Shown piece by piece: positions 1 to 64,000 of a stretch of 64,000 nt of DNA; the first letter of the stretch is position 1, and every line of letters starts with the position of its first letter. The DNA lies in the NCBI GenBank assembly GCA_965656375.1, contig CBFHKH010000001.1, forward strand, positions 708,291 through 772,290. The letters run 5' to 3'. The translations under genes and the position numbers were made by a program. The notes under the pieces are model-generated. The model saw only the letters and a list, made by a program, of their open reading frames with translations. It searched no databases and was not told the DNA's origin. The stretch is from Minisyncoccia bacterium (GTDB lineage Bacteria > Patescibacteriota > Minisyncoccia > Phycocordibacterales > UBA9973).

Positions 1-46
1 TAGTGTTGTACGATATCTTAATACTAAGAATATTGAAAAAATAAAA

Positions 47-376
47 GTGAAGTACATCATTAAACAAAACGGCCAACAAATGCATATCTGGTACTATCGC
101 CTTGATAGATCGAGCGATCCCTCTGGCACCATAATGAATGGACCAGATCGCTGGTATCAATCTAAAGATAAGGCTTTACAAACGGTAGACGGTACTATGC
201 TTACAAGGACCACTCTTGATAACAAGCTAGAATGGATATTCTCGCTGGAAACAAAAAACAAAACCAATAAAAACGGATTTGATGTGGTTTCTCCATTTGC
301 GAGCACATCACCTGCAACGGCAAATCCTGCTGTTAAAGATACAGCGAATAAAAAGAAAATTGATATAGAAGATTAA
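47..376 (+). CDS. hypothetical protein; may be the C-terminal part of a longer gene, since the reading frame is open back to window position 2 with no upstream stop
   Basis: ORF track (GTG start at 47). No in-frame stop between position 2 and 47. Followed by an intrinsic terminator. No recognisable motifs. Confidence 0.35.
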   Translation: MKYIIKQNGQQMHIWYYRLDRSSDPSGTIMNGPDRWYQSKDKALQTVDGTMLTRTTLDNKLEWIFSLETKNKTNKNGFDVVSPFASTSPATANPAVKDTANKKKIDIED

Positions 377-382
377 AAAGCA

Positions 383-425
383 AAAAAAGCGTTAGTTAGA
401 GTGAAATCTAACTAACGCTTTTTTA
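383..425 (+). terminator. rho-independent terminator (hairpin aagcgttagttag/ctaactaacgctt followed by a T-run)
   Basis: Perfect 13-bp inverted repeat followed by TTTTTT, directly after the stop codon at 376. Confidence 0.7.
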
Positions 426-440
426 TTACATATCTGTAAT

Positions 441-516
441 TGGTGCGCGATGAGGGACTTGAACCCCCGACCTTTCCGGTGTAAACGGATTGCTCTACCA
501 ACTGAGCTAATCGCGC
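441..516 (-). tRNA. tRNA-Val (anticodon TAC), CCA encoded
   Basis: Reverse complement reads GCGCGAT|TAGCTCAGTTGGTAGAGCA|ATCCG-TTTACAC-CGGAA|...GGTTCAAGTCC...|ATCGCGC-ACCA. Perfect 7-bp acceptor stem, a GTTCAAGTCC T-arm, and an anticodon loop with U33-TAC-A37. Confidence 0.85.
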
Positions 517-602
517 ATAAGACGAATACTATCATATTTTCAATATATTTCAACTAAGCTTTTAAAAATATGGTTTAAATGGTATCTTGTGTCTAGAGAC
601 AT

Positions 603-674
603 GCCCCCGTAGTTCAATGGATAGAACAGCGGACTTCTAAGCCGTCGATGTAGGTTCGATTCCTACCAGGGGCA
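603..674 (+). tRNA. tRNA-Arg (anticodon TCT, probable)
   Basis: Cloverleaf readable: acceptor GCCCCCG/CAGGGGC (one mismatch), D-arm GTTC-AATGGATA-GAAC, anticodon loop CTTCTAA, T-arm GTAGG-TTCGATT-CCTAC. The anticodon stem has one mismatch, so the isotype call is moderate. Confidence 0.75.
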
Positions 675-676
675 CT

Positions 677-1474
677 ATGAAAGTAAAAATCCTATTTGAA
701 GACAAAAATGTCCTCGTACTCGACAAGCCAGCGGGTATGGCCGTGCATCCTGACGCGCGTACGACAAAGGAAAAAACTATTTCTGACTTCATCCTGGAGA
801 ATTATCCCACTCTTAAAAACGTGGGTGAGCCGATGATGATAGAATATATGGGCAAGAAAATAGAGATCAAGCGCCCGGGTATTGTCCATCGTCTTGATAG
901 GGAAACATCAGGTGTGCTTCTCGTTGCTAAGAATCAAAAGACGTTTGAATTTCTCAAAGCACAATTTCAAAATCATACAATCAAGAAAGTATATAGGGCG
1001 TTTGTCTACGGATACGTTTCTGATCCGAAAGCATCGCTTGCGACTGGTAAGCGTGGAGTGATCAATGTGCCTATCGGTCGGAGTCCAAAGGATATCCGTA
1101 TGTGGACTGCTGGTCGTGGCGCTCGCGAACCGTTGCGAGAAGCAGTTACTAATTATGTAGTCCTCGATCGATTTACTAATACGAAAAATCCCAAGCCTAC
1201 AGTCGAACATCAGTTTTCATATGTAGAAGCATATCCAAAAACGGGGCGTACTCATCAGATTCGTGTTCATATGCGCTATATAAATCACCCAGTTGTTTCT
1301 GATCCTTTGTACCGCGGAGCAAAAGAGCTTGCGCTTGGGATGAAACGTCTAGCGCTGCATGCATATTCTATTACGTTCAAACTCCCAAGTGGAGTGGAAA
1401 CAACGATCGAGGCTCCACTCCCAACTGATTTCAAGAAAACGATTAAAGCTTATAGTATATCTTCGCCGAAATAA
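677..1474 (+). CDS. RluA-family RNA pseudouridine synthase
   Basis: Catalytic motif HRLDRETSGVLLVAK (the RluA/RluD Asp motif). Size 265 aa. The ATG lies 3 nt after tRNA-Arg. Confidence 0.8.
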   Translation: MKVKILFEDKNVLVLDKPAGMAVHPDARTTKEKTISDFILENYPTLKNVGEPMMIEYMGKKIEIKRPGIVHRLDRETSGVLLVAKNQKTFEFLKAQFQNHTIKKVYRAFVYGYVSDPKASLATGKRGVINVPIGRSPKDIRMWTAGRGAREPLREAVTNYVVLDRFTNTKNPKPTVEHQFSYVEAYPKTGRTHQIRVHMRYINHPVVSDPLYRGAKELALGMKRLALHAYSITFKLPSGVETTIEAPLPTDFKKTIKAYSISSPK

Positions 1475-1604
1475 CCTTCTTTAAATGCACGCATAAAAGC
1501 AAGCTTGCCTTTTGCTCTGCTCGTCGTTCAAGAAAATAATAGTCGGAATACCTTCTTTATTTTCTAAACTCCTGCGCAAGGCATTTAAAGAAGGTTATTT
1601 CGGC
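1465..1604 (+). repeat. copy 1 of a three-copy structured intergenic element: conserved core of about 70 nt flanked by a 24-bp perfect inverted repeat that includes the rluA-family (677..1474) stop codon
   Basis: 5' arm gccgaaataaccttctttaaatgc (1465-1488) is exactly complementary to 3' arm gcatttaaagaaggttatttcggc (1581-1604). The core CTCTGCTCGTCGtTCAAGAAAATAATAG..GGAATACCT.CTTTATTTTCTAAACTCCTGCGCAAGG is shared with copies at about 33831-33967 and 58941-59070. Confidence 0.7.
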
Positions 1605-1657
1605 TTCGACTACGCTCTTTCTTGCGTAAAATACCTATATATGATAAAGTAGGCGCT

Positions 1658-2065
1658 ATGACAACAGGGGAAATCACAAAAGCACAATTCACTTCAGTAG
1701 ATATGGCAAGCCGCAAAAAGCTTGATTTTAAGGCTGGTGACAGTGTTCGCGTCTGGAATAAAATCCAGGAAAAAGGAAAAATCCGTCTTCAAGCATTCGA
1801 AGGCCTTGTTCTTGCACGCAAACATGGAGTAGAAAGTGGCGCTACATTTACTATCCGTAAAGTCGCTTCAGGTGTTGGCGTTGAGCGTATTTTTCCACTC
1901 TATTCTCCAAATATCGATAAGATCGAAGTACTTCGTAAGTCAAAGACTCGTCGAAGTAAACTCTACTATATTCGTACAAAGGCAGTAAAAGAAGTGAAAA
2001 AGCGTTTGAAGAGTGTTACTCTTTCAAAAGAAGAACAAAAAGAATCTGAAGCAAGCGAATCATAA
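1658..2065 (+). CDS. rplS: 50S ribosomal protein L19
   Basis: Matches L19 along its length (…[64 protein letters not shown]…). The track ORF begins at a TTG at 1622, but the internal ATG at 1658 (MTTGEITK…) gives a canonical L19 N-terminus. Confidence 0.85.
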
Positions 2066-2069
2066 TACA

Positions 2070-2096
2070 ACACCCGCTTCATGCGGGTTTTGTATT
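2070..2096 (+). terminator. rho-independent terminator (acccgc-ttcat-gcgggt followed by a T-tract)
   Basis: GC-rich 6-bp stem followed by TTTTGTATT, immediately after the rplS stop. Confidence 0.65.
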
Positions 2097-2164
2097 GAAA
2101 AAACGACGAGAGTAAGGTATACTCGACACGTTCATGATTTTCTACAATAGAATATGGTATATAT

Positions 2165-2248
2165 GCACGGGTGGCGAAACTGGTAGACGCACTACCTTGA
2201 GGTGGTAGCGGGGGCAACCCTGTGGAAGTTCAAATCTTCTCCCGTGCA
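2165..2248 (+). tRNA. tRNA-Leu (anticodon GAG), long variable arm
   Basis: Acceptor GCACGGG/CCCGTGC. Anticodon stem CTACC/GGTAG with loop TTGAGGT (U33-GAG-G37). Long variable arm CGGGGGCAACCCTGT. T-arm GGAAG-TTCAAAT-CTTCT. Confidence 0.8.
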
Positions 2249-2251
2249 CAA

Positions 2252-2286
2252 AAAGAAATCCCGACATTTGTCGGGATTTCTTGTAT
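2252..2286 (+). terminator. hairpin gaaatcccgaca-tttg-tcgggatttc followed by T(s), after tRNA-Leu
   Basis: 11-bp inverted repeat directly after the tRNA and before msrA. Confidence 0.5.
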
Positions 2287-2297
2287 ACTACATCTAT

Positions 2298-2834
2298 ATG
2301 AATAAAGTAATTTTTGCAGGGGGGTGTTTTTGGTGTGTGGAACACGATCTCCGAGAAGCACACGGAGTAGTGGATGTTATTTCTGGATATACTGGGGGTA
2401 ATTCTACTCATCCTACATACGAGAATCACACAGGTCATCGCGAAGCCGTAGAAGTGGAGTATGATCCTGCGAAAACATCATTTAAAAAACTCACACAGTA
2501 TTTCCTTGACCACATAGATCCTACTGATGCCGGTGGTCAATTTGGTGACAGGGGAGGGAGCTACCAGACTGCGATTTATGTTAGTACTCGAGAAGAAAAG
2601 ACTATTGCCCAAGATCTGCTCAAAGAGCTTGATGAATCAGGAGTCTATGATAGACCGCACATGGTAGAGGTTCTTGAAACTACGCCGTTCTACAGAGCGG
2701 AAGAATATCATCAGGAATACGCAACAAAGAACCCAGATCAGTATGCTCTCTATCGAGCACGTTCAGGTCGTGAGGACTTTGTAAATCGCACATGTGCTAT
2801 TCGGGAAGAGAAGCATATCATGTGGAAAGAATAA
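2298..2834 (+). CDS. msrA: peptide methionine sulfoxide reductase MsrA
   Basis: N-terminal GCFWC active-site motif and MsrA-like sequence throughout. The start was moved to the in-frame ATG at 2298 (MNKVIFAGGCFWC…), because the track ORF 2202.. begins at a GTG inside tRNA-Leu. Confidence 0.85.
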   Translation: MNKVIFAGGCFWCVEHDLREAHGVVDVISGYTGGNSTHPTYENHTGHREAVEVEYDPAKTSFKKLTQYFLDHIDPTDAGGQFGDRGGSYQTAIYVSTREEKTIAQDLLKELDESGVYDRPHMVEVLETTPFYRAEEYHQEYATKNPDQYALYRARSGREDFVNRTCAIREEKHIMWKE

Positions 2835-2835
2835 T

Positions 2836-3405
2836 ATGCTTATTATATTTTACTTCTTAGAGTGGTTTGTTGTTCTTATATTTGGTATTACATTTATACT
2901 TGTAGTATTTTGGATGCTTACCTCATTTCGTTCCCAGGTGCCTTTTGTTCCAGTTCCTAATAAACTTCTCAGTGATATTCATACAGCACTCGGTGTGACA
3001 GATAAGAGTATCGTATATGATCTCGGATGTGGGGAAGGGCGTGTACTTTTCTATTTATCTCGTCGTGTACCGAACGCCCGATATATTGGCATTGAGAATA
3101 ATCCATTTCCGTTGCTGCTCATTCGTGCACGAGCGTGGTGGCATACGCGTACAACGGGCACATCCATAGAAATTGTTCAACAAGATTTTTTTACACACGA
3201 TCTATCAAATGCGACGCATATCTTTACCTATCTGTATCCGAATGTTATGGATGATTTGTTGCCAAAATTCGATCGTGAACTTGCGAGAGGTACAAAACTT
3301 GTCTCGCTATCATTTAAATTTACTCAAAAGCAACCGCTGCAAGAAATTGATTTAAAGAAAACTGGATATTTGCGTGGACGCAAGCTCTACGTCTATGAAT
3401 TTTAA
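2836..3405 (+). CDS. class I SAM-dependent methyltransferase with an N-terminal TM helix
   Basis: Motif I VYDLGCGEGRVL. Size about 190 aa. N-terminal hydrophobic segment. The start was taken at the in-frame ATG at 2836, just after the msrA stop. Confidence 0.55.
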   Translation: MLIIFYFLEWFVVLIFGITFILVVFWMLTSFRSQVPFVPVPNKLLSDIHTALGVTDKSIVYDLGCGEGRVLFYLSRRVPNARYIGIENNPFPLLLIRARAWWHTRTTGTSIEIVQQDFFTHDLSNATHIFTYLYPNVMDDLLPKFDRELARGTKLVSLSFKFTQKQPLQEIDLKKTGYLRGRKLYVYEF

Positions 3406-3428
3406 ATCGAGATGATATACTATACTGT

Positions 3429-5369
3429 ATGATAACTGAAGATCTTATCGACTATATACGAACAAAAAGAAAAGAAAATATAACAGATGATGAAATCACT
3501 TCACGACTCCTCCGTGCCGGATGGCATGATGCTGACATTACAGAAGGATTTCAAAGAATTACTCCCCCGGCGATTATTCCAAAAGCTTCTCCCGCCGCCG
3601 CGCTGGTACCTCCCATTGTGCCTCGTACACCAAAAGCTATTGTATTAGAACCACAAATCGAAGAAGATGATATTCCGGAAATCACTGCTACTGAACCGAC
3701 CTCTTATAAAATTCCCAAACCTGAAGTTGTAAAATCTACTGTACAAACAAGTTTTTCTCCGCAAAACTCTAAAGATGTGAAGCCCCTCTTTACTACTGAA
3801 GCGCCAAGGGTAGAACTAACTCCGACACTTATTCCAAAGGTGGCGCACCCTATACCTACTCAAAATAGTATCTCTCCAAAGAAGCCTCTTCCAGAAAGTC
3901 CTCTCATCAAAACTTTCTCAAGTGATATTCAAAAAGCAGAAGCGACCATCACCGAAGAATCAGTACCGAGCGCACGAAGGAAGATTGCTCGCAGTATCAT
4001 TATTGTTCTTGTCATTGGTCTTATTGGCGGTGCAGCATTTGCATTTCTAAAAGGATATATCTCATTTGCATCATTTATTAAAAAAGATCCAAAAGTTCTC
4101 CTCCTTGGTACCCCATCTCATCTTTCATCGCTTTCATCATATAGATCAGACACTACTATTACAGCTTCTTTCCCGTCAGTTGCAAATATCACAAATGGTC
4201 TTATTAGTGGAAATGTAGTTACATCTAAAGATACAGATTCAGTCTCGATTGATATAAAAAGTACTATACACAACAATTCTTCTAGCGCTTCCCATGCGCT
4301 TTCAGATCACGCGTTTCATATTAGAAGTTCACTGATACAAAATGATATTGATGTTGATTTGAAATATAATGGTACTACTTCTTTTATAACGATACCTGAT
4401 CTTAGTAATCTTTTTGGGGAACATGCACCGCTCTCGGGTCTTGTGGCAGTGGGGGATACTGAGTTTGATGAACTTCTGTCTCTCGTGCCAATACAATATA
4501 GAGATATGATACGAAATACTGATTTTTATAAAATGAAATCAAACGGGATTCCACCATATGTGATCAATAGCCTCAAGGTTTCCTTGAAAGAACTCATCGA
4601 TAGTGCAGATGTTTCGGAAAAACCAAAAGAAGTTATACAAGGGATAGATACATACCATTATATATTGAGTGTTGATCGAGCTGATACTAAAAAATTCCTC
4701 ATTTCTTTGGCCGATATTTTCATCACTACGCTTTCGGAGACTCAAAAGAAAAATCTTGAAGAAGCGCTCGGAGCATCGAATTTCGATACGATCGAGGTTT
4801 GGGTAGGTACGGATGATTCTTTGGTTCATCAATACAAATTCTCACTTTCGGTCCCACTCTCAAAGGTGATAAATTTAGAAGACAAAGGGATTGATGGCAA
4901 TACAGTAACATTTACATGGCAGTCGAGTGTATATGATTTCAATCAAGCTACATCAGTGCTTCCTTCGGAAACTGCGACGCCAGTATCTGACTTTGTTAAG
5001 CTTGGACTTGATAAGAATATTAAAACCACGATGGCATCCTTTATTACTGCTTCTAAGACGTTTCGAAATGCTCTCGGATCATATGGTAAAACCAATACGG
5101 GAGGAAGCTGCGTAAATCCAAGTGCGGGATCTCTCTTCTCTCCTGTCGGACATACGAAAGGTGCAGCGACTTCTGTTGGAGCTATCGCACATACTATGAA
5201 TATACTTGTCGCAAATCCAACCGGCGAAGGTTCCTGTCTCTCGACGCCGACTGCGTGGGCGATGGCGTTCCCGCTTGCAAGTGATCCGACCTCTTCGTAT
5301 TGTGTCGATAGTACTGGCTCATCTCGTATTCGTACATCTCCTCTTACGACAACGTTGTGTGATAAATAA
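3429..5369 (+). CDS. large membrane-anchored protein: short cytoplasmic N-terminal domain, Pro-rich linker, single TM helix, about 430-aa extracellular Ser/Thr-rich domain with C-terminal Cys pairs
   Basis: TM segment IARSIIIVLVIGLIGGAAFAFLKGY. The N-terminal motif …DDEITSRLLRAGWHDADITEGF… resembles a recurring small N-terminal domain of Gram-positive membrane proteins. No enzymatic motifs. Confidence 0.5.
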   Translation: MITEDLIDYIRTKRKENITDDEITSRLLRAGWHDADITEGFQRITPPAIIPKASPAAALVPPIVPRTPKAIVLEPQIEEDDIPEITATEPTSYKIPKPEVVKSTVQTSFSPQNSKDVKPLFTTEAPRVELTPTLIPKVAHPIPTQNSISPKKPLPESPLIKTFSSDIQKAEATITEESVPSARRKIARSIIIVLVIGLIGGAAFAFLKGYISFASFIKKDPKVLLLGTPSHLSSLSSYRSDTTITASFPSVANITNGLISGNVVTSKDTDSVSIDIKSTIHNNSSSASHALSDHAFHIRSSLIQNDIDVDLKYNGTTSFITIPDLSNLFGEHAPLSGLVAVGDTEFDELLSLVPIQYRDMIRNTDFYKMKSNGIPPYVINSLKVSLKELIDSADVSEKPKEVIQGIDTYHYILSVDRADTKKFLISLADIFITTLSETQKKNLEEALGASNFDTIEVWVGTDDSLVHQYKFSLSVPLSKVINLEDKGIDGNTVTFTWQSSVYDFNQATSVLPSETATPVSDFVKLGLDKNIKTTMASFITASKTFRNALGSYGKTNTGGSCVNPSAGSLFSPVGHTKGAATSVGAIAHTMNILVANPTGEGSCLSTPTAWAMAFPLASDPTSSYCVDSTGSSRIRTSPLTTTLCDK

Positions 5370-5371
5370 AT

Positions 5372-5791
5372 ATGCACTTCATCCTTATTAATTCTATCTG
5401 TATACTTGGCCTTGTTGGATTTTTGATTGCTACATATATTTATGGCAAGAAAAAATCCAAGAAAAAGCTTGTCTGCCCTCGGTATTCAAACTGTGACACG
5501 GTAATCCATTCTGATTATTCAAAACTTTTTGGTATTCGAGTTGAAGTACTCGGCATGATCTATTATCTTTTTATCGGAAGTGTGTACAGTATTGTATTTG
5601 TAGCCAATGCATGGTCCGCTACCCTTGGTCTTATATTGGTAAGTAGTAGTATGTGTGCAGTACTTTTTTCTATCTATCTGGTGTCGATACAAGCATTTGT
5701 GCTCAAGCATTGGTGTGTTTGGTGTCTCTCTTCTGCTTTTATATCGATTCTCATTTTCATCCTCTCATACATTCATCTTGGTCTCTATTAG
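5372..5791 (+). CDS. vitamin K epoxide reductase (VKOR) family disulfide oxidoreductase
   Basis: Loop cysteines in CPRYSNC, the conserved S..LFGI..E.LG segment (SKLFGIRVEVLGM), and a TM CxxC (CVWC). Four to five predicted TM helices. Confidence 0.7.
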   Translation: MHFILINSICILGLVGFLIATYIYGKKKSKKKLVCPRYSNCDTVIHSDYSKLFGIRVEVLGMIYYLFIGSVYSIVFVANAWSATLGLILVSSSMCAVLFSIYLVSIQAFVLKHWCVWCLSSAFISILIFILSYIHLGLY

Positions 5792-5864
5792 AGGCTTTGA
5801 TTTATAAGCGATTTTCTGGTATAACAGGATAATCGACTGAGTACTTTACCCAGTCCAAAGATAT

Positions 5865-5937
5865 GGGGGCTATGGTGTAACGGTTAACACTGAGGTTTGT
5901 GGAACCTTCGATCTGGGTTCGATTCCCAGTAGCCCCC
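5865..5937 (+). tRNA. tRNA-His (anticodon GTG) with an extra 5' G(-1)
   Basis: Acceptor G(-1)+GGGGCTA/TAGCCCC+C discriminator, anticodon stem GAGGT/ACCTT with loop TTGTGGA, T-arm CTGGG-TTCGATT-CCCAG. Confidence 0.8.
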
Positions 5938-5980
5938 CATTTAAAAAACGCCTGTACAGGCGTTTTTTAAATGGGGGGCT
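5931..5980. terminator. 50-nt perfect palindrome (bidirectional terminator-like) that includes the tRNA-His 3' end
   Basis: agccccccatttaaaaaacgcctgta|caggcgttttttaaatggggggct. The two 24-nt arms are exact reverse complements. The inner part aaaaaacgcctg…caggcgtttttt is a classical bidirectional terminator. Confidence 0.6.
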
Positions 5981-6105
5981 AAAGAAGTGAACTGCTTCAC
6001 TTCTGTCTGGGAATCGAAAGACTTTTCTGTCATTTGGTTACAAATGCAGAAAAGTACCCGCGACCGTAGGTCGAGATTCCCACCTTCCTATGCTAAAATA
6101 CCACC

Positions 6106-8751
6106 ATGCAAGAACTTACATCACCATGGGCTTCCTCAACACAAGAGATCATCGGAGACTTACGATCATCTCCTTCCGGCATTTCTGATCGAGAAGCTGA
6201 AACGAGAATCAATCAGTATGGTAGTAATACATTTCACAACAGAGAAAAGGCACGCCCCATCCTTCTTTTTTTAAAGCAATTTTTGAGCCCTCTTATATTC
6301 TTGCTCGTTGGAGCAGCGGTTTTGACGAGTATCCTCGGTGAATGGGTCAATACAGGAGTGATTGCATTTGCAGTTCTCCTGAATGTTGCTATTGGTTTCT
6401 ATCAAGAATTCCATGCTGAAAATACTCTTGAAAGATTAACGACATATATAAAAGATCGTGCTCGCGTTATTCGTGATGGTAAAGAGGAAGAGATTGACTC
6501 GACTCTGCTTGTTCCTGGAGATATCGTAAAGCTTACGTACGGAATACGAATACCCGCTGACACTCGAATTCTTTCTGTTAACAATTTCCAAGTTGATGAA
6601 GCAATTCTTACTGGTGAGCCGATTCCCGTTTCAAAAGAAGAGGGTACTGTGCCACTGTCTGCACTTATCGCTGAACGTAAGAATATCGCCCATGCGGGAA
6701 CTCTCGTAGTACAGGGATACGCAACCGCAATTGTCTATGCAACTGGAGATTTTACGGAAATCGGTAAAATCGCAGGGATTGTCTCGGCAACAAAGCGCTC
6801 TGAAACTCCACTTCAAAAGGGGATCACACACTTAGCGTGGCTCGTATTTTGCATTGTGATCATTATTGTTCTTGGAATTCTCATTCTGGGTGTTTCTCAT
6901 GGAGAGCCACTACTCCCGATGCTTGTTCTCTCTGCAGCAGTTGCAGTCGGTGCTGTTCCTGAAGCATTGCCGATAACCCTTACTGTCATCCTTGCAATTG
7001 GGGCGCTTCGTATTGCTCACAAAAAAGGAATTGTACGAAAGCTTTCTGCTGCTGAAACGCTCGGCTCGACGACACTGATCATGACTGATAAGACAGGAAC
7101 ACTTACACTCGCTGATATGCAGCTTGTTGGTATTCATACTCGAGATCTGCTCCTTGGAAGTAGTAGTGATACGAATGAATCAAAATCATTTTCTCATGAG
7201 CAAAGACGCCTGCTTGAATTTGCTCTTCTTAATATCGATGTATCTGTTGAGAATCAAGACAAGGATAAAAAGGAATGGACCTTTCTTGGAAAACCATTTG
7301 AAGTTAATATTGCTAAAGCGAGTCGCGATCACAATATATCACTTGATCCTATTCTCTCTACGACATCCTCGCTCGTTTTGCCGTTCAATTCGACAAATAA
7401 ATTTTCAATTGCTCAAAAAGATGATCTCTATATTGTTATGGGTGCCCCCGATATTTTGCTTAAGCGTTCTACTCTTTCAAAAGAAGAATATATCAAGTTC
7501 GAAGAGTGGATTGAATCAACAAGCCGCGACGGAAAACGACTCATCGGCCTTGCGACATGGAAGGGCAAGAATTCTCAAGGTCACATTACGCCGGATGATG
7601 CAGAGAATTTGGATTTTGTCGGAATGCTCGTTTTCTATGATCCAATACGTCCGGAAGTCCCAAATGCGATTAGTGTCATTGAATCGCATGGAATAAAAAT
7701 CGTCCTCGTAACAGGTGATTTAAAGGGTACTGCTATCTCGATCGCAAAGAGTCTTGGCTGGCAGGTAGAGGAAAATCAGGTTCTTACGGGGAGTGAATTA
7801 AGAGCATTGTCTGATGATGAACTTCTAAAGATTATTCCAACTATAAAAATATTTGCGCGGGTAACACCGGAAGATAAGCTCCGAATCGGCAAACACTACC
7901 AGAAGCTCGGCGAAGTAGTGGCGATGACAGGGGATGGAGTCAACGATGCGCCAGCATTGAAGGCAATGGACATCGGCATATCACTCGGTTCGGGTAGCGA
8001 TGTAGCAAAAAGTGCGGCTGATCTGGTTCTTCTCGATGATAATTTTGAGACTATTAGTCTTTCAATTGACGAAGGTCACCGGATTTTGGCTAACGTTAGA
8101 AAGACGGTTGTATATCTCATGTCCAATTCTCTTGATGAAGTATTCATCATCGGCGGGAGTCTCATTGCGGGACTCGCGCTTCCGCTTACAGCACTCCAGA
8201 TCATCTGGGTTAATCTCTTTACGGGATCTTTACCTGCACTCGCATTTGCATTTGATGAGAATATGGATCGAAAAAAATATTCAAAGCATGAGTCGAAGCG
8301 AATTTTTACCAAAGAGGTAAAAGTGATCACGCTCGGGATCGGAGTATTGAGTTCGCTCTTCCTCTTTCTCTTATACTATGTATTGTTGAAATATATTTCA
8401 AATATCGCAGAAGCTCGCTCGATTTTCTTTGTTTGCTTTGCCTCATATATTCTGGCGATCTCATTTTCATTTAGAAGTTTATACAATTCTCTTTTTTCGT
8501 ATCATATCTTTTCAAATAGAAAACTTAATCTAAGTATCATACTTGCATTCGTGATTTTGATTTTGACGATGTCAGTTCCGTTCATCAGGCATATCTTTGA
8601 ACTTGCTCCGTTGCCACTCTATTCAGTACCGCTTGTGGCACTGTGGCTCATCTTTAATGTATTTTTGGTAGAAGCAGCAAAGTATGTTTTGCGAACGAGG
8701 AGCCGTGTTCGTTCAAAACGTGCTGATCTAAGACTTGCAATTAGTAAATAA
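6106..8751 (+). CDS. P-type cation-transporting ATPase (P2-type, Ca2+/Mg2+-ATPase-like)
   Basis: Phosphorylation motif DKTGTLT, hinge TGDGVNDAPALK, 881 aa, about 10 TM helices, and an N-terminal actuator domain. Confidence 0.85.
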   Translation: MQELTSPWASSTQEIIGDLRSSPSGISDREAETRINQYGSNTFHNREKARPILLFLKQFLSPLIFLLVGAAVLTSILGEWVNTGVIAFAVLLNVAIGFYQEFHAENTLERLTTYIKDRARVIRDGKEEEIDSTLLVPGDIVKLTYGIRIPADTRILSVNNFQVDEAILTGEPIPVSKEEGTVPLSALIAERKNIAHAGTLVVQGYATAIVYATGDFTEIGKIAGIVSATKRSETPLQKGITHLAWLVFCIVIIIVLGILILGVSHGEPLLPMLVLSAAVAVGAVPEALPITLTVILAIGALRIAHKKGIVRKLSAAETLGSTTLIMTDKTGTLTLADMQLVGIHTRDLLLGSSSDTNESKSFSHEQRRLLEFALLNIDVSVENQDKDKKEWTFLGKPFEVNIAKASRDHNISLDPILSTTSSLVLPFNSTNKFSIAQKDDLYIVMGAPDILLKRSTLSKEEYIKFEEWIESTSRDGKRLIGLATWKGKNSQGHITPDDAENLDFVGMLVFYDPIRPEVPNAISVIESHGIKIVLVTGDLKGTAISIAKSLGWQVEENQVLTGSELRALSDDELLKIIPTIKIFARVTPEDKLRIGKHYQKLGEVVAMTGDGVNDAPALKAMDIGISLGSGSDVAKSAADLVLLDDNFETISLSIDEGHRILANVRKTVVYLMSNSLDEVFIIGGSLIAGLALPLTALQIIWVNLFTGSLPALAFAFDENMDRKKYSKHESKRIFTKEVKVITLGIGVLSSLFLFLLYYVLLKYISNIAEARSIFFVCFASYILAISFSFRSLYNSLFSYHIFSNRKLNLSIILAFVILILTMSVPFIRHIFELAPLPLYSVPLVALWLIFNVFLVEAAKYVLRTRSRVRSKRADLRLAISK

Positions 8752-8790
8752 AAAACCTGCGCTCCATGAGAGTGCAGGTTCCATTTTTTG
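8752..8790 (+). terminator. rho-independent terminator (cctgcgctc…gagtgcagg followed by a T-run)
   Basis: Imperfect 9-bp stem followed by TTTTTT, directly after the ATPase stop. Confidence 0.55.
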
Positions 8791-8793
8791 TAG

Positions 8794-9063
8794 TTACAGA
8801 GGTTTGTTCATGATAGGCGACTGTTGTGTAGAACGGAAATTAGCTTCAATAAGACTGTTCAATCTCTGAGGACATTTTAAAATCTCAATGAGTTCTGATT
8901 CAGTATGTTTTGATCTTAATTCATCATCTTGATCATCTGAAACACTTCCCTCAAAAAGTAATTCAATAAAATGCTTGTTAGGCTCTGTGCCCCCTGGCTT
9001 ATGACGCATTATAAATTCTATGATTTCTTTTCTACTGCCTGTTACTGTACCTTGATTTTCCAC
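8794..9063 (-). CDS. small hypothetical protein (89 aa)
   Basis: The only ORF in a 400-nt gap. Acidic stretch, no motifs. Could be non-coding. Confidence 0.25.
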   Translation of the reverse strand: MENQGTVTGSRKEIIEFIMRHKPGGTEPNKHFIELLFEGSVSDDQDDELRSKHTESELIEILKCPQRLNSLIEANFRSTQQSPIMNKPL

Positions 9064-9195
9064 ATCTTAAAATTTAATGGTTGTACAATTGGTTTATTAA
9101 ACTCATTATAACTTTTATATCATCATGTGTCAAATGTATACAGAGACCATTTTTGCTGATACAATAGTTTATTATTATTCAGCATACTAGTATAT

Positions 9196-9594
9196 ATGAA
9201 AGGATTTAAACAATTTATTCTCCGTGGAAATGTCGTAGACCTTGCAGTTGGTGTGGTCATCGGCGCATCATTCGGTTCAGTAGTGACCGCCCTTGTGACA
9301 TATGTAATCACTCCACTTATCGGTGCGATCGTAAAAGCCCCAGATTTCTCTAATCTTATGTTCACTATTAATGGCAGCAAGTTCATGTATGGAAACTTCT
9401 TGAATGCCCTTATCTCGTTTGTTCTTGTTGCTGCCGCAGTCTATTTCTTTGTTGTTACACCTATCAATACGTTAATCACCCGTACAAAAAAGGAACCACC
9501 TCTTGATCCAACTACAAAAAAGTGCCCTGAATGCATTAGTGAGATTCCAATCGAAGCAAAACGATGTGCACACTGTACTTCAGTGGTGGCATAG
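9196..9594 (+). CDS. mscL: large-conductance mechanosensitive channel MscL with a C-terminal CxxC…CxxC zinc-ribbon extension
   Basis: N-terminus MKGFKQFILRGNVVDLAVGVVIGASFG is canonical MscL. The C-terminus is KKCPECISEIPIEAKRCAHC. Confidence 0.8.
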   Translation: MKGFKQFILRGNVVDLAVGVVIGASFGSVVTALVTYVITPLIGAIVKAPDFSNLMFTINGSKFMYGNFLNALISFVLVAAAVYFFVVTPINTLITRTKKEPPLDPTTKKCPECISEIPIEAKRCAHCTSVVA

Positions 9595-9606
9595 TATAAT
9601 GCGCGT

Positions 9607-10248
9607 ATGGAGCGTTACCTCAGATCAATTTTCCCAAAAGACATACTCATCGTCTTTATTCTCACAGTCGCCCTCATTATAGGGAGGATTACTCTTTTTC
9701 ACTCATACTACTTTGTATATTTACTTTGGAATATATTCTTGGCACTTTTACCATTCATGCTCAGTTTGGTTCTTCTTTCGTATGCAAAAAGAAATAAATT
9801 ATCAACATTAGTATTTATTATCGGTGGCATTATCTGGCTACTCTTATTGCCTAATGCACCGTATATAGTCACCGATCTTATTCATATCGGCAAGGGCAGG
9901 GGTGCGGCGATACTCTTTGATACCCTCCTACTCTTTAGCTCAGCATGGCTTGGACTCCTCTTTTTTATGCATTCGCTTTCCCACATTGAGAAGATCATTG
10001 TTGAAAAATATGGAAAGCGTATTGCACAGATAAAAATACCGTCAATCATAGCACTCGTGAGTATTGGGGTATATATTGGGCGGAATTTACGCTTTAATAG
10101 CTGGGATATTTTTAATCCGTCACTTTTTGAGGATACCTGGCTAGCATTTACGCATCCGGTGCATTTTAACCAAGCCCTCCTCTTTATTGTTCCATGCTTC
10201 TTTTTCCTTTGTATGATCTACTTCTCGTGGAAAACTAGGCAGCAATAG
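9607..10248 (+). CDS. integral membrane protein (DUF1361-like)
   Basis: About 6 TM helices. PNAPYIVTDLIH segment. Assignment from memory of the family, low certainty. Confidence 0.4.
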   Translation: MERYLRSIFPKDILIVFILTVALIIGRITLFHSYYFVYLLWNIFLALLPFMLSLVLLSYAKRNKLSTLVFIIGGIIWLLLLPNAPYIVTDLIHIGKGRGAAILFDTLLLFSSAWLGLLFFMHSLSHIEKIIVEKYGKRIAQIKIPSIIALVSIGVYIGRNLRFNSWDIFNPSLFEDTWLAFTHPVHFNQALLFIVPCFFFLCMIYFSWKTRQQ

Positions 10249-11149
10249 CCTTCTTTGATTTAAAGAAGAAGTAGGCGATGATAACGAATGTAACTACAGG
10301 GGATACAAGGGCAGGAATATGCACTCCGAATCCATCAGTAACCATGATCGCACCGAGTGCAAATATTGAATACATAGCACCATTCTTGAGATAAATGTAT
10401 TTTTTGATTCGATCGATATTGCCGATCGTGAGCTTGCGCAGTACAAACGCGCCAAGTCCATTACCGATTAGTATGAGGGGGATAGAAAGAGTAAATGCAA
10501 ATGCACCGAGTACTCCATCGATAGAGAATGTCGCATCGATAATCTCGAGGTAGAGGATCTTGGACATGTCGCTCATATTGCTGCGTCCTTCAACGAGTTC
10601 ACGTTCTACTTTTTCTGCATTCTCTTTGAATCCGTGAGTGATGAAGAACGCTGTGGATCCGATCACTGCTCCGAATGCAAGCATTGGACTAATTTTCATT
10701 GCATACCATACGATGGTCGCAAGTATGATAGAAACAGTCGCAAAGAACCACACCCCATGTCTTTGAAAGAATTTCTCTCCACGTAAACCAAAGTTTTTCT
10801 TCTCGAGGAAAAGCCAGTGGAAAAATAAGAATACAAGAAATACTCCACCGCCCATCAAAAGTATCGGCGCCGCTCCTTCTATCGCTGTGTGAACCGAAGG
10901 GTCATTTGAGAATGTTGCTGTGAGTGCTCCCCATGGACCGATACTTGGCACTGATGCCCAGATTATTGCCCAGGGCAAAAGTCCTCGCACGAGAAAAACC
11001 GCAATGAAGAACCCCCAGAGGAGGAACCATCTTCGAGCTTTTTTGCCCATTGTACCCAAGACTTCTGCATTGATAACAGCATTATCAATACTTGAAACGA
11101 TTTCAAAGAGACAAAGTCCGAGAACAGTAATAATCATTGTGGTAATCAT
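10235..11149 (-). CDS. TerC/DUF475-family integral membrane protein
   Basis: Multi-TM. Contains an EIVSSIDNAVINA segment (the S.DN motif typical of TerC/DUF475). Confidence 0.5.
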   Translation of the reverse strand: MITTMIITVLGLCLFEIVSSIDNAVINAEVLGTMGKKARRWFLLWGFFIAVFLVRGLLPWAIIWASVPSIGPWGALTATFSNDPSVHTAIEGAAPILLMGGGVFLVFLFFHWLFLEKKNFGLRGEKFFQRHGVWFFATVSIILATIVWYAMKISPMLAFGAVIGSTAFFITHGFKENAEKVERELVEGRSNMSDMSKILYLEIIDATFSIDGVLGAFAFTLSIPLILIGNGLGAFVLRKLTIGNIDRIKKYIYLKNGAMYSIFALGAIMVTDGFGVHIPALVSPVVTFVIIAYFFFKSKKAIAA

Positions 11150-11196
11150 ATTTTACCAGTATACATATTTTTACGGTGGTATGGTAGAGTAGGAAG

Positions 11197-12423
11197 ATGT
11201 TTAAAAATAAAATCCTCATAACTATATTTCTGACCGTATTTATCGATCTCCTGGGAATTGGTATTTTAATTCCTGTAATTCCTCAACTCTTTGCGAATCC
11301 GCTTTCGCCAGAATACATTTTGGCAGCAGGTGTCTCTATCAATACGGGGTATCTCCTCTTAGGTCTTCTTATTGCTGTGTATCCGCTTGGTCAGTTTCTC
11401 GCGACGCCGATCTTGGGTCAGCTTTCAGATAAATACGGCCGAAAGAAAATCCTCGCCATCTCGCTTCTTGGTACATCGATATCATATGTTGTCTTTGCGA
11501 TTGCAATCATGACAAAAAATCTTCCACTTCTTTTCTTTTCTCGATTTTTTGATGGTATCACCGGTGGCAATATCGCCATTGCACAAGCGATGATAGGGGA
11601 TGTATCAAAGCCAGAGAATCGCGCGAAGAACTTTGGTATGCTTGGAGCGGCGTTTGGCCTTGGATTTATTTTCGGTCCATATATCGGTGGCAAGCTTTCT
11701 GATCCGAGTGTCCTTTCGTGGTTTACTCTCGCTACACCATTTTACTTTGCAGCTCTCCTTGCTTTTATAAATATGCTCTCTGTTCTCTTCCTTGTGCCTG
11801 AGACGAATCTCAATCTTTGGAAAGAAAAACTCACGTGGGGTAAATCACTTTCAAATATCAAGAAAGCGATACAGATGAAAGGAGTCAGTGCGCTCTTCCT
11901 TACCACTTTTCTCTTTTTCTGTGGATTCACATTCTTTACAACATTTTTCGGAGTTTTCTTAATACAAAAATTCTCATTTACTCAGGGTAATATCGGAGAT
12001 TTCTTTGCGTATGTGGGACTCTGGAGTGTTTTTACGCAAGCAGTCCTTACTCGCATCTTTGCCAAGAAATTCACCGAGCCGAAAATTATCCCATATACGT
12101 TGATGGGATCGGGCATCCTTATCCTCATGTATTTCTTGCCGACAAAATCATGGGAACTGCTCCTCATACCGCCATTTTTCTCAGCCTGCACTGGACTTAC
12201 CATGGCAAATACAAACAGCTTGCTTTCCAAAAAGGCGCCAGCTGATCAGCGGGGTGAGATCATGGGTATCAGCTCATCAGTCCAAGCTCTTGCACAAACT
12301 ATTCCTGCTATCCTCTCGGGATTTATCGCCGCATCATTTGCATCGACAACACCTCTTTTGTTTGCCGCTGTGATTGTTACCTGTTCAGGCATTGCCTTTC
12401 GTTTCTTGTATAAAGAGGCCTAA
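11197..12423 (+). CDS. MFS transporter (DHA1-like)
   Basis: 12 predicted TM helices. Motif A GQLSDKYGRKKIL between TM2 and TM3. Confidence 0.75.
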   Translation: MFKNKILITIFLTVFIDLLGIGILIPVIPQLFANPLSPEYILAAGVSINTGYLLLGLLIAVYPLGQFLATPILGQLSDKYGRKKILAISLLGTSISYVVFAIAIMTKNLPLLFFSRFFDGITGGNIAIAQAMIGDVSKPENRAKNFGMLGAAFGLGFIFGPYIGGKLSDPSVLSWFTLATPFYFAALLAFINMLSVLFLVPETNLNLWKEKLTWGKSLSNIKKAIQMKGVSALFLTTFLFFCGFTFFTTFFGVFLIQKFSFTQGNIGDFFAYVGLWSVFTQAVLTRIFAKKFTEPKIIPYTLMGSGILILMYFLPTKSWELLLIPPFFSACTGLTMANTNSLLSKKAPADQRGEIMGISSSVQALAQTIPAILSGFIAASFASTTPLLFAAVIVTCSGIAFRFLYKEA

Positions 12424-12444
12424 CATGTATACTTAATCATATAT

Positions 12445-14160
12445 ATGAACAGTGAATCCCGTACGTGTCAGAATTGCTCCACCGAGTTCATTATCGAACC
12501 GGACGATTTCGCGTTCTATGAGAAGATGAAGGTCCCACCTCCCACATTTTGTCCAGATTGCAGGAATGTTCGTAGACTAACCTTCCGTAATGAAAGAGTC
12601 TGGTATCGCAGAACATGTGCTGCAACTAATCAGTCTATTTTATCAATGTTTGCCCCGGATGGGCCATATACTGTTTATGAAGAAAAGTACTGGAAGAGCG
12701 ATGCCTGGGATCCAATGGATTATGGCAAGCAGTATGATCCTAATAGAAGTTTCTTTGAACAACTTGATGAGTTGTTTAAAGTGGTTCCTCATCCGAACCT
12801 TATCCAGAAGAATAACGTTAATTGCGAATATTCGAATTACACTCTCAATGGTAAGAATTGTTACTATTGCGCCAGTTTCGATGAAGTTGAAGATAGCTCA
12901 TATTGTTTTACGAATAATACGCGAATAAAAAACTGCTTGGATCTGCATGTCTCAGCAGAATCTGAATATTCATACGAACTCATTGATTGCAAGAAATGCA
13001 ATCGCGTTGCATTTGCACAAAATTGTGAAGGATGCGTGAATTCGACATTTCTCTATGATTGCCGAAACTGTACAGATTGCTTTGGATGCGTAGGTTTGAG
13101 AAATAGGCAATATTCTATCTTTAATGAACAATATACAAAGGAAACATACAAAGAAGCACTCAAGCAAATCTGGGATGGGGGATATGTTGCATTTTTGCAA
13201 GCTCGCGATGCATTCAATGAGCTCAAGCTACAAATTCCACATAAGTTCTCAAACATTTTTAATTCAAATGATGTTTCCGGAGACAACATCGCTAATGTCC
13301 GCAATTGCCATTTCTGCTATGTGGCAAAGGACAATGTTGAAAATTGCAAATATTGCTATCGTGTTTGGGAAAACACAAAAGATGGGTGGGATACGTACTG
13401 TGCATGGAAAGGATCAGAGCTTTTCTATGAAGCTCACAGTATTATCGGGCAAAGAATCCTCTTTTCTCTCTATGTATGGGGAGGCCACGATATCGAATAC
13501 TCATACAACTGCTTTGACTGCAATAATATTTTTGGCTGTGTTGGTTTACGGAATAAGTCCTATTGTATTTTCAATATTCAGTACTCCAAAGAAGAATATC
13601 AAGCGTTGATCTCAAAAATAAAAAGCGATATGCTTGAGCGCAAAGAATATGGCGAATTCTTACCAAGCAGTATGTCCCCGTTTGCCTACAATGAAACAAT
13701 TGCCCAAGATTACTTCCCGTTATCTGAAACTGAAATCAAGCAAAAAGGCTACAAGTTCAGGCCAGCAGCGGAGAAGCACTATTCAGTTTCGCTTGCAACT
13801 GAAAATATTCCAGACAAAATTTCTGAAGTCGACGATTCTATACTTAATGAAGTCATTGCGTGCGAGCACGGAGGACACTGCTCCGATCTTTGTGCTACAG
13901 CATTCAAGATGACAAAAGATGAGCTTCAATTTTACAGAACTCTCAATTTACCTCTTCCACGCCTCTGTCCGAGTTGTCGCCATTTCAATCGTGTAAAATT
14001 AAAAAATCCCATGCAGCTTTGGGAACGAACATGTATGTGCGATAAAGCAAATCATTTTCATGGTGAAAATGCATGTTCAGAGAATTTCAAGACTCCGTAC
14101 GATCCAGCTCGACCGGAAATAATTTACTGCGAACAATGCTATCAAGCAGAAATCTTGTAA
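12445..14160 (+). CDS. Cys-rich multi-zinc-ribbon protein, paralog 1 of 3 (571 aa); no signal peptide
   Basis: N-terminal module CQNC…FIIEPDDFAFYEKMKVPPPTFCPDCR…RN…Y.R.C. Two internal CxxCxxCFGCVGLRN(K/R).Y modules. C-terminal module C…FKMT.DELQFYR.LNLPLPR.CPSCRH…YCEQCYQAEIL. Clearly homologous to 14419..16122 and 21318..23057. Confidence 0.6.
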   Translation: MNSESRTCQNCSTEFIIEPDDFAFYEKMKVPPPTFCPDCRNVRRLTFRNERVWYRRTCAATNQSILSMFAPDGPYTVYEEKYWKSDAWDPMDYGKQYDPNRSFFEQLDELFKVVPHPNLIQKNNVNCEYSNYTLNGKNCYYCASFDEVEDSSYCFTNNTRIKNCLDLHVSAESEYSYELIDCKKCNRVAFAQNCEGCVNSTFLYDCRNCTDCFGCVGLRNRQYSIFNEQYTKETYKEALKQIWDGGYVAFLQARDAFNELKLQIPHKFSNIFNSNDVSGDNIANVRNCHFCYVAKDNVENCKYCYRVWENTKDGWDTYCAWKGSELFYEAHSIIGQRILFSLYVWGGHDIEYSYNCFDCNNIFGCVGLRNKSYCIFNIQYSKEEYQALISKIKSDMLERKEYGEFLPSSMSPFAYNETIAQDYFPLSETEIKQKGYKFRPAAEKHYSVSLATENIPDKISEVDDSILNEVIACEHGGHCSDLCATAFKMTKDELQFYRTLNLPLPRLCPSCRHFNRVKLKNPMQLWERTCMCDKANHFHGENACSENFKTPYDPARPEIIYCEQCYQAEIL

Positions 14161-14161
14161 C

Positions 14162-14413
14162 ATGGAAAACTTAGAAACAAGAATTAAAGTAATCGAGGAG
14201 CGCAATAGAAGAGTCGAACTCGATAAAAAGTGGGAAACTAGTTTTACCCGACTCTTTTCGATAAGCCTCATTACTTACATTGTTGCTGTGATTGTTTTTT
14301 ATATGATGAATACGCAAAAACCATTTCTCAATGCACTTGTGCCAGTTCTTGGTTTTATCCTTTCTACCCAATCGCTTCCTGTTATTAAAAAACTATGGAT
14401 ACGAAATAAGTAA
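14162..14413 (+). CDS. small 2-TM membrane protein (83 aa) between Cys-rich paralogs 1 and 2
   Basis: Starts 1 nt after the upstream stop and ends 5 nt before the next start. Charged helical N-terminus followed by two hydrophobic helices. Confidence 0.45.
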   Translation: MENLETRIKVIEERNRRVELDKKWETSFTRLFSISLITYIVAVIVFYMMNTQKPFLNALVPVLGFILSTQSLPVIKKLWIRNK

Positions 14414-14418
14414 TTTGT

Positions 14419-16122
14419 ATGGAAACTCGTAACTGTATAAACTGTAAACAAAACTTTACCATTGAACCAGATGATTTTTCATTCTACGAAAAAATGAAGG
14501 TGCCCGCACCGACTTTTTGCCCGGAATGTCGAATGATCCGAAGAATGTGCTGGCGTAATCACAGATCATTTTATCGACGTGCATGTGCGATTTGTTCAAA
14601 ATCTCTCTTGTCAGTATATAAGGAAGATAATGCTCCTGTAATGTGTGTAGAATGTTGGAATTCTGATGATTGGGATAATTTTAAGCTTGGGAAAGACATA
14701 GATTGGAATCGCCCACTATTCTCACAAATAAATGAACTATTTGAATTTCAGCCAAGAGTTTTCCAATATCGAGCTGGGGGTATTGTCATAAATTCTGATT
14801 ATGCAAATTCTGTCGTAAATTCAAAGAATATCTATCTTTCTTTTTCAGTTTTAGAATCGGAAGATATCTTATTTTCTGAAAATGTAGATGGGGGTAAAAA
14901 TTCTATGGATTGTCTGTATGATTCAAAAATAGATACATGCTATTGGAATATAGATTCTTCAGAGAATTATAATTGTAAGTTTATGCTTGAAACAAGTAAA
15001 AATATAGATTCTTCTTTTCTCTATGATTGTGCTAATTGCCAGAATTGTTGTCTGAGTTCTAATTTAAGAAATAAATCCTTCGTGTTTAGGAACAAACAAT
15101 TACGTAAAGAAGAATATAATAAAGAGTTAGAAAAATTGTCACTCAGTACTTTCTCAGGTATAGAAAATGCAAAAAAAGAATTTAAAGAAGTTAGGAAAGA
15201 AGCTATCAGTAAGTATTCATCAATAATCAACTGTGTGAATGCTTCGGGTGAGCATATTTATAATTCCAAAGATGTGAAATCTTCTTTCCATGTTTTTGGT
15301 TCAGAGAATGTATCTGATAGTTTTAGAATAGTTTCTTCGAAAGACATGAAGGACTGTTGTTGGGTTCTGACAGGAGAATTGGAATACGAAACAATATCTG
15401 GAACAAATAACTCTAGTGCGCAAATAGGGTGCGCTGTTTGTTTTAATTCATCGCAAATGGAGTATTCTATTTTTTGTAGAGCATGTTCAAACTGTTTTGG
15501 ATGTGTTGGTTTGAAAAATGCGCAATACTGTATATTGAATAAACAGTATACGAAAGAAGAGTATGCAGATTTAGTTCCGAGACTGAGACAACATATGATT
15601 GATATACCATTCATTGATTCAAAGAATCGTGTATATAGATATGGAGAATTTTATCCATATGAAATGTCTCCATTTGGATATAATGAAACGCTAGCTCATG
15701 ATTATTTTCCAAAAACAAAAGAAATAATAGAACAGGAAGGATTCAATTGGAAATCAGCAGAATTAAAGGGGTATCAAATTACCATACAGAGTAAAGATTT
15801 GCCGGAGGATATTAAAGAAGTTAGTGAAAGTATACTAAACGAAGTTATAGGATGCCCGAACAATGGTAACTACATGCTTCAATGCACTACTGCTTTTAAA
15901 ATTTCACAAGAAGAATTTGTTTTTTATAAAAAAAATGAACTTCCATTACCACGGTACTGTCCAAATTGCCGCCATTATGAACGCTTAAGGGAGAGAAACC
16001 CTATGAAACTCTATATAAGAGAGTGTTCGAACGGCTGCGGGCGTAATTTTTCGACGACATACGCTCCAGATCGACCTGAGAAGGTCTATTGTGAGCAGTG
16101 TTACCAGGCAGAAGTACTCTAA
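14419..16122 (+). CDS. Cys-rich multi-zinc-ribbon protein, paralog 2 of 3 (567 aa)
   Basis: Same N- and C-terminal modules (CINCKQNFTIEPDDFSFYEKMKVPAPTFCPECR…; …FYKKNELPLPRYCPNCRHYERL…YCEQCYQAEVL). Conserved YGEFYPYEMSPFGYNETLAHDYFP segment. Confidence 0.6.
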   Translation: METRNCINCKQNFTIEPDDFSFYEKMKVPAPTFCPECRMIRRMCWRNHRSFYRRACAICSKSLLSVYKEDNAPVMCVECWNSDDWDNFKLGKDIDWNRPLFSQINELFEFQPRVFQYRAGGIVINSDYANSVVNSKNIYLSFSVLESEDILFSENVDGGKNSMDCLYDSKIDTCYWNIDSSENYNCKFMLETSKNIDSSFLYDCANCQNCCLSSNLRNKSFVFRNKQLRKEEYNKELEKLSLSTFSGIENAKKEFKEVRKEAISKYSSIINCVNASGEHIYNSKDVKSSFHVFGSENVSDSFRIVSSKDMKDCCWVLTGELEYETISGTNNSSAQIGCAVCFNSSQMEYSIFCRACSNCFGCVGLKNAQYCILNKQYTKEEYADLVPRLRQHMIDIPFIDSKNRVYRYGEFYPYEMSPFGYNETLAHDYFPKTKEIIEQEGFNWKSAELKGYQITIQSKDLPEDIKEVSESILNEVIGCPNNGNYMLQCTTAFKISQEEFVFYKKNELPLPRYCPNCRHYERLRERNPMKLYIRECSNGCGRNFSTTYAPDRPEKVYCEQCYQAEVL

Positions 16123-16143
16123 AGTGGGGATAAGTAGACCCGA

Positions 16144-16181
16144 AACACCTAAAAAAATTTGAATTTTTTTAGGTGTTTTAA
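16144..16181 (+). terminator. rho-independent terminator (aacacctaaaaaaa…tttttttaggtgtt)
   Basis: 14-bp inverted repeat plus T-tail about 20 nt after the paralog-2 stop. Confidence 0.65.
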
Positions 16182-16309
16182 TTTAGAGAAATTTTGTCAA
16201 TTTTTCTCCCAAAAAACGCTACGGCTGAACGATTTTTCTCAAAAGTTTTTTATAAGGGTTGACGAAGTTCTGTGGCCAATACATAGTTGTGTCTCCGCAT
16301 AGTTTTCTC

Positions 16310-16339
16310 TTGTAGATTAACTTACACTGAGAGTATAAT
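16310..16339 (+). promoter_or_regulatory. candidate sigma70-type promoter for nrdA (TTGTAG - 18 nt - TATAAT)
   Basis: A consensus -10 TATAAT at about 16334-16339 with a -35-like hexamer 18 nt upstream. It lies about 65 nt before the nrdA ATG. Sequence-only prediction. Confidence 0.35.
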
Positions 16340-16404
16340 ATATGCCCGAGAGATACGGCTAACTAAAAATCTATTATTAATGTGCAGTAATTTTTAAAAA
16401 ACGC

Positions 16405-19002
16405 ATGACAATAACCATCACCAAGAGAGACGGTACAAAAGCATCTTTTAATGCAGATCGAATCAACAAATCCATAGAGCGCGCATGCTATGGTATGACC
16501 GATCCTATCAGTAAAGTCATTCAGATCGCGACAGAAACACGACTAACTCTCTACGATGGTATCACTACCGAGGAACTTGATCTTGCGACGATCAACGCTG
16601 CGCTCCAAAATACGCAGTATGATCTTGAATTCGACAAGATTGCGACTCGGCTTCTCCTCAAAGTTATCTACAAGAAGGTGATGGGAGACTATGATCCTGA
16701 TAACGAAGCTGCGCTTATCACAAAAGACGAATTTGCAAAGCTCCATGGAGAGCATTTCAAGGAATATATCCTTGATGCTGTTGAACGCAATCTTCTTGAT
16801 GCACGTATGGCGACATTGTTTGATCTCGATCAACTTGCGGAGAGTCTCAATGTTCTCAATGATGAACTCTACAAATATTCTGGACTCTCGACGATGCTCA
16901 ATCGCTATCTCATGAAAGATGAGAAGCAGTCTCCTCTTGAAACCCCGCAATATTTTTGGATGAGAGTAGCGATGGGTATGTCGCTCTCTGAGAAAAATCC
17001 AACAGAGTGGGCGAAAAAATTCTATGCAAAGATGTCTGCACTTGAATATCTTTCTGCTGGCTCTTCAAACATTGGTGCAGGAACTCCAAAACCAAAACTC
17101 TCAAACTGTTTCTTGATGGAAATTCATGATGACATGGAACACATCGGTAAAACTGTTTCTGACGTGCTCCTTCTTTCAAAAGCAACCGGTGGTATTGGTC
17201 TATCTGTCACAAAACTCCGCGCTGAAGGTTCACTCCTTAAATCAAACAACACTGTTTCATCTGGACCAGTTCCATTCATGCATATCATCGACTCTGCTGT
17301 TCGCGCAGTGCAGCGCGGAGGCAAGAAAAAAGGCGCACTCTGCTTCTACATGGAGAACTGGCATTTGAATTTCCAAGACTTTCTCGATTTGAAACAGAAC
17401 AATGGTGATGACTATCGTCGTGCCCGTACGGCAAATACTGCTGTCTATATATCAGACGAATTTATGAAGCGTGTGATCGCAGGGGATGATTGGTATCTCT
17501 TTGATCCAAAGGAAGTTATAGATCTCAATGAGCTCTATGGCAAGGAATTCTCCAAGCGATATAACGAATACGTCGAGCAGGCAAAAGCAGGTCGCATAAA
17601 GCTCTATACGGTGCTTCCTGCCCGCCAGCAATACAAGAATATCCTTATTTCTCTCCAGACGACTTCACACCCGTGGCTTACCTGGAAAGATACGATCAAT
17701 GTTCGTGCGCTTAACAACAACACTGGTACGATCCACTGTTCGAATCTCTGTACGGAGGTCACGCTTCCAACTGACCGCGACAATGTAGCAGTTTGTAACC
17801 TTGTATCTATCAATATCGCTCGCCACATCGTAGCGGGACAGATTGATTGGCACAAGCTTGAGGATAGTACACGTCTTGCGATTCGCCAACTCGACAATCT
17901 TGTCGACATCAATGAACTTCCAATTCCAGAAGCTCGTCGCGCAGACTCAGAGAATAGAGCAGTTGGACTTGGACTCATGGGATTCTCTGATGCGATCGAA
18001 CAGCTCGGATATTCATACGAAGATAAAGAGGCGCATGATTTTTCTGACCAAGTATTTGAATTCATCTCCTACATGGCGATCGATGAAAGTGCAAATCTTG
18101 CGGAGGAGCGCGGTGCATATAAAAATTTCAAGGGATCAGAATGGTCAAAGGGCCATGTGCCGATCGATACGATGGACAAGCTTGCGCTTGAACGTGGACG
18201 CGAACTTCTTACAAAGAAAGATTCTGCAAAACTTCTCCCTGTTCTTGATTGGGACAAGATCCGCGCAAAAGTGAAGAAGGGAATCCGTAATGCGACTCTT
18301 CTTGCGATTGCACCAAATGCGAACATCGGCCTCGTTGCAGGGACTGCACCAGGTATCGATCCGCGATTTGCACAGATGTTCTCTCGCAACAAAATCTCTG
18401 GTAAATATCTTGAAATCAACCCTAACCTTGTGAAAGCGCTTCAAAAAGAAAAACTCTGGGAGACAGTTCGCGAACAGATACTCGAACATCATGGAGATAT
18501 TGAAGAGATTGCTGAAATCCCAGATACAATCAAGCGCATCTACAAGACTTCATTCTCAGTTTCTCCATATGCATATATTGAAGTCGCAGCTCGTGCGCAG
18601 AAGTGGGTAGATATGGGAATCTCACGCAATATGTATCTCGACATCCGAGATATCGATGAGATCATGAATATCTATACGAGTGCATGGGATCGAGGACTCA
18701 AGACTACATACTATCTCCATATGAAACCTCGCCACACTGCTGAGCAATCTACCATCAAGGTCAATAAATCAGAAGCGATGGGACGCCGTGGATTCGCAGC
18801 TCTCCGACAGGCAAAAGTCACACCTGTACTGGCAGAAGAAAAAGTCCTTGAAGAGAATGGTGTCATGCCACTCTCTGCGCTTCCAAAAGGAGAAAATATA
18901 GCAGATGTTGCTCGAATCCCGAGTAAAGAAGCCGAAGAAGCATCGCATATCTGCCTCCCTGAAGATCCTAATGATAAGTTTTTGTGTGAAAGTTGTCAGT
19001 AA
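16405..19002 (+). CDS. nrdA: class I ribonucleotide reductase alpha subunit with N-terminal ATP-cone
   Basis: ATP-cone N-terminus (ITKRDGTKASFNADRINKSIERAC). 865 aa. C-terminal Cys pair (…CESCQ). Immediately followed by nrdB. Confidence 0.85.
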   Translation: MTITITKRDGTKASFNADRINKSIERACYGMTDPISKVIQIATETRLTLYDGITTEELDLATINAALQNTQYDLEFDKIATRLLLKVIYKKVMGDYDPDNEAALITKDEFAKLHGEHFKEYILDAVERNLLDARMATLFDLDQLAESLNVLNDELYKYSGLSTMLNRYLMKDEKQSPLETPQYFWMRVAMGMSLSEKNPTEWAKKFYAKMSALEYLSAGSSNIGAGTPKPKLSNCFLMEIHDDMEHIGKTVSDVLLLSKATGGIGLSVTKLRAEGSLLKSNNTVSSGPVPFMHIIDSAVRAVQRGGKKKGALCFYMENWHLNFQDFLDLKQNNGDDYRRARTANTAVYISDEFMKRVIAGDDWYLFDPKEVIDLNELYGKEFSKRYNEYVEQAKAGRIKLYTVLPARQQYKNILISLQTTSHPWLTWKDTINVRALNNNTGTIHCSNLCTEVTLPTDRDNVAVCNLVSINIARHIVAGQIDWHKLEDSTRLAIRQLDNLVDINELPIPEARRADSENRAVGLGLMGFSDAIEQLGYSYEDKEAHDFSDQVFEFISYMAIDESANLAEERGAYKNFKGSEWSKGHVPIDTMDKLALERGRELLTKKDSAKLLPVLDWDKIRAKVKKGIRNATLLAIAPNANIGLVAGTAPGIDPRFAQMFSRNKISGKYLEINPNLVKALQKEKLWETVREQILEHHGDIEEIAEIPDTIKRIYKTSFSVSPYAYIEVAARAQKWVDMGISRNMYLDIRDIDEIMNIYTSAWDRGLKTTYYLHMKPRHTAEQSTIKVNKSEAMGRRGFAALRQAKVTPVLAEEKVLEENGVMPLSALPKGENIADVARIPSKEAEEASHICLPEDPNDKFLCESCQ

Positions 19003-19115
19003 ATAGCCATTAGCAGTTAGCATTTAGCTACTAGCCAATGCACATTATAATCTAACTAGTCTTTCAGTAATTACTCGCTAAATGCTAGGAGCTAATCGCT
19101 AAAAGCTAACTATAT
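19003..19115 (+). promoter_or_regulatory. heptad-repeat leader: (TAGCNNN)x5 - 38 nt containing TATAAT - (NGCTANN)x5 - 5 nt - ATG of nrdB
   Basis: tagccat tagcagt tagcatt tagctac tagcc … cattataat … cgctaaa tgctagg agctaat cgctaaa agctaac tatat ATG. Exact period 7. The two arrays are mutually complementary (TAGC/GCTA). The same design recurs before fusA and, 3' half only, before rplK. Confidence 0.55.
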
Positions 19116-20129
19116 ATGATTTTAGGAAAAGCATCACCTGAAGATATGAATCTTCACCCCATGCATTATAAGTGGGCATATGAACTCTATAACCAAGCAG
19201 TGCGTAATACCTGGTTCCCGCATGAAATAGCTCTTGGTGAAGACCTCGTTGACTGGAAAGCAATGACCGAAGACGAGCGCCATGCTGTCGAATTTTTGAT
19301 GGCATTCTTTAATCCAGCAGAGCTTATTGTTAATCGTAGTCTAGCTCTTGGGGTGTACCCGTATATCAAAAGTCCAGAATGTCACTTGTATTTGGCAAAG
19401 CAGATGTTTGAAGAAGCGAACCACTGCGTATCATTTGAATACGTACTTGAGACATTCCCACTCGATCGAGATCGTGTTTACAATGTCCACCTTGAGCTTG
19501 ATTCAATGGTAAAGAAAGAGGATTTCATCAAGAAATATCTGATTCGCATGACCGAAGATACACTTGATATCGAAACCGAAGAAGGAAAGAAAGATTTCGT
19601 CCGTAATCTTGTTGCAACAAATATCGTCATGGAAGGAATCTGGTTCTACTCAGGCTTCATGGTTGCACTTTCATTCCGTCAACGCAATCAACTCCGCAAC
19701 CTCGGTTCAATGATCAACTGGGTTATCCGTGATGAGTCTCTTCACTTAAAATTCGGTATTAATTTGATCCACACTATTCTCGAAGAAAATGCAGAAATTC
19801 TTACGGAAGAATTCGCAAACGAGATCCGCGATATTGTCATTGAAGGAGTGAACCTTGAAGTTGCATACAACAAAGATTTATTCCCGAAGGGTATTCTCGG
19901 GCTCAATGCTGACTATGTGAACCAGTATGTACAGTATGTAGCTGACCGCCGTCTTGAAGAGCTTGGCCTTGCTCCGCACTTTAATGTCACAAATCCTGCG
20001 AAATGGATGGCTACCTCTACTGACGTCTATGAGCTCGTAAACTTCTTCGAAGCGCAGAATACAGCATACGAAGTTGATGCTCATGGTCACAACAATGAGA
20101 AGAAGCATGACAAAAAAGAGGAAGAGTAG
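19116..20129 (+). CDS. nrdB: class I ribonucleotide reductase beta subunit (di-iron/tyrosyl radical)
   Basis: 337 aa, E..H iron-ligand spacing (…EEANHCVSFEYVLE…), directly downstream of nrdA. Confidence 0.8.
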   Translation: MILGKASPEDMNLHPMHYKWAYELYNQAVRNTWFPHEIALGEDLVDWKAMTEDERHAVEFLMAFFNPAELIVNRSLALGVYPYIKSPECHLYLAKQMFEEANHCVSFEYVLETFPLDRDRVYNVHLELDSMVKKEDFIKKYLIRMTEDTLDIETEEGKKDFVRNLVATNIVMEGIWFYSGFMVALSFRQRNQLRNLGSMINWVIRDESLHLKFGINLIHTILEENAEILTEEFANEIRDIVIEGVNLEVAYNKDLFPKGILGLNADYVNQYVQYVADRRLEELGLAPHFNVTNPAKWMATSTDVYELVNFFEAQNTAYEVDAHGHNNEKKHDKKEEE

Positions 20130-20142
20130 TACCATAGAGTAT

Positions 20143-20721
20143 ATGAAATCAAAACAAGCAAAATTCATACTTATAATAGCCGCAGTCATTATTGTTGTTA
20201 TAGGTCTTGGCTTCCTTACTAATAAAGCACAAGGTCCGGGTACATACGATGAATTCGCAAAAGCACTTAAAGCAGGTGGCGCAGAATTTTATGGAGCTTT
20301 TTGGTGTCCACATTGCCAAGCACAAAAAGAAGAGTTTGGTACTTCTAAGAAATACCTTCCCTATATAGAGTGTTCAAATCCGAACCAGTCAATGACCCAG
20401 GTCTGTAAAGATAAAAAGATCGAAAGCTATCCAACATGGATGTTTAGAGATGGCATTACTCTCAAATCAACTGTTCCACCTACCGTCTGTGATATCAAGC
20501 CAGGTAAAGCAGGTGAAGATGCAGTTTGTGCAAATGCTTCTTCACAGTATTACAAGACATGGGTTTTCCCTGGGTATAAATTCTCTATCAAGAGTCCATC
20601 TGATCCGATCGTTGAGAATGGGGTTTGGAAATTCCCACAAGGCTCAGAAACAACCGGAGAACTACCACTACAATTCCTTGCAGAGCAAATCGGCTTCACT
20701 CTACCAGCTGATACAGAATAA
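20143..20721 (+). CDS. DsbA/BdbD-like thioredoxin-fold thiol-disulfide oxidoreductase with N-terminal membrane anchor
   Basis: CxxC in FWCPHCQAQKEEF. N-terminal TM (FILIIAAVIIVVIGLGFL). The start was taken at the in-frame ATG at 20143, since the track ORF 20074.. would overlap the nrdB 3' end. Confidence 0.6.
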   Translation: MKSKQAKFILIIAAVIIVVIGLGFLTNKAQGPGTYDEFAKALKAGGAEFYGAFWCPHCQAQKEEFGTSKKYLPYIECSNPNQSMTQVCKDKKIESYPTWMFRDGITLKSTVPPTVCDIKPGKAGEDAVCANASSQYYKTWVFPGYKFSIKSPSDPIVENGVWKFPQGSETTGELPLQFLAEQIGFTLPADTE

Positions 20722-20722
20722 T

Positions 20723-21271
20723 ATGCCAGCATATGTAGAAACAGTAAATACGTTACTCGCTCTCGGCACAATTGGAATGCAGATACTTATTGTACTGATC
20801 TTTGCCTCTCTTCTCTTTATGCGATCTCGCAATAATGCCATACTTATATTTTTCAATAAGTATGGCTTTTATTGTGGTTTTACGATTGCACTCTCATCAG
20901 TATTGATCTCTCTCTTTTATTCTGAAGTTGTCGGATTTGCTGCATGTGAGCTTTGTTGGGTTCAGAGGTACTTTATCTATCCACAAGTATTGATATTTGG
21001 TTTGCTTATCTGGTGGAAAGAAAAGAAACAGCTTATAAACTTGAGCGGTCTCATCGCGTTCTTGGGAATGTTCGTCTCAATCTATCATGTCTATATAGAA
21101 AATGGGGGCAGTTCAAGTCTCGCATGTTCAAACTACGTCGAGGGAAGCGTCACCTGCGCTGCTCGCTATATATTTGAATTTGGCTATGTCACTATCCCCG
21201 TCATGGCGCTGACAGCCCAAGTGTTTATTCTCGTTCTTATTTTGAACCACAAATACATGGCTCGAACATAA
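20723..21271 (+). CDS. disulfide bond formation protein B, BdbC-type
   Basis: CELCWVQR matches the BdbC/DsbB first-loop motif (B. subtilis BdbC has CELCWYQR). A second Cys pair C…C lies in the second loop. 4 TM helices. The start was taken at the in-frame ATG (MPAYVETVN…) abutting the upstream stop. Confidence 0.75.
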   Translation: MPAYVETVNTLLALGTIGMQILIVLIFASLLFMRSRNNAILIFFNKYGFYCGFTIALSSVLISLFYSEVVGFAACELCWVQRYFIYPQVLIFGLLIWWKEKKQLINLSGLIAFLGMFVSIYHVYIENGGSSSLACSNYVEGSVTCAARYIFEFGYVTIPVMALTAQVFILVLILNHKYMART

Positions 21272-21317
21272 TCTACGTATCTATACATAGATTCTCGTTT
21301 GTGCCACAATTATATAT

Positions 21318-23057
21318 ATGCAAGCAGAATCTCGAATCTGTCAGAACTGTAAACAAAATTTCACTATCGAATCCGAGGATTTTTCATTCTACGAGAAAAT
21401 CAAAGTCCCTCCGCCGACGTTTTGTCCGGGGTGTTCACACCAGCGTCGCTTTGCGTGGAGAAATACGCATGCACTTTACCACAGGCCAGATAGTGTAACA
21501 GGGAAGGATCTAATTTCTATCTATCATCCTGATGTGAAGATGAATGTTGTTGATCAGAAATATTGGTGGAGTGATGAATGGGATGCCTTTGAGTTTGGAG
21601 AGGGTATAGATTTCTCGAAACCGTTCCTTGTTCAATGGAAAGAGTTACGGGACAGAATACCATTTCAGGCGCTTTCAAATTCAAAGGCAGTAAACAGTGA
21701 TTACTGCAATGTCGCAGAAGAAAGTCATGATTCGTACCTGTGCTCAGCATCCTGGAAGATAGAACGGACACTGTATTCTGATTCGATTTTTGAGACCAAG
21801 GATTGTATTGATGTATGTGTTGTTCATAAAAGTGAGCTGTGTTACGAAGATGTATATTGTACCGATTCGTACAAATTATTTTACAGCGAGAAGTCAAATA
21901 GTTGCACTGATTCTTTCTTTTTATACGATTGCAAGGGTTGCGTAGATTGTTTTATGTGCTCAAATCTTCGCAATAAAAGTTATTGTTTTCAAAATATCCA
22001 ATATTCGAGAGAAGAATATCATACAAAGGTGGCCGAGTATGATCTCGGAAGTTTTTCTACTATAGAGAAACTAAAAAAACAATTTAAGGACTTAAAACAA
22101 ACGGCAGTGCATAAATATGCAAATATCATAAACAGTCACAACACAACTGGTGATAATGTCGACCATGCTGATAATTGTAAATCTTGTTTTGATATAAGTG
22201 GCGGTGTTAAAGACAGCGCACATACATTTTGGGGAGCAAAGGGATTAAACGAGTGTTACTACTGTGGTCCTGGCATTGGATGGGGCGATACCCTCTATGA
22301 ATCTTTTGATGGCGGTGCGGGAGGAGGAAAATTTGTTGCGACTTCTGTCGTTTATTATTCAACCGAAGTTGAATATTCATTTAATTGCTACAGCTGTAAA
22401 AATTGTTTTGGCTGTATAGGTCTCCGTAATAAATCGTATTGTATTCTTAATAGACAATACACCAAAGACGAATATTTCGAATTACTTTCTAAAGTAAAAG
22501 AACATATGGTTTCTATGCCGTATGTAGATAAGAAAGGAAGGATATATTCCTATGGAGAGTTTTTCCCGATAGAACTTTCTCCGTTTGCGTATAATGAAAC
22601 TATTGCGAATGATTTCTATCCGTTATCGAAAGAAGAAATAATTGAAAAAGGGTATTCCTACAGGGAAAAGGAAGACAAAAAATATACACCGACGCTAGAA
22701 ACTAATCAAATTATGGATAACATAAAAGATGTTACGGATGATATTTTGAATGATATTATTGTCTGTGACTCTTTACCTATTTCAGACCTCTGTCCTAAAG
22801 TATTCAAAATCACCCAAGCTGAACTCGCATTCTATCGAAAGTTCAACATACCTATTCCCAGAAAGTGCTACCAATGTCGACACAAAGAACGTTTTCTTAA
22901 ACGCCCACCGCTAAAACTCTGGCACCGGTCATGCATGTGTGAAAAATCAAATCATGCCCATGAAGGCAACTGTCCGAATGAATTCGAGACGAGTTATGCA
23001 CCTGAGCGGCCAGAGATGATTTATTGCGAGAAATGTTATCAACAAGAAGTTATTTAA
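21318..23057 (+). CDS. Cys-rich multi-zinc-ribbon protein, paralog 3 of 3 (579 aa)
   Basis: CQNCKQNFTIESEDFSFYEKIKVPPPTFCPGC… N-module. NCFGCIGLRNKSYC internal module. SYGEFFPIELSPFAYNETIANDFYP. C-module …FYRKFNIPIPRKCYQCRH…YCEKCYQQEVI. Confidence 0.6.
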   Translation: MQAESRICQNCKQNFTIESEDFSFYEKIKVPPPTFCPGCSHQRRFAWRNTHALYHRPDSVTGKDLISIYHPDVKMNVVDQKYWWSDEWDAFEFGEGIDFSKPFLVQWKELRDRIPFQALSNSKAVNSDYCNVAEESHDSYLCSASWKIERTLYSDSIFETKDCIDVCVVHKSELCYEDVYCTDSYKLFYSEKSNSCTDSFFLYDCKGCVDCFMCSNLRNKSYCFQNIQYSREEYHTKVAEYDLGSFSTIEKLKKQFKDLKQTAVHKYANIINSHNTTGDNVDHADNCKSCFDISGGVKDSAHTFWGAKGLNECYYCGPGIGWGDTLYESFDGGAGGGKFVATSVVYYSTEVEYSFNCYSCKNCFGCIGLRNKSYCILNRQYTKDEYFELLSKVKEHMVSMPYVDKKGRIYSYGEFFPIELSPFAYNETIANDFYPLSKEEIIEKGYSYREKEDKKYTPTLETNQIMDNIKDVTDDILNDIIVCDSLPISDLCPKVFKITQAELAFYRKFNIPIPRKCYQCRHKERFLKRPPLKLWHRSCMCEKSNHAHEGNCPNEFETSYAPERPEMIYCEKCYQQEVI

Positions 23058-23079
23058 TTAATAATTATTATTTTTATAT

Positions 23080-23493
23080 ATGCTTGTAGAAAAGATCAAC
23101 AAAGGGGATAGTAGCGCAGTGTTTGTATACACCACATGTAGAGACAGGGAAGAAGCTCGCTTAATTGGGCTCGAATGCATCAGAAATAGACTTGCGGTTT
23201 GTTCAGACTTCTGGGAGATAAACTCTGTGTACCCATGGAATGGAGTCATAGAAGAAGTTTCCCAATATATGCTTATGCTTACTACTGAAAAGCGCCTCAG
23301 CCCGGAACTTATTTCATTTATTGGCACGATCCATTCATATACAACGCCCATGATATCAGAGCTTGATGTCGCTCTCATGAATTCAAGTTACAAATTTTGG
23401 GCAGATACTACACTCGATAGCAGAGAAGATTATGTTTTAGAAGAGGATATCAGTAGAGAAGAGAGCAACACCAACATTGAAAAGCTCAAATAG
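23080..23493 (+). CDS. cutA: divalent-cation tolerance protein CutA
   Basis: VYTTC.D.EEA..I…L.ERLAAC…I.S.Y.W.G.IEE pattern along 137 aa is typical of CutA1. Confidence 0.65.
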   Translation: MLVEKINKGDSSAVFVYTTCRDREEARLIGLECIRNRLAVCSDFWEINSVYPWNGVIEEVSQYMLMLTTEKRLSPELISFIGTIHSYTTPMISELDVALMNSSYKFWADTTLDSREDYVLEEDISREESNTNIEKLK

Positions 23494-23543
23494 CTCACCC
23501 GGTATAGTTTTATAAAGATTTGATATGATATACTGTACCCAGT

Positions 23544-25292
23544 ATGCATGTTGATGAAAAGACAATCATAGACCTCCTCAATAGTTCAGATCTTGTCTCA
23601 AAGACTGACGTCGCGATGGCGCAGAAAAAAGCAAAAGAGACCAATCAATCAATTGGTGCTGTTCTTATGAGTGATGGTAAATTGACTGAGAAAGACTGGA
23701 ATAGTATGCAGGCGGTATCGCTCGGTATTCCGTTTATTAGTCTCAAGGGTGAACACATCGATCCTGAAGTACTCATGCTCATTCCAGAACCGATTGCTCG
23801 CAATAACAACATTATCGCTTATAAAAAGACTAAACTTGGCCTCGAAGTGGCTATGCTCGATGTCGATAACCTTTCAGTTATCGACTTTATAAAGAAAAAG
23901 GTAGGCCTCAAAATCCTTCCTCGAATGACAAGTTCGGATTCTATAAAAGAAGCACTCACTCAGTACAAAAAAAGTCTCCAAGCTGACTTTGAAGATATCA
24001 TCAAAAAAGAATCAGCATCGATCAAGCCCGTATCCGAAGACGGTGAAGAAAAATCCGAAAAGGAACTTAAAGAACTTGCCGAAGATCTACCAATCGTAAA
24101 AATTGTCGATACACTTATCTCTCACGCAATTCTCCAAGGTGCGTCTGATGTTCATATTGAACCAGGAGAAGCCTCACTTATCGTTCGTTATCGTATCGAC
24201 GGAATTCTTCATGATGCCATGGTCCTTCCGCGTGATACCGCATCGGGGATCGTTGCACGCATCAAAGTGCTCTCGAGCCTTAAGCTCGACGAGAAGCGCT
24301 TGCCCCAAGACGGACGATTCAAGATCGTTAACGATCAGGGGAGTGTTTCGTTTCGTGTTTCAACTCTTCCGACATACTTTGGTGAAAAGACCGTTATTCG
24401 TATCTTGCGGGAGAATACAAAAGGATTTTCTCTCGAAGGTCTTGGATTTCACGGTGAAGCGCTTGAACGTATTCACGATGGTATGAAGCAGCGAACGGGA
24501 ATGCTTCTCTGTGCTGGACCAACTGGTTCGGGTAAGACAACGACGCTTTACACTGTGCTCGATATTTTAAATACTCCAGATGTGAATATTTCCACAGTTG
24601 AAGATCCGATCGAATATCAGATGGCCCGTATCAATCAAACGCAGACAAAAGCCGAGATTGGACTAACATTTGCAAACGGTCTTCGTACGCTACTTCGTCA
24701 GGACCCGGATATTATCATGGTGGGAGAGATCCGCGATGGAGAGACAGCATCGCTTGCCGTCAATGCCGCACTTACTGGTCACCTTGTGCTCTCTACAATC
24801 CATACAAACTCGGCGGTGGGAGCTATTCCACGTATGATCGATATGGGAGTTGAATCGTTCCTCATCGTCTCAACGGTGAAGACTGTGATCGCGCAGCGTC
24901 TTGTTCGTAAGCTTGCTGATGGAAAACAGAAATATTTCTTGAGCCCTGCGGAACGAGAAGCACTTGAGAAAATAGTCAGTCTTGATCGTGTCCTTGGGTT
25001 TCTGAAGAAGGAAAAGATCGTCGGGGATGATGCCACCTGGGATACTATTCCGTTCTATAAGCCAGCGCCAAGCGAAGAATCCGAGAGTGGATTCAAAGGT
25101 CGTGTCGGTATTCATGAAGTCATGAAAGTTACAACCACAATCAAGGAGATGATCTTAAAAGGTGCTCCCGATGTAGAGATTGAGAATAAAGCAAAGGAAG
25201 AGGGCATGATGACGATGCTCGAAGATGGCATATTCCTCGCTGCTCAAGGGCTAACATCTACAGAAGAAGTCCTCCGTGTTGTGTCTGAGTAA
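23544..25292 (+). CDS. pilB: type IV pilus assembly ATPase PilB (GspE family)
   Basis: Walker A GPTGSGKTTTLY. GspE N-terminal domain. Asp box and His box present. 582 aa. Confidence 0.85.
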   Translation: MHVDEKTIIDLLNSSDLVSKTDVAMAQKKAKETNQSIGAVLMSDGKLTEKDWNSMQAVSLGIPFISLKGEHIDPEVLMLIPEPIARNNNIIAYKKTKLGLEVAMLDVDNLSVIDFIKKKVGLKILPRMTSSDSIKEALTQYKKSLQADFEDIIKKESASIKPVSEDGEEKSEKELKELAEDLPIVKIVDTLISHAILQGASDVHIEPGEASLIVRYRIDGILHDAMVLPRDTASGIVARIKVLSSLKLDEKRLPQDGRFKIVNDQGSVSFRVSTLPTYFGEKTVIRILRENTKGFSLEGLGFHGEALERIHDGMKQRTGMLLCAGPTGSGKTTTLYTVLDILNTPDVNISTVEDPIEYQMARINQTQTKAEIGLTFANGLRTLLRQDPDIIMVGEIRDGETASLAVNAALTGHLVLSTIHTNSAVGAIPRMIDMGVESFLIVSTVKTVIAQRLVRKLADGKQKYFLSPAEREALEKIVSLDRVLGFLKKEKIVGDDATWDTIPFYKPAPSEESESGFKGRVGIHEVMKVTTTIKEMILKGAPDVEIENKAKEEGMMTMLEDGIFLAAQGLTSTEEVLRVVSE

Positions 25293-25303
25293 TACATACA
25301 AAT

Positions 25304-26518
25304 ATGAATTTTAAATACAAGATCCAAACCAAAGATAAACAGATCATCGAAGGCTACAAGGATGCACCCGATAAGTTCACTCTTGCTCGTGAATTGCGCG
25401 AACAAGGGAGTACTCCGCTTCTTATAGAAGAATCAAAAGGAAAAGGAGAAAAATCAATATTGAAGATGGATCTTTTTGGACATGTTTCTCTTTCCGACAA
25501 AATGATATTCACAAATAATCTCTCTGGAATGCTTTTAGCGGGGCTGTCTCTGACTCGAGCACTTACCATACTTGAGAAACAATCAAAGAATGTCACATTC
25601 AATAAAATCCTTACTTCGCTTGTTGAAGATGTAAACAAGGGTAACACGCTTTCCGATGGCATGAAAAAATTTCCTAAAGTTTTCTCTGGTATCTTTGTAT
25701 CGATGGTTCACTCTGGTGAGGAATCGGGCGGTTTACCCGCGGCACTTTCTGAAGTCGGGCTCAATCTCAAAAAGTCATATGACTTGAGAAAAAAAGTCAA
25801 AGGGGCGCTCATGTATCCATCAATCATCTTGATCGCGATCTTCATTATTGGAGTACTTATGATGATGTTCGTTGTTCCTACGCTTACTAAGACATTCAAA
25901 GATCTCGGAGGGGATCTGCCTGGTTCGACAAAGTTTGTCATCTGGCTTTCGGATACCATCAGTGAGCACACGCTTTTATTCTTGCTTGCTGTCGCGGTGA
26001 TCGTCACGATTTTTGTTCTTTTTGCCAAGCTTAAGTCAACGAAAAAATACTTTGATTTTATCGTTTTGCGGTTACCGGTGATCGGCACTATCGCCAAAGA
26101 GGTGAATACTGCTCGTACTGCTCGTACGCTCTCATCACTTCTTACATCGGGGGTAGATATGTCTCGAGCGCTCTCTATCACTCAAGAAGTTTTGCAGAAC
26201 ACATACTACAAAGACCTGATAGCTCGGTCAATTGTAAATATAGAAAAAGGTGAACCGCTCTCGACAAGCTTCAAAGAAGGAACAAAACTCTATCCAGTTA
26301 TGATGGGGGAAATGATCGAAGTGGGTGAAGAAACTGGTAATCTGTCCAAAATGCTTATAGATATCGCAAATTTCTATGAGGCAGAGGTAGATAACAAGAC
26401 AAAAGATCTCTCCACAATCATCGAACCGGTTCTCATGGTGTTCATTGGAGGTGCCGTCGGATTCTTTGCTGTTTCTATGATCTCTCCTATGTATTCAGTT
26501 ATGAGTAATATAAAATAA
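25304..26518 (+). CDS. pilC: type IV pilus inner-membrane platform protein PilC (GspF family)
   Basis: Two T2SS-F repeats, 3 TM helices, 404 aa, directly downstream of pilB. Confidence 0.8.
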   Translation: MNFKYKIQTKDKQIIEGYKDAPDKFTLARELREQGSTPLLIEESKGKGEKSILKMDLFGHVSLSDKMIFTNNLSGMLLAGLSLTRALTILEKQSKNVTFNKILTSLVEDVNKGNTLSDGMKKFPKVFSGIFVSMVHSGEESGGLPAALSEVGLNLKKSYDLRKKVKGALMYPSIILIAIFIIGVLMMMFVVPTLTKTFKDLGGDLPGSTKFVIWLSDTISEHTLLFLLAVAVIVTIFVLFAKLKSTKKYFDFIVLRLPVIGTIAKEVNTARTARTLSSLLTSGVDMSRALSITQEVLQNTYYKDLIARSIVNIEKGEPLSTSFKEGTKLYPVMMGEMIEVGEETGNLSKMLIDIANFYEAEVDNKTKDLSTIIEPVLMVFIGGAVGFFAVSMISPMYSVMSNIK

Positions 26519-26522
26519 GAAT

Positions 26523-27002
26523 ATGCATCACATCACAAACAAAGGAATCACTATGCTTGAGATACTTGTTGTCATCAGTCTTCTGGTACTTCTCTCGGTA
26601 GTAACTGTCCCAAGTCTTGTTCGATTTCGAAGCGAACAACTTTTAAACAATACAGCTTCAGATATCGTTTCAATGATAAACAGAGCGCGTAGTGATACGG
26701 TTTCATCACTCAACTCTACGAGTTACGGCGTTCACTTTGACTCGAATCAAGTTGTCTACTATGTTGGCTCTGTATATGATCCGGATATTGTTCCACTAGC
26801 GAACAACAAGATCACATTCGATTCCAGTATTATTATGGCAAGTGACGGGATTAATTTAAATGGGGGCGGAAGTAACGTAACTTTTACCCGTCTTACGGGA
26901 GAGACAACAAACTATGGTACAATTACCATTAGGCTTTCATCTGATGCCGCTCGGCAAAAGGTTATTACTATCAGTAAAGCAGGTTCTGCAAGTTCAAACT
27001 AA
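26523..27002 (+). CDS. prepilin-type N-terminal cleavage/methylation domain protein (pseudopilin, GspH/FimT-like)
   Basis: Class III signal …NKG|ITMLEILVVISLLVLL with Glu at +5. 159 aa. Confidence 0.65.
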   Translation: MHHITNKGITMLEILVVISLLVLLSVVTVPSLVRFRSEQLLNNTASDIVSMINRARSDTVSSLNSTSYGVHFDSNQVVYYVGSVYDPDIVPLANNKITFDSSIIMASDGINLNGGGSNVTFTRLTGETTNYGTITIRLSSDAARQKVITISKAGSASSN

Positions 27003-27515
27003 ATGAACACTACCCATAGGAAAAATGGATACAAAAATTATTCGAAAGGTTTTAGCCTCATTGAGGTTCTCATTGCATGTGGAATAATATCAGTCTGTAT
27101 CTTTGCACTGATGACTACAGCAACGAAGGGAATTCAACTTTCAAATCAAGCACTCCGTCAGACACAAGCAAGCCTTCTTTTAGAAGAAGGGGGTGAAGCC
27201 GTTAAATCAATTCGCGATACGAACTGGACTACAATTTCGAGTCTTACCGTTGGTACCACATACTACTTGAGTTACAGTACAAGTACTAATACCTGGTCAC
27301 TTGGTACGAGTGTCCAAAGTCCAATAGATTCTCTCTTTACAAGAACAGTTGTATTTACAGCAGTAAATCGCGATTCAAACGATGATATTGTGACTTCAGG
27401 TGGTACGCTCGATGCTCGAACAAAAAAAGTTACGGTGACTGTCTCTTGGCCATCGTATGATGCATCGACTACTTCGCGGACGCTGACTTTTTATATCAGT
27501 GATATTTTTAATTAG
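27003..27515 (+). CDS. prepilin-type pilin/pseudopilin
   Basis: Canonical …SKG|FSLIEVLIACGII N-terminal methylation motif. Confidence 0.7.
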   Translation: MNTTHRKNGYKNYSKGFSLIEVLIACGIISVCIFALMTTATKGIQLSNQALRQTQASLLLEEGGEAVKSIRDTNWTTISSLTVGTTYYLSYSTSTNTWSLGTSVQSPIDSLFTRTVVFTAVNRDSNDDIVTSGGTLDARTKKVTVTVSWPSYDASTTSRTLTFYISDIFN

Positions 27516-28035
27516 TATGAAGATCCAAAAGAAAAGTGGATACAGTATTGTAGAGATGATAGTATATCTGGCGATTTTTGCATTTATGTCTCTTGTTGTG
27601 ATCAATTCATTTATGGTGATCCTCAGATCTTTCAATCATGCTCGAATAAATCGCGATCTTCTTGAATCAGGAGCAACAGCTATGGAGAGAATTTCTCGAG
27701 AACTTCGCAAATCAAAAGTTGTAAATGTCGCAAACAGTTCTTTTGGATCAAACCCTGGTATCCTACAACTCGACAATCTCAATGTTACCGGAACTCCAGA
27801 TTCCATCATACGGTTCACTGTTACAAATGGTGATCTTAACATCACAGAGAATGGAACAGTGATCGGTAATTTGCTTGGGGAGAATGTGAGCGTTACGAAC
27901 CTTATCTTCAGGCGCATTACTACGCCACACGGTGATGCAGTGAAGATCGAGCTTACGATACAGATTGTCTCAGGTGGTATCATTCGAAGCGAGAATTTTT
28001 ATGACACGATATTATCGCGCGGAACTATAAATTAA
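27499..28035 (+). CDS. prepilin-type minor pilin
   Basis: …KSG|YSIVEMIVYLAIF class III signal-like N-terminus. Overlaps the upstream gene by 17 nt. Confidence 0.6.
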   Translation: MIFLISMKIQKKSGYSIVEMIVYLAIFAFMSLVVINSFMVILRSFNHARINRDLLESGATAMERISRELRKSKVVNVANSSFGSNPGILQLDNLNVTGTPDSIIRFTVTNGDLNITENGTVIGNLLGENVSVTNLIFRRITTPHGDAVKIELTIQIVSGGIIRSENFYDTILSRGTIN

Positions 28036-28038
28036 TAT

Positions 28039-29802
28039 ATGAGAGTATCTAATCATACATATCAGACAAATAAAGGAGCCGCAATGATGATCGTCGTACT
28101 CTTCTTCGTATTCATCAGTCTTACTATTTTGGTGGGTATCATTGCGCCTGTAGTGCGAGAATATAAAATTGCTACAACAACATTTAATTCAAAAAATTCA
28201 TATTTCCTTGCGGAATCCGGTGTTGAAGATGCGCTCTATCGTATAAAGAATAATAAGCAAATTGGTACGAGCGAGACTATCGTTTTAGGTGCATCAAGTA
28301 CAACTACGACCATCACCACTCTCTCGAGCAATCAAAAGCAGATCACATCACTCGGAGACACGAGTTCAAATCAAAGAAAGGTTGATATGACAATCACTAC
28401 TACTCCTGGAGTGTCATTCAATTATGGAGTGCTTGTCGGCCAAGGGGGGATTGATCTCAATGGAAGTGGTACGGTCAATGGAAACGTCTATGCAAACGGT
28501 CCGATCACTGGGGATAGTTCTGCCATCATTACTGGTACGGCTATTTCAGCGAATAGTCCGGCACTTTCTGCAAATCAAACAAATGGTACTGGTACTCCAT
28601 CAAACAACATAACTTTTGCAGATGCCACTGGAACTCAGGATATTGCTCAAAGCTTTCAAGTAACAGTTGAAAGCCCGCTTAACAAAGCTCAATTTTATAT
28701 GAGACGATCAAGCACTGCTCCATCGAATGCAACGGTTAAAATAATGAATGATGCAAGTGGAAGCCCGGGTACTACAGTGCTTGCAAGCGGTACACTTACT
28801 GCTTCTTCTGTTACTACATCGTATGGATGGGTAGAGGTTTCGTTCAGTACAAATCCAGTTCTCGATACTGGTACGACGTACTGGCTTGTGATCGATGCAT
28901 CGGTATCTACTGGTAAATCATATACAATCGGGGCTAATAGCGCCGGGTATGCAAACGGTGCAGCAAAGATTGGAACACAAGGGGGAACCTGGAACAATAC
29001 ATCGCCATCGGGACTCGATTACTATTTCAGTTTATATCTCGGTGGAGTGAATGGGTTGATTGCCGGATCATCGGGTAGTCAGTGGAATCAGCTTCACATT
29101 GGAACTGTTTCAGGTACTGCTCAGGCAAATACAGTAAACTACACCAATGCTACCGGAACGATCTATTGCCAAACAGGTACTGGTAACAATAAATCATGTA
29201 CATCGCAAGCTGATCCTGTGTATCAAACATTTCCCGTATCTGATGCTAATATTGCTGCATGGCAAGCGGAAGCAGTTGCAGGGGGGACTACTACTGGAAA
29301 TTATACTGTGGGCTGGGCAGGAGGAACTCTTGGACCGCGAAAGATCGAAGGAAATCTTACAGTAAGCAACGGAGGCACACTCACGATTACTGGTAATGTG
29401 TGGGTAACTGGCAATATTACTCTTGATGGAGGAGGGATTATCAAGCTTTCATCGACATATGGTACGAGTGATGCAGTGATGGTAGCTGATGGTACGATCT
29501 CTATTTCAGGAGGTGGTTATGCTACTGGATCGGGGACAACGGGAAGTTATATCATGATGCTTACCACAAGCTCGTCTACGAGCGCAGCATCGATCTCTGG
29601 TGGAGCAGGCGCGGTTATTATCTATGCTGCAAACGGTACAATCAATATATCCGGGGGAGCATCACTTAAAGAAGCAACAGGATATCGGATAATGATCTCT
29701 GGAGCTTCAAGTGTGACATATGAATCGGGCCTTTCCAACAACAATTTCTCAAGTGGCCCCTCAGGAACGTGGACAGTAGGTACGTGGAAGGAGACCCAAT
29801 AA
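28039..29802 (+). CDS. large (587 aa) pilin-like protein, Thr/Gly/Ser-rich; candidate pilus-tip or adhesin subunit
   Basis: N-terminus …TNKG|AAMMIVVLFFVFISL resembles a prepilin leader followed by a hydrophobic helix. The remainder is low-complexity and beta-rich (GT/GS repeats). Confidence 0.5.
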   Translation: MRVSNHTYQTNKGAAMMIVVLFFVFISLTILVGIIAPVVREYKIATTTFNSKNSYFLAESGVEDALYRIKNNKQIGTSETIVLGASSTTTTITTLSSNQKQITSLGDTSSNQRKVDMTITTTPGVSFNYGVLVGQGGIDLNGSGTVNGNVYANGPITGDSSAIITGTAISANSPALSANQTNGTGTPSNNITFADATGTQDIAQSFQVTVESPLNKAQFYMRRSSTAPSNATVKIMNDASGSPGTTVLASGTLTASSVTTSYGWVEVSFSTNPVLDTGTTYWLVIDASVSTGKSYTIGANSAGYANGAAKIGTQGGTWNNTSPSGLDYYFSLYLGGVNGLIAGSSGSQWNQLHIGTVSGTAQANTVNYTNATGTIYCQTGTGNNKSCTSQADPVYQTFPVSDANIAAWQAEAVAGGTTTGNYTVGWAGGTLGPRKIEGNLTVSNGGTLTITGNVWVTGNITLDGGGIIKLSSTYGTSDAVMVADGTISISGGGYATGSGTTGSYIMMLTTSSSTSAASISGGAGAVIIYAANGTINISGGASLKEATGYRIMISGASSVTYESGLSNNNFSSGPSGTWTVGTWKETQ

Positions 29803-29830
29803 CCAAGACTTCATATGGTATACTTACCAT

Positions 29831-30589
29831 ATGAAGAAACTCATAGTAGGTAACTGGAAGATGAACCCGCAATCTGGCAAGGAGGCGGTGATTCTTTTTA
29901 AAAGCATTGCTCAATCAGCAAAGAATCTGAAAGGTGTGGATATTGTTATTTGTGCTCCTTTTCCCCATATACCTCTATTGAAAGGGCAAAAGAGTAAACT
30001 CATTGCACTTGGCGCACAAGATGTCTTTTATGAACAAAAAGGCGCATATACCGGTGAAATATCGCCACTCATGCTTGTCGATAGTGGAGTAACATACGCT
30101 ATCGTCGGTCATTCTGAGCGTCGGGCACTTGGAGAAACAGATGAAATAATAAACAAAAAAGTGGCTGTACTTTTGAAAGCAAAGATCACTCCGATTCTCT
30201 GTGTTGGAGAATCTGTCCGCACTCATGATGGTTCGTATCTTCTTGTCGTGAAAGAGCAGATCATAAAATGTCTCTCAGGAATAAACAAGAGTCAGATCAA
30301 AAACATCGTTATTGCATATGAGCCGGTCTGGGCGCTTTCAAGTACAGAGAACCGCCATGATGCAACTCCTCATGATTTTGAAGAAATGAAAATATATATC
30401 CGCAAGATTCTCACCGATATGTGGAGTCCGCTTATTGCTTCCTCTGTACGGATTCTCTATGGTGGATCTGCAAATAAAGATAACGCAGAGAGCTTTCTTA
30501 ACGCTGGCGCTGACGGACTACTTCCTGGAAAGGCAAGTTTGGACGCAAGAAATTTTACTAAGATCATCGAGATCGCACGAAGCATATAA
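29831..30589 (+). CDS. tpiA: triosephosphate isomerase
   Basis: MKKLIVGNWKMN N-terminus. AYEPVWA active-site region. GGS…N loop near the C-terminus. Confidence 0.85.
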   Translation: MKKLIVGNWKMNPQSGKEAVILFKSIAQSAKNLKGVDIVICAPFPHIPLLKGQKSKLIALGAQDVFYEQKGAYTGEISPLMLVDSGVTYAIVGHSERRALGETDEIINKKVAVLLKAKITPILCVGESVRTHDGSYLLVVKEQIIKCLSGINKSQIKNIVIAYEPVWALSSTENRHDATPHDFEEMKIYIRKILTDMWSPLIASSVRILYGGSANKDNAESFLNAGADGLLPGKASLDARNFTKIIEIARSI

Positions 30590-30593
30590 TAAT

Positions 30594-31715
30594 ATGAAAT
30601 CAATCAAAGATATCGAAGACTTGAAGGGGAGACGTGTGCTTGTGCGTGTAGATTTTAATGTGCCAGTTACAGATGGTAAAGTTTTGAGCGACTTTCGTAT
30701 TAAGAAAGCTCTCCCAACGATAGAATATTTGCACAAAAAAGGTGCGACAGTAATACTCCTCTCCCACATTGGAGATGAGGGTACAGAGAGTTTGAAACCA
30801 GTCGCAGATGTACTCAAGAAGCACATACCAAATCTAAATTTTATTAAAACTTCTATATTTTCAGATGAAACTGAGGAAGTTTTAAAAAATTTGAAGAAAG
30901 GAAGTGTAGTGCTCCTGGAGAATCTTCGCCGCGAACCTGGGGAAAAGAAGAACGCTCCGTCATTCGCGCGCGCGCTGTCACGTTTTGGCACAGTCTACGT
31001 GAACGACGCGTTTTCAAACTCTCATCGCCCACATGCATCTATGATTGGAATTACAAAATATCTTCCTGGGTATGCGGGGTTTCAGCTTGAAGAAGAAGTT
31101 AAAAATCTTTCCCAAGCGTTTACGCCAGCTCATCCTTTCCTTTTTATACTCGGTGGAGCAAAATTCAGTACGAAGATCCCTCTCATAAAGAAATTCGTAC
31201 GCGACGCTGACACGGTCTTTATAGGCGGTGCGATTGCGAATGACTTTTTCAGAGCACGAGGATACGAAGTAGGAACATCCCTTGTAGAGGATGGTGATTT
31301 TCAGATACCTGCTCTTATGAAGCACAAAAACCTTATTCTTCCTTCTGATGTTGAAGTTCAAAAAGGTAAAAAGTATCGCTTCACAAAACCAGATGCAGTG
31401 TCGAACGATGAAACCATTGTTGATATTGGACCAGAGAGTACAGAATTACTCAAGGGTTTGATAGAGAAAGCAAAATTTATTCTCTGGAATGGACCGATTA
31501 CTAAGTTTGGCATTGCATCTGGCGAGTCTACAAAATCAATACTTAAATATATTGCAAAGTCTAATGCTCGCAGTATCATTGGCGGAGGAGATACGGTTGC
31601 GTACATCACGAAATTAAAGCTTGAGGACAAGCTTGGCTTTATCTCGACTGGCGGTGGCGCAACGCTTGATTTCCTCGCAAAAGGCACACTTCCTGCTATT
31701 AAGGTTTTGAAGTAA
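30594..31715 (+). CDS. pgk: phosphoglycerate kinase
   Basis: RVDFNVP N-terminal substrate-binding motif. GGGA…L C-terminal nucleotide motif. The start was taken at the in-frame ATG at 30594, after the tpiA stop. Confidence 0.85.
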   Translation: MKSIKDIEDLKGRRVLVRVDFNVPVTDGKVLSDFRIKKALPTIEYLHKKGATVILLSHIGDEGTESLKPVADVLKKHIPNLNFIKTSIFSDETEEVLKNLKKGSVVLLENLRREPGEKKNAPSFARALSRFGTVYVNDAFSNSHRPHASMIGITKYLPGYAGFQLEEEVKNLSQAFTPAHPFLFILGGAKFSTKIPLIKKFVRDADTVFIGGAIANDFFRARGYEVGTSLVEDGDFQIPALMKHKNLILPSDVEVQKGKKYRFTKPDAVSNDETIVDIGPESTELLKGLIEKAKFILWNGPITKFGIASGESTKSILKYIAKSNARSIIGGGDTVAYITKLKLEDKLGFISTGGGATLDFLAKGTLPAIKVLK

Positions 31716-31725
31716 TATAGGGGAT

Positions 31726-33378
31726 ATGCCAAAACCTGCTGAACTCTTGGAATTGTTATTGAAAAATAGAGGAATCGCTCTTGAAAATCAAGAGCGATTC
31801 TTGAATCCTCTCTACGAACACCTGTATGACCCATATCTACTCAAGGATATGGAAAAATCTGTCGTACGGATTTTCGAAGCCACTGAAGGTAATGAGAAGA
31901 TTGTAATCTATAGTGACTACGACTGCGACGGTATTCCTGCTGCGGTTATTATGCATGATTTTTTTACGAAGATTGGATACGATAATTTCTCTATCTATAT
32001 CCCTGATCGTCATGACGAAGGGTATGGTTTGCACGCCGATGCAATAGATCAATTTATCAAAGACGGTGTAAAGCTTTTGATAACGTTTGACCTCGGTATT
32101 ACTGCAATACATGAAGTCGCTCAAGCACAGAGTGCGGGTATTGATGTTATCATTACTGATCACCACGTACCGCATGAAGAAACCCCTCGGGCGTATGCAA
32201 TTATTAATCCAAAACAAGAAGGATGCGACTATCCAGATAAAATGCTCTGTGGTGCAGGGATCGCGTTTAAGCTTGTGCAAGCACTTATTAGTAAATATGG
32301 AGAGTATTGGAAAATACCGAACGGTTGGGAGAAATGGCTGCTTGATATGGCAGGTCTTGCAACGCTTGCTGATCAGGTTCCACTTACGGGAGAGAATCGC
32401 GTGCTTGCGTACTATGGGCTCAAGGTTTTGCAAAAAGCTCGCAGACCGGGACTGGCTGAACTTTTTCGTAAAGCAGGCGTAGATGTAACCAAACTGTGCG
32501 AAGAAGATGTGACATTTACTCTGGCACCGAGGCTCAACGCTGCATCACGCATGGCGAGCCCGATGCGAGCATTCGAAGTACTGGCGACGACTGATAGTGT
32601 AGAAGCGAAAACTCTGGCAGATCATCTTTCGAAGATCAACGATGAACGTAAATCGATCGTAGCGCACATCATGAAAGATGTGAAAAAGACTCTTGGGAAG
32701 AGAGAAGAGAAACCGGTTATCGTCATTGGTAATCCAAATTGGCGGGTAGGAATACTTGGACTTGTCGCTTCAAAAATTGCCGAAGAATACAAGAAACCTG
32801 TATTCGTATGGGGATCCGAGGGAAGCGATACTATTCGTGGTTCATGCAGAGCATGGGGGAGTAGTAATCTCGTAGAAGTAATGGCGAAGCTTCCGGAGAA
32901 TAGTCTGCTTGATTTTGGTGGACATGTTTCAGCCGGAGGATTCTCCGTGTCGCACGAGGAGATTCATTTCTTAGAAGAGCGACTGCTTACTGTATTTGAC
33001 GGGATCACAGATACGAAGGAGAATAGTAACGTAGATAATATAGACGCGATTATTTCTATGGATGATGTGACGACAGAAAACTATGTTGTTATAGAAAAAC
33101 TTGCGCCATATGGTACAGGGAATCCAAAGCCTGTGTTTATGTTCAAGGATGTACCCATAACAGAGGCAAAAGAATTCGGCAAAGAAAAGAATCATTTAGA
33201 ATTGATATTTTTAAATACAAAAAGTCGCCCAGTCAAAGCGATTGCATTCTTTAAAACTCGTGAGAGTTTCAATCGATCAATCTCTGCCGGTGAACGCATA
33301 AATCTCACTGCTACATTTGAGAAAAGCACCTTCGCCGGCCGCACAGAGCTCAGATTGCGGATTGTTGATATACTATAA
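31726..33378 (+). CDS. recJ: single-stranded-DNA-specific exonuclease RecJ (DHH family)
   Basis: DHH motifs (DYDCDGIPA, ITDHH), DHHA1 region, 550 aa. Confidence 0.8.
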   Translation: MPKPAELLELLLKNRGIALENQERFLNPLYEHLYDPYLLKDMEKSVVRIFEATEGNEKIVIYSDYDCDGIPAAVIMHDFFTKIGYDNFSIYIPDRHDEGYGLHADAIDQFIKDGVKLLITFDLGITAIHEVAQAQSAGIDVIITDHHVPHEETPRAYAIINPKQEGCDYPDKMLCGAGIAFKLVQALISKYGEYWKIPNGWEKWLLDMAGLATLADQVPLTGENRVLAYYGLKVLQKARRPGLAELFRKAGVDVTKLCEEDVTFTLAPRLNAASRMASPMRAFEVLATTDSVEAKTLADHLSKINDERKSIVAHIMKDVKKTLGKREEKPVIVIGNPNWRVGILGLVASKIAEEYKKPVFVWGSEGSDTIRGSCRAWGSSNLVEVMAKLPENSLLDFGGHVSAGGFSVSHEEIHFLEERLLTVFDGITDTKENSNVDNIDAIISMDDVTTENYVVIEKLAPYGTGNPKPVFMFKDVPITEAKEFGKEKNHLELIFLNTKSRPVKAIAFFKTRESFNRSISAGERINLTATFEKSTFAGRTELRLRIVDIL

Positions 33379-33381
33379 AAT

Positions 33382-33849
33382 ATGCGAAACACTATCGAAA
33401 TATATACAGACGGGTCGTCGCTCGGGAATCCTGGTCCAGGGGGCTGGGGAGTTGTGATTGTAAATGGAGAAAAAATTATTCACGAGATTGGTGGGTACGA
33501 GAAAGAGACGACAAATAATCGCATGGAACTCATGGCTGTCATCGAATCACTCAAATATATTCTAAAAGTGTATGCAAATGATACTGTGATAATTCATGCT
33601 GATTCAACATACACCCTCGGCGGGGTGACTACATGGATACACAACTGGGAGAAGAATGGTTGGCGAACTGCAAATAAAAAAGAAGTTTTAAATCAAGATC
33701 TCTGGAAGGAACTCATTACTCTCGTCCGAGAGTTTAAAGGGAATCTCACATGGAACAAAGTAAAAGGTCACTCTGACCATATCTATAATGATCGCGCAGA
33801 TAAAATTGCTACACAATGCTCTTCGCTTCAAGATAGCTATGCTTTATAA
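33382..33849 (+). CDS. rnhA: ribonuclease HI
   Basis: IYTDGSSLGNPGPGGWG N-terminus. Conserved D/E/D catalytic residues. 155 aa. Confidence 0.85.
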   Translation: MRNTIEIYTDGSSLGNPGPGGWGVVIVNGEKIIHEIGGYEKETTNNRMELMAVIESLKYILKVYANDTVIIHADSTYTLGGVTTWIHNWEKNGWRTANKKEVLNQDLWKELITLVREFKGNLTWNKVKGHSDHIYNDRADKIATQCSSLQDSYAL

Positions 33850-33967
33850 AGCACGAATAATTTTCTGGTGAAAATTTTCTCTGCTCGTCGCTCAAGAAAA
33901 TAATAGCAGGAATACCTGCTTTATTTTCTAAACTCCTGCGCAAGGCTTTCTAAAGCATAGCTATCTT
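33831..33967 (+). repeat. copy 2 of the structured intergenic element; outer 22-23-bp stem includes the rnhA stop codon
   Basis: 5' arm aagatagctatgctttataaagc pairs with 3' arm gctttctaaagcatagctatctt (1 mismatch). Core CTCTGCTCGTCGCTCAAGAAAATAATAGCAGGAATACCTGCTTTATTTTCTAAACTCCTGCGCAAGG. Confidence 0.7.
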
Positions 33968-34023
33968 TCGCTCGAAAAACTTTTAATTTTTATATTTATT
34001 TTATTTCTCTCTTTTATACTAGA

Positions 34024-35331
34024 GTGGTGATTTCAAAGAAAGAAATCTGTATACTCGGTATCTTTCTCGTGATTGCGCTTGTGCGCTTTTTCTTTTTTAT
34101 GCCAGAGGCACCAGCGTATGATGATGCAATAGGGGAGAATGTACTCGTTGAAGGTGAAGTAGTAGAACCACCTGATATACGAGTATACAATCAACGTTTG
34201 ACTGTGAAGCCTCGCAACCAGGACACCATTATTCTCGCTGTTGCATCTAAAGACACTGACGTGTCATATGGCGATATCGTTCATGTAGGAGGGATTCTCG
34301 AAGTACCAGAAAACTTTATGACATCGTCAGGAAAAGAGTTTAACTACAAAAGATATCTTGCGAACCAAAATATCTATTTTATTATTAACAAGGCAACTAT
34401 AGAAGTTATTAGAGAAGCTAACGGCAGGAAAATAAAGTCACTTCTCTTTAGATTCAGGAATGCGTATATAAAAAACATTCGGGAAGTTATTCCACCGCCT
34501 GCGAGTGACCTTTCGAATGGTCTCATCTTGGGTGTTCGTGGTGGATTTGATACAACAGTGCGCGATGAATTCATCTCCACTGGCACGATCCATATCATTG
34601 CACTCTCTGGGTACAATGTGACTATCGTTGCTGAAAGTGTGATGAAAATACTCGGGCTCATTTTTGCGCACGTAGTAGGTATCATACTCGGCATGATGGT
34701 CATTGTGCTTTTTGTAGTTCTTTCAGGTGGGTCTGCGACTGCAGTGCGGGCGGGGATCATGGCTGTGATTATACTCCTTGCTCGACTGACAGGCCGCACA
34801 TATGATGCAGGTCGGGCGCTTGTCATTGCAGCACTTTTGATGATTACATATGATCCGCGGGTAATAACTGATATTTCTTTTCAGTTTTCATTTATTGCAA
34901 CTTTTGGTGTATTGTTTCTAACCCCAAAAGTTATAGAGTGGGTGAGATTTATTCCAATCAAATTTGGTTTTCGAGAAGTAGTAGCGACGACACTTGCTGC
35001 CACAATCACAGTTTTGCCGATACTTCTCTATACGACAGGAATTCTTTCTATTGTGTCACTTCCGGCAAATATCTTAATCCTTCCGCTCATACCACTTACT
35101 ATGTTTTTTAGTTTTCTTACCGGAATAGCAGGATTTATATCGCCTGTACTTGCACTCCCATTTGCATATGTTGCTGATTTCCTCCTTTCATACATTCTCT
35201 CTGTTATTCATTTCTTTGCTTCACTCCCATTTGCAAGTGTAACCATACAATCATTCCCACTCATAATAACTCTCATACTTTACGTACTTATTCTCTGGTG
35301 GGTATTTAAGAAACAAAAAGCCATCGGCTAG
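34024..35331 (+). CDS. comEC: ComEC/Rec2-family DNA-uptake channel protein, N-terminal part (OB/DUF4131 plus the competence membrane domain); lacks the metallo-beta-lactamase domain
   Basis: Competence-domain core (…LSNGLILGVRGGFDTTVRDEFISTGTIHIIALSGYNVTIV…). About 9 TM helices. 435 aa. Ends at a shared bidirectional terminator. Confidence 0.7.
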   Translation: MVISKKEICILGIFLVIALVRFFFFMPEAPAYDDAIGENVLVEGEVVEPPDIRVYNQRLTVKPRNQDTIILAVASKDTDVSYGDIVHVGGILEVPENFMTSSGKEFNYKRYLANQNIYFIINKATIEVIREANGRKIKSLLFRFRNAYIKNIREVIPPPASDLSNGLILGVRGGFDTTVRDEFISTGTIHIIALSGYNVTIVAESVMKILGLIFAHVVGIILGMMVIVLFVVLSGGSATAVRAGIMAVIILLARLTGRTYDAGRALVIAALLMITYDPRVITDISFQFSFIATFGVLFLTPKVIEWVRFIPIKFGFREVVATTLAATITVLPILLYTTGILSIVSLPANILILPLIPLTMFFSFLTGIAGFISPVLALPFAYVADFLLSYILSVIHFFASLPFASVTIQSFPLIITLILYVLILWWVFKKQKAIG

Positions 35332-35347
35332 CCGATGGCTTTTTGTT
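35318..35347. terminator. bidirectional terminator shared by comEC(+) and the Fe/Mn-SOD gene (35353..35946, -): aaagccatcggc-tagc-cgatggcttt
   Basis: Perfect 12-bp palindrome with flanking A/T tracts, overlapping the last comEC codons. Confidence 0.65.
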
Positions 35348-35352
35348 TCTTG

Positions 35353-35946
35353 TTATTGTGCGTTTTTGAAATTCTCTTCAATAACCTCCCAGTTGAGATT
35401 TGCAAAAAATGCATCTATGTATTTCTTCTTCTCACTTGTTGGATAGTCATAAACATATGCGTGCTCCCACATATCGATACCGAGGATCCATGAGAGACCA
35501 TTGAGCTGACCCATATGCTGCTCGTCTATCCATGCAGGAATAAGTTGCTTTGATTCTTTGTCCCAGTAAATAACTGCCCAGCCGACTCCGCGAGTCATTG
35601 CGAGATGCGTGAATCCACCAAGCCATGCCTCTACTGATCCCGCTTGTTTCTCCATTTCTTTTTTAAACACTGACCCTGCTGGAAGTTCTTTTGGTCCACC
35701 ACTGAGTGACTCGAAGTATTTCTCATGATTGCGCATGCCGTTAAATTCAAATCCGACTCGACGCATCAACTCTCCGACGATGTAAATATTTTTTTCTGGA
35801 TCAGCCATGAGTTCGCCTACTTTCTCAAATATCAGGTTCGTGTTTTTTACATATCCAGCATAGAGCTTTAGATGCTCTTCGATGTTTTTCGCGCTAATTC
35901 CTTTGAGTATTCCAATATTGAACTTTTTTTCATTGAATTTTTCCAT
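35353..35946 (-). CDS. sodA: Fe/Mn superoxide dismutase
   Basis: C-terminal DMWEHAYVYDY (the D.WEHAYY signature) and N-terminal His ligands. 197 aa. Confidence 0.8.
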   Translation of the reverse strand: MEKFNEKKFNIGILKGISAKNIEEHLKLYAGYVKNTNLIFEKVGELMADPEKNIYIVGELMRRVGFEFNGMRNHEKYFESLSGGPKELPAGSVFKKEMEKQAGSVEAWLGGFTHLAMTRGVGWAVIYWDKESKQLIPAWIDEQHMGQLNGLSWILGIDMWEHAYVYDYPTSEKKKYIDAFFANLNWEVIEENFKNAQ

Positions 35947-36084
35947 ATATGTAATTAAGCAAAGCTTTTCAAGAAAAAATGTCTGGCCTCGCTCCGTTCA
36001 AGAATTTTGTGCGAGGAGATCCGAGGACTTTTTTATTGATAAGGTTTGCGATATTAATACTAATGCTACAATAATAATTATATC

Positions 36085-36951
36085 ATGGAACGTTTGAGGA
36101 AATATCTGCCGTATATATTGATCGCTTTTATCTGTATCCTCGCGATCTGTATTTGGTATACCATCTATACTCGGGAACAGAACAGATATCTTAAAGTTGC
36201 ATTCCTCGATGTAGGGCAAGGAGACTCGATCTATATCGAAGCACCAAATGGTACCCAGATGCTTATTGATGGTGGGCCGGATGATACGGTTCTTCCGCGT
36301 CTGTCTCGGGTGATGCCATGGGGTGATCGATCTATTGATGTAATTTTGGCTACGCATCCTGATGCTGATCATATTGGCGGACTTGCAAGCGTTCTCGAAC
36401 GCTATCGCGTACCCCGGATTATTGTAAATGGAGGAGAAGTACAGACAAAAATATTTGATCGCCTCGAAAATGCGATAGAGAAAAACAATATAGAAACTAT
36501 CACTGCACGTCGCGGTATGCATATACTCCTTGATAAAGAAAAAAATATTTATTTTGATATTTTGTTTCCTGATCGGGATGTATCGGGATGGAAAGAAACA
36601 AATGACGGCTCGATAGTAGGGAAGCTTGTCTATGGAGATGAATCATTCATGTTCACCGGCGATGCAACATTCTATACAGAAAATCTGATTATGCAGAATG
36701 AAAATCCTGACACGCTTGAGGCTGATGTCCTTAAACTAGGTCATCATGGATCTCATACATCATCGAGTTTATTGTGGCTCGAGAAAGTCCACCCTGAGAT
36801 TGCCATCATTTCTGCTGGTAAAAATAATCGGTATGGTCACCCACACCAGGATGTACTCGATCGATTGTTGCAATTACGTATTCCATACCTCACTACGTAC
36901 GAGCATAATACAGTGCTTCTTAAAACAGATGGAATAAAAATATTTGAATAG
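36085..36951 (+). CDS. membrane-anchored metallo-beta-lactamase-fold protein (stand-alone ComEC C-terminal-type nuclease domain)
   Basis: HPDADHIGG (H.H.DH motif), …GDATFYTE…, …LKLGHHGSHTSSS…. N-terminal TM helix. Confidence 0.7.
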   Translation: MERLRKYLPYILIAFICILAICIWYTIYTREQNRYLKVAFLDVGQGDSIYIEAPNGTQMLIDGGPDDTVLPRLSRVMPWGDRSIDVILATHPDADHIGGLASVLERYRVPRIIVNGGEVQTKIFDRLENAIEKNNIETITARRGMHILLDKEKNIYFDILFPDRDVSGWKETNDGSIVGKLVYGDESFMFTGDATFYTENLIMQNENPDTLEADVLKLGHHGSHTSSSLLWLEKVHPEIAIISAGKNNRYGHPHQDVLDRLLQLRIPYLTTYEHNTVLLKTDGIKIFE

Positions 36952-36953
36952 AT

Positions 36954-37021
36954 GCTTCATCAAAGAATACATTTGAAAGGTCCTCGGGTAGGGTCACCAG
37001 ACCATTTCAAATGTATTCTTT
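36954..37021. terminator. long perfect hairpin (18-bp stem caaagaatacatttgaaa / tttcaaatgtattctttg, 27-nt loop)
   Basis: Seen directly. Lies between the MBL gene (+) and rpmB (-). Confidence 0.5.
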
Positions 37022-37049
37022 GACTACGCATTCGTTATTATGACTATAT

Positions 37050-37086
37050 AAAATAAAATCCTCACACTAGTGAGGATTTTATTTTA
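37050..37086. terminator. bidirectional terminator aaaatcctcac-acta-gtgaggatttt (serves rpmB on the minus strand)
   Basis: 11-bp perfect stem flanked by A- and T-tracts, immediately 3' of rpmB. Confidence 0.65.
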
Positions 37087-37324
37087 TGATTCCAGCTTTC
37101 TTGAGGACTGTATATGCACCATGTTTGTTGATAGTTTTGATTGCCTGGGTTGAGATTGTGAGTGGGAAGTATTTCTTAAGCTCTGGCACATAAACACGCT
37201 TTTTCTGAAGGTTCGGATACTTGCGGACCATGCCAGTTGGGTTGAATTTAGTAGCACGAACTACGTTTGAGTAGCCGCCTGCCATCCGAGAGCCCTTTTT
37301 AGTTATTTCGCATACTTTCGCCAT
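37079..37324 (-). CDS. rpmB: 50S ribosomal protein L28
   Basis: MAKVCEITKKG…GYSNVVRATKF… is typical L28. 81 aa. Confidence 0.8.
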   Translation of the reverse strand: MAKVCEITKKGSRMAGGYSNVVRATKFNPTGMVRKYPNLQKKRVYVPELKKYFPLTISTQAIKTINKHGAYTVLKKAGIIK

Positions 37325-37358
37325 ATGTGACCCCTATGCTATCATAGAGAGCATACAT

Positions 37359-38003
37359 ATGCAAGCCATTGACGGAATCTTCTATGTCGCGATACTCATC
37401 ATGTCTGTAGTGGTCCATGAATTTGCTCATGGATACACAGCCTATCTTCTTGGCGACGATACTGCGAGGTTGAAGGGTCGCCTGACACTGAATCCTCTCA
37501 AACATTTGGATATATTCGGCTCAGTCTTACTCCCGCTCCTTCTTATCATTTCAAAAGCAGGATTTCTCATCGGATGGGCGCGACCAGTGCCATACAATCC
37601 CAATAATCTTCGAAATGGCCAGAAGGGAACGGTTCTCGTAGCTGTCGCTGGTATCCTTGCCAACATTCTCCTTGCTTGTATCTTTGGGCTTTTGATTCGT
37701 TTTGCGCCATATCTTGGCCTTCCTCCCTACAGCATGGATCCATTGCTGCTCCATCCGTTTTATAAAATAACTACAATAATCGTCTTCACTAATTTAGTCC
37801 TCGCGCTCTTTAACTTGATCCCAATCCCACCACTTGATGGCTCCAAGATCCTATTCTCATTGCTTCCGAATTCGCTTCGTGATATCGAGAACTTCCTTGA
37901 GCGATGGGGAATGTTCGTACTCCTATTCTTTATCATATTTATCTGGGGATATTTCTCACCACTTATATATCTTGCCTTCTCTTTACTCACAGGCATTAGA
38001 TAG
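37359..38003 (+). CDS. site-2 protease family (peptidase M50) zinc metalloprotease
   Basis: HEFAHG (HExxH) in the first TM helix. Multi-TM. 214 aa. Confidence 0.7.
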   Translation: MQAIDGIFYVAILIMSVVVHEFAHGYTAYLLGDDTARLKGRLTLNPLKHLDIFGSVLLPLLLIISKAGFLIGWARPVPYNPNNLRNGQKGTVLVAVAGILANILLACIFGLLIRFAPYLGLPPYSMDPLLLHPFYKITTIIVFTNLVLALFNLIPIPPLDGSKILFSLLPNSLRDIENFLERWGMFVLLFFIIFIWGYFSPLIYLAFSLLTGIR

Positions 38004-38037
38004 TCCTTGCATGTTTTCTGTTGTATACTAGAGGTAT

Positions 38038-39945
38038 ATGACACGAACATCCCCTCAAAAAATCGTTTCTCGCCGTTCAATGTTTATCACAGGGGGGTTC
38101 TTTATTGCGCTCTCTCTCGCATATATCTCTGCCTTTGCAAATCCACCCGGTTCTCCATATCAGGCTGGTGCCACGCTTGATCCTACATGTGCCCCGGGAG
38201 ATACCAACTGTTTCGTACAGATCATTCCTGATCAGACAGGCCATGCGGGAGAATATCTAACTACTGATGGTAGTGTGATGAGTTGGGCGAGTGTGACCGT
38301 ATCGCCAAATTTGCAGCAGGTGACTACTGCAGGAAATACCACCGATACGGATATTGTAATAGCTGACTCTGGTGGCGGCGACAAATTTTTCAGTATTAAG
38401 CCTGTAGGTACTACTTACCCCGTTATTTCATTGCGAGGAAGCACGATACAAGGAGGAACACTGATACTCTCTGATGGATTGGATACATATAGAAGCTTCA
38501 TAGGAACAGCAATATTGTCAGCCAATCAAACTATTAATTTCCCAAATGCAAGCGGCACGGTAGCTCTTTTGTCTACTACATGGGGTCTACAAGGTAATGC
38601 AGGTACCATTCCAGGAACTGATTTCATTGGAACTACTGATAATGTTGATTTAGTCCTAAAAAGAAATAATGTTGAAACATTTAGGTTGAGAGATAACTAT
38701 GCAGTTCAGATGGGATCTAGTACTACTGCATCAGGCCCCAAGTCTTTATCTATAGGTGAAAATACACTCGCTTCTGGAGATATTTCAGTAGCAATGGGAT
38801 TTGGTTCAGTTTCATCAGGTGCCGTTTCTGCTGCTTTTGGAACAAGCACAGCTTCAGGCACCACTTCTATTGCAATGGGGGCAGGAACAACTGCATCAGG
38901 AAATTATTCGACATCAATAGGTGTTTCATCAATAGCATCTGGAGAAATATCTTCTGCGTTAGGGTATTTTACAGAATCAAAATCATATGGAGGTACGGTG
39001 GTAGGAATTTTTAATGATTCAACCAATGCTGCATCACCTACTAGTACTAATCCTTTAAATAGAATATTTCAAATTGGTAATGGTACAGCGAACAATGCTC
39101 GGTCAAATGCAATGACGGTATTAGGTAACGGTAATATCGGTATTGGCAATCTCACCCCCGGCTTCCTCCTCCACGTAGGCTCCTCATCCATCACTGACGG
39201 CACCACACTCATGAGATTACAAGACACAAACTCAGTCTGTGACTTCAATGCAAACACTGGAGCCCCAACCTGCGGTTCAGACCTCACCCTCAAGAAAGAT
39301 GTTACCTCACTCTCAACATCAGATCTCCTTTCCAAGATCTCATCCCTCAACCCCGTCTCATACCACTGGCTCACTGAAGGCACATCCGCACCACTCCAGT
39401 ACGGATTCATCGCTCAAGAAGTCGCTACTCAATTCCCAGACCTCGTTACAGATCATACCTGGATCGATGGCACCACCCGCAAGTTCTTAAACATGAGTGG
39501 TCTCATGCCATATGTGGTGGGTGCGGTGAGGGAGATGAATATTAAACTGAGTGGTATAAGCGATATATCTACACCAAATCCATGGCGCGATGTTCTTACT
39601 GCATGGCTTTCAAATGCGACGAATCGCATCAGTCGTATATTCACCGGAGAGATTTGCCTCACTGATCCGGATGGAAGTTCTGAATGTATTACGAAAAGCG
39701 AACTTCATCAATTGAAGCAATTGCTCAACCAAACTCCACCACCTTCTGGCGGCGGCGGTGGAGGTGGAGACACCCCACCCGCTACAGATACCTGCCCTAA
39801 TATCGATGGTGATCAGGCACAAATTCCGGAAGGATATCATCTCGATGGAAGCACGTGTGTAGAAGATCAAGTCACTCCACCAACTGATGGAGGTACAGAA
39901 GGAACCGATGTTCCACCGGTGGAGATTCCGGCAGGATCAAATTAA
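38038..39945 (+). CDS. surface fibre/adhesin-like protein: N-terminal signal anchor, Hep_Hag/YadA-head-like Ser/Ala/Gly repeats, C-terminal peptidase-S74 intramolecular chaperone-like domain, poly-Gly linker, short C-terminal tail
   Basis: Repeats …ASG.IS.A.G..S.ASG… Chaperone-like segment DLTLKKDVTSLSTSDLLSKISSLNPVSYHWLTEG…YGFIAQEVATQFPDLVTDHTW…LNMSGLMPYVVGAVREMNIKLSGIS. Followed by GGGGGGG. Confidence 0.55.
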   Translation: MTRTSPQKIVSRRSMFITGGFFIALSLAYISAFANPPGSPYQAGATLDPTCAPGDTNCFVQIIPDQTGHAGEYLTTDGSVMSWASVTVSPNLQQVTTAGNTTDTDIVIADSGGGDKFFSIKPVGTTYPVISLRGSTIQGGTLILSDGLDTYRSFIGTAILSANQTINFPNASGTVALLSTTWGLQGNAGTIPGTDFIGTTDNVDLVLKRNNVETFRLRDNYAVQMGSSTTASGPKSLSIGENTLASGDISVAMGFGSVSSGAVSAAFGTSTASGTTSIAMGAGTTASGNYSTSIGVSSIASGEISSALGYFTESKSYGGTVVGIFNDSTNAASPTSTNPLNRIFQIGNGTANNARSNAMTVLGNGNIGIGNLTPGFLLHVGSSSITDGTTLMRLQDTNSVCDFNANTGAPTCGSDLTLKKDVTSLSTSDLLSKISSLNPVSYHWLTEGTSAPLQYGFIAQEVATQFPDLVTDHTWIDGTTRKFLNMSGLMPYVVGAVREMNIKLSGISDISTPNPWRDVLTAWLSNATNRISRIFTGEICLTDPDGSSECITKSELHQLKQLLNQTPPPSGGGGGGGDTPPATDTCPNIDGDQAQIPEGYHLDGSTCVEDQVTPPTDGGTEGTDVPPVEIPAGSN

Positions 39946-39957
39946 TTTTTATAGCGT

Positions 39958-41985
39958 ATGGTACAGAAACACTACAAAACATTTTTGAAATATATTTTTC
40001 TACTCATGCTTGTGTGTGTATCGTTTAGTGTAGAAGCAGGGAATATCACATCCAATCATACCGCTCAAGTCTGCGAGAATGCCGCATGTACTGTATCGAA
40101 CACCTCTCCAATCAATTTTGGAGTGTTTACTGATCCACTCGCTTCGCCATTTAATGTTACTGTAACTAACACAGAGCTCACCGGGCTCATATGGGGTAAA
40201 TCGTTTGGATGGGTAGTGCTCAATTGTGTAAATACGATAGCACCTGGTGCGCCAGGGGGATTGCCAGGTAGTGGATGTACACCAGCAAACGGCAATTTTA
40301 AAGTTACTAATGACAGTCATGGAAATCTTTCCGGCTGGGCATGGGGAGAAACGAGTGGATGGATAAATTTCAATAGCAAAGCAAATTGCGATCTCGACAA
40401 AAATGGCTTTACCGATGTGGCCTGTGATGGAGACAATACTACTACAGCGATTGTAGATTTCAAGGTTACCATTAACTCCCTTGGGCAGTTTAATGGATAT
40501 GCGTGGGCTCAAAATCAAGGATATATAAAATTCGATTGTCCAAATTCAGACTACTGCGTAGAGACAACATGGCGGCCACCATCTGATGGAGGCGGAGGCG
40601 GTGGCGGCGGGGGAGGTCCGACAAAGTGTGTTGATCCGAATGCTACAAACAACGGAGGTCCACTTCCGTGCACGTATCCGCCATACTGCACGCTTCACCC
40701 TACTGATCCATCATGCGTAACTCATCCACCGTATTGTACGCAATATCCGAATGACCCAAGCTGTAATCCGCCACCACCTCCATACTGTGCTACTCATCCT
40801 ACGGACCCGGCATGTAATCCAACTCCGACATTCTGCACTCTCTATCCAACGGATCCAGCATGTACAACTCCTCCCTCATACTGCACGCTTCACCCTACTG
40901 ATCCATCATGCGTACCACCACCTGGATGTACGGGGACAAATTGTATTGTGCCACCACCGGGATGCACTGGTCCCAGTTGTATCAATCCGCCAGTGTGCCT
41001 TTACTGTACGCTCATAGACCCTATTAAAGAAATTCCTGGAGGAATTATTGGGAAAATCATTATTGGAGCGGGTGCTCTCTTTGGTGCGATATTTACCTTC
41101 TCGACAGCTCTCTTTGCAAATCCGATCACATTCTCTGAAATATTCCTTATCCCAATTCGTTTGTGGAGTCTGTTCCTCTCTGCGCTTGGACTTAAAAAGC
41201 GCAATCGTCCATGGGGTATCGTCTATGATAGCGTTACCAAGCAACCGCTTGACCCTGCATATGTCATTCTTCAGGATTTGGAAGGCAATGAAGTCACTAC
41301 TTCGATCACTGATCTTGATGGTCGGTATGGATTCCTTGTTCCGGCTGGCAAGTATCGTATGATTGCCCACAAGACGAATTATGAATTCCCATCGCGAAAG
41401 CTCGCAGGCAAGAAGAGCGATGAACTGTATTCTGATCTGTATTTCAATGAAATCATTACCATAAATGAGGATGAAGTGATCACAAAAAATATTCCGATGG
41501 ATCCACTCAATTTCGATTGGAATGAATTTGCGAAGCGCGACCAGAAGCTGATGAAATTCTATTCTGTACGCGATGTATGGATTACTCGACTTGTGAACAC
41601 GCTCTTCTACTTTGGGTTTGCTTTAACAACAGTCGCGGTTATCGTCACGCCAGTGACATACAACATAGTTACCTTTATTCTCTACATTGTACTCTTTACT
41701 CTTAAACATACCGTCCTCAAGCCTCGGCCGTTTGGTAAGATTCGCTACAAGGGAAGTGGCATACCGGTTTCATTTGCAGTTCTCCGTGTATTTGCCGCAT
41801 CTATCGATCGCGAGGTGATAAAGAAAGTAAGTGACAGAAATGGTAAATATTACTGTCTTGTTCCAAATGGAACCTACTATGTAAAGATAGAACAGAAGAA
41901 TGTCGATGAAAGTTATAGTCCACTCTATACCTCAGCTCCGATTGAAGTCAAAAATGGCTATATAAACAAGAAATTTGAAGTGTAA
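39958..41985 (+). CDS. secreted/membrane repeat protein: signal peptide, poly-Gly (11 residues), six tandem Cys-containing 13-aa repeats ([YF]C[TA][LQT][HY]P[TN]DP[SA]C), multi-TM segment, carboxypeptidase-regulatory/CnaB-like beta-sandwich domain
   Basis: Read directly from the translation. Signal peptide MVQKHYKTFLKYIFLLMLVCVSFSVEAG. Confidence 0.5.
   Translation: MVQKHYKTFLKYIFLLMLVCVSFSVEAGNITSNHTAQVCENAACTVSNTSPINFGVFTDPLASPFNVTVTNTELTGLIWGKSFGWVVLNCVNTIAPGAPGGLPGSGCTPANGNFKVTNDSHGNLSGWAWGETSGWINFNSKANCDLDKNGFTDVACDGDNTTTAIVDFKVTINSLGQFNGYAWAQNQGYIKFDCPNSDYCVETTWRPPSDGGGGGGGGGGPTKCVDPNATNNGGPLPCTYPPYCTLHPTDPSCVTHPPYCTQYPNDPSCNPPPPPYCATHPTDPACNPTPTFCTLYPTDPACTTPPSYCTLHPTDPSCVPPPGCTGTNCIVPPPGCTGPSCINPPVCLYCTLIDPIKEIPGGIIGKIIIGAGALFGAIFTFSTALFANPITFSEIFLIPIRLWSLFLSALGLKKRNRPWGIVYDSVTKQPLDPAYVILQDLEGNEVTTSITDLDGRYGFLVPAGKYRMIAHKTNYEFPSRKLAGKKSDELYSDLYFNEIITINEDEVITKNIPMDPLNFDWNEFAKRDQKLMKFYSVRDVWITRLVNTLFYFGFALTTVAVIVTPVTYNIVTFILYIVLFTLKHTVLKPRPFGKIRYKGSGIPVSFAVLRVFAASIDREVIKKVSDRNGKYYCLVPNGTYYVKIEQKNVDESYSPLYTSAPIEVKNGYINKKFEV
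40675..40930 (+). repeat. intragenic tandem DNA repeats of about 39 nt encoding the PTDPxC peptide repeats; two units are identical over 37 nt
   Basis: tactgcacgcttcaccctactgatccatcatgcgta occurs twice, at about 40684 and about 40878. Confidence 0.7.
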
Positions 41986-41989
41986 AAAG

Positions 41990-42027
41990 GAAGACCCTCG
42001 ACCAAAATCGGGGGTCTTGCTTTTTTA
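41990..42027 (+). terminator. rho-independent terminator (agaccctcg…cgggggtct followed by a T-run)
   Basis: Stem plus TTTTTT about 6 nt after the stop. Confidence 0.6.
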
Positions 42028-42083
42028 TCCCCTCTATAGTAAAGTGTTCTGACTAGTCGAATCGCGACTTTTTTAGTTTACAT

Positions 42084-42512
42084 ATGCCAACAATCAATCA
42101 ATTGGTTCGAAAGAGCCGTAAAATTACAAAAAGAAAGTCCAAGGCCGTAGCTCTTGCTCGCGGTTTTAATTCGATCAAGAACAAACCAGTATTTTACCCA
42201 GCTCCTTTTAAGCGTGGTGTGTGTACAAAAGTTTCTACTACTACCCCAAAGAAGCCGAACTCAGCGCTCCGAAAGATCGCCCGTGTTCGCCTTACGAACG
42301 GCATGGAAGTAACTGCATATATCCCAGGTGAAGGACACAATCTTCAGGAACACTCTGTAGTTATGATCCGCGGTGGACGCGTGAAGGACTTGATCGGAGT
42401 ACGATATCACATTGTCCGCGGACGTCTGGATGCGACAGGAGTAGACAAGCGTCGTCAGTCACGAAGTCTCTATGGTGCAAAAGCTCCAAAGAAAGACGCA
42501 GCAAAGAAATAA
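42084..42512 (+). CDS. rpsL: 30S ribosomal protein S12
   Basis: [13 protein letters not shown]… and [10 protein letters not shown] are canonical S12. Confidence 0.9.
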
Positions 42513-42537
42513 TCCCAAAAATCTAGTATCTTAATTT

Positions 42538-43008
42538 ATGCGAAGAAAAATCAAAAATCGAAATATCGTAGACGCTGACATCATGTACAACTCTCAAAAG
42601 TTGGGCAAGTTCATCAATAACATCATGCAAGATGGCAAGAAGGAGACCGCACGCAAAGCAGTATATCTCGCTTTTGATATGATCAAAGAAAAGACTGGTA
42701 ATCCAAACCCACTCGAAGTATTCGACACTGCAATCAAAAATGCAGGTCCGATGGTAGAAGTTCGCTCACGTCGTATCGGTGGTGCAAACTACCAGGTCCC
42801 TCGTGAAGTTCGCCCAGAACGACGCCAAGCACTCGCAATGCGATGGATAATCCTCGCTGCTCGTAGCAAGAAAGGCGCTCCGATCCATGTGAAGCTTGCA
42901 GAAGAATTGATACTTGCTTCAAAGAACGAAGGAACAGCTATCAAGAAGCGTGATGATACGCACAAGATGGCAGAATCAAACAAGGCTTTCGCACACTTCG
43001 CTTGGTAA
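42538..43008 (+). CDS. rpsG: 30S ribosomal protein S7
   Basis: Canonical S7 (…KFINNIMQDGKKETARKAVY…). 156 aa. Follows rpsL. Confidence 0.9.
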   Translation: MRRKIKNRNIVDADIMYNSQKLGKFINNIMQDGKKETARKAVYLAFDMIKEKTGNPNPLEVFDTAIKNAGPMVEVRSRRIGGANYQVPREVRPERRQALAMRWIILAARSKKGAPIHVKLAEELILASKNEGTAIKKRDDTHKMAESNKAFAHFAW

Positions 43009-43028
43009 TATACTCTTTATATCCACTC

Positions 43029-43062
43029 ACAAAACTCCCTTTTCGGGGAGTTTTGTTTTGAT
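43029..43062 (+). terminator. terminator-like hairpin aaaactccc-tttt-cggggagtttt after rpsG
   Basis: Perfect 10-bp stem with a T-rich tail. Confidence 0.6.
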
Positions 43063-43128
43063 TGCAAATTTTAGCTGTATATTGTATATTCTAGGGACAT
43101 TAAGACGCGAAGGTCTTTTTTTCTTTAC

Positions 43129-43220
43129 TAGCGACTAGCTTCTAGCACCTAGCTCCTAGTATAAGAATTTCAAGGTTTATTTATTACTGCTAGCAGCTAG
43201 AAGCTAGCGCCTAAAAGCTA
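43129..43220 (+). promoter_or_regulatory. heptad-repeat leader before fusA: (TAGCNNN)x4 - spacer with TATAAG - (GCTAGNN/GCTANNN)x5 - 6 nt - ATG
   Basis: tagcgac tagcttc tagcacc tagctcc tag-tataagaatttcaaggtttatttattact-gctagca gctagaa gctagcg cctaaaa gcta tttatt ATG. The arms are largely complementary (gcgactagcttctagc vs gctagaagctagcgc). Confidence 0.55.
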
Positions 43221-43226
43221 TTTATT

Positions 43227-45368
43227 ATGGAAAGAGATTATCCACTAGAGAAAGTTCGAAATATTGGAATTATCGCCCACATCGATGCGGGTAAGACTAC
43301 AACAACAGAGCGTGTGCTCTTTTATACAGGCGTGTCGCACAAGATCGGTGAAGTGCACGACGGTGAGACAACAACAGACTGGATGGAACAGGAGCGTGAG
43401 CGTGGTATCACGATTACATCTGCTGCTGTTACTTGTTTCTGGACTCCAACGTATGCAATAGGGGACAAGAACAAGAAGCATCGCTTCAACATCATCGATA
43501 CTCCTGGTCACATCGACTTCACTGTAGAAGTGAAGCGCTCCCTTCGCGTGCTCGACGGTGCTGTTGTCGTATTCGACGGCGTTGCCGGCGTTGAACCTCA
43601 GTCAGAGACAAACTGGCGCTATGCTGATGAGGCAAGTGTGCCTCGTATTTGTTTCGTGAACAAACTCGATCGTACTGGTGCATCATTTGAGCACTCATAC
43701 AAGACAATCCTTGATCGTCTTACAAAGAAAGCTATTCGCGCTCAGATTCCAATAGGCCTTGAAGATGGTCATGAAGGAGTTATTGATCTTCTCAAGATGA
43801 AAGCATACTACTTCGAAGGGGAAATGGGTAATAAAGTTATTGAAAAAGAAATTCCAGAAAACATGAAAGCTGATGCAGAGAAGTATCATGCAGAATTGAT
43901 TGAAAAGATCGTCGAACAAGATGATGCAGTCATGAACGAATACTTCGAAGGCAAGGTTCCAGATATCGATACACTCAAGAAGCTTATGCGTAAAGGCGTC
44001 ATTGCTAATGAAATTTTCCCTGTATTTGCAGGATCTGCCCTCAAGAATAAGGGTGTTCAGCTCGTACTTGATGCTGTCGTTGATTACCTTCCATCACCTA
44101 CAGATATTCCTCCGATCCCAGGTGTTGATCCAAATACTGATGAAGCTGTAGTACGCAAGGCATCTGATAGTGAGCCGTTCTCAGCACTCGCATTCAAGGT
44201 GGCAACTGACCCATTCGTTGGTCAGCTTATCTTCTTCCGAGTTTACTCAGGATCTATCGCTGCAGGTTCGTATGTATACAACCCTCGCACTCGCAACAAA
44301 GAGCGCCTTGGACGAATACTCCGCATGCACGCAAACGATCGTGAAGAAGTAAAGAAAGTGTACGCAGGTGAAATTGCCGCCGCAGTCGGACTCAAAGACA
44401 CCATCACTTCAGATACACTTTGTGATGAAGAGAATCCAGTCGAGCTTAACCGTATTGTATTCCCAGAACCAGTTATCAACCTCCGCGTAGAGCCAAAGAC
44501 AAAGGCAGACCAGGAGAAAATGGGTATGGCGCTTAATCGTCTTGCTCAAGAAGACCCGACATTCAAAGTATCAACTGATCCAGAAACAAACGAAACTATT
44601 ATCGCAGGAATGGGAGAACTTCACCTTGAAATTATCGTTGACCGTATGAAACGTGAGTTCTCAGTCGAGACAAACGTCGGCAAGCCACAGGTAGCATACC
44701 GCGAGACTATTACAGGTGAAGCACAGGTAGAAGGCAAGTACATCAAGCAGTCAGGAGGCCGCGGTAACTATGGTCACGTAAAGATCAAGATCAAGCCAAT
44801 GGACCTTACTGTTGATCCAGATGATCTTCCAAAGAACGTAAAACGTGAAAAAGGATTTGAATTCATCAACACTATCAAAGGAGGCGCAATTCCACAAGAA
44901 TACATTCCAGCCGTTGAAAAGGGTCTTAAAGAAGGTCTTGATCGTGGAGTTCTTGCAGGATTCAAGCTTGAGAACGTCTCTGTAGATCTCTATGACGGTT
45001 CATACCACGATGTTGACTCAAACGAAATGGCTTTCAAGATTGCTGCTTCTATGGCGATTCAGGATGCAGCAAAGCTTGCAAAACCTGTGATCCTCGAACC
45101 TATGATGCAGGTAGAAGTTATCACTCCAGACAAGTTCATGGGAGATGTGACTGGTTCGCTCTCATCAAAGCGTGGAATTATCGAAGGTATGGAAGCACGT
45201 GGTATGAATCAGGTAGTGAAAGCTGTCGTTCCTCTTTCTGAAATGTTCGGATACATGACAACCCTCCGCTCAATGACCGAAGGCCGTGCAGGATTCACTA
45301 TGGAATTCGTCCGCTACGATATAGTCCCACAGAATGTTGCTACAACTATTATCGAGTCTCGCAAATAA
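43227..45368 (+). CDS. fusA: translation elongation factor G
   Basis: G-domain motifs [18 protein letters not shown]. 713 aa. Follows rpsL-rpsG. Confidence 0.9.
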
Positions 45369-45385
45369 TCTTTTGTAGATATAAG

Positions 45386-45417
45386 AAAAGCCCTCCGAGT
45401 AATCGGGGGGCTTTTTA
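45386..45417 (+). terminator. rho-independent terminator (aaaagccctccg…cggggggctttt)
   Basis: GC-rich stem plus T-run after the fusA stop. Confidence 0.65.
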
Positions 45418-45538
45418 TAAGTCTATTATTATCCAGTATGTATATTTTAGTAACGCACAGAGTGTGGTTACTGGAAGGCTTAGCGTGCTTGCGGTTGAGG
45501 TAAGCTTGATTCTTCATAGGAATTGCTCCTAATAACTC

Positions 45539-45952
45539 CTACTCCCTGGTAACCACAGTGGGCACCTTGGTATCCGCAATCGATGTATTATTTGCTGTTT
45601 CATCTGAAATGTTAACGCCGTTTAAATTTTGTTGGCCGGTATCGTTCACCTGGTTGCTTGCTTTAGAAGTGGTGTTGTTTGATACATTTGCGGCTGAAAC
45701 CTGGTCGCCTGTGGAATTGCCAACATCATCTTTTTTAAAAAACTGATCCGCTGTTTTTATCAATGCGCCTGTTACTTCAACTTTTTTAACTGTTACAGTT
45801 TGAATGTCAGGTGGGGAAGTGATCAGCCAGTTCGATACAACATAGTTTGCTTTTAGTGTAGTTTTCTCTACTACATTTTTTTTAGCGGCGGTTGGGATGG
45901 TGATGCACACGGCACATATGGCCATGATAAGCATCGTGAACATTTTTTTCAT
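45539..45952 (-). CDS. secreted hypothetical protein (signal peptide, Asn/Thr/Ser-rich)
   Basis: N-terminal MKKMFTMLIMAICAVCITIPTAA signal. No motifs. Confidence 0.45.
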   Translation of the reverse strand: MKKMFTMLIMAICAVCITIPTAAKKNVVEKTTLKANYVVSNWLITSPPDIQTVTVKKVEVTGALIKTADQFFKKDDVGNSTGDQVSAANVSNNTTSKASNQVNDTGQQNLNGVNISDETANNTSIADTKVPTVVTRE

Positions 45953-46160
45953 TTTTTTACAATTTAAACTGTTTTAGAAATGAGATATTTGATTTTAAAC
46001 GTTCTCTCTTTCGAATTATTGGCGTTTTAGCATGAGTATTGTTAAACCACTTATATTAGAGTTAATGGTCCTCATTTGCTATTAGCATTTAATTCCTACA
46101 CAAGAGTCTTACGTTAAATGTACTACTCTCCCGTATTATGTCAAGATATTCTTACCAGTT

Positions 46161-46784
46161 TTGGGGATAGTCGAATCATGCTATACTAAAAGAATATTAG
46201 TTAACTTTCGCACTATGCAAAACCAAAAAGGAAATTTAAAAGTTATCGTTACTTTCATTGTTGTACTTTGTATTGTCGGTCTTATCGTGTATGCGCTGAT
46301 GCAAAAAACTGCATCTGCTCCCGAAGGTGTTACCGATACTGACAGCCTCGCCACAGAGTCTACAACTGATCAAAAATTAAAAGATAATACAGAAGCACAA
46401 AAACCAATGGAAACAAATCAAAGAACATTAGCAGATTTTAAGCCAATCGCACATACAAGCACTCTACAAAAGATTGATCTCGTTGTCGGTTCAGGAGCAG
46501 AAGTTAAACCAGGGGCAACAGTAAGCGTGCACTACACTGGTGCAGTTGCTGCTACGGGAGCGATATTCCAATCTTCAAAAGATTTTGGCTCAACTCCAAT
46601 TACATTTCCACTCTCTGGAGTTATCAAAGGATGGACTGATGGTATCCCAGGTATGAAAATCGGCGGCACTCGTCGCCTTGTAATCCCAGCACAAGAAGCT
46701 TACGGGGCAAATCCTCCAGCTGGTTCAGGAATCCCAGCGAATGCTGACCTCGTGTTTGATGTAGAGCTCGTTGCTGTAAAATAA
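46161..46784 (+). CDS. FKBP-type peptidyl-prolyl cis-trans isomerase with N-terminal membrane anchor
   Basis: C-terminal FKBP domain (…VSVHYTG…G.IFQSS…PITFPLSGVIKGWTDGIPGMKIGGTRRLVIP…ADLVFDVELVAV). The track start is a TTG at 46161. An internal ATG at 46215 (MQNQKGNL…) is an equally plausible start. Confidence 0.75.
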   Translation: MGIVESCYTKRILVNFRTMQNQKGNLKVIVTFIVVLCIVGLIVYALMQKTASAPEGVTDTDSLATESTTDQKLKDNTEAQKPMETNQRTLADFKPIAHTSTLQKIDLVVGSGAEVKPGATVSVHYTGAVAATGAIFQSSKDFGSTPITFPLSGVIKGWTDGIPGMKIGGTRRLVIPAQEAYGANPPAGSGIPANADLVFDVELVAVK

Positions 46785-46788
46785 TCGA

Positions 46789-48291
46789 ATGCAAAAAATA
46801 AAAGAATCAATCGTATATTTCGTAAAGAAATATTATAAGAAAAAGCGTTTTTGGGCGATACTTATCATCGTCAGTATCTTTATTTTTGTATCTCTCAAAC
46901 CTGACGCTCCTACAGAGAGTATTGCTCTTGATCAAGCACGCTTTGTAGATTTGAAACAAACGGTTCTCGCTACTGGCCAAGTTACGTCAAATACAGATCT
47001 CGATCTGTCATTCAATTCGACTGGCATAGTAAAAGCCCTCAAAGTAAAAGTTGGTGATTCTGTAAAGAAAGGCGACATACTTGCAACGATCGACCAGGGA
47101 TCAGTTCTCGCGACGCTTACGCAAGCTCGTGGCGCACTTGCAGCTGCGCAAGCACGGTATAAAAAAGTAACAGAAGGTTCCGATGTTGCTCTCGCAGAGA
47201 TCGCTCTTGAACAAGCACGTATTACCGAAAATACCCTTGTCGAAAACGCATATCAACGCCTCTTGAACTCGACTCCGGAAGCACTGCCTCAAAATGGGAG
47301 CAATGACTACAATCCTCCGACAATCAGCGGAACATATAGCTTGGGCAAAGAGGGAACTATTCTTCTAAAGACCTATGCTTCAGGAAGCGAAAGCGGATAT
47401 AGTTTCAATCTCTCAGGTTTGGTTTCTGGATCTGGCAATGTGACGACTACCACTCCACAGCCATTGGGTAATTCTGGACTCTATATCAGATTCCCTGCCA
47501 CAAACAATGGAGAGATCACTGAGTGGGTAATTACCATTCCAAATAAAAAGGCATCAGACTATCTGACGAATTACAATGCTCATCAGGAGGCAGTAACTCA
47601 TGCCCGATCATCGATAGATCAGAAGACTGCCGACCTCGCACTCAAGAAGGCGCAAGCAGCAGGATCGGATATTGATCTTGCACGTGCTGATATCATAAGT
47701 GCCCAAGGACAAGTACAAGCTGCTCAAGCAAAATACGAAGATACAGTCATACGAGCGCCAGCAGATGGGACGATCACAAATATCGACATCAAATTGGGAG
47801 AACTTTCTGAATCTCAGAAACCGATCATCACACTTCAGGATGTATCGAATCTCTACGTAGAAGCAAAGATCAATGAATCAAGCATTGCTAACCTCAAACT
47901 TGGACAAAAAGTAACAATGACGTTTGATGCATTTGGTTCTGGAAGAACATTCGAAGGCTCCGTGGTTCATATTGATCCGGGTGCGACTACAACAGACGGT
48001 ATCGTAAACTACAAGATAAAGTCTTCGATTGCATCTCTTGATCCTGCTATCCGCGCAGGTATGAATGCAGACATCAATATCCTCACCGCAGAGAAATCTC
48101 ATGTTCTGGTCATTCCAAAGGCGGCACTCTTTATGGAAGGCGGTACGATGTATGTAAATGTAGTAACTGACAAGAAACGCAAAAAATATGAAAAAGAAGC
48201 AGTACAGACCGGACTCACCGGTGATGGCAATTTGATAGAGATCACATCTCTACTCTCTGAAGGGCAAGATATCGCTATCGTTTCAAAATAA
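46789..48291 (+). CDS. efflux membrane-fusion (HlyD/MacA-like periplasmic adaptor) protein
   Basis: N-terminal TM. Biotin-lipoyl-like segment (VKKGDILATIDQ). Long coiled-coil. Beta-barrel C-terminus. Upstream of the FtsX-permease and ABC ATPase genes. Confidence 0.7.
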   Translation: MQKIKESIVYFVKKYYKKKRFWAILIIVSIFIFVSLKPDAPTESIALDQARFVDLKQTVLATGQVTSNTDLDLSFNSTGIVKALKVKVGDSVKKGDILATIDQGSVLATLTQARGALAAAQARYKKVTEGSDVALAEIALEQARITENTLVENAYQRLLNSTPEALPQNGSNDYNPPTISGTYSLGKEGTILLKTYASGSESGYSFNLSGLVSGSGNVTTTTPQPLGNSGLYIRFPATNNGEITEWVITIPNKKASDYLTNYNAHQEAVTHARSSIDQKTADLALKKAQAAGSDIDLARADIISAQGQVQAAQAKYEDTVIRAPADGTITNIDIKLGELSESQKPIITLQDVSNLYVEAKINESSIANLKLGQKVTMTFDAFGSGRTFEGSVVHIDPGATTTDGIVNYKIKSSIASLDPAIRAGMNADINILTAEKSHVLVIPKAALFMEGGTMYVNVVTDKKRKKYEKEAVQTGLTGDGNLIEITSLLSEGQDIAIVSK

Positions 48292-49568
48292 TGAAAGATC
48301 AGATCACAAAGGAAGATTCCTTTTCTCGGAATATAAAAGTCGGTTGGTTTTTGGCCAAGCGTGATATTGAACGCGCCAATATCTGGACCACAGGGCTCAT
48401 TGTTATGGTTATGACGCTGACATTTCTCAATCTCATTGTTGTTTCCGGTATCCTTGTCGGTCTTATCCAAGGATCAGAAGATGCACAGAAAAAATATGCG
48501 ATAGGGGATATTGTGATCTCTCCATTTCTCAATAAAAGTGCGATAGAAAATACTCCCGATGTTGTTGATATCGTAAAGACTATTCCTGGATACAAGAATC
48601 ATACCGTTCGCTATTCGGGCGCTGTCCGCGTAGAATCAAATTATCGCGAGACTGTCGCCCCAGGTGACAAACGAGATGGAGCAGGAGGATCGCTTCTTGG
48701 CATCGACCCAATAGAAGAAGAGAAATTTTCAGGTATTTCAAAATTCATCGTCCGAGGTTCGTATCTTACAAATTTGGACCAAGATAGTGTTCTTATTGGT
48801 AAGAATCTTCTCTATGAATTTACGCCTATAGAAGCACCGGGGTTCCAGACACTCAAGAACATTTCTATTGGATCCCGTGTAAAAGTAACTGCAGGTGATT
48901 CTGCAAAAGAATATTTTGTAAAAGGTATTATCAAGAGTAAGGTAGACGAATTCGATACATCCATTGTTGCTCTTGATTCTGAAGTACGTAAGCTTATCGG
49001 TCGCGATGATTTGAATGCCGGTACGATCGCGATTCAGCTTACTGAAGGAACTGATCCGATCCAAGCAAAGAATTTCCTCATTGCATCTGGTGTTGGTGAG
49101 TTCGCACGCATCCAAACTGCACAGGAAGCCTTTCCTAAATTCCTCACTGATATCAAAGCAACATTTGCAATACTTGGTTCTGTGATTTCCGGTATCGGGC
49201 TTGTAGTTGCATCGATCACAATATTTATTGTTATCTTCGTCAATGCCATTACTCGCAGGCGCTTTATCGGCATTTTGAAGGGTATCGGCATCAATAAAAG
49301 AGCGATACTCTACTCATATATGTATCAGGCGTTCATCTATGCATCTGGCGGGATCATCATCGGTATGATGCTCATTTTCCTCCTTATCAAACCGTATTTT
49401 GCAGCGAACCCTCTTGATTTTCCTTTTTCTGACGGTATTCTTGTTGCAACGCTCGATGGTACCCTTATACGAGCGGGGATACTGCTCATCGCTACTGTGA
49501 TTGCAGGATATATACCAGCCCAAATAGTTATCAAACAAAATACACTCTCTGCGATTTTAGGCAGATAA
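48291..49568 (+). CDS. ABC transporter permease, FtsX/MacB-like
   Basis: N-terminal TM, large periplasmic domain, three C-terminal TM helices. 425 aa. Confidence 0.7.
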   Translation: MKDQITKEDSFSRNIKVGWFLAKRDIERANIWTTGLIVMVMTLTFLNLIVVSGILVGLIQGSEDAQKKYAIGDIVISPFLNKSAIENTPDVVDIVKTIPGYKNHTVRYSGAVRVESNYRETVAPGDKRDGAGGSLLGIDPIEEEKFSGISKFIVRGSYLTNLDQDSVLIGKNLLYEFTPIEAPGFQTLKNISIGSRVKVTAGDSAKEYFVKGIIKSKVDEFDTSIVALDSEVRKLIGRDDLNAGTIAIQLTEGTDPIQAKNFLIASGVGEFARIQTAQEAFPKFLTDIKATFAILGSVISGIGLVVASITIFIVIFVNAITRRRFIGILKGIGINKRAILYSYMYQAFIYASGGIIIGMMLIFLLIKPYFAANPLDFPFSDGILVATLDGTLIRAGILLIATVIAGYIPAQIVIKQNTLSAILGR

Positions 49569-49576
49569 TACTCTCT

Positions 49577-50254
49577 ATGATAGAAGCAAAAAATCTTACA
49601 AAAATATTTCAAAGTGGTGACCAACAAATTATTGCGCTCAATGATGTATCATTTCACGTACCTCAAGGGCAGTTTCTTACTATCACCGGCAAATCTGGCT
49701 CCGGAAAATCTACCCTTCTTTATCAGTTAGGACTCCTCGATATACCGACATCCGGTGGTGCGATTATCGATGGCAAGGATCTCGTGCCTGCATCCGAGCG
49801 TGAGCGTACACACACAAGGCTCAACGACCTTGGGTATATTTTCCAAGACTACGCGATCCTTCCATCGCTTTCAACTCTCGAGAATACGATACTGCCACTT
49901 CTCATGCAGGGATATAGTACAAAGCTCGCTACAGAACAAGCAAAAAAAGCTCTTGATAAAGTGGGATTGCTCAATCGAATGAACAATCTCCCAAGCCAGC
50001 TCTCCGGAGGACAACAACAACGTGTATCGATCGCACGCGCAATAGCGCACGATCCAAAAGTGATATTTGCCGATGAGCCGACCGCAAACCTTGATTCAGA
50101 AACTTCAGAGCAGGTTATCAAGACCTTCCTTGATTTGAATCGTGAAGGACAGACGATCGTTATGGTTACGCACGAACCCGAATACGCAAAGCTTGCTCAC
50201 CGAACGATCACGATGGCTGATGGTGTAATCATAAGCGATATAATGAATCGATAA
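49577..50254 (+). CDS. ABC transporter ATP-binding protein (MacB/LolD-like)
   Basis: Walker A GKSGSGKST, signature LSGGQQQRVSIARA, Walker B IFADEPT. Confidence 0.85.
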   Translation: MIEAKNLTKIFQSGDQQIIALNDVSFHVPQGQFLTITGKSGSGKSTLLYQLGLLDIPTSGGAIIDGKDLVPASERERTHTRLNDLGYIFQDYAILPSLSTLENTILPLLMQGYSTKLATEQAKKALDKVGLLNRMNNLPSQLSGGQQQRVSIARAIAHDPKVIFADEPTANLDSETSEQVIKTFLDLNREGQTIVMVTHEPEYAKLAHRTITMADGVIISDIMNR

Positions 50255-50316
50255 TCCTATTTAACCTATATTTGTCAAGGTATATTTCTATTTCCAATGT
50301 ATGGTATACTGAGACT

Positions 50317-51111
50317 ATGGAAACACTTTTAACAAACAAGAGGTTCATTAAGGCTTCAATTGGCCTTATAGGGGTACTTACATTATTCGTATTTGTGCTT
50401 TTTATCAACGCAATCAAAGAAAATAGATATCTTGGAGTGGGGATGCAACCTCCTGCAACGATAACTGTTTCAGGTGAAGGAGAAGTGCTTGCCGTATCAG
50501 ATATTGCGACAGTGTATGTCACGCTCTCCAAAGATGCAGCAACAACAAAAGAAGCCCAGAATCTTCTTAATGAACAAGTTACAAAGACACTCGCATATCT
50601 GAAAGAACAGAAAATAGAAGACAAAGATATCAAATCAGAATACGGGGGAGTTAATCCAAAGTATTCATACGAAGCTGTTAATTGCTTCACATATCCATGC
50701 CCACAAAGAGATCCAAAGATCACAGGGTACACTGCAACTCAATCAATTACTATAAAGGTACGTGATGTAGACAATGCAAATGAAGTTCGCACTGGTCTTG
50801 CAAATCTTGGCATTACAAATATCAGCGGTCCAACACTTTCTATCGATAATGAAGATGGATTCAAGGAAAGCGCTCGGGCAAATGCGATCACTGACGCTCA
50901 AGCAAAAGCAAAAATTCTTGCAAAACAGCTTCATGTGCGTCTCGGCAAAGTCGTAAGCTTCTCTGAAGGAGGTATGGCATATCCTATGATGTATAGAGAA
51001 AAGAGTGTCATGAATCAAGATATGGCAGCAGGCGCTACACCAGCACCTGAGCTTCCAAAAGGGGAAAACAAGATCACTTCAAATGTGACCATCATCTACG
51101 AAATCAGATAA
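50317..51111 (+). CDS. SIMPL-domain (DUF541/BP26-like) periplasmic protein
   Basis: ITVSGEGEVLAVSDIATVYVTLS start of the SIMPL domain. N-terminal TM. The start was taken at the in-frame ATG (METLL…), since the track ORF begins at a TTG at 50272. Confidence 0.55.
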   Translation: METLLTNKRFIKASIGLIGVLTLFVFVLFINAIKENRYLGVGMQPPATITVSGEGEVLAVSDIATVYVTLSKDAATTKEAQNLLNEQVTKTLAYLKEQKIEDKDIKSEYGGVNPKYSYEAVNCFTYPCPQRDPKITGYTATQSITIKVRDVDNANEVRTGLANLGITNISGPTLSIDNEDGFKESARANAITDAQAKAKILAKQLHVRLGKVVSFSEGGMAYPMMYREKSVMNQDMAAGATPAPELPKGENKITSNVTIIYEIR

Positions 51112-51124
51112 TTAATAAACGTTC

Positions 51125-51153
51125 AAAAAGGCCAGGATTCCTGGCCTTTTTGC
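51125..51153 (+). terminator. rho-independent terminator aaaaaggccagg-attc-ctggccttttt
   Basis: Perfect palindrome plus T-run. Confidence 0.7.
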
Positions 51154-51251
51154 ATGAGAAGTCAGTCCTTGCAACTTTTAGCCCAATGTTGTACTATATA
51201 TTCATAAGCCCTCCGGGGTGGTTTTTATTAAGAGTAAAGATATTACACTAT

Positions 51252-51437
51252 ATGAGCAAAACTACTGAATATTTCAAAGAAGTGCGAGCGGAGATGAAGA
51301 ACGTTACATGGCCTACTCGTACACAGACCTTCTACTTCACTCTAGGCGTTATTATCGTTTCTCTATTTGTCGCATACTACTTAGGCTTCTTTGATTATAT
51401 ATTCACAAGGGGACTAGAGTGGGTACTATCACGATAA
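51252..51437 (+). CDS. secE: preprotein translocase subunit SecE
   Basis: 61-aa protein MSKTTEYFKEVRAEMKNVTWPTRTQT… with a single C-terminal TM helix, immediately upstream of nusG (conserved secE-nusG-rplK order). The track ORF begins at an upstream TTG. Confidence 0.75.
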   Translation: MSKTTEYFKEVRAEMKNVTWPTRTQTFYFTLGVIIVSLFVAYYLGFFDYIFTRGLEWVLSR

Positions 51438-51449
51438 CTATATTTTATT

Positions 51450-52004
51450 ATGGCAAAACAAGAATTACGAGGAGAAAGAAACTGGTACGCAATCCACACA
51501 TATGCTGGATACGAGAACGCAGTCATGCGTAACCTCAAGCAGCGTATTGATTCACTTGGCATGAATGACAAGATCTTTTCTGTGGTTGTCCCAACTGAAA
51601 AGAAGATCAAGATCAAAGGAGGTAAGCGAGCTGAGGTAGAAGAAAAGGTATATCCGGGCTATGTGCTCGTCGATATGATCGTTGATGATAACTCGTGGTA
51701 CGTCGTCCGCAACACGCCTCGCGTTACTGGATTCGTCGGTGCTGGAGTGAACCCAGTGCCTCTCAACAAGCAAGAAGTAGATGATCTTTTTGGCCGAATG
51801 GAGAAAGAGAACAACACTACGGGCAAGCACCAGATGGATGTAGAGGTAGAAGAAATCGTTCGTATTGCCGATGGTCCATTCAAGGACTTGGAAGGCAAGG
51901 TGAGCGATGTTGACCGCGAACGAGGTAAGGTTAAAGTTCTCGTATCGATGTTCGGTCGTGAGACACCGGTTGAGCTAGACTTCCTCCAGATAAAGAAACT
52001 CTAA
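51450..52004 (+). CDS. nusG: transcription termination/antitermination factor NusG
   Basis: NGN domain (WYAIHTYAGYENAV). C-terminal KOW (…IADGPFKDLEGKVSDVD…). Confidence 0.85.
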   Translation: MAKQELRGERNWYAIHTYAGYENAVMRNLKQRIDSLGMNDKIFSVVVPTEKKIKIKGGKRAEVEEKVYPGYVLVDMIVDDNSWYVVRNTPRVTGFVGAGVNPVPLNKQEVDDLFGRMEKENNTTGKHQMDVEVEEIVRIADGPFKDLEGKVSDVDRERGKVKVLVSMFGRETPVELDFLQIKKL

Positions 52005-52094
52005 TACTATTTACTAATTTTTGTGGTTTGATTTGTTTGTTGAAGTATGCTAAATTATAGCCTGTTACGCTTCGCTTCACTTCACTTATCAGTA

Positions 52095-52132
52095 TTCTGC
52101 TAGCAGCTAATTGCTAGTGGCTAAAAGCTAAA
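52095..52132 (+). promoter_or_regulatory. GCTA heptad array (GCTANNN)x5 ending 7 nt before the rplK ATG (3' half of the motif seen before nrdB and fusA)
   Basis: gctagca gctaatt gctagtg gctaaaa gctaaac attt ATG. No TAGC 5' array upstream here. Confidence 0.5.
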
Positions 52133-52137
52133 CATTT

Positions 52138-52566
52138 ATGGCAGCTAAAAAAATAACTAAAAAAGTAAAATTACAAATCCCTGCAGCGAAAGCTACTCCT
52201 GCGCCACCACTTGGTCCTGCGCTCGGTCAGGCTGGAGTAAACATCGCTGAATTTTGTCAGAAGTTTAACGCGATGACTCAAGATATGGCAGGTGAAACAG
52301 TCGGATGTGTTATCTCAGTGTACGAAGATCGTACCTATGATATCCAGGTAAAGACTCCTCCAGTTGCAGGCCTAATATTCAAAGCAGCAGGCATCGAAAA
52401 GGGTTCAGGCAAGCCAAATACTTCAAAGGCAGGCAAGATCACCAAAGCCCAGGTTCGCGCAATCGCCGAGAAGAAGATGCCAGATCTCAATGCGAAAGAT
52501 ATCGAAGGTGCAATGAAGATCGTGGAAGGCTCAGCTCGCTCAGCAGGAATCACTGTTACAGACTAA
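52138..52566 (+). CDS. rplK: 50S ribosomal protein L11
   Basis: …[26 protein letters not shown]… is canonical L11. Confidence 0.9.
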
Positions 52567-52567
52567 T

Positions 52568-52610
52568 ACAAAACAACAAAACACCCGCATATGCGGGTGT
52601 TTTGTTGTTG
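52568..52610. terminator. bidirectional terminator acaaaacaacaaaacacccgc-atat-gcgggtgttttgttgttg
   Basis: About 19-bp palindrome directly after rplK. Confidence 0.7.
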
Positions 52611-52653
52611 ACATATTTGTGATTTAAAGTAGGATGAAGAAAAACATACAACT

Positions 52654-53448
52654 ATGAACCATAAAAAATTAGTCTGGAAAGAACGAGATGCCGACTTAGA
52701 AAAGGCTATCCGTTTCCATGACCCGAAGCATCGCTTCGAAGTCATGATGTACCGGACCAATTTGCTGGTCCATACAACAAGAGTCCCCTTGATCGTGGAA
52801 GCACTTATACCGCTTGCACAGACATATTACGAAGAATTTGATCCAAACCTCGTTCGTCTTATTGCTAAATATCATGATGATCCTGAGCTTGTCGCACTAC
52901 GTGGCGATGTATCACTCCAGCTCAAGCTAAAAATGGATGATGATGAAAAAGAAATATTACGAAGAGAAGAGATTGAAGCAATAAATCAGATAGCAAAATT
53001 TTATCCTAAAAAAGTTGGAGGATATAATTATAAAGCAATCCTGATGCATGCGTTACACAAAGACTGCCCTGAAGCGCAGCTCCACTCGCTTGCAGACAAA
53101 TGGGATGGATGCTGTGAATCATTGCATGAAGTGTTTGCAGGAAACTTAGTTTTCGTTGAACCGGTACTTAATTATTATCAAGGGATTTTTGGAAAGCGAT
53201 ATGAAAAGTTTTCGCTAATAAAAGAACTATTCATTGATGATATAGCTCAGAAGAACTCGTTCCTTCAGTTTCCTACATTTGATTTCATGGATCTATTTGA
53301 TAGTGGCAAACGCAAATGCGCACCACATACACAAGAGTCCCTGTCGTATGATAGCAAAATACCAGCGTACGAGGCATGGAAAAAGATCACTCTCAGTAAT
53401 TTTCCTAATGGTTTAGATTTGCTTACAAGGCAAAAAGAATTTCAATAA
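52654..53448 (+). CDS. HD-domain phosphohydrolase-like protein (occupies the position where rplA is normally found)
   Basis: H…HD…D spacing (LLVHTTRV … KYHDDPE … DKWDG) is suggestive of an HD domain. 264 aa. Family assignment tentative. Confidence 0.4.
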   Translation: MNHKKLVWKERDADLEKAIRFHDPKHRFEVMMYRTNLLVHTTRVPLIVEALIPLAQTYYEEFDPNLVRLIAKYHDDPELVALRGDVSLQLKLKMDDDEKEILRREEIEAINQIAKFYPKKVGGYNYKAILMHALHKDCPEAQLHSLADKWDGCCESLHEVFAGNLVFVEPVLNYYQGIFGKRYEKFSLIKELFIDDIAQKNSFLQFPTFDFMDLFDSGKRKCAPHTQESLSYDSKIPAYEAWKKITLSNFPNGLDLLTRQKEFQ

Positions 53449-53481
53449 AAAAGCTTCTGCGCTTAGTGCAGAAGCTTTTTC
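53449..53481. terminator. bidirectional terminator aaaaagcttctgc-gcttagt-gcagaagcttttt
   Basis: Perfect 13-bp stem. Lies between the convergent HD gene and efp. Confidence 0.7.
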
Positions 53482-53490
53482 AGTTTTCAT

Positions 53491-54066
53491 TTATGATACT
53501 CGTTCTACGTATTCACCTGTTTCAGTGTTTACTCGAATCTTTTCACCTGCTTCTATGAAGAAGGGGACATTGAGTTTTACTCCGTTCTCAAGAGTGACAA
53601 GTTTTCCGCCACCGTTTGCGGTGTTGCCTTTGATAGATGGAGGAGCTTCTTTGACGATGAATTCCATCTTGACTGGGAGCTTGATGCTGATGATTTGTTC
53701 TTCTCCATCATTATCCCAGACGAGTGCTACTACATTTTCATTGGCTTTTAGATATTTTACGGAATCACCAAGGATTTTCTCTTCGAGTTTAAAGCGATCT
53801 TTTGGATTCTCTGGATCAGAGAACCAATACTCGCCCTTGTTTGCATAGAGGAACTTCACATCTCGTTTTGCAATCTCAGCTTCGTCAGCCTTGTCTGAGG
53901 CATGGAAGACGGTATTCCAGGTACGTCCGGAAAGCAGACTCTTAAGCTTTACCTGGTTTTGTGGTTTTCGTTGCTGTGTTCGAGCGACGTGGTTGTCCAT
54001 GACTTCGCATGGCTCATCTTCATAAATGATTATTTTTCCTGTTCGGATTTCACTATATTCAAGCAT
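53491..54066 (-). CDS. efp: translation elongation factor P
   Basis: Three-domain EF-P architecture alignable to E. coli EF-P (…KIIIYEDEPCEVMDNHV…; C-terminal …GEKIRVNTETGEYVERV). The loop carrying the modified Lys/Arg is divergent (ARTQQRKPQNQ). Confidence 0.7.
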   Translation of the reverse strand: MLEYSEIRTGKIIIYEDEPCEVMDNHVARTQQRKPQNQVKLKSLLSGRTWNTVFHASDKADEAEIAKRDVKFLYANKGEYWFSDPENPKDRFKLEEKILGDSVKYLKANENVVALVWDNDGEEQIISIKLPVKMEFIVKEAPPSIKGNTANGGGKLVTLENGVKLNVPFFIEAGEKIRVNTETGEYVERVS

Positions 54067-54184
54067 GGAGCTATTCTAGCCCATCGCGAATGCTTTTTCA
54101 AGTCGTTGACATTACCCTCCAAAGAGTCCATGATATCAACAGATCTACTTGAATTTCATTTTTATAACCCTAAACTTATAAATT

Positions 54185-54526
54185 ATGAATCAAAAAGTTG
54201 TATTGACCCTGTTCCTGTCATCCTTGATAGCGACATGTGTTCTTTCTTATCTTAAGCTTGGCAATAGGGAATGCTTAGTCTTAGCAAGTTTTGCTCTGGC
54301 AATTTTCTCTCTCTGGTTTCAGATCATAAGTAATATTCCATTTGTGGTGAAACTAGCAAACGTTCTTGTGACCTTTTTTTCTTGGCAGTATGCATCCATA
54401 CTAGCCTTTAACGGGCTTTCAAATACGCCCAACATGGATGTAACGGTAATCACAAGCTACGCATTAGCTATAGTGATCACATTGTTTTTCTCAGCTATGT
54501 TTACACATTTTTTCAAGCAGAACTAA
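54185..54526 (+). CDS. small hypothetical membrane protein (3-4 TM)
   Basis: ORF with hydrophobic helices. No motifs. Confidence 0.3.
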   Translation: MNQKVVLTLFLSSLIATCVLSYLKLGNRECLVLASFALAIFSLWFQIISNIPFVVKLANVLVTFFSWQYASILAFNGLSNTPNMDVTVITSYALAIVITLFFSAMFTHFFKQN

Positions 54527-54542
54527 CAAGCTTAAACTCTTT

Positions 54543-54578
54543 TAAATTGCATCGCTCCATGGGCGATGCAATTTTTAA
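54543..54578 (+). terminator. terminator aaattgcatcgc-tccatgg-gcgatgcaattt
   Basis: 12-bp perfect stem plus T-run. Confidence 0.65.
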
Positions 54579-54664
54579 TTCGTTGACAATTATATGCAAA
54601 AGTAGATAATGAGCTCAAATCAGAATGATCTAAAAAATATTTTTTAACTATAAAATGTAACGTT

Positions 54665-55057
54665 ATGAAAGCCTTAATTGTTTTTCTTGCAGCAATTGTA
54701 TTGTTGCTCTGCACCTTCTCTTTTTTGGTGAATGGAAGTATCAGTTTTCCATTGCAATTTAGTAAATTTGAGATAGAGTTCCAGCCAATTATCAAAATAG
54801 CAACGTTCGTAATAGCATTCGCCTCGCTTTTCATTGTATTCTTCGGATTTAAATTCACAACCAATGCTTTCTGGGGATGGTTGCTACTACTATCATCATT
54901 TTTGATTTTATCGCTTGCATTTATCCATCTATATGGATTTCATAAGCCTGACTCTACCTGGATGTTTAGTTGTGGGTATAGCTTAGTAATTCTTGTTGCT
55001 GTATCTTCAGTTACTACAAATAGACAGCATCAAAATGTAGGGAATTTAGTTGAGTAA
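54665..55057 (+). CDS. small hypothetical membrane protein (4 TM)
   Basis: ORF with four hydrophobic helices. No motifs. Confidence 0.3.
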   Translation: MKALIVFLAAIVLLLCTFSFLVNGSISFPLQFSKFEIEFQPIIKIATFVIAFASLFIVFFGFKFTTNAFWGWLLLLSSFLILSLAFIHLYGFHKPDSTWMFSCGYSLVILVAVSSVTTNRQHQNVGNLVE

Positions 55058-55074
55058 TAGTTAAAATTTCTAAA

Positions 55075-55105
55075 ACAAAAAAACGTTGCCATATGGCAAC
55101 GTTTT
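55075..55105. terminator. bidirectional terminator aaaaaaacgttgccat-atggcaacgtttttt
   Basis: Perfect palindrome between the convergent genes 54665..55057 (+) and recA (-). Confidence 0.7.
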
Positions 55106-55112
55106 TTCAGTT

Positions 55113-56183
55113 CTATTCTCCTGCACTCGTGACTTGGATTTCATCAAAGCGTCCGCGGACTTCTTTGAGGATTTCTTCGGAAAGCTTTTTATTATCTCGG
55201 AGGAATGTGCGAGCAGCATCGTAGCCTCGGCCAAGTTTTACTTCTTCGACTGGACCTTTTTCACGTGCCTTAGCAGTGCCCAAGTAAGTGAATATAGCAC
55301 CGCTTGATTTTGAAATGATACCAAGCTTTTCACCGAGAGCCATGATCTCACCTTCGCGGGAGATTCCTTCACCGTAGAGGATATCGAATTCTGTCTGTTT
55401 GAATGGGGCAGCGACCTTGTTCTTTACTACTTTTACGCGAGTTCTCGAGCCAACGACTTCTTCACCTTTTTTTATTTGGGCGATACGGCGGATATCGAGA
55501 CGAATCGATGTATAGAACTTGAGTGCCTTACCGCCTGGGGTAGTCTCAGGATTTCCGAACATAATACCGATCTGCATGCGGATTTGATTTATGAAGATAA
55601 CAACTGTCTTTGACCGTGCAACGATCGCAGTCAATTTGCGGAGCGCCTGGGACATAAGGCGTGCTTGCTTGCCTACGTGGGATTGACCCATATCACCTTC
55701 GATCTCATCGCGAGGAGTAAGTGCTGCTACAGAGTCAACGACGATCACATCGATCTTGCCTGATCGGATGAGGCTCTCAGTTATTTCAAGTGCTTGCTCG
55801 CCATTGTCTGGCTGTGAGATGAGAAGGTCTTTGATATTAACTCCGAGCTTCTTTGTGTATTCTGGATCCATTGCATGCTCAGCATCAATATACGCACACA
55901 CACCGCCCTTCTTCTGAGCTTCAGCTACGATATGGAGGGCGAGGGTAGTCTTACCAGATGACTCCGGACCAAATATTTCTATCATACGTCCTCGTGGTAC
56001 TCCGCCGATGCCAAGCGCCATATCAAGCCCTATAGACCCGGTAGGGACTACATCGATATTTACCTTTGGTGAATCGCCAAATTTCATGATCGCACCTTCG
56101 CCAAATTTTGTCTGGATCGATTTGATTGTATCTTCAATCGCTCCGCCCATTTCTTTTGCTTCTTTTTTAGCTTTCTTTTGCAT
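55113..56183 (-). CDS. recA: recombinase RecA
   Basis: …[12 protein letters not shown]…, Walker [11 protein letters not shown]1/L2 loops. The start was taken at the in-frame ATG ([11 protein letters not shown]…), since the track ORF extends to 56402 without a supporting start. Confidence 0.9.
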
Positions 56184-56238
56184 AATATATAGTATACGTG
56201 AACGATCGTTCACCGTCAAGAAAAATACCTGTGAATAA

Positions 56239-56637
56239 CTAATTAGTATTGATAATGATATCGCCAAGTGCGACTGCCCCTGTGGTCTTCTGGTATATGA
56301 CTTCGAATTTCTTTTCTGCGGACTTTCCAAATTTGTCTTGTGCGTCGATCGTAACGACAGAAAGTCCAGGAATGAGAGCAAGCGGCTCTCTAAATGTCCC
56401 ATCTTTATCTATAAATATTTCTCGGCCATTGAGTGTAAGCATGACAGCATTCTTTGCTTTTCCCTTGATCTCTATAATAGGGGAAGTATCATCTCTTTTA
56501 ATTTCTGCAGTAATTTGCACTCCTTTCCACAAGAATCCCATCTTGGAATATGTGAAGATCCCAATAGCGATAAAAAGCAGCAAACATGACGTTATTCCTA
56601 CCCACCATTTTATATTTTTCTTTTTTACTTTTTTCAT
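56239..56637 (-). CDS. hypothetical membrane-anchored protein (132 aa)
   Basis: N-terminal signal anchor ([18 protein letters not shown]) followed by a beta-rich domain. Lies between ftsK and recA on the same strand. Confidence 0.45.
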
Positions 56638-56642
56638 ATCTG

Positions 56643-58832
56643 TTATGCTTCTGTATTATCAATAGGCTTCTCGAGGACTTCACGTGGTTTTGCGCCATTG
56701 CCAGGACTTACTACTCCGCGTTCTTCAAGCATGTCGATAAGTCGCGCTGCACGCGCATAACCAACTCCGAGTTTGCGTTGCAAGTATGACGTAGAGGCTT
56801 TTCCAGCTTCCATCACTGTCGCTCGAGCATCTTCGTAGAGATCATCTTCATCATCATCACTCATCGTGTCACTGAACATGTTGCTACCCTTATCTATAGA
56901 GCCGGAAAGTTCGATTGTATCAGGTAGCTCGTCCATGTAGGCCTTCTTGAGATATTCTACCACTTTTTTGACTTCGTCTTCAGAGAGATATGCACTCTGT
57001 ATACGCTCTGGCTGGGACATTTCACCTGACGCATAGAGCATGTCTCCGGCACCAAGGAGCTTTTCGGCTCCACCTGCATCGAGGATCGTACGAGAATCTA
57101 TCTGAGAGGACACTTGGAGCGCCAAACGGGTAGGGACGTTTGCCTTGATAAGGCCAGTAATAACGTTTACGGATGGGCGCTGAGTTGAAAGAATGAGGTG
57201 AATACCCACTGCACGAGACATCTGGGCAAGGCGTACAATCGCACTCTCGAGCTCACGCGGATATGCTTGCATGATATCTGCCAGTTCATCGATGACGATG
57301 ACGATATATGGCATACGCTCAATCTCATCTTTACCTTTGCCACCCTTATATACTGTCGCATGATATGACTCAATATCTCGGACAGACTCTGCCTGAAGCA
57401 CATCATATCTACGATCCATTTCCTTTGCTGCCCACTTGAGCGCGAGGATAGTTTTCTTTGGATCAGTAATAACAGGGGTCAAAAGGTGAGGGATCTTGTT
57501 ATAGAGGGTAAGTTCAACGCGCTTTGGGTCGACGAGTATGAGACGTAGATCATCCGGACCGTTTCTATAGAGGAGCGAGGTGATAATTGAGTGCACGGTG
57601 ACCGATTTACCTGATCCAGTTGTACCTGCAATAAGCGCATGAGGCATTTTTGCCAAATTTCCAAAGATAGATTTTCCAGAAAGCCCTCTTCCAAGCGCAA
57701 CTGTGAGTGGCTTTGGAGAATTCTGGAATTTATCGTCAGAGAGGAGAGTCGCGAGGCCGACGGTAGATTTTACTTTGTTTGGAATCTCGATACCGACAAG
57801 AGACTTTCCAGGAATAGGAGCCTCGATACGAATAGGGTGGGCAGCAAGCGCAAGCGCAAGATCACTCTGAAGTCCTACGATACGAGAGAGCTTTACGCCT
57901 TGTGCAGGCTTGAGTGCATAGCGAGTGACAGTCGGACCGATAGTGACTTCATCCATCTCTACAGAGATGCCAAAGTTGAGAAGTGTGCGCTGAATAATAT
58001 TCATGTTGCCTTTCAAGTCCCCGACATTTGGTTTACCTTTATCCTTCTCAAGGAGTGAGAGTGGGGGAGGAGTATAGGTTGTCTTGAATTTCTTTTTGAC
58101 TGAAAATGTTTCTTCTTCTCCTTCTTTTGTTGGACTCTCATCATATTCAAGGAGTGTATTCTCATCCGGCGCTTGTTCTTCCGGTATTTCTTCACCTCGA
58201 TCCTCAGCTACAAATTCACTCTCATCATATTCTTTTCGTAGTGAGGGCATGCGGATATCTCTTGAAAAGAACGCACGAATCTTTTTCCAGAGAGTGATAA
58301 GGTCAGGGCGCTCATCACAAAGGATAATGAGCGAGATGATAAGAAGAGTGCCGAGTATCAATATACCAGCATAGATGCCGAATAATTTCACAAATGGCCA
58401 TGCGACCATACTGCCGAGATATCCGCCAAAAAATATATTGATTGACTTTCCGCTTCCGTTGCTCGCAATATCCATGATACCGAGAGTAGAGAGGAGAACT
58501 CCGATCGATGTGATGAAATGAAGTCGTGCAACTTGCGGCTTACCTTTCCGGAGAAATGAAACACCGACAACGGCGAGAAGTATCGGAAGGAAATAATATC
58601 CAAACCCAAAAAAAGAACTCATGAGAGAGTATGAGAATTCGCCGGCGATTCCTGCAAGCTTGAATATTGAGAGCAAGAAAAAGAGTCCGAACACGAGAAA
58701 TACGATACCCCAAATGCTATGTCGAGTCTCTTCTTTTAGTTCGACTTTTTTAGATTTTTTTTTGTTGCTCTTGCCTTTGCTTCGCGGTTTCTCTACGATT
58801 TCATCTTCATCCTCGATATCTTTTTTTGCCAT
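56643..58832 (-). CDS. ftsK: DNA translocase FtsK/SpoIIIE
   Basis: N-terminal 4-5 TM helices, long linker, motor domain with Walker A GTTGSGKS, C-terminal gamma (winged-helix) domain. Start at the in-frame ATG (MAKKDIE…); the track start at 58844 is a TTG. Confidence 0.85.
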   Translation of the reverse strand: MAKKDIEDEDEIVEKPRSKGKSNKKKSKKVELKEETRHSIWGIVFLVFGLFFLLSIFKLAGIAGEFSYSLMSSFFGFGYYFLPILLAVVGVSFLRKGKPQVARLHFITSIGVLLSTLGIMDIASNGSGKSINIFFGGYLGSMVAWPFVKLFGIYAGILILGTLLIISLIILCDERPDLITLWKKIRAFFSRDIRMPSLRKEYDESEFVAEDRGEEIPEEQAPDENTLLEYDESPTKEGEEETFSVKKKFKTTYTPPPLSLLEKDKGKPNVGDLKGNMNIIQRTLLNFGISVEMDEVTIGPTVTRYALKPAQGVKLSRIVGLQSDLALALAAHPIRIEAPIPGKSLVGIEIPNKVKSTVGLATLLSDDKFQNSPKPLTVALGRGLSGKSIFGNLAKMPHALIAGTTGSGKSVTVHSIITSLLYRNGPDDLRLILVDPKRVELTLYNKIPHLLTPVITDPKKTILALKWAAKEMDRRYDVLQAESVRDIESYHATVYKGGKGKDEIERMPYIVIVIDELADIMQAYPRELESAIVRLAQMSRAVGIHLILSTQRPSVNVITGLIKANVPTRLALQVSSQIDSRTILDAGGAEKLLGAGDMLYASGEMSQPERIQSAYLSEDEVKKVVEYLKKAYMDELPDTIELSGSIDKGSNMFSDTMSDDDEDDLYEDARATVMEAGKASTSYLQRKLGVGYARAARLIDMLEERGVVSPGNGAKPREVLEKPIDNTEA

Positions 58833-58940
58833 AATGTCTGCCAATTATATCATAAATTTTCTTCGAATTCTTATGTTTATTTCTGTGAATTCTAACAATC
58901 TTTTTTAGTAAATTTTGTCACTCCATTCTGGCTCTCCTTG

Positions 58941-59070
58941 GCATAGTCTTCTCGAAAGACCGCATAATTTCGTACTCGGAATTTGCTCTGCTCGTCACTC
59001 AAGAAAATACTAACAGGAGTACCTGCTTTATTTCCTAAGTTCCTGCGCAAGATCTTTCTCAAAGATATGC
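58941..59070 (+). repeat. copy 3 of the structured intergenic element, here in the divergent region between ftsK(-) and gene 59172(+)
   Basis: Core CTCTGCTCGTCACTCAAGAAAATACTAACAGGAGTACCTGCTTTATTTCCTAAGTTCCTGCGCAAG. Imperfect outer stem of about 20 bp gcatagtcttctcgaaagac / gatctttctcaaagatatgc. Confidence 0.65.
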
Positions 59071-59171
59071 CTGCGTAAACCCAGAATACTACCATCTTGC
59101 ATTAGATTTTTTTGAGTATATAATGGACAAATTAAAGACATAAAAACACCTCAATCTTAGCTAAAAAGACA

Positions 59172-60008
59172 ATGGATAATCAAAAGGACACAAAGAATAC
59201 AAACCTTAATTCTTACGGACATGGAAGTCCTGCGGTCTCTAACCTATTGGTACATAAGACTGAATACAACTTCATCAACAAAAAGACAGAGAAGCTCGTC
59301 ACTGCTCTTTACATGGTCACAGACTGCATGGATGCTGATGACGCACTCAAGTCTAAGCTTCGCACTCTTGGGGTAGAATTGCTGTCCGATATGCATCAGG
59401 TATCTGTGCTCCTTCCGGCAGAAAAGAGTACTCATGTATCTGTATCGCTCTCTCGTATAGAGGAGCTGCTCTCTTTCATAAACATTGCCTCAACCATGGG
59501 ATTCATGTCAGAAATGAACAGTAGAATACTTCACCGAGAGTTCGGTTTCTTGGTCACAGAGCTAGAATCACACACTTCAAAAGATGCTCATTTTGCACTC
59601 ACTCTCTCGGATGAAATGTTCCATGTAGAAAAGCCGAAAGCAGATTTTTTCCCGAGAGAAAGATTCGTAAAAGACAGTCACTATACTAAAGGACAGATTT
59701 TTAAAAAGACATATTCACCTCAAAATGGATCGGGTAAGATTCCTTCACCACTCTCTCATTCAAAAGGACTTATAAATAACAAATCTACTACTGGGAGTAA
59801 AGATGAGAGAACAGGCAAGATCTTGTCCTTTATAAAGGACAAGAAAGATGCTCCAGGATATAAAGATGGATTGTCCATAAAGGACATCTCTGCTGTCTTT
59901 ACTGACTGTGGGGAAAAGACAATCCAGCGCGAATTGAATGCACTCGTCTCAAAAGGAGAAATTAAAAAAGTAGGAGCAAAACGCTGGAGTCGGTATCAGG
60001 CCCTCTAG
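59172..60008 (+). CDS. hypothetical protein with probable C-terminal winged-helix DNA-binding domain
   Basis: The C-terminal 60 aa (…ISAVFTDCGEKTIQRELNALVSKGEIKKVGAKRWSRYQAL) looks like a wHTH. The remainder has no motifs. Confidence 0.35.
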   Translation: MDNQKDTKNTNLNSYGHGSPAVSNLLVHKTEYNFINKKTEKLVTALYMVTDCMDADDALKSKLRTLGVELLSDMHQVSVLLPAEKSTHVSVSLSRIEELLSFINIASTMGFMSEMNSRILHREFGFLVTELESHTSKDAHFALTLSDEMFHVEKPKADFFPRERFVKDSHYTKGQIFKKTYSPQNGSGKIPSPLSHSKGLINNKSTTGSKDERTGKILSFIKDKKDAPGYKDGLSIKDISAVFTDCGEKTIQRELNALVSKGEIKKVGAKRWSRYQAL

Positions 60009-60739
60009 ATCACGTAAGAAAGACGCATGATGCGCGTCTCTACCTATGGGGTAGGAAAACCAGCCTCACCAAAAATGAATGGTTTATCCACATTCCCCTA
60101 TATATTTGTTGCATATTTCTCTGTGCATAGTATATAATGTATTGGCATATTAGCCTGGTGTATTTTCACCGGATATGCTAGTATGTAACATCTCTTTCGA
60201 TGTGTGAGAAATCATATATCAAAGGGAGCGATCATTGAAAACATAATACTATTACGTTCTAATACCAAGAGGGTAATAGCCGTAGCAGTTAGTTTGGAAG
60301 ATATAGTATTTATACTGTACGTCTTCTCTCTAATTTGCTACTCGTTAGTTTCACTGGTCGCACATCCGCTTTATGTTTTTCTTTTGATAGAGGAGAATAC
60401 AAAAGTGTGATATCGGCCCTGTCGACAAGGCAGATATGTTTTGTCTCGAGCGTTATGCTCTAGGCACATTCATTAGTTTACGTTATCTGAATTATTTTTT
60501 ATTTCTTTTTTTACATCTGCCCGCTTCAATTTTTTGATAGAGAAGTTTGTAGAGGGAAGAGACAAGATATAGAGTAGAGGATTATTCAGAAGTAAAAACG
60601 TTTCCAATAGTCGCAAGATTGTTGGAGACAAATATATACACACATATTAATTTTTTTCTGGAGTACACATTTATTCAATTATTAGTAGTATTCTAGGATT
60701 AGTCGAAATTAATCTAAACGTGTATACGATTATAAAATT

Positions 60740-62785
60740 ATGTTAAAAAAATCAAACGCTTTTAAGTTTTTGATCGGAACATTCGCTTTTGCTTTGATGC
60801 TCGCAGTAGCATCTGTAGCTTCAGCTGCATGGGATTTCGGTCCAACAACATTGAAAGTTGGTAGTAAAGGAGAGTACGTCAAGAATGTTCAGACAGTAGT
60901 CGGAGCAAACGTTGACGGTGCTTTCGGTCCTATGACCAAAGCTCATGTTGTAGCATGGCAGGCAGCTCACGGCTTAACAGCTGACGGTGTTGTCGGTCCT
61001 ATGACTAAGGCTGCAATGAATGCTAGTGTTACTACAAATTACCCAGCAGGTTGCGTATCAAACACTGGTTACAGTTCAACAACTGGTATGCCATGTAATG
61101 GTTCTGGTACTACATTGCCAGCAGGTTGTGCTACAGCAGCAGGTTTCAGTGTTACAACTGGCCAGCCATGTACAGCAACTACTGTTAATACAGGTACAAA
61201 TGGTTACCTAGCTGACCTTTCTCTTGATTCAACAAACCGTGTTTCAACAGTTTATGAATCTGAGACAGATAAGGTTGTCGCTGGTTTCCGTGCAACAGCT
61301 CGCTTGGCTTCACAGAACGTTAACCGCGTACGTGTTACATTTTTGAACACAAACGCAGCTAACTCATCTGCGAATCTTTCAAAGTACATCAGCTCAGCTT
61401 CTCTATGGTACGGCTCTACAAAGCTAGCTACTATGGCAATCAGCCAGGCTGACCGTGCTACTTCAAGTGATCTATACACATTCAACTTCTCTGGTATTAA
61501 CGCAAACATCCCACAGGATCAGGTTGGTCGTTTCTCAGTATCTGTGAACACAAATGGTTCAATCGATACTAACGACACTGATGCTACATGGACAGTTAGC
61601 TTCACAGCTGGCGGTGTACAGGCAGTTTCTCCAGATGGTTCAGTTGACACATACCCAGCAAACGCTCTTAGCCAAGCAGGTGTTATGTTCAACAAGTTCT
61701 CTTCAAGTGGCGTAAAGGCTACAGTTAGTCTTGCTCCATCAAATCCAAGTGCTACAACTATTTCTGTTAACTCAACAACAAGTCCTAAGAACGACGTTGC
61801 ATTGTTGAAGTTCACAATTAAAGCTGAGAACTCTGATTTGACACTACGAAGAATTCCAGTTCAGATCACTTCAACAACAGCTAACGTTTCTAGTGTTATA
61901 AGCACAGTTAAGCTTATGAGAGATGGAAACCTTCTTGATTCAGCTGATTCAGCAAGTGCAGCTACAAGCTCATCTACTGGTGCTTACGGAATCACAGGTA
62001 CATCTGTAAACTCTACAGGTACAACTTGTGCATCTACAGCTTGTGGATACGTATTTGCTAACCTTTCAACTCCAGGTAACACAATCGCTGCTGGTACAAC
62101 AGCAGAATTCACTGTTGCTGTTGATATAAAGGGTCAGAGTGGTCCTAACTACGCTGATGGTGAAACATTGACAGCTAAGATCACTAATGCTGATATCTTG
62201 TCAGCTACATACGGTAACTTCTCAGTTCAGGATGTAAATGGTGATCAGCTTACAATCAACTCATCTTCAGTACGTGTTGGTTCAGCTGTAGGTAACACTC
62301 AGACACTACGCGCAAATGGCGTAAATGTTGCTATGGGTACACCTTCATACAGCTACACAACAGCTACTAGTGGTGATATCAACTCAGTTACATATACTAT
62401 TCCAGTATCAGTTACTGCATTTGGTAACACACTATACCTAGGTCAGACAGTTGAGGAAGCTGCAACAGCAAGTGCATCTAATGCATTTGCATTCCAGTTC
62501 CAGCGTTCTGATACAGGTACTCTAGTTGCTGCTACATCTGCTACTTCAAGCTTTGCAACATCAGATGCAACTCTTGAAACTAACGGATACCGTCTTGATA
62601 GTGGTGTAACTAAGCACTTCACAGTTACTGTGACTCTTATTACTCCATCAGCAGCAGACAAGTACTACCGTGTTGTTCTTAAGCAAGTTAAGACTTTCAC
62701 AGAAGGTCTCTTGGTTACAGGTACAGCGGCTAACTTGCTCCCTGTTGAGCAGTTCCAGACTGACTACAAGTTCATCAACAACTAA
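60740..62785 (+). CDS. secreted cell-wall-associated protein: signal peptide, two PG_binding_1 peptidoglycan-binding repeats, two Cys-containing about 22-aa repeats, large Thr/Ser/Ala-rich beta domain
   Basis: LKVGSKGEYVKNVQTVVGANVDGAFGPMTKAHVVAWQAAHGLTADGVVGPMTKAAM gives two PG-binding helices. Repeats GC.S.TGYSSTTG.PC / GCATAAGFSVTTGQPC. 681 aa. Confidence 0.6.
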   Translation: MLKKSNAFKFLIGTFAFALMLAVASVASAAWDFGPTTLKVGSKGEYVKNVQTVVGANVDGAFGPMTKAHVVAWQAAHGLTADGVVGPMTKAAMNASVTTNYPAGCVSNTGYSSTTGMPCNGSGTTLPAGCATAAGFSVTTGQPCTATTVNTGTNGYLADLSLDSTNRVSTVYESETDKVVAGFRATARLASQNVNRVRVTFLNTNAANSSANLSKYISSASLWYGSTKLATMAISQADRATSSDLYTFNFSGINANIPQDQVGRFSVSVNTNGSIDTNDTDATWTVSFTAGGVQAVSPDGSVDTYPANALSQAGVMFNKFSSSGVKATVSLAPSNPSATTISVNSTTSPKNDVALLKFTIKAENSDLTLRRIPVQITSTTANVSSVISTVKLMRDGNLLDSADSASAATSSSTGAYGITGTSVNSTGTTCASTACGYVFANLSTPGNTIAAGTTAEFTVAVDIKGQSGPNYADGETLTAKITNADILSATYGNFSVQDVNGDQLTINSSSVRVGSAVGNTQTLRANGVNVAMGTPSYSYTTATSGDINSVTYTIPVSVTAFGNTLYLGQTVEEAATASASNAFAFQFQRSDTGTLVAATSATSSFATSDATLETNGYRLDSGVTKHFTVTVTLITPSAADKYYRVVLKQVKTFTEGLLVTGTAANLLPVEQFQTDYKFINN

Positions 62786-62832
62786 TAGCTTTGCTCTTAG
62801 TAAATTGATTGGATCTTGGATCTAGTCTAACT

Positions 62833-62866
62833 CAAAAAACCACCCCATTGGGGTGGTTTTTTGTTA
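62833..62866 (+). terminator. rho-independent terminator aaaaaaccacccc-attg-gggtggtttttt
   Basis: Perfect stem plus T-run, 50 nt after the stop. Confidence 0.7.
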
Positions 62867-62891
62867 CATGTTTTTAGGATATACTATCAAT

Positions 62892-64000
62892 ATGAATAAT
62901 TTCAGAATGACCCTACTTAAGAAAGGTACTTATTTGCTTGTTCTTATTTTGCCAGTCCTATATCTCGGCAGTAATATTCTCTATCCGCATATCACTCCTA
63001 AAACATTCTTTTTTTATGGAATAATAGAAATACTGACTGCAGTTTGGATCTATAACAGTATAATTAAGCGCAATCTTAGAATATCGAAGAATTTACTCTT
63101 ATGTCTCATTCCACTTTCTCTTTATATTATCTGGATGACGCTAGCAACAATATTTGCTGTTAATCCTGAGCTTGCTTTTTGGTCATCGTTCGCGCGTGGG
63201 ACTGGATTGCTCACGATATATCATAGTTTTCTATTTCTTTGTGTTGTTGTTTGTATCATTAAAAATGATGGAATAGGGTATATAAATAAATTATTACAGT
63301 GGTTTATCGCTGGAGGATTTCTCCTTGCGCTATCTATTTGGTTTGGAAGTACTGGATTTAATATACCACTTCATTCACTACAAACAGATACAGGTGGGGG
63401 ACTTTCGGGTAATTCATCGTTGGCCGGCGGTTATCTACTTATTGTTCTTGCCTTCGGAGCTTTTCTTTTGGTAAGTAAATTGTCAAAAAAGAATAAATGG
63501 TGGATTGGTATTGCAATGGCACTCATCTTGTTCTCACCTCTATTTATTAATATTTACGGATTCTTTGTTCATAAAAGTATAGTTGGTACTGCTCGAGGAG
63601 CACTGCTCGGTATTTTTGTAAGTATTGGTATTGCATTTATAATGTGGCTACTCCTTGCAGGTAAAAAATTACTTCGCATGATTGGAATTGGTCTTACTGT
63701 AACCTCTGTTTTTGCATTCGCTCTTCTCTGGACTCAATTAATGACACCTGGAACTGTTATTCACCAAAAGTTTACAGAAGCTGCAAGTGGTACTCGATTT
63801 ATTTTCTGGAGTGAAGCACAGAAGGCGATGGATGATCGCCCATGGTTTGGCTTCGGACCTGATAATTATATGATAGCTTTTGAACAATATTTTGATCCGG
63901 AAATGCTTCTACCGAAATATAATTACGAAGGTTGGAATGACCGAGCCCATAATGTTTATTATGATACAGGGGTTGCGGGAGGCTATCCTGCAATTGCTTT
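62892..64000 (+). CDS. O-antigen ligase (Wzy_C)-like polytopic membrane protein, 3'-truncated by the window end
   Basis: Open frame from the ATG at about 62892 to the window end (not in the ORF track because there is no stop). At least 8 hydrophobic helices. C-terminal …DRAHNVYYDTGVAGGYPAIA resembles the Wzy_C signature. Confidence 0.45.
   Translation, partial: MNNFRMTLLKKGTYLLVLILPVLYLGSNILYPHITPKTFFFYGIIEILTAVWIYNSIIKRNLRISKNLLLCLIPLSLYIIWMTLATIFAVNPELAFWSSFARGTGLLTIYHSFLFLCVVVCIIKNDGIGYINKLLQWFIAGGFLLALSIWFGSTGFNIPLHSLQTDTGGGLSGNSSLAGGYLLIVLAFGAFLLVSKLSKKNKWWIGIAMALILFSPLFINIYGFFVHKSIVGTARGALLGIFVSIGIAFIMWLLLAGKKLLRMIGIGLTVTSVFAFALLWTQLMTPGTVIHQKFTEAASGTRFIFWSEAQKAMDDRPWFGFGPDNYMIAFEQYFDPEMLLPKYNYEGWNDRAHNVYYDTGVAGGYPAIA

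Follow-up and report, generated by a model that had tools for sequence, protein, structure and literature searches.

What does a run of seven-nucleotide units do directly ahead of the start codon of fusA? The question is raised by the spacer between rpsG and fusA in a Nomurabacteria/Paceibacterota-like CPR bacterium, whose genes are mostly leaderless, and it touches on a wider one, since start-site choice and ranking without a Shine-Dalgarno (SD) sequence are an issue in Bacteroidota, in many CPR lineages and in many phage genes. Within the window, by which we mean the whole 64-kb stretch of DNA that was analysed, the products of the genes concerned were verified as S12, S7, EF-G, NusG and L11, and as NrdA and NrdB. 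The motifs GGAG, GAGG and AGGA are found neither in the arrays nor in their linkers, as judged against a GGAGG-like motif, the 3′ end of the host 16S rRNA lying outside the window. An earlier note on this DNA had remarked on the lack of an SD sequence at nrdB, fusA and rplK. It is indeed absent from all three, but this is nothing special in a window where an SD-like motif occurs at merely 2 of 58 genes; with a lenient SD test the figure was 14% in the window versus 16% in low-GC contigs that bear arrays.

As read from the sequence, the fusA array (43129-43220) has two arms of five heptads each, TAGC on the left and GCTA on the right, on either side of a 29-nt spacer (Table 1), exactly the layout between rpsG and fusA that had been described. 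The left arm, with its four full TAGC cores and a terminal TAG, reads as GCTA units on the minus strand, and the right arm ends 6 nt before the ATG. A promoter and a small T-run hairpin are situated between the rpsG terminator and the array. Since this promoter lies upstream of both arms, we infer that both are part of the fusA 5′ UTR; the module would be transcribed from a putative start placed on the basis of the conserved promoter. A terminator scan reported the rpsG terminator only, and the array hairpin is no intrinsic terminator, its 3′ side being A-rich (CUAAAAGCUA). The same design recurs twice in the window, ahead of nrdB with an inverted left arm, as at fusA, and ahead of rplK as a right arm only; all three are highly expressed genes.

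Table 1. Features of the fusA leader and of the nrdB and rplK arrays (positions in the window).
Feature	Position	Strand	Remarks
rpsG intrinsic terminator, hairpin and T-run	43029..43056	+	12-bp stem; also in relative L243; context, outside the array
sigma-70-like fusA promoter, TTGCAA-17-TATATT	43062..43090	+	hexamers conserved in relatives L243, L245 and L247 (alignment)
Small GC hairpin and T-run in the fusA leader, attenuator-like	43102..43123	+	also in relatives, with other stem sequences
fusA left arm, TAGCGAC TAGCTTC TAGCACC TAGCTCC TAG	43129..43159	+	absent from relatives
fusA spacer, AT-rich, 29 nt	43160..43188	+	TATAAG hexamer inside; loop of the predicted hairpin
fusA right arm, GCTAGCA GCTAGAA GCTAGCG CCTAAAA GCTA	43189..43220	+	five heptads; from the sequence
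fusA linker tttatt and start codon	43221..43229	+	linker of 6 nt (43221-43226), ATG at 43227; from the sequence
nrdB left arm, five TAGC heptads	19004..19035	+	begins 1 nt past the nrdA stop codon (19000-19002)
nrdB spacer, 41 nt	19036..19076	+	perfect TATAAT at 19047-19052; read from the sequence
nrdB right arm, GCTAAAT GCTAGGA GCTAATC GCTAAAA GCTA	19077..19108	+	five heptads; linker actatat, ATG at 19116
rplK right arm, GCTAGCA GCTAATT GCTAGTG GCTAAAA GCTA	52099..52130	+	five heptads; linker aacattt, ATG at 52138

The three arrays are real and far above chance. When all 256 tetramers were examined at periods of 5 to 12, four or more consecutive recurrences were found only for GCTA, TAGC and CTAG at period 7, plus one T-run. 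GCTA-N3-GCTA has 17 matches in the window against 1.2 expected, confined to 19004-19108, 43129-43206 and 52099-52130, and CTAG-N3-CTAG has six, all within the fusA element (0.48 in shuffles, 0 of 100 reaching six). The window has five arms, each comprising five units with an exact 7-nt period, and the core is intact in 24 of these 25 GCTA/TAG units, a CCTA being the sole deviant, while the bases between the cores are random. The 10-mer CTAAAAGCTA has exactly three copies in 64 kb, all on the plus strand, which end 7, 6 and 7 nt ahead of the ATG of nrdB, fusA (43211-43220) and rplK respectively, in agreement with the earlier claim of a shared block 5-7 nt before these start codons. The three copies agree in their cores, in the final unit and over about 8 nt of the inner flank; since their loops and spacers are unrelated, they did not arise recently from a single master element. 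Every one of the five arms contains at least one stop in all six frames and almost no start codons. An Rfam 15 scan of the whole window at gathering thresholds yielded four tRNAs only and no match to the array, and the best E value of a permissive scan (E up to 10) of 42980-43260 was 0.35, with no match fitting the array. Neither RHH, CSD nor RRM domains were found by a Pfam scan of small and hypothetical ORFs near the arrays, which covered part of the window, and a literature search on the array sequences (GCTAAAAGCTA and GCTAACAGCTAACA among others) found no relevant paper.

The pairing proposed earlier for the fusA arms, gcgactagcttctagc / gctagaagctagcgc, is contained in the predicted minimum-energy fold of -42.7 kcal/mol (z = -3.4), to which none of 200 dinucleotide shuffles was equal in stability. 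In this predicted stem 43131-43146 is joined with 43196-43210, right-arm units 1-3 pair with the left arm, and CTAAAAGCTA is left unpaired. The nrdB element has a fold of -30.7 kcal/mol (z = -1.96), and the right arm at rplK gave no significant fold (z = -0.8). Compensatory pairing of the arms unit by unit was rejected, as spacer complementarity in the best register was 0.718 and column-preserving permutations gave 0.727; the match between the arms does not go beyond the unit consensus. The idea that the array is an unusually unstructured landing pad was likewise rejected because the difference in predicted accessibility is not significant, the mean unpaired probability over -20 to +10 having a median of 0.53 without the left arm, 0.50 with it and 0.51 at control starts.

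The arrays are labile between lineages. In the relatives that we compared, whose FusA is 88-95% and NrdB 93-98% identical, there is no array ahead of fusA, rplK or nrdB, nor elsewhere in approximately 170 kb. The same genes carry plain AT-rich leaders in these relatives, with unrelated sequence in place of the nrdB arms and another leader at rplK. The conservation of the leader in related genomes, to which the earlier note had tied its proposal, thus did not hold up in this lineage: we rejected a conserved fusA, rplK or nrdB leader, since the sequences of the relatives differ at all three loci. Given that they are not conserved in the nearest available relatives, the arrays are dispensable.

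GCTA-heptad arrays of like design were found in many phyla and in phages, and the existence of cultivated carriers (Hymenobacter profundi M2, Hymenobacter ginsengisoli JCM 17841 and Collinsella aerofaciens) opens the question to direct testing. Our genome sample was an unbiased set of 120 loci that included 54 imperfect GCTA arrays. An ORF start was located no more than 60 nt downstream of 26 of these 54, against 8 of 54 on the antisense side, and within 11 nt in 10 cases against none; in contrast, perfect heptamer microsatellites of the same sample showed no orientation bias (19 vs 19). Inverted pairs in the genome sample were arranged with a 5′ TAGC arm and a 3′ GCTA arm at a ratio of 31:1, the A-rich arm adjoining the AUG. 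The genes downstream are biased towards translation: r-proteins account for 17 of the 74 distinct downstream genes in the metagenome sample, where trigger factor (2), Hsp70 (2), NusA, ATP synthase gamma and c, and NuoC (2) were also found, and S13 and L17 follow arrays in the independent genome sample. The S17-L14, L14-L24, L13-S9 and L35-L20 intercistronic gaps of r-protein operons are likewise taken up by arrays in Bacteroidota-like contigs, which would place these arrays, like the fusA module, in transcribed DNA.

The most frequent length of the right arm is five units (45 of 77 instances, and 3 of 3 in the window). A left arm of at least three units was present in just 30 of the 77, and it occurs in one but not the other of two near-identical relatives, L150 and L193. 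The unit consensus is GCTA-A-n-A, with A or G at position 5 in about 90% of units, and the linker is A-rich and G-poor. A sharp optimum of linker length was rejected, the counts being flat over the 5-8 nt that the search pattern alone admitted, which makes this sample a biased one. Orthologous gaps retain arrays despite near-saturated synonymous sites (third-position identity 0.44-0.62) and unalignable loops. Loops of -2 to 82 nt were recorded, a third of them no longer than 9 nt. A co-directional upstream ORF has its stop near the first TAGC in 27 of the 30 two-armed cases, 24 of these stops falling at -17 to +20 nt, including 20 at -3 to +20 nt. Other cores, namely GATTT/AAATC, TCAGC/GCTGA and AATTG, occupy equivalent gaps, including neighbouring ones in r-protein operons. 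In phage contigs, heptad arrays with a GACT core match those with a GCTA core in frequency, and the latter have little orientation bias there (18 vs 14). Perfect heptamer microsatellites with a GCTA core are abundant, and a non-coding field of CTAG heptads extends over about 7 kb in L127.

It had been suggested that the shared block doubles as a translation-initiation enhancer for highly expressed genes. The start-codon position, the orientation bias, the r-protein bias, the low frequency of SD sites in low-GC contigs that bear arrays and the precedent of the TAACTGA heptamers in Beggiatoaceae speak for such a role. Against it stand the array-free leaders of the relatives, the lack of SD sequences at nearly all genes of the window and a predicted accessibility of start regions that arrays do not improve. 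Of the possible readings, an effect on translation exerted through the RNA has the best support, whereas the enhancing direction is unproven. The explanation that we prefer, tentatively and at somewhat short of an even chance, sees in the array a cis-acting mRNA element immediately ahead of the start codon that offers a periodic platform to an RNA-binding factor and so affects translation. The anatomy, position, arm polarity and gene-class bias of the arrays and their lability between lineages are shown directly, with the conserved promoter pointing to co-transcription. We infer the RNA as the level of action, and the same caution attaches to the enhancing or repressing direction and to the identity of the reader. 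The constant part is the sense-strand right arm of about five GCUA(A/G)NN heptads, ending 5-8 nt before the AUG. This A-rich, G-poor arm would be read by the factor once per 7 nt, and its reading could set the frequency at which ribosomes start on highly expressed SD-less genes. Among candidate readers, OB-fold proteins in tandem or multimeric form seem the most plausible, for instance ribosomal protein S1 or the cold-shock proteins, in which one domain spans about 6-7 nt. The left arm (YUAGC heptads) is optional and, if present, could pair with the first three or four units of the right arm, and the imperfect hairpin that results would keep CUAAAAGCUA and the linker single-stranded. In operons, this putative hairpin would draw together the stop codon of one gene and the start codon of the next and may tune or couple translation. 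Since the other cores, and GACT in phages, are equally placed or common, it is unlikely that GCUA has one conserved reader, for example rRNA, and the reading of GCUA by a universal component of this kind was rejected as unlikely on that ground.

Some of these observations could also be produced by a selfish or neutral repeat, that is, a functionless heptamer micro- or minisatellite or a REP/MITE-like palindrome that spreads in intergenic DNA and persists only where it is harmless, outside ORFs (every frame being closed by its stops) and in the orientation that has the A-rich arm facing the start codon. We consider this unlikely. It would fit the patchy distribution, with array-free relatives and three ancestral spacers or leaders replaced in one lineage, as well as the several copies per genome, the fixed 31:1 polarity of inverted pairs, which is like that of terminal inverted repeats, the arms without unit-by-unit covariation (0.718 observed, 0.727 under the null), the abundant perfect microsatellites of the same core, the CTAG field of L127 and the many different cores. 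However, neutral decay would not leave cores intact amid random bases, and neither the retention of arrays at orthologous gaps across saturated synonymous divergence, the five-unit length peak, the enrichment of r-protein genes nor an orientation and distance bias relative to start codons that is seen in imperfect arrays and not in perfect ones agrees with a neutral repeat; no transposase was seen, nor any clear target-site duplication at the insertion borders. Alternatively, the hairpin itself might be selected, either for stabilisation or processing of intercistronic mRNA or for translational coupling, which would set the stop codon beside the next start or have the right arm unmasked by upstream translation, and the cores would then merely be complementary blocks. 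The cores do vary by gap, yet paired arms are always complementary (TTAGC/GCTAA, GATTT/AAATC, TCAGC/GCTGA), and different cores within one operon would avert cross-pairing between gaps. The predicted folds are stable at fusA and nrdB (z = -3.4 and -2.0), the upstream stop is near the first TAGC in nearly all two-armed cases with the right arm ending 5-8 nt before the ATG, and the fit is exact between nrdA and nrdB (stop plus 1 nt on one side, 7 nt to the ATG on the other), whose products are needed 1:1. We nevertheless hold selection for the hairpin to be unlikely, because the left arm is missing in 47 of 77 instances and at rplK, comes and goes between near-identical relatives, and shows no compensatory changes in its spacers, and because a hairpin alone explains neither the 31:1 polarity nor the identical core repeated within an arm. 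At fusA, a terminator and a promoter lie between the upstream gene and the hairpin, so that coupling is inapplicable there.

A role at the DNA level seems very unlikely to us. In such an operator, a ribbon-helix-helix (RHH)-type protein would bind the heptads, coat the 7-bp repeats and repress or insulate transcription. The inverted arms do read the same on both DNA strands and heptad arrays are common in phage contigs; by analogy, 5 + 5 units around an AT-rich spacer of 29-41 bp with TATAAT (nrdB) or TATAAG (fusA) may be likened to parC of plasmid R1, and a core of 4-5 bp with a spacer of 2-3 bp to what omega/ParG-type proteins read. However, both arms lie downstream of the conserved fusA promoter, and the loops are too short for a promoter in the third of pairs with 9 nt or less, for which reason a promoter in the loop was rejected as a general design. 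Arrays also occur within r-protein operons, where neighbouring gaps have different cores, the fixed reference point is the start codon rather than a promoter, single-arm arrays are strand-oriented, and the small ORFs tested included no RHH gene. The stops in the arms invite one further explanation. As a TAG or TAA is present in each YTAGC/GCTAR unit and a 7-nt period shifts the frame from unit to unit, the arms close every frame on both strands, and they could act as an insulator that ends stray or read-through ribosomes before the true AUG or after the upstream gene. Stops in six frames are found in all five arms of the window, each TAACTGA heptamer of the Beggiatoaceae also has two stops (PMC4679880), and the preference for A or G at unit position 5 is in line with this idea, which we still regard as very unlikely. 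As a general rationale, all-frame stops were rejected, since what is true of GCTA arms is false for the GATTT/AAATC and AATTG arrays in the same operons, which are without systematic stops. Stops do not require the invariant G and C, three units would suffice whereas the mode is five, and the stop codon of the upstream gene already terminates translation.

Several known systems are built on comparable principles. The omega repressor of inc18 plasmids and ParR/parC of plasmid R1 use contiguous direct or inverted units with one protein dimer per unit, the omega unit being the 7-bp WATCACW and the parC units being 11 bp long, in two blocks of five that flank a promoter. These sites are found at plasmid-gene promoters, beside the gene of the binder, whereas GCTA arrays belong to housekeeping genes of the chromosome, where they are positioned by the start codon in 5′ UTRs and in the gaps between cistrons. 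The REP/BIME elements of enterobacteria are near-identical 35-40-mers, usually found after genes and linked to RAYT transposases. Like the arrays, they are imperfect palindromes, many per genome, that lie in transcribed operon gaps, form RNA hairpins and are patchy between lineages, but they have no heptad build and do not abut start codons, and array copies are not near-identical. HutP and TRAP recognize periodic UAG or GAG triplets on RNA and govern the choice between terminator and antiterminator in single Bacillus operons. The left arm, as (UAG-N4)n, has the spacing of HutP sites, and the principle that the array might share with them is that of a ring-shaped or oligomeric protein recognising brief core motifs at regular intervals along single-stranded RNA; there is, however, no hutP or mtrB context in the window and no terminator after the array, and the conserved arm is GCUA-N3 and not UAG-N4.

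The GCTA core-plus-spacer arrays represent a variant of a repeat type already known, as heptamers, from Beggiatoaceae and Nostoc. In marine Beggiatoaceae and some Cyanobacteria and Bacteroidetes, 2-6 copies of TAACTGA are found just upstream of start codons, rarely with a ribosome-binding site alongside; COG J is over-represented, including fusA and r-protein genes within operons, the close relative B. alba lacks these heptamers, and S1, Csp and CsrA were suggested as readers, a role in translation having been proposed there too (MacGregor 2015, PMC4679880). Both kinds of array have 7-nt tandem units in sense orientation near the start codons of SD-less translation genes, with stops in each unit and a patchy distribution. 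The exact heptamer is not found in GCTA arrays, in which only 4-5 of 7 positions are fixed (GCTA-R-N-N) and the spacers are variable. They differ further by an often present inverted hairpin arm (a single indirect repeat is reported for BOGUAY; PMC4679880), by their length of about five units, by a CPR host with leaderless genes and by the many phyla and phages that the type spans. In Nostoc PCC 7120, contiguous TTTTGAA/TTCAAAA heptamers are situated near start codons or promoters, and their deletion alters reporter output with mixed effects, both transcriptional and translational (bioRxiv 10.1101/2022.06.06.494920). These are similarly A-rich and precede the start codons of many genes in a 'left' and a 'right' (inverted) version, but have another core, are exact repeats and belong to a cyanobacterial host with SD sites.

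The GCTA arrays belong to a widespread and little-studied class of start-codon-adjacent repeats, which probably act on the mRNA. Heptamer repeats upstream of start codons had been noted in two earlier papers, neither of which found a reader or the direction of the effect; what is added here is a multi-phylum core-plus-spacer variant, its five-unit length, the strict polarity of its arms and its strong bias towards r-protein operons. If the arrays determine how fast the most abundant proteins are translated, this would be relevant to gene annotation, to the design of expression in SD-less hosts and to growth control in CPR bacteria. It is also conceivable, though in our opinion quite unlikely, that heptad arrays form a general SD-independent code of translation control in bacteria, some archaea and phages, with a lineage-specific core of 4-5 nt (GCUAR being the commonest) that marks genes for r-proteins, elongation factors, chaperones and growth, with an S1-, Csp- or RRM-like tandem or multimerising protein that reads one unit per domain every 7 nt, and with the inverted arm as a built-in competitor. 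Should this hold true, the arrays would provide for a coordinated synthesis of the translation machinery and would be a bacterial counterpart of the eukaryotic 5′TOP/LARP1 system.

Direct reading of the sequence bears out the earlier note's description of the fusA leader at 43129-43220, and the identities of the genes at the array loci (nrdA, nrdB, rpsG, fusA, nusG and rplK) were confirmed. At nrdB, fusA and rplK the right arm is exactly five units long, and its last bases are CTAAAAGCTA, which ends, as had been claimed, shortly before the ATG (7, 6 and 7 nt, respectively); this 10-mer has three copies in the window when both strands are searched, all at right-arm ends. The heptad periodicity is beyond chance: GCTA-N3-GCTA has 17 matches in the window against 1.2 expected, all in the three array loci, and CTAG-N3-CTAG has six in 64 kb against 0.48 expected, all within the fusA element. 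When all tetramers were scanned in the window at periods of 5-12, only GCTA, TAGC and CTAG at period 7 emerged, together with one T-run. CTAG occurs 57 times in the 64-kb window, 12 of them within the five array arms. The nrdB right arm also holds a 6-codon mini-ORF (19082-19102, ATG CTA GGA GCT AAT CGC TAA), which ends 13 nt from the nrdB start and may be of chance origin.

Array arms and fusA leader features in the window
Feature	Position	Description	Basis
nrdA-nrdB left arm	19004-19035		
nrdA-nrdB right arm	19077-19108		
rpsG terminator	43029-43056	between rpsG and array	
Promoter-like element	43062-43090	TTGCAA-17-TATATT, between rpsG and array	
Small hairpin and T-run	within 43062-43125	fusA leader, between rpsG and array	
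rpsG-fusA left arm	43129-43159	five TAGC heptads	sequence reading
rpsG-fusA spacer		29 nt, AT-rich	sequence reading
rpsG-fusA right arm	43189-43220	GCTAGCA GCTAGAA GCTAGCG CCTAAAA GCTA	sequence reading
fusA linker and start	ATG at 43227	tttatt, then ATG	
nusG-rplK right arm	52099-52130	sole arm at locus	

The fusA leader is predicted to fold at -42.7 kcal/mol (z = -3.4), with 43131-43146 paired with 43196-43210, and the nrdB spacer at -30.7 kcal/mol (z = -2.0); in both predicted hairpins the last unit or units and the linker are unpaired. Fold prediction gave nothing significant for the rplK leader. No unit-specific complementarity was found among the between-core spacers (0.718 vs 0.727), which makes the two arms copies, in inverted orientation, of a unit consensus and not a co-varying helix. 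Predicted start-region accessibility was no different between array genes and control genes.

Among FusA homologues with an organism name in the protein collection, the closest bear the labels Candidatus Nomurabacteria, Paceibacterota or Patescibacteria. The lack of a Shine-Dalgarno (SD) sequence at the array genes, to which the earlier note had drawn attention, is real but does not distinguish these three genes, since no window gene makes use of an SD and an SD-like motif precedes only 2 of the 58. Most mRNAs of the window appear to be leaderless, as indicated by a TAnnnT box ending 5-9 nt 5′ of the start codon in 25 of the 58 genes (19% expected); 'tatATG' or 'catATG' is frequent right at gene starts. 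The promoter, short GC hairpin and T-run of the fusA leader (43062-43125) recur in the relatives (L243, 3385-3445, and equivalents in L245 and L247), where the stem sequence varies while the hairpin-plus-T-run is retained; the hairpin and T-run look like a transcription attenuator for fusA. Judging from position, both fusA arms should be co-transcribed with fusA, since both lie 3′ of the conserved promoter. We did not find rplA (L1) after rplK in the window (52138-53448) or in the relatives' loci L242 (19075-20100) and L243 (12714-13718); the gene found there encodes a YfbR-like 5′-deoxynucleotidase in the window and a D-Ala-D-Ala ligase in relatives.

The relatives sampled (nine loci, about 170 kb combined) share 88-95% identity with the window in FusA and 93-98% in NrdB, and their third-codon-position identity of 0.50-0.58 places them at genus level, so they are not strains. 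None of the nine loci contains a GCTA array; the sole hint of one is a run of three TAGC units that L243 and L244 share, and the FusA proteins of these two loci are identical. At fusA the terminator can be aligned between the window and its relatives, as can the promoter hexamers and the small hairpin, and the alignment places the 92-nt module, as an insertion or a replacement, between the small hairpin and the final few bases before the ATG; in one relative the entire rpsG-fusA gap is only 9 nt. At rplK and nrdA-nrdB the relatives carry other leader or spacer sequences, conserved among them. Their nrdA-nrdB spacer (L248, 3325-3453; L249, 9886-10000; L250, 9880-10000) is 115-129 nt long with a hairpin CCTCGG...CGAGG, is unrelated to the arrays and is replaced in the window; in a fourth relative (L251) the spacer is merely 22 nt. 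The earlier note had named a leader not conserved in related genomes as evidence against an enhancer, and the arrays are indeed absent at fusA, rplK and nrdA-nrdB of the relatives, which makes them lineage-specific and dispensable.

A scan of one genome per GTDB species with five GCTA-N3 units gave at least 120 matches, and those listed include Acidobacteriota, Bacteroidota, Cyanobacteria, Chloroflexota, Gemmatimonadota, Saccharibacteria, Paceibacterota, Collinsella and others. The listed loci held 78 near-perfect microsatellites and 54 imperfect arrays with variable spacers. An ORF starts within 60 nt past the GCTA end in 26 of the 54 imperfect arrays versus 8 on the antisense side, and within 11 nt in 10 versus 0, whereas microsatellites show no strand bias towards ORF starts (19 vs 19); gene-directed orientation is thus confined to the imperfect class. 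Inverted pairs have the order 5′-TAGC arm...GCTA arm-3′ in 31 listed genome matches versus 1 in reverse, and in 41 versus 0 listed metagenome matches, a set biased by the search pattern. In a Candidatus Saccharibacteria MAG (L052, 7099-7227), an inverted GCTA-heptad pair surrounds a perfect hairpin of 20 bp which, with its A- and T-runs, looks like a bidirectional terminator, and an ORF starts on the opposite strand 25 nt beyond the left arm.

The metagenome query (GCTA-N3-GCTA-N3-SCTAAAAGCTA-N5-8-ATG) returned at least 77 distinct instances preceding real ORFs. Among the instances listed, the right arm most often has five units (45/77), and the left arm reaches at least three in 30; in 27 of these 30 an upstream ORF in the same direction ends near the left arm, with its stop at -17 to +20 nt from the first TAGC in 24 of the 27. 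Ribosomal proteins make up 17 of the 74 distinct downstream proteins listed (S9, three; L14, L20, L24, L9 and L10, two each; L7/L12, S17, S2 and L25), alongside trigger factor (two), Hsp70 (two), NusA, ATP synthase gamma and c, and NuoC (two). Arrays are retained at orthologous gaps, among them S17-L14, L13-S9, L14-L24 and nuoB-nuoC, across contig pairs that are close to saturation at synonymous sites and have unalignable loops; of two near-identical contigs, one has the left arm and the other lacks it. Low-GC contigs bearing arrays are as SD-poor as the window. The array-plus-ATG also precedes an eIF2-gamma-type GTPase (L229, 839-2069), a gene that points to an archaeal contig, and a Mu-like phage portal protein (L233, 246-2908), so the design is not limited to bacterial chromosomes. 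In metagenome contig Ga0214544_1005142 (L127), a non-coding field of about 7 kb (about 580-7400) without an ORF of at least 90 aa consists almost wholly of CTAG-N3 heptads with variable spacers.

Adjacent intercistronic gaps of the same metagenome contigs contain inverted heptad-period arrays with different cores, and in these ribosomal protein operons (L150, 6570-6690 and 8085-8175; L158, 7020-7135; L154, 1975-2145) each gap has its own: GATTT/AAATC between S17 and L14 and before S14, AATTG before L35, and TCAGC/GCTGA. Among the matches listed for phage contigs, GACT and GCTA arrays of five units are equally frequent (both counts are lower bounds), CGTA arrays are rarer (58 matches), and the arrays tend to adjoin start codons or SD sites. 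The word GCTA itself is therefore not the defining feature; the general feature is a 7-nt period with a lineage- or locus-specific core of 4-5 nt and 2-3 free positions.

We favour the reading of the array as an RNA-level element with a putative action on translation initiation, because it takes the start codon as its reference point, is strand-oriented and lies in 5′ UTRs or operon-internal gaps, combined with the bias towards genes of highest expression, the five-unit mode and the persistence in some lineages. The right arm would be the essential part, and the left arm a partner for pairing that is optional. A single OB-fold or cold-shock domain has a footprint that fits the 7-nt period. The strongest rival is a neutral or selfish repeat, since the arrays are missing in every relative sampled. 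An insulator closing all frames would agree with the stops found in all six reading frames of every window arm, but arrays with other cores lack such closure. A function centred on the hairpin, or an operator acting as double-stranded DNA, are the further rivals to an RNA-level element.

Among phenomena already described, the TAACTGA heptamers of Beggiatoaceae come nearest: they are present in 2-6 copies just 5′ of start codons, with ribosome binding sites rare nearby and COG J genes, fusA included, over-represented; B. alba is without them, and proteins of the OB-fold or cold-shock type have been proposed as their readers (MacGregor 2015, PMC4679880). The TTTTGAA/TTCAAAA heptamers of Nostoc (bioRxiv 10.1101/2022.06.06.494920) are likewise close, and GCTA-type sequences were printed in no paper found by our literature search. 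The GCTA arrays thus add a variant to the heptamer repeats described before.
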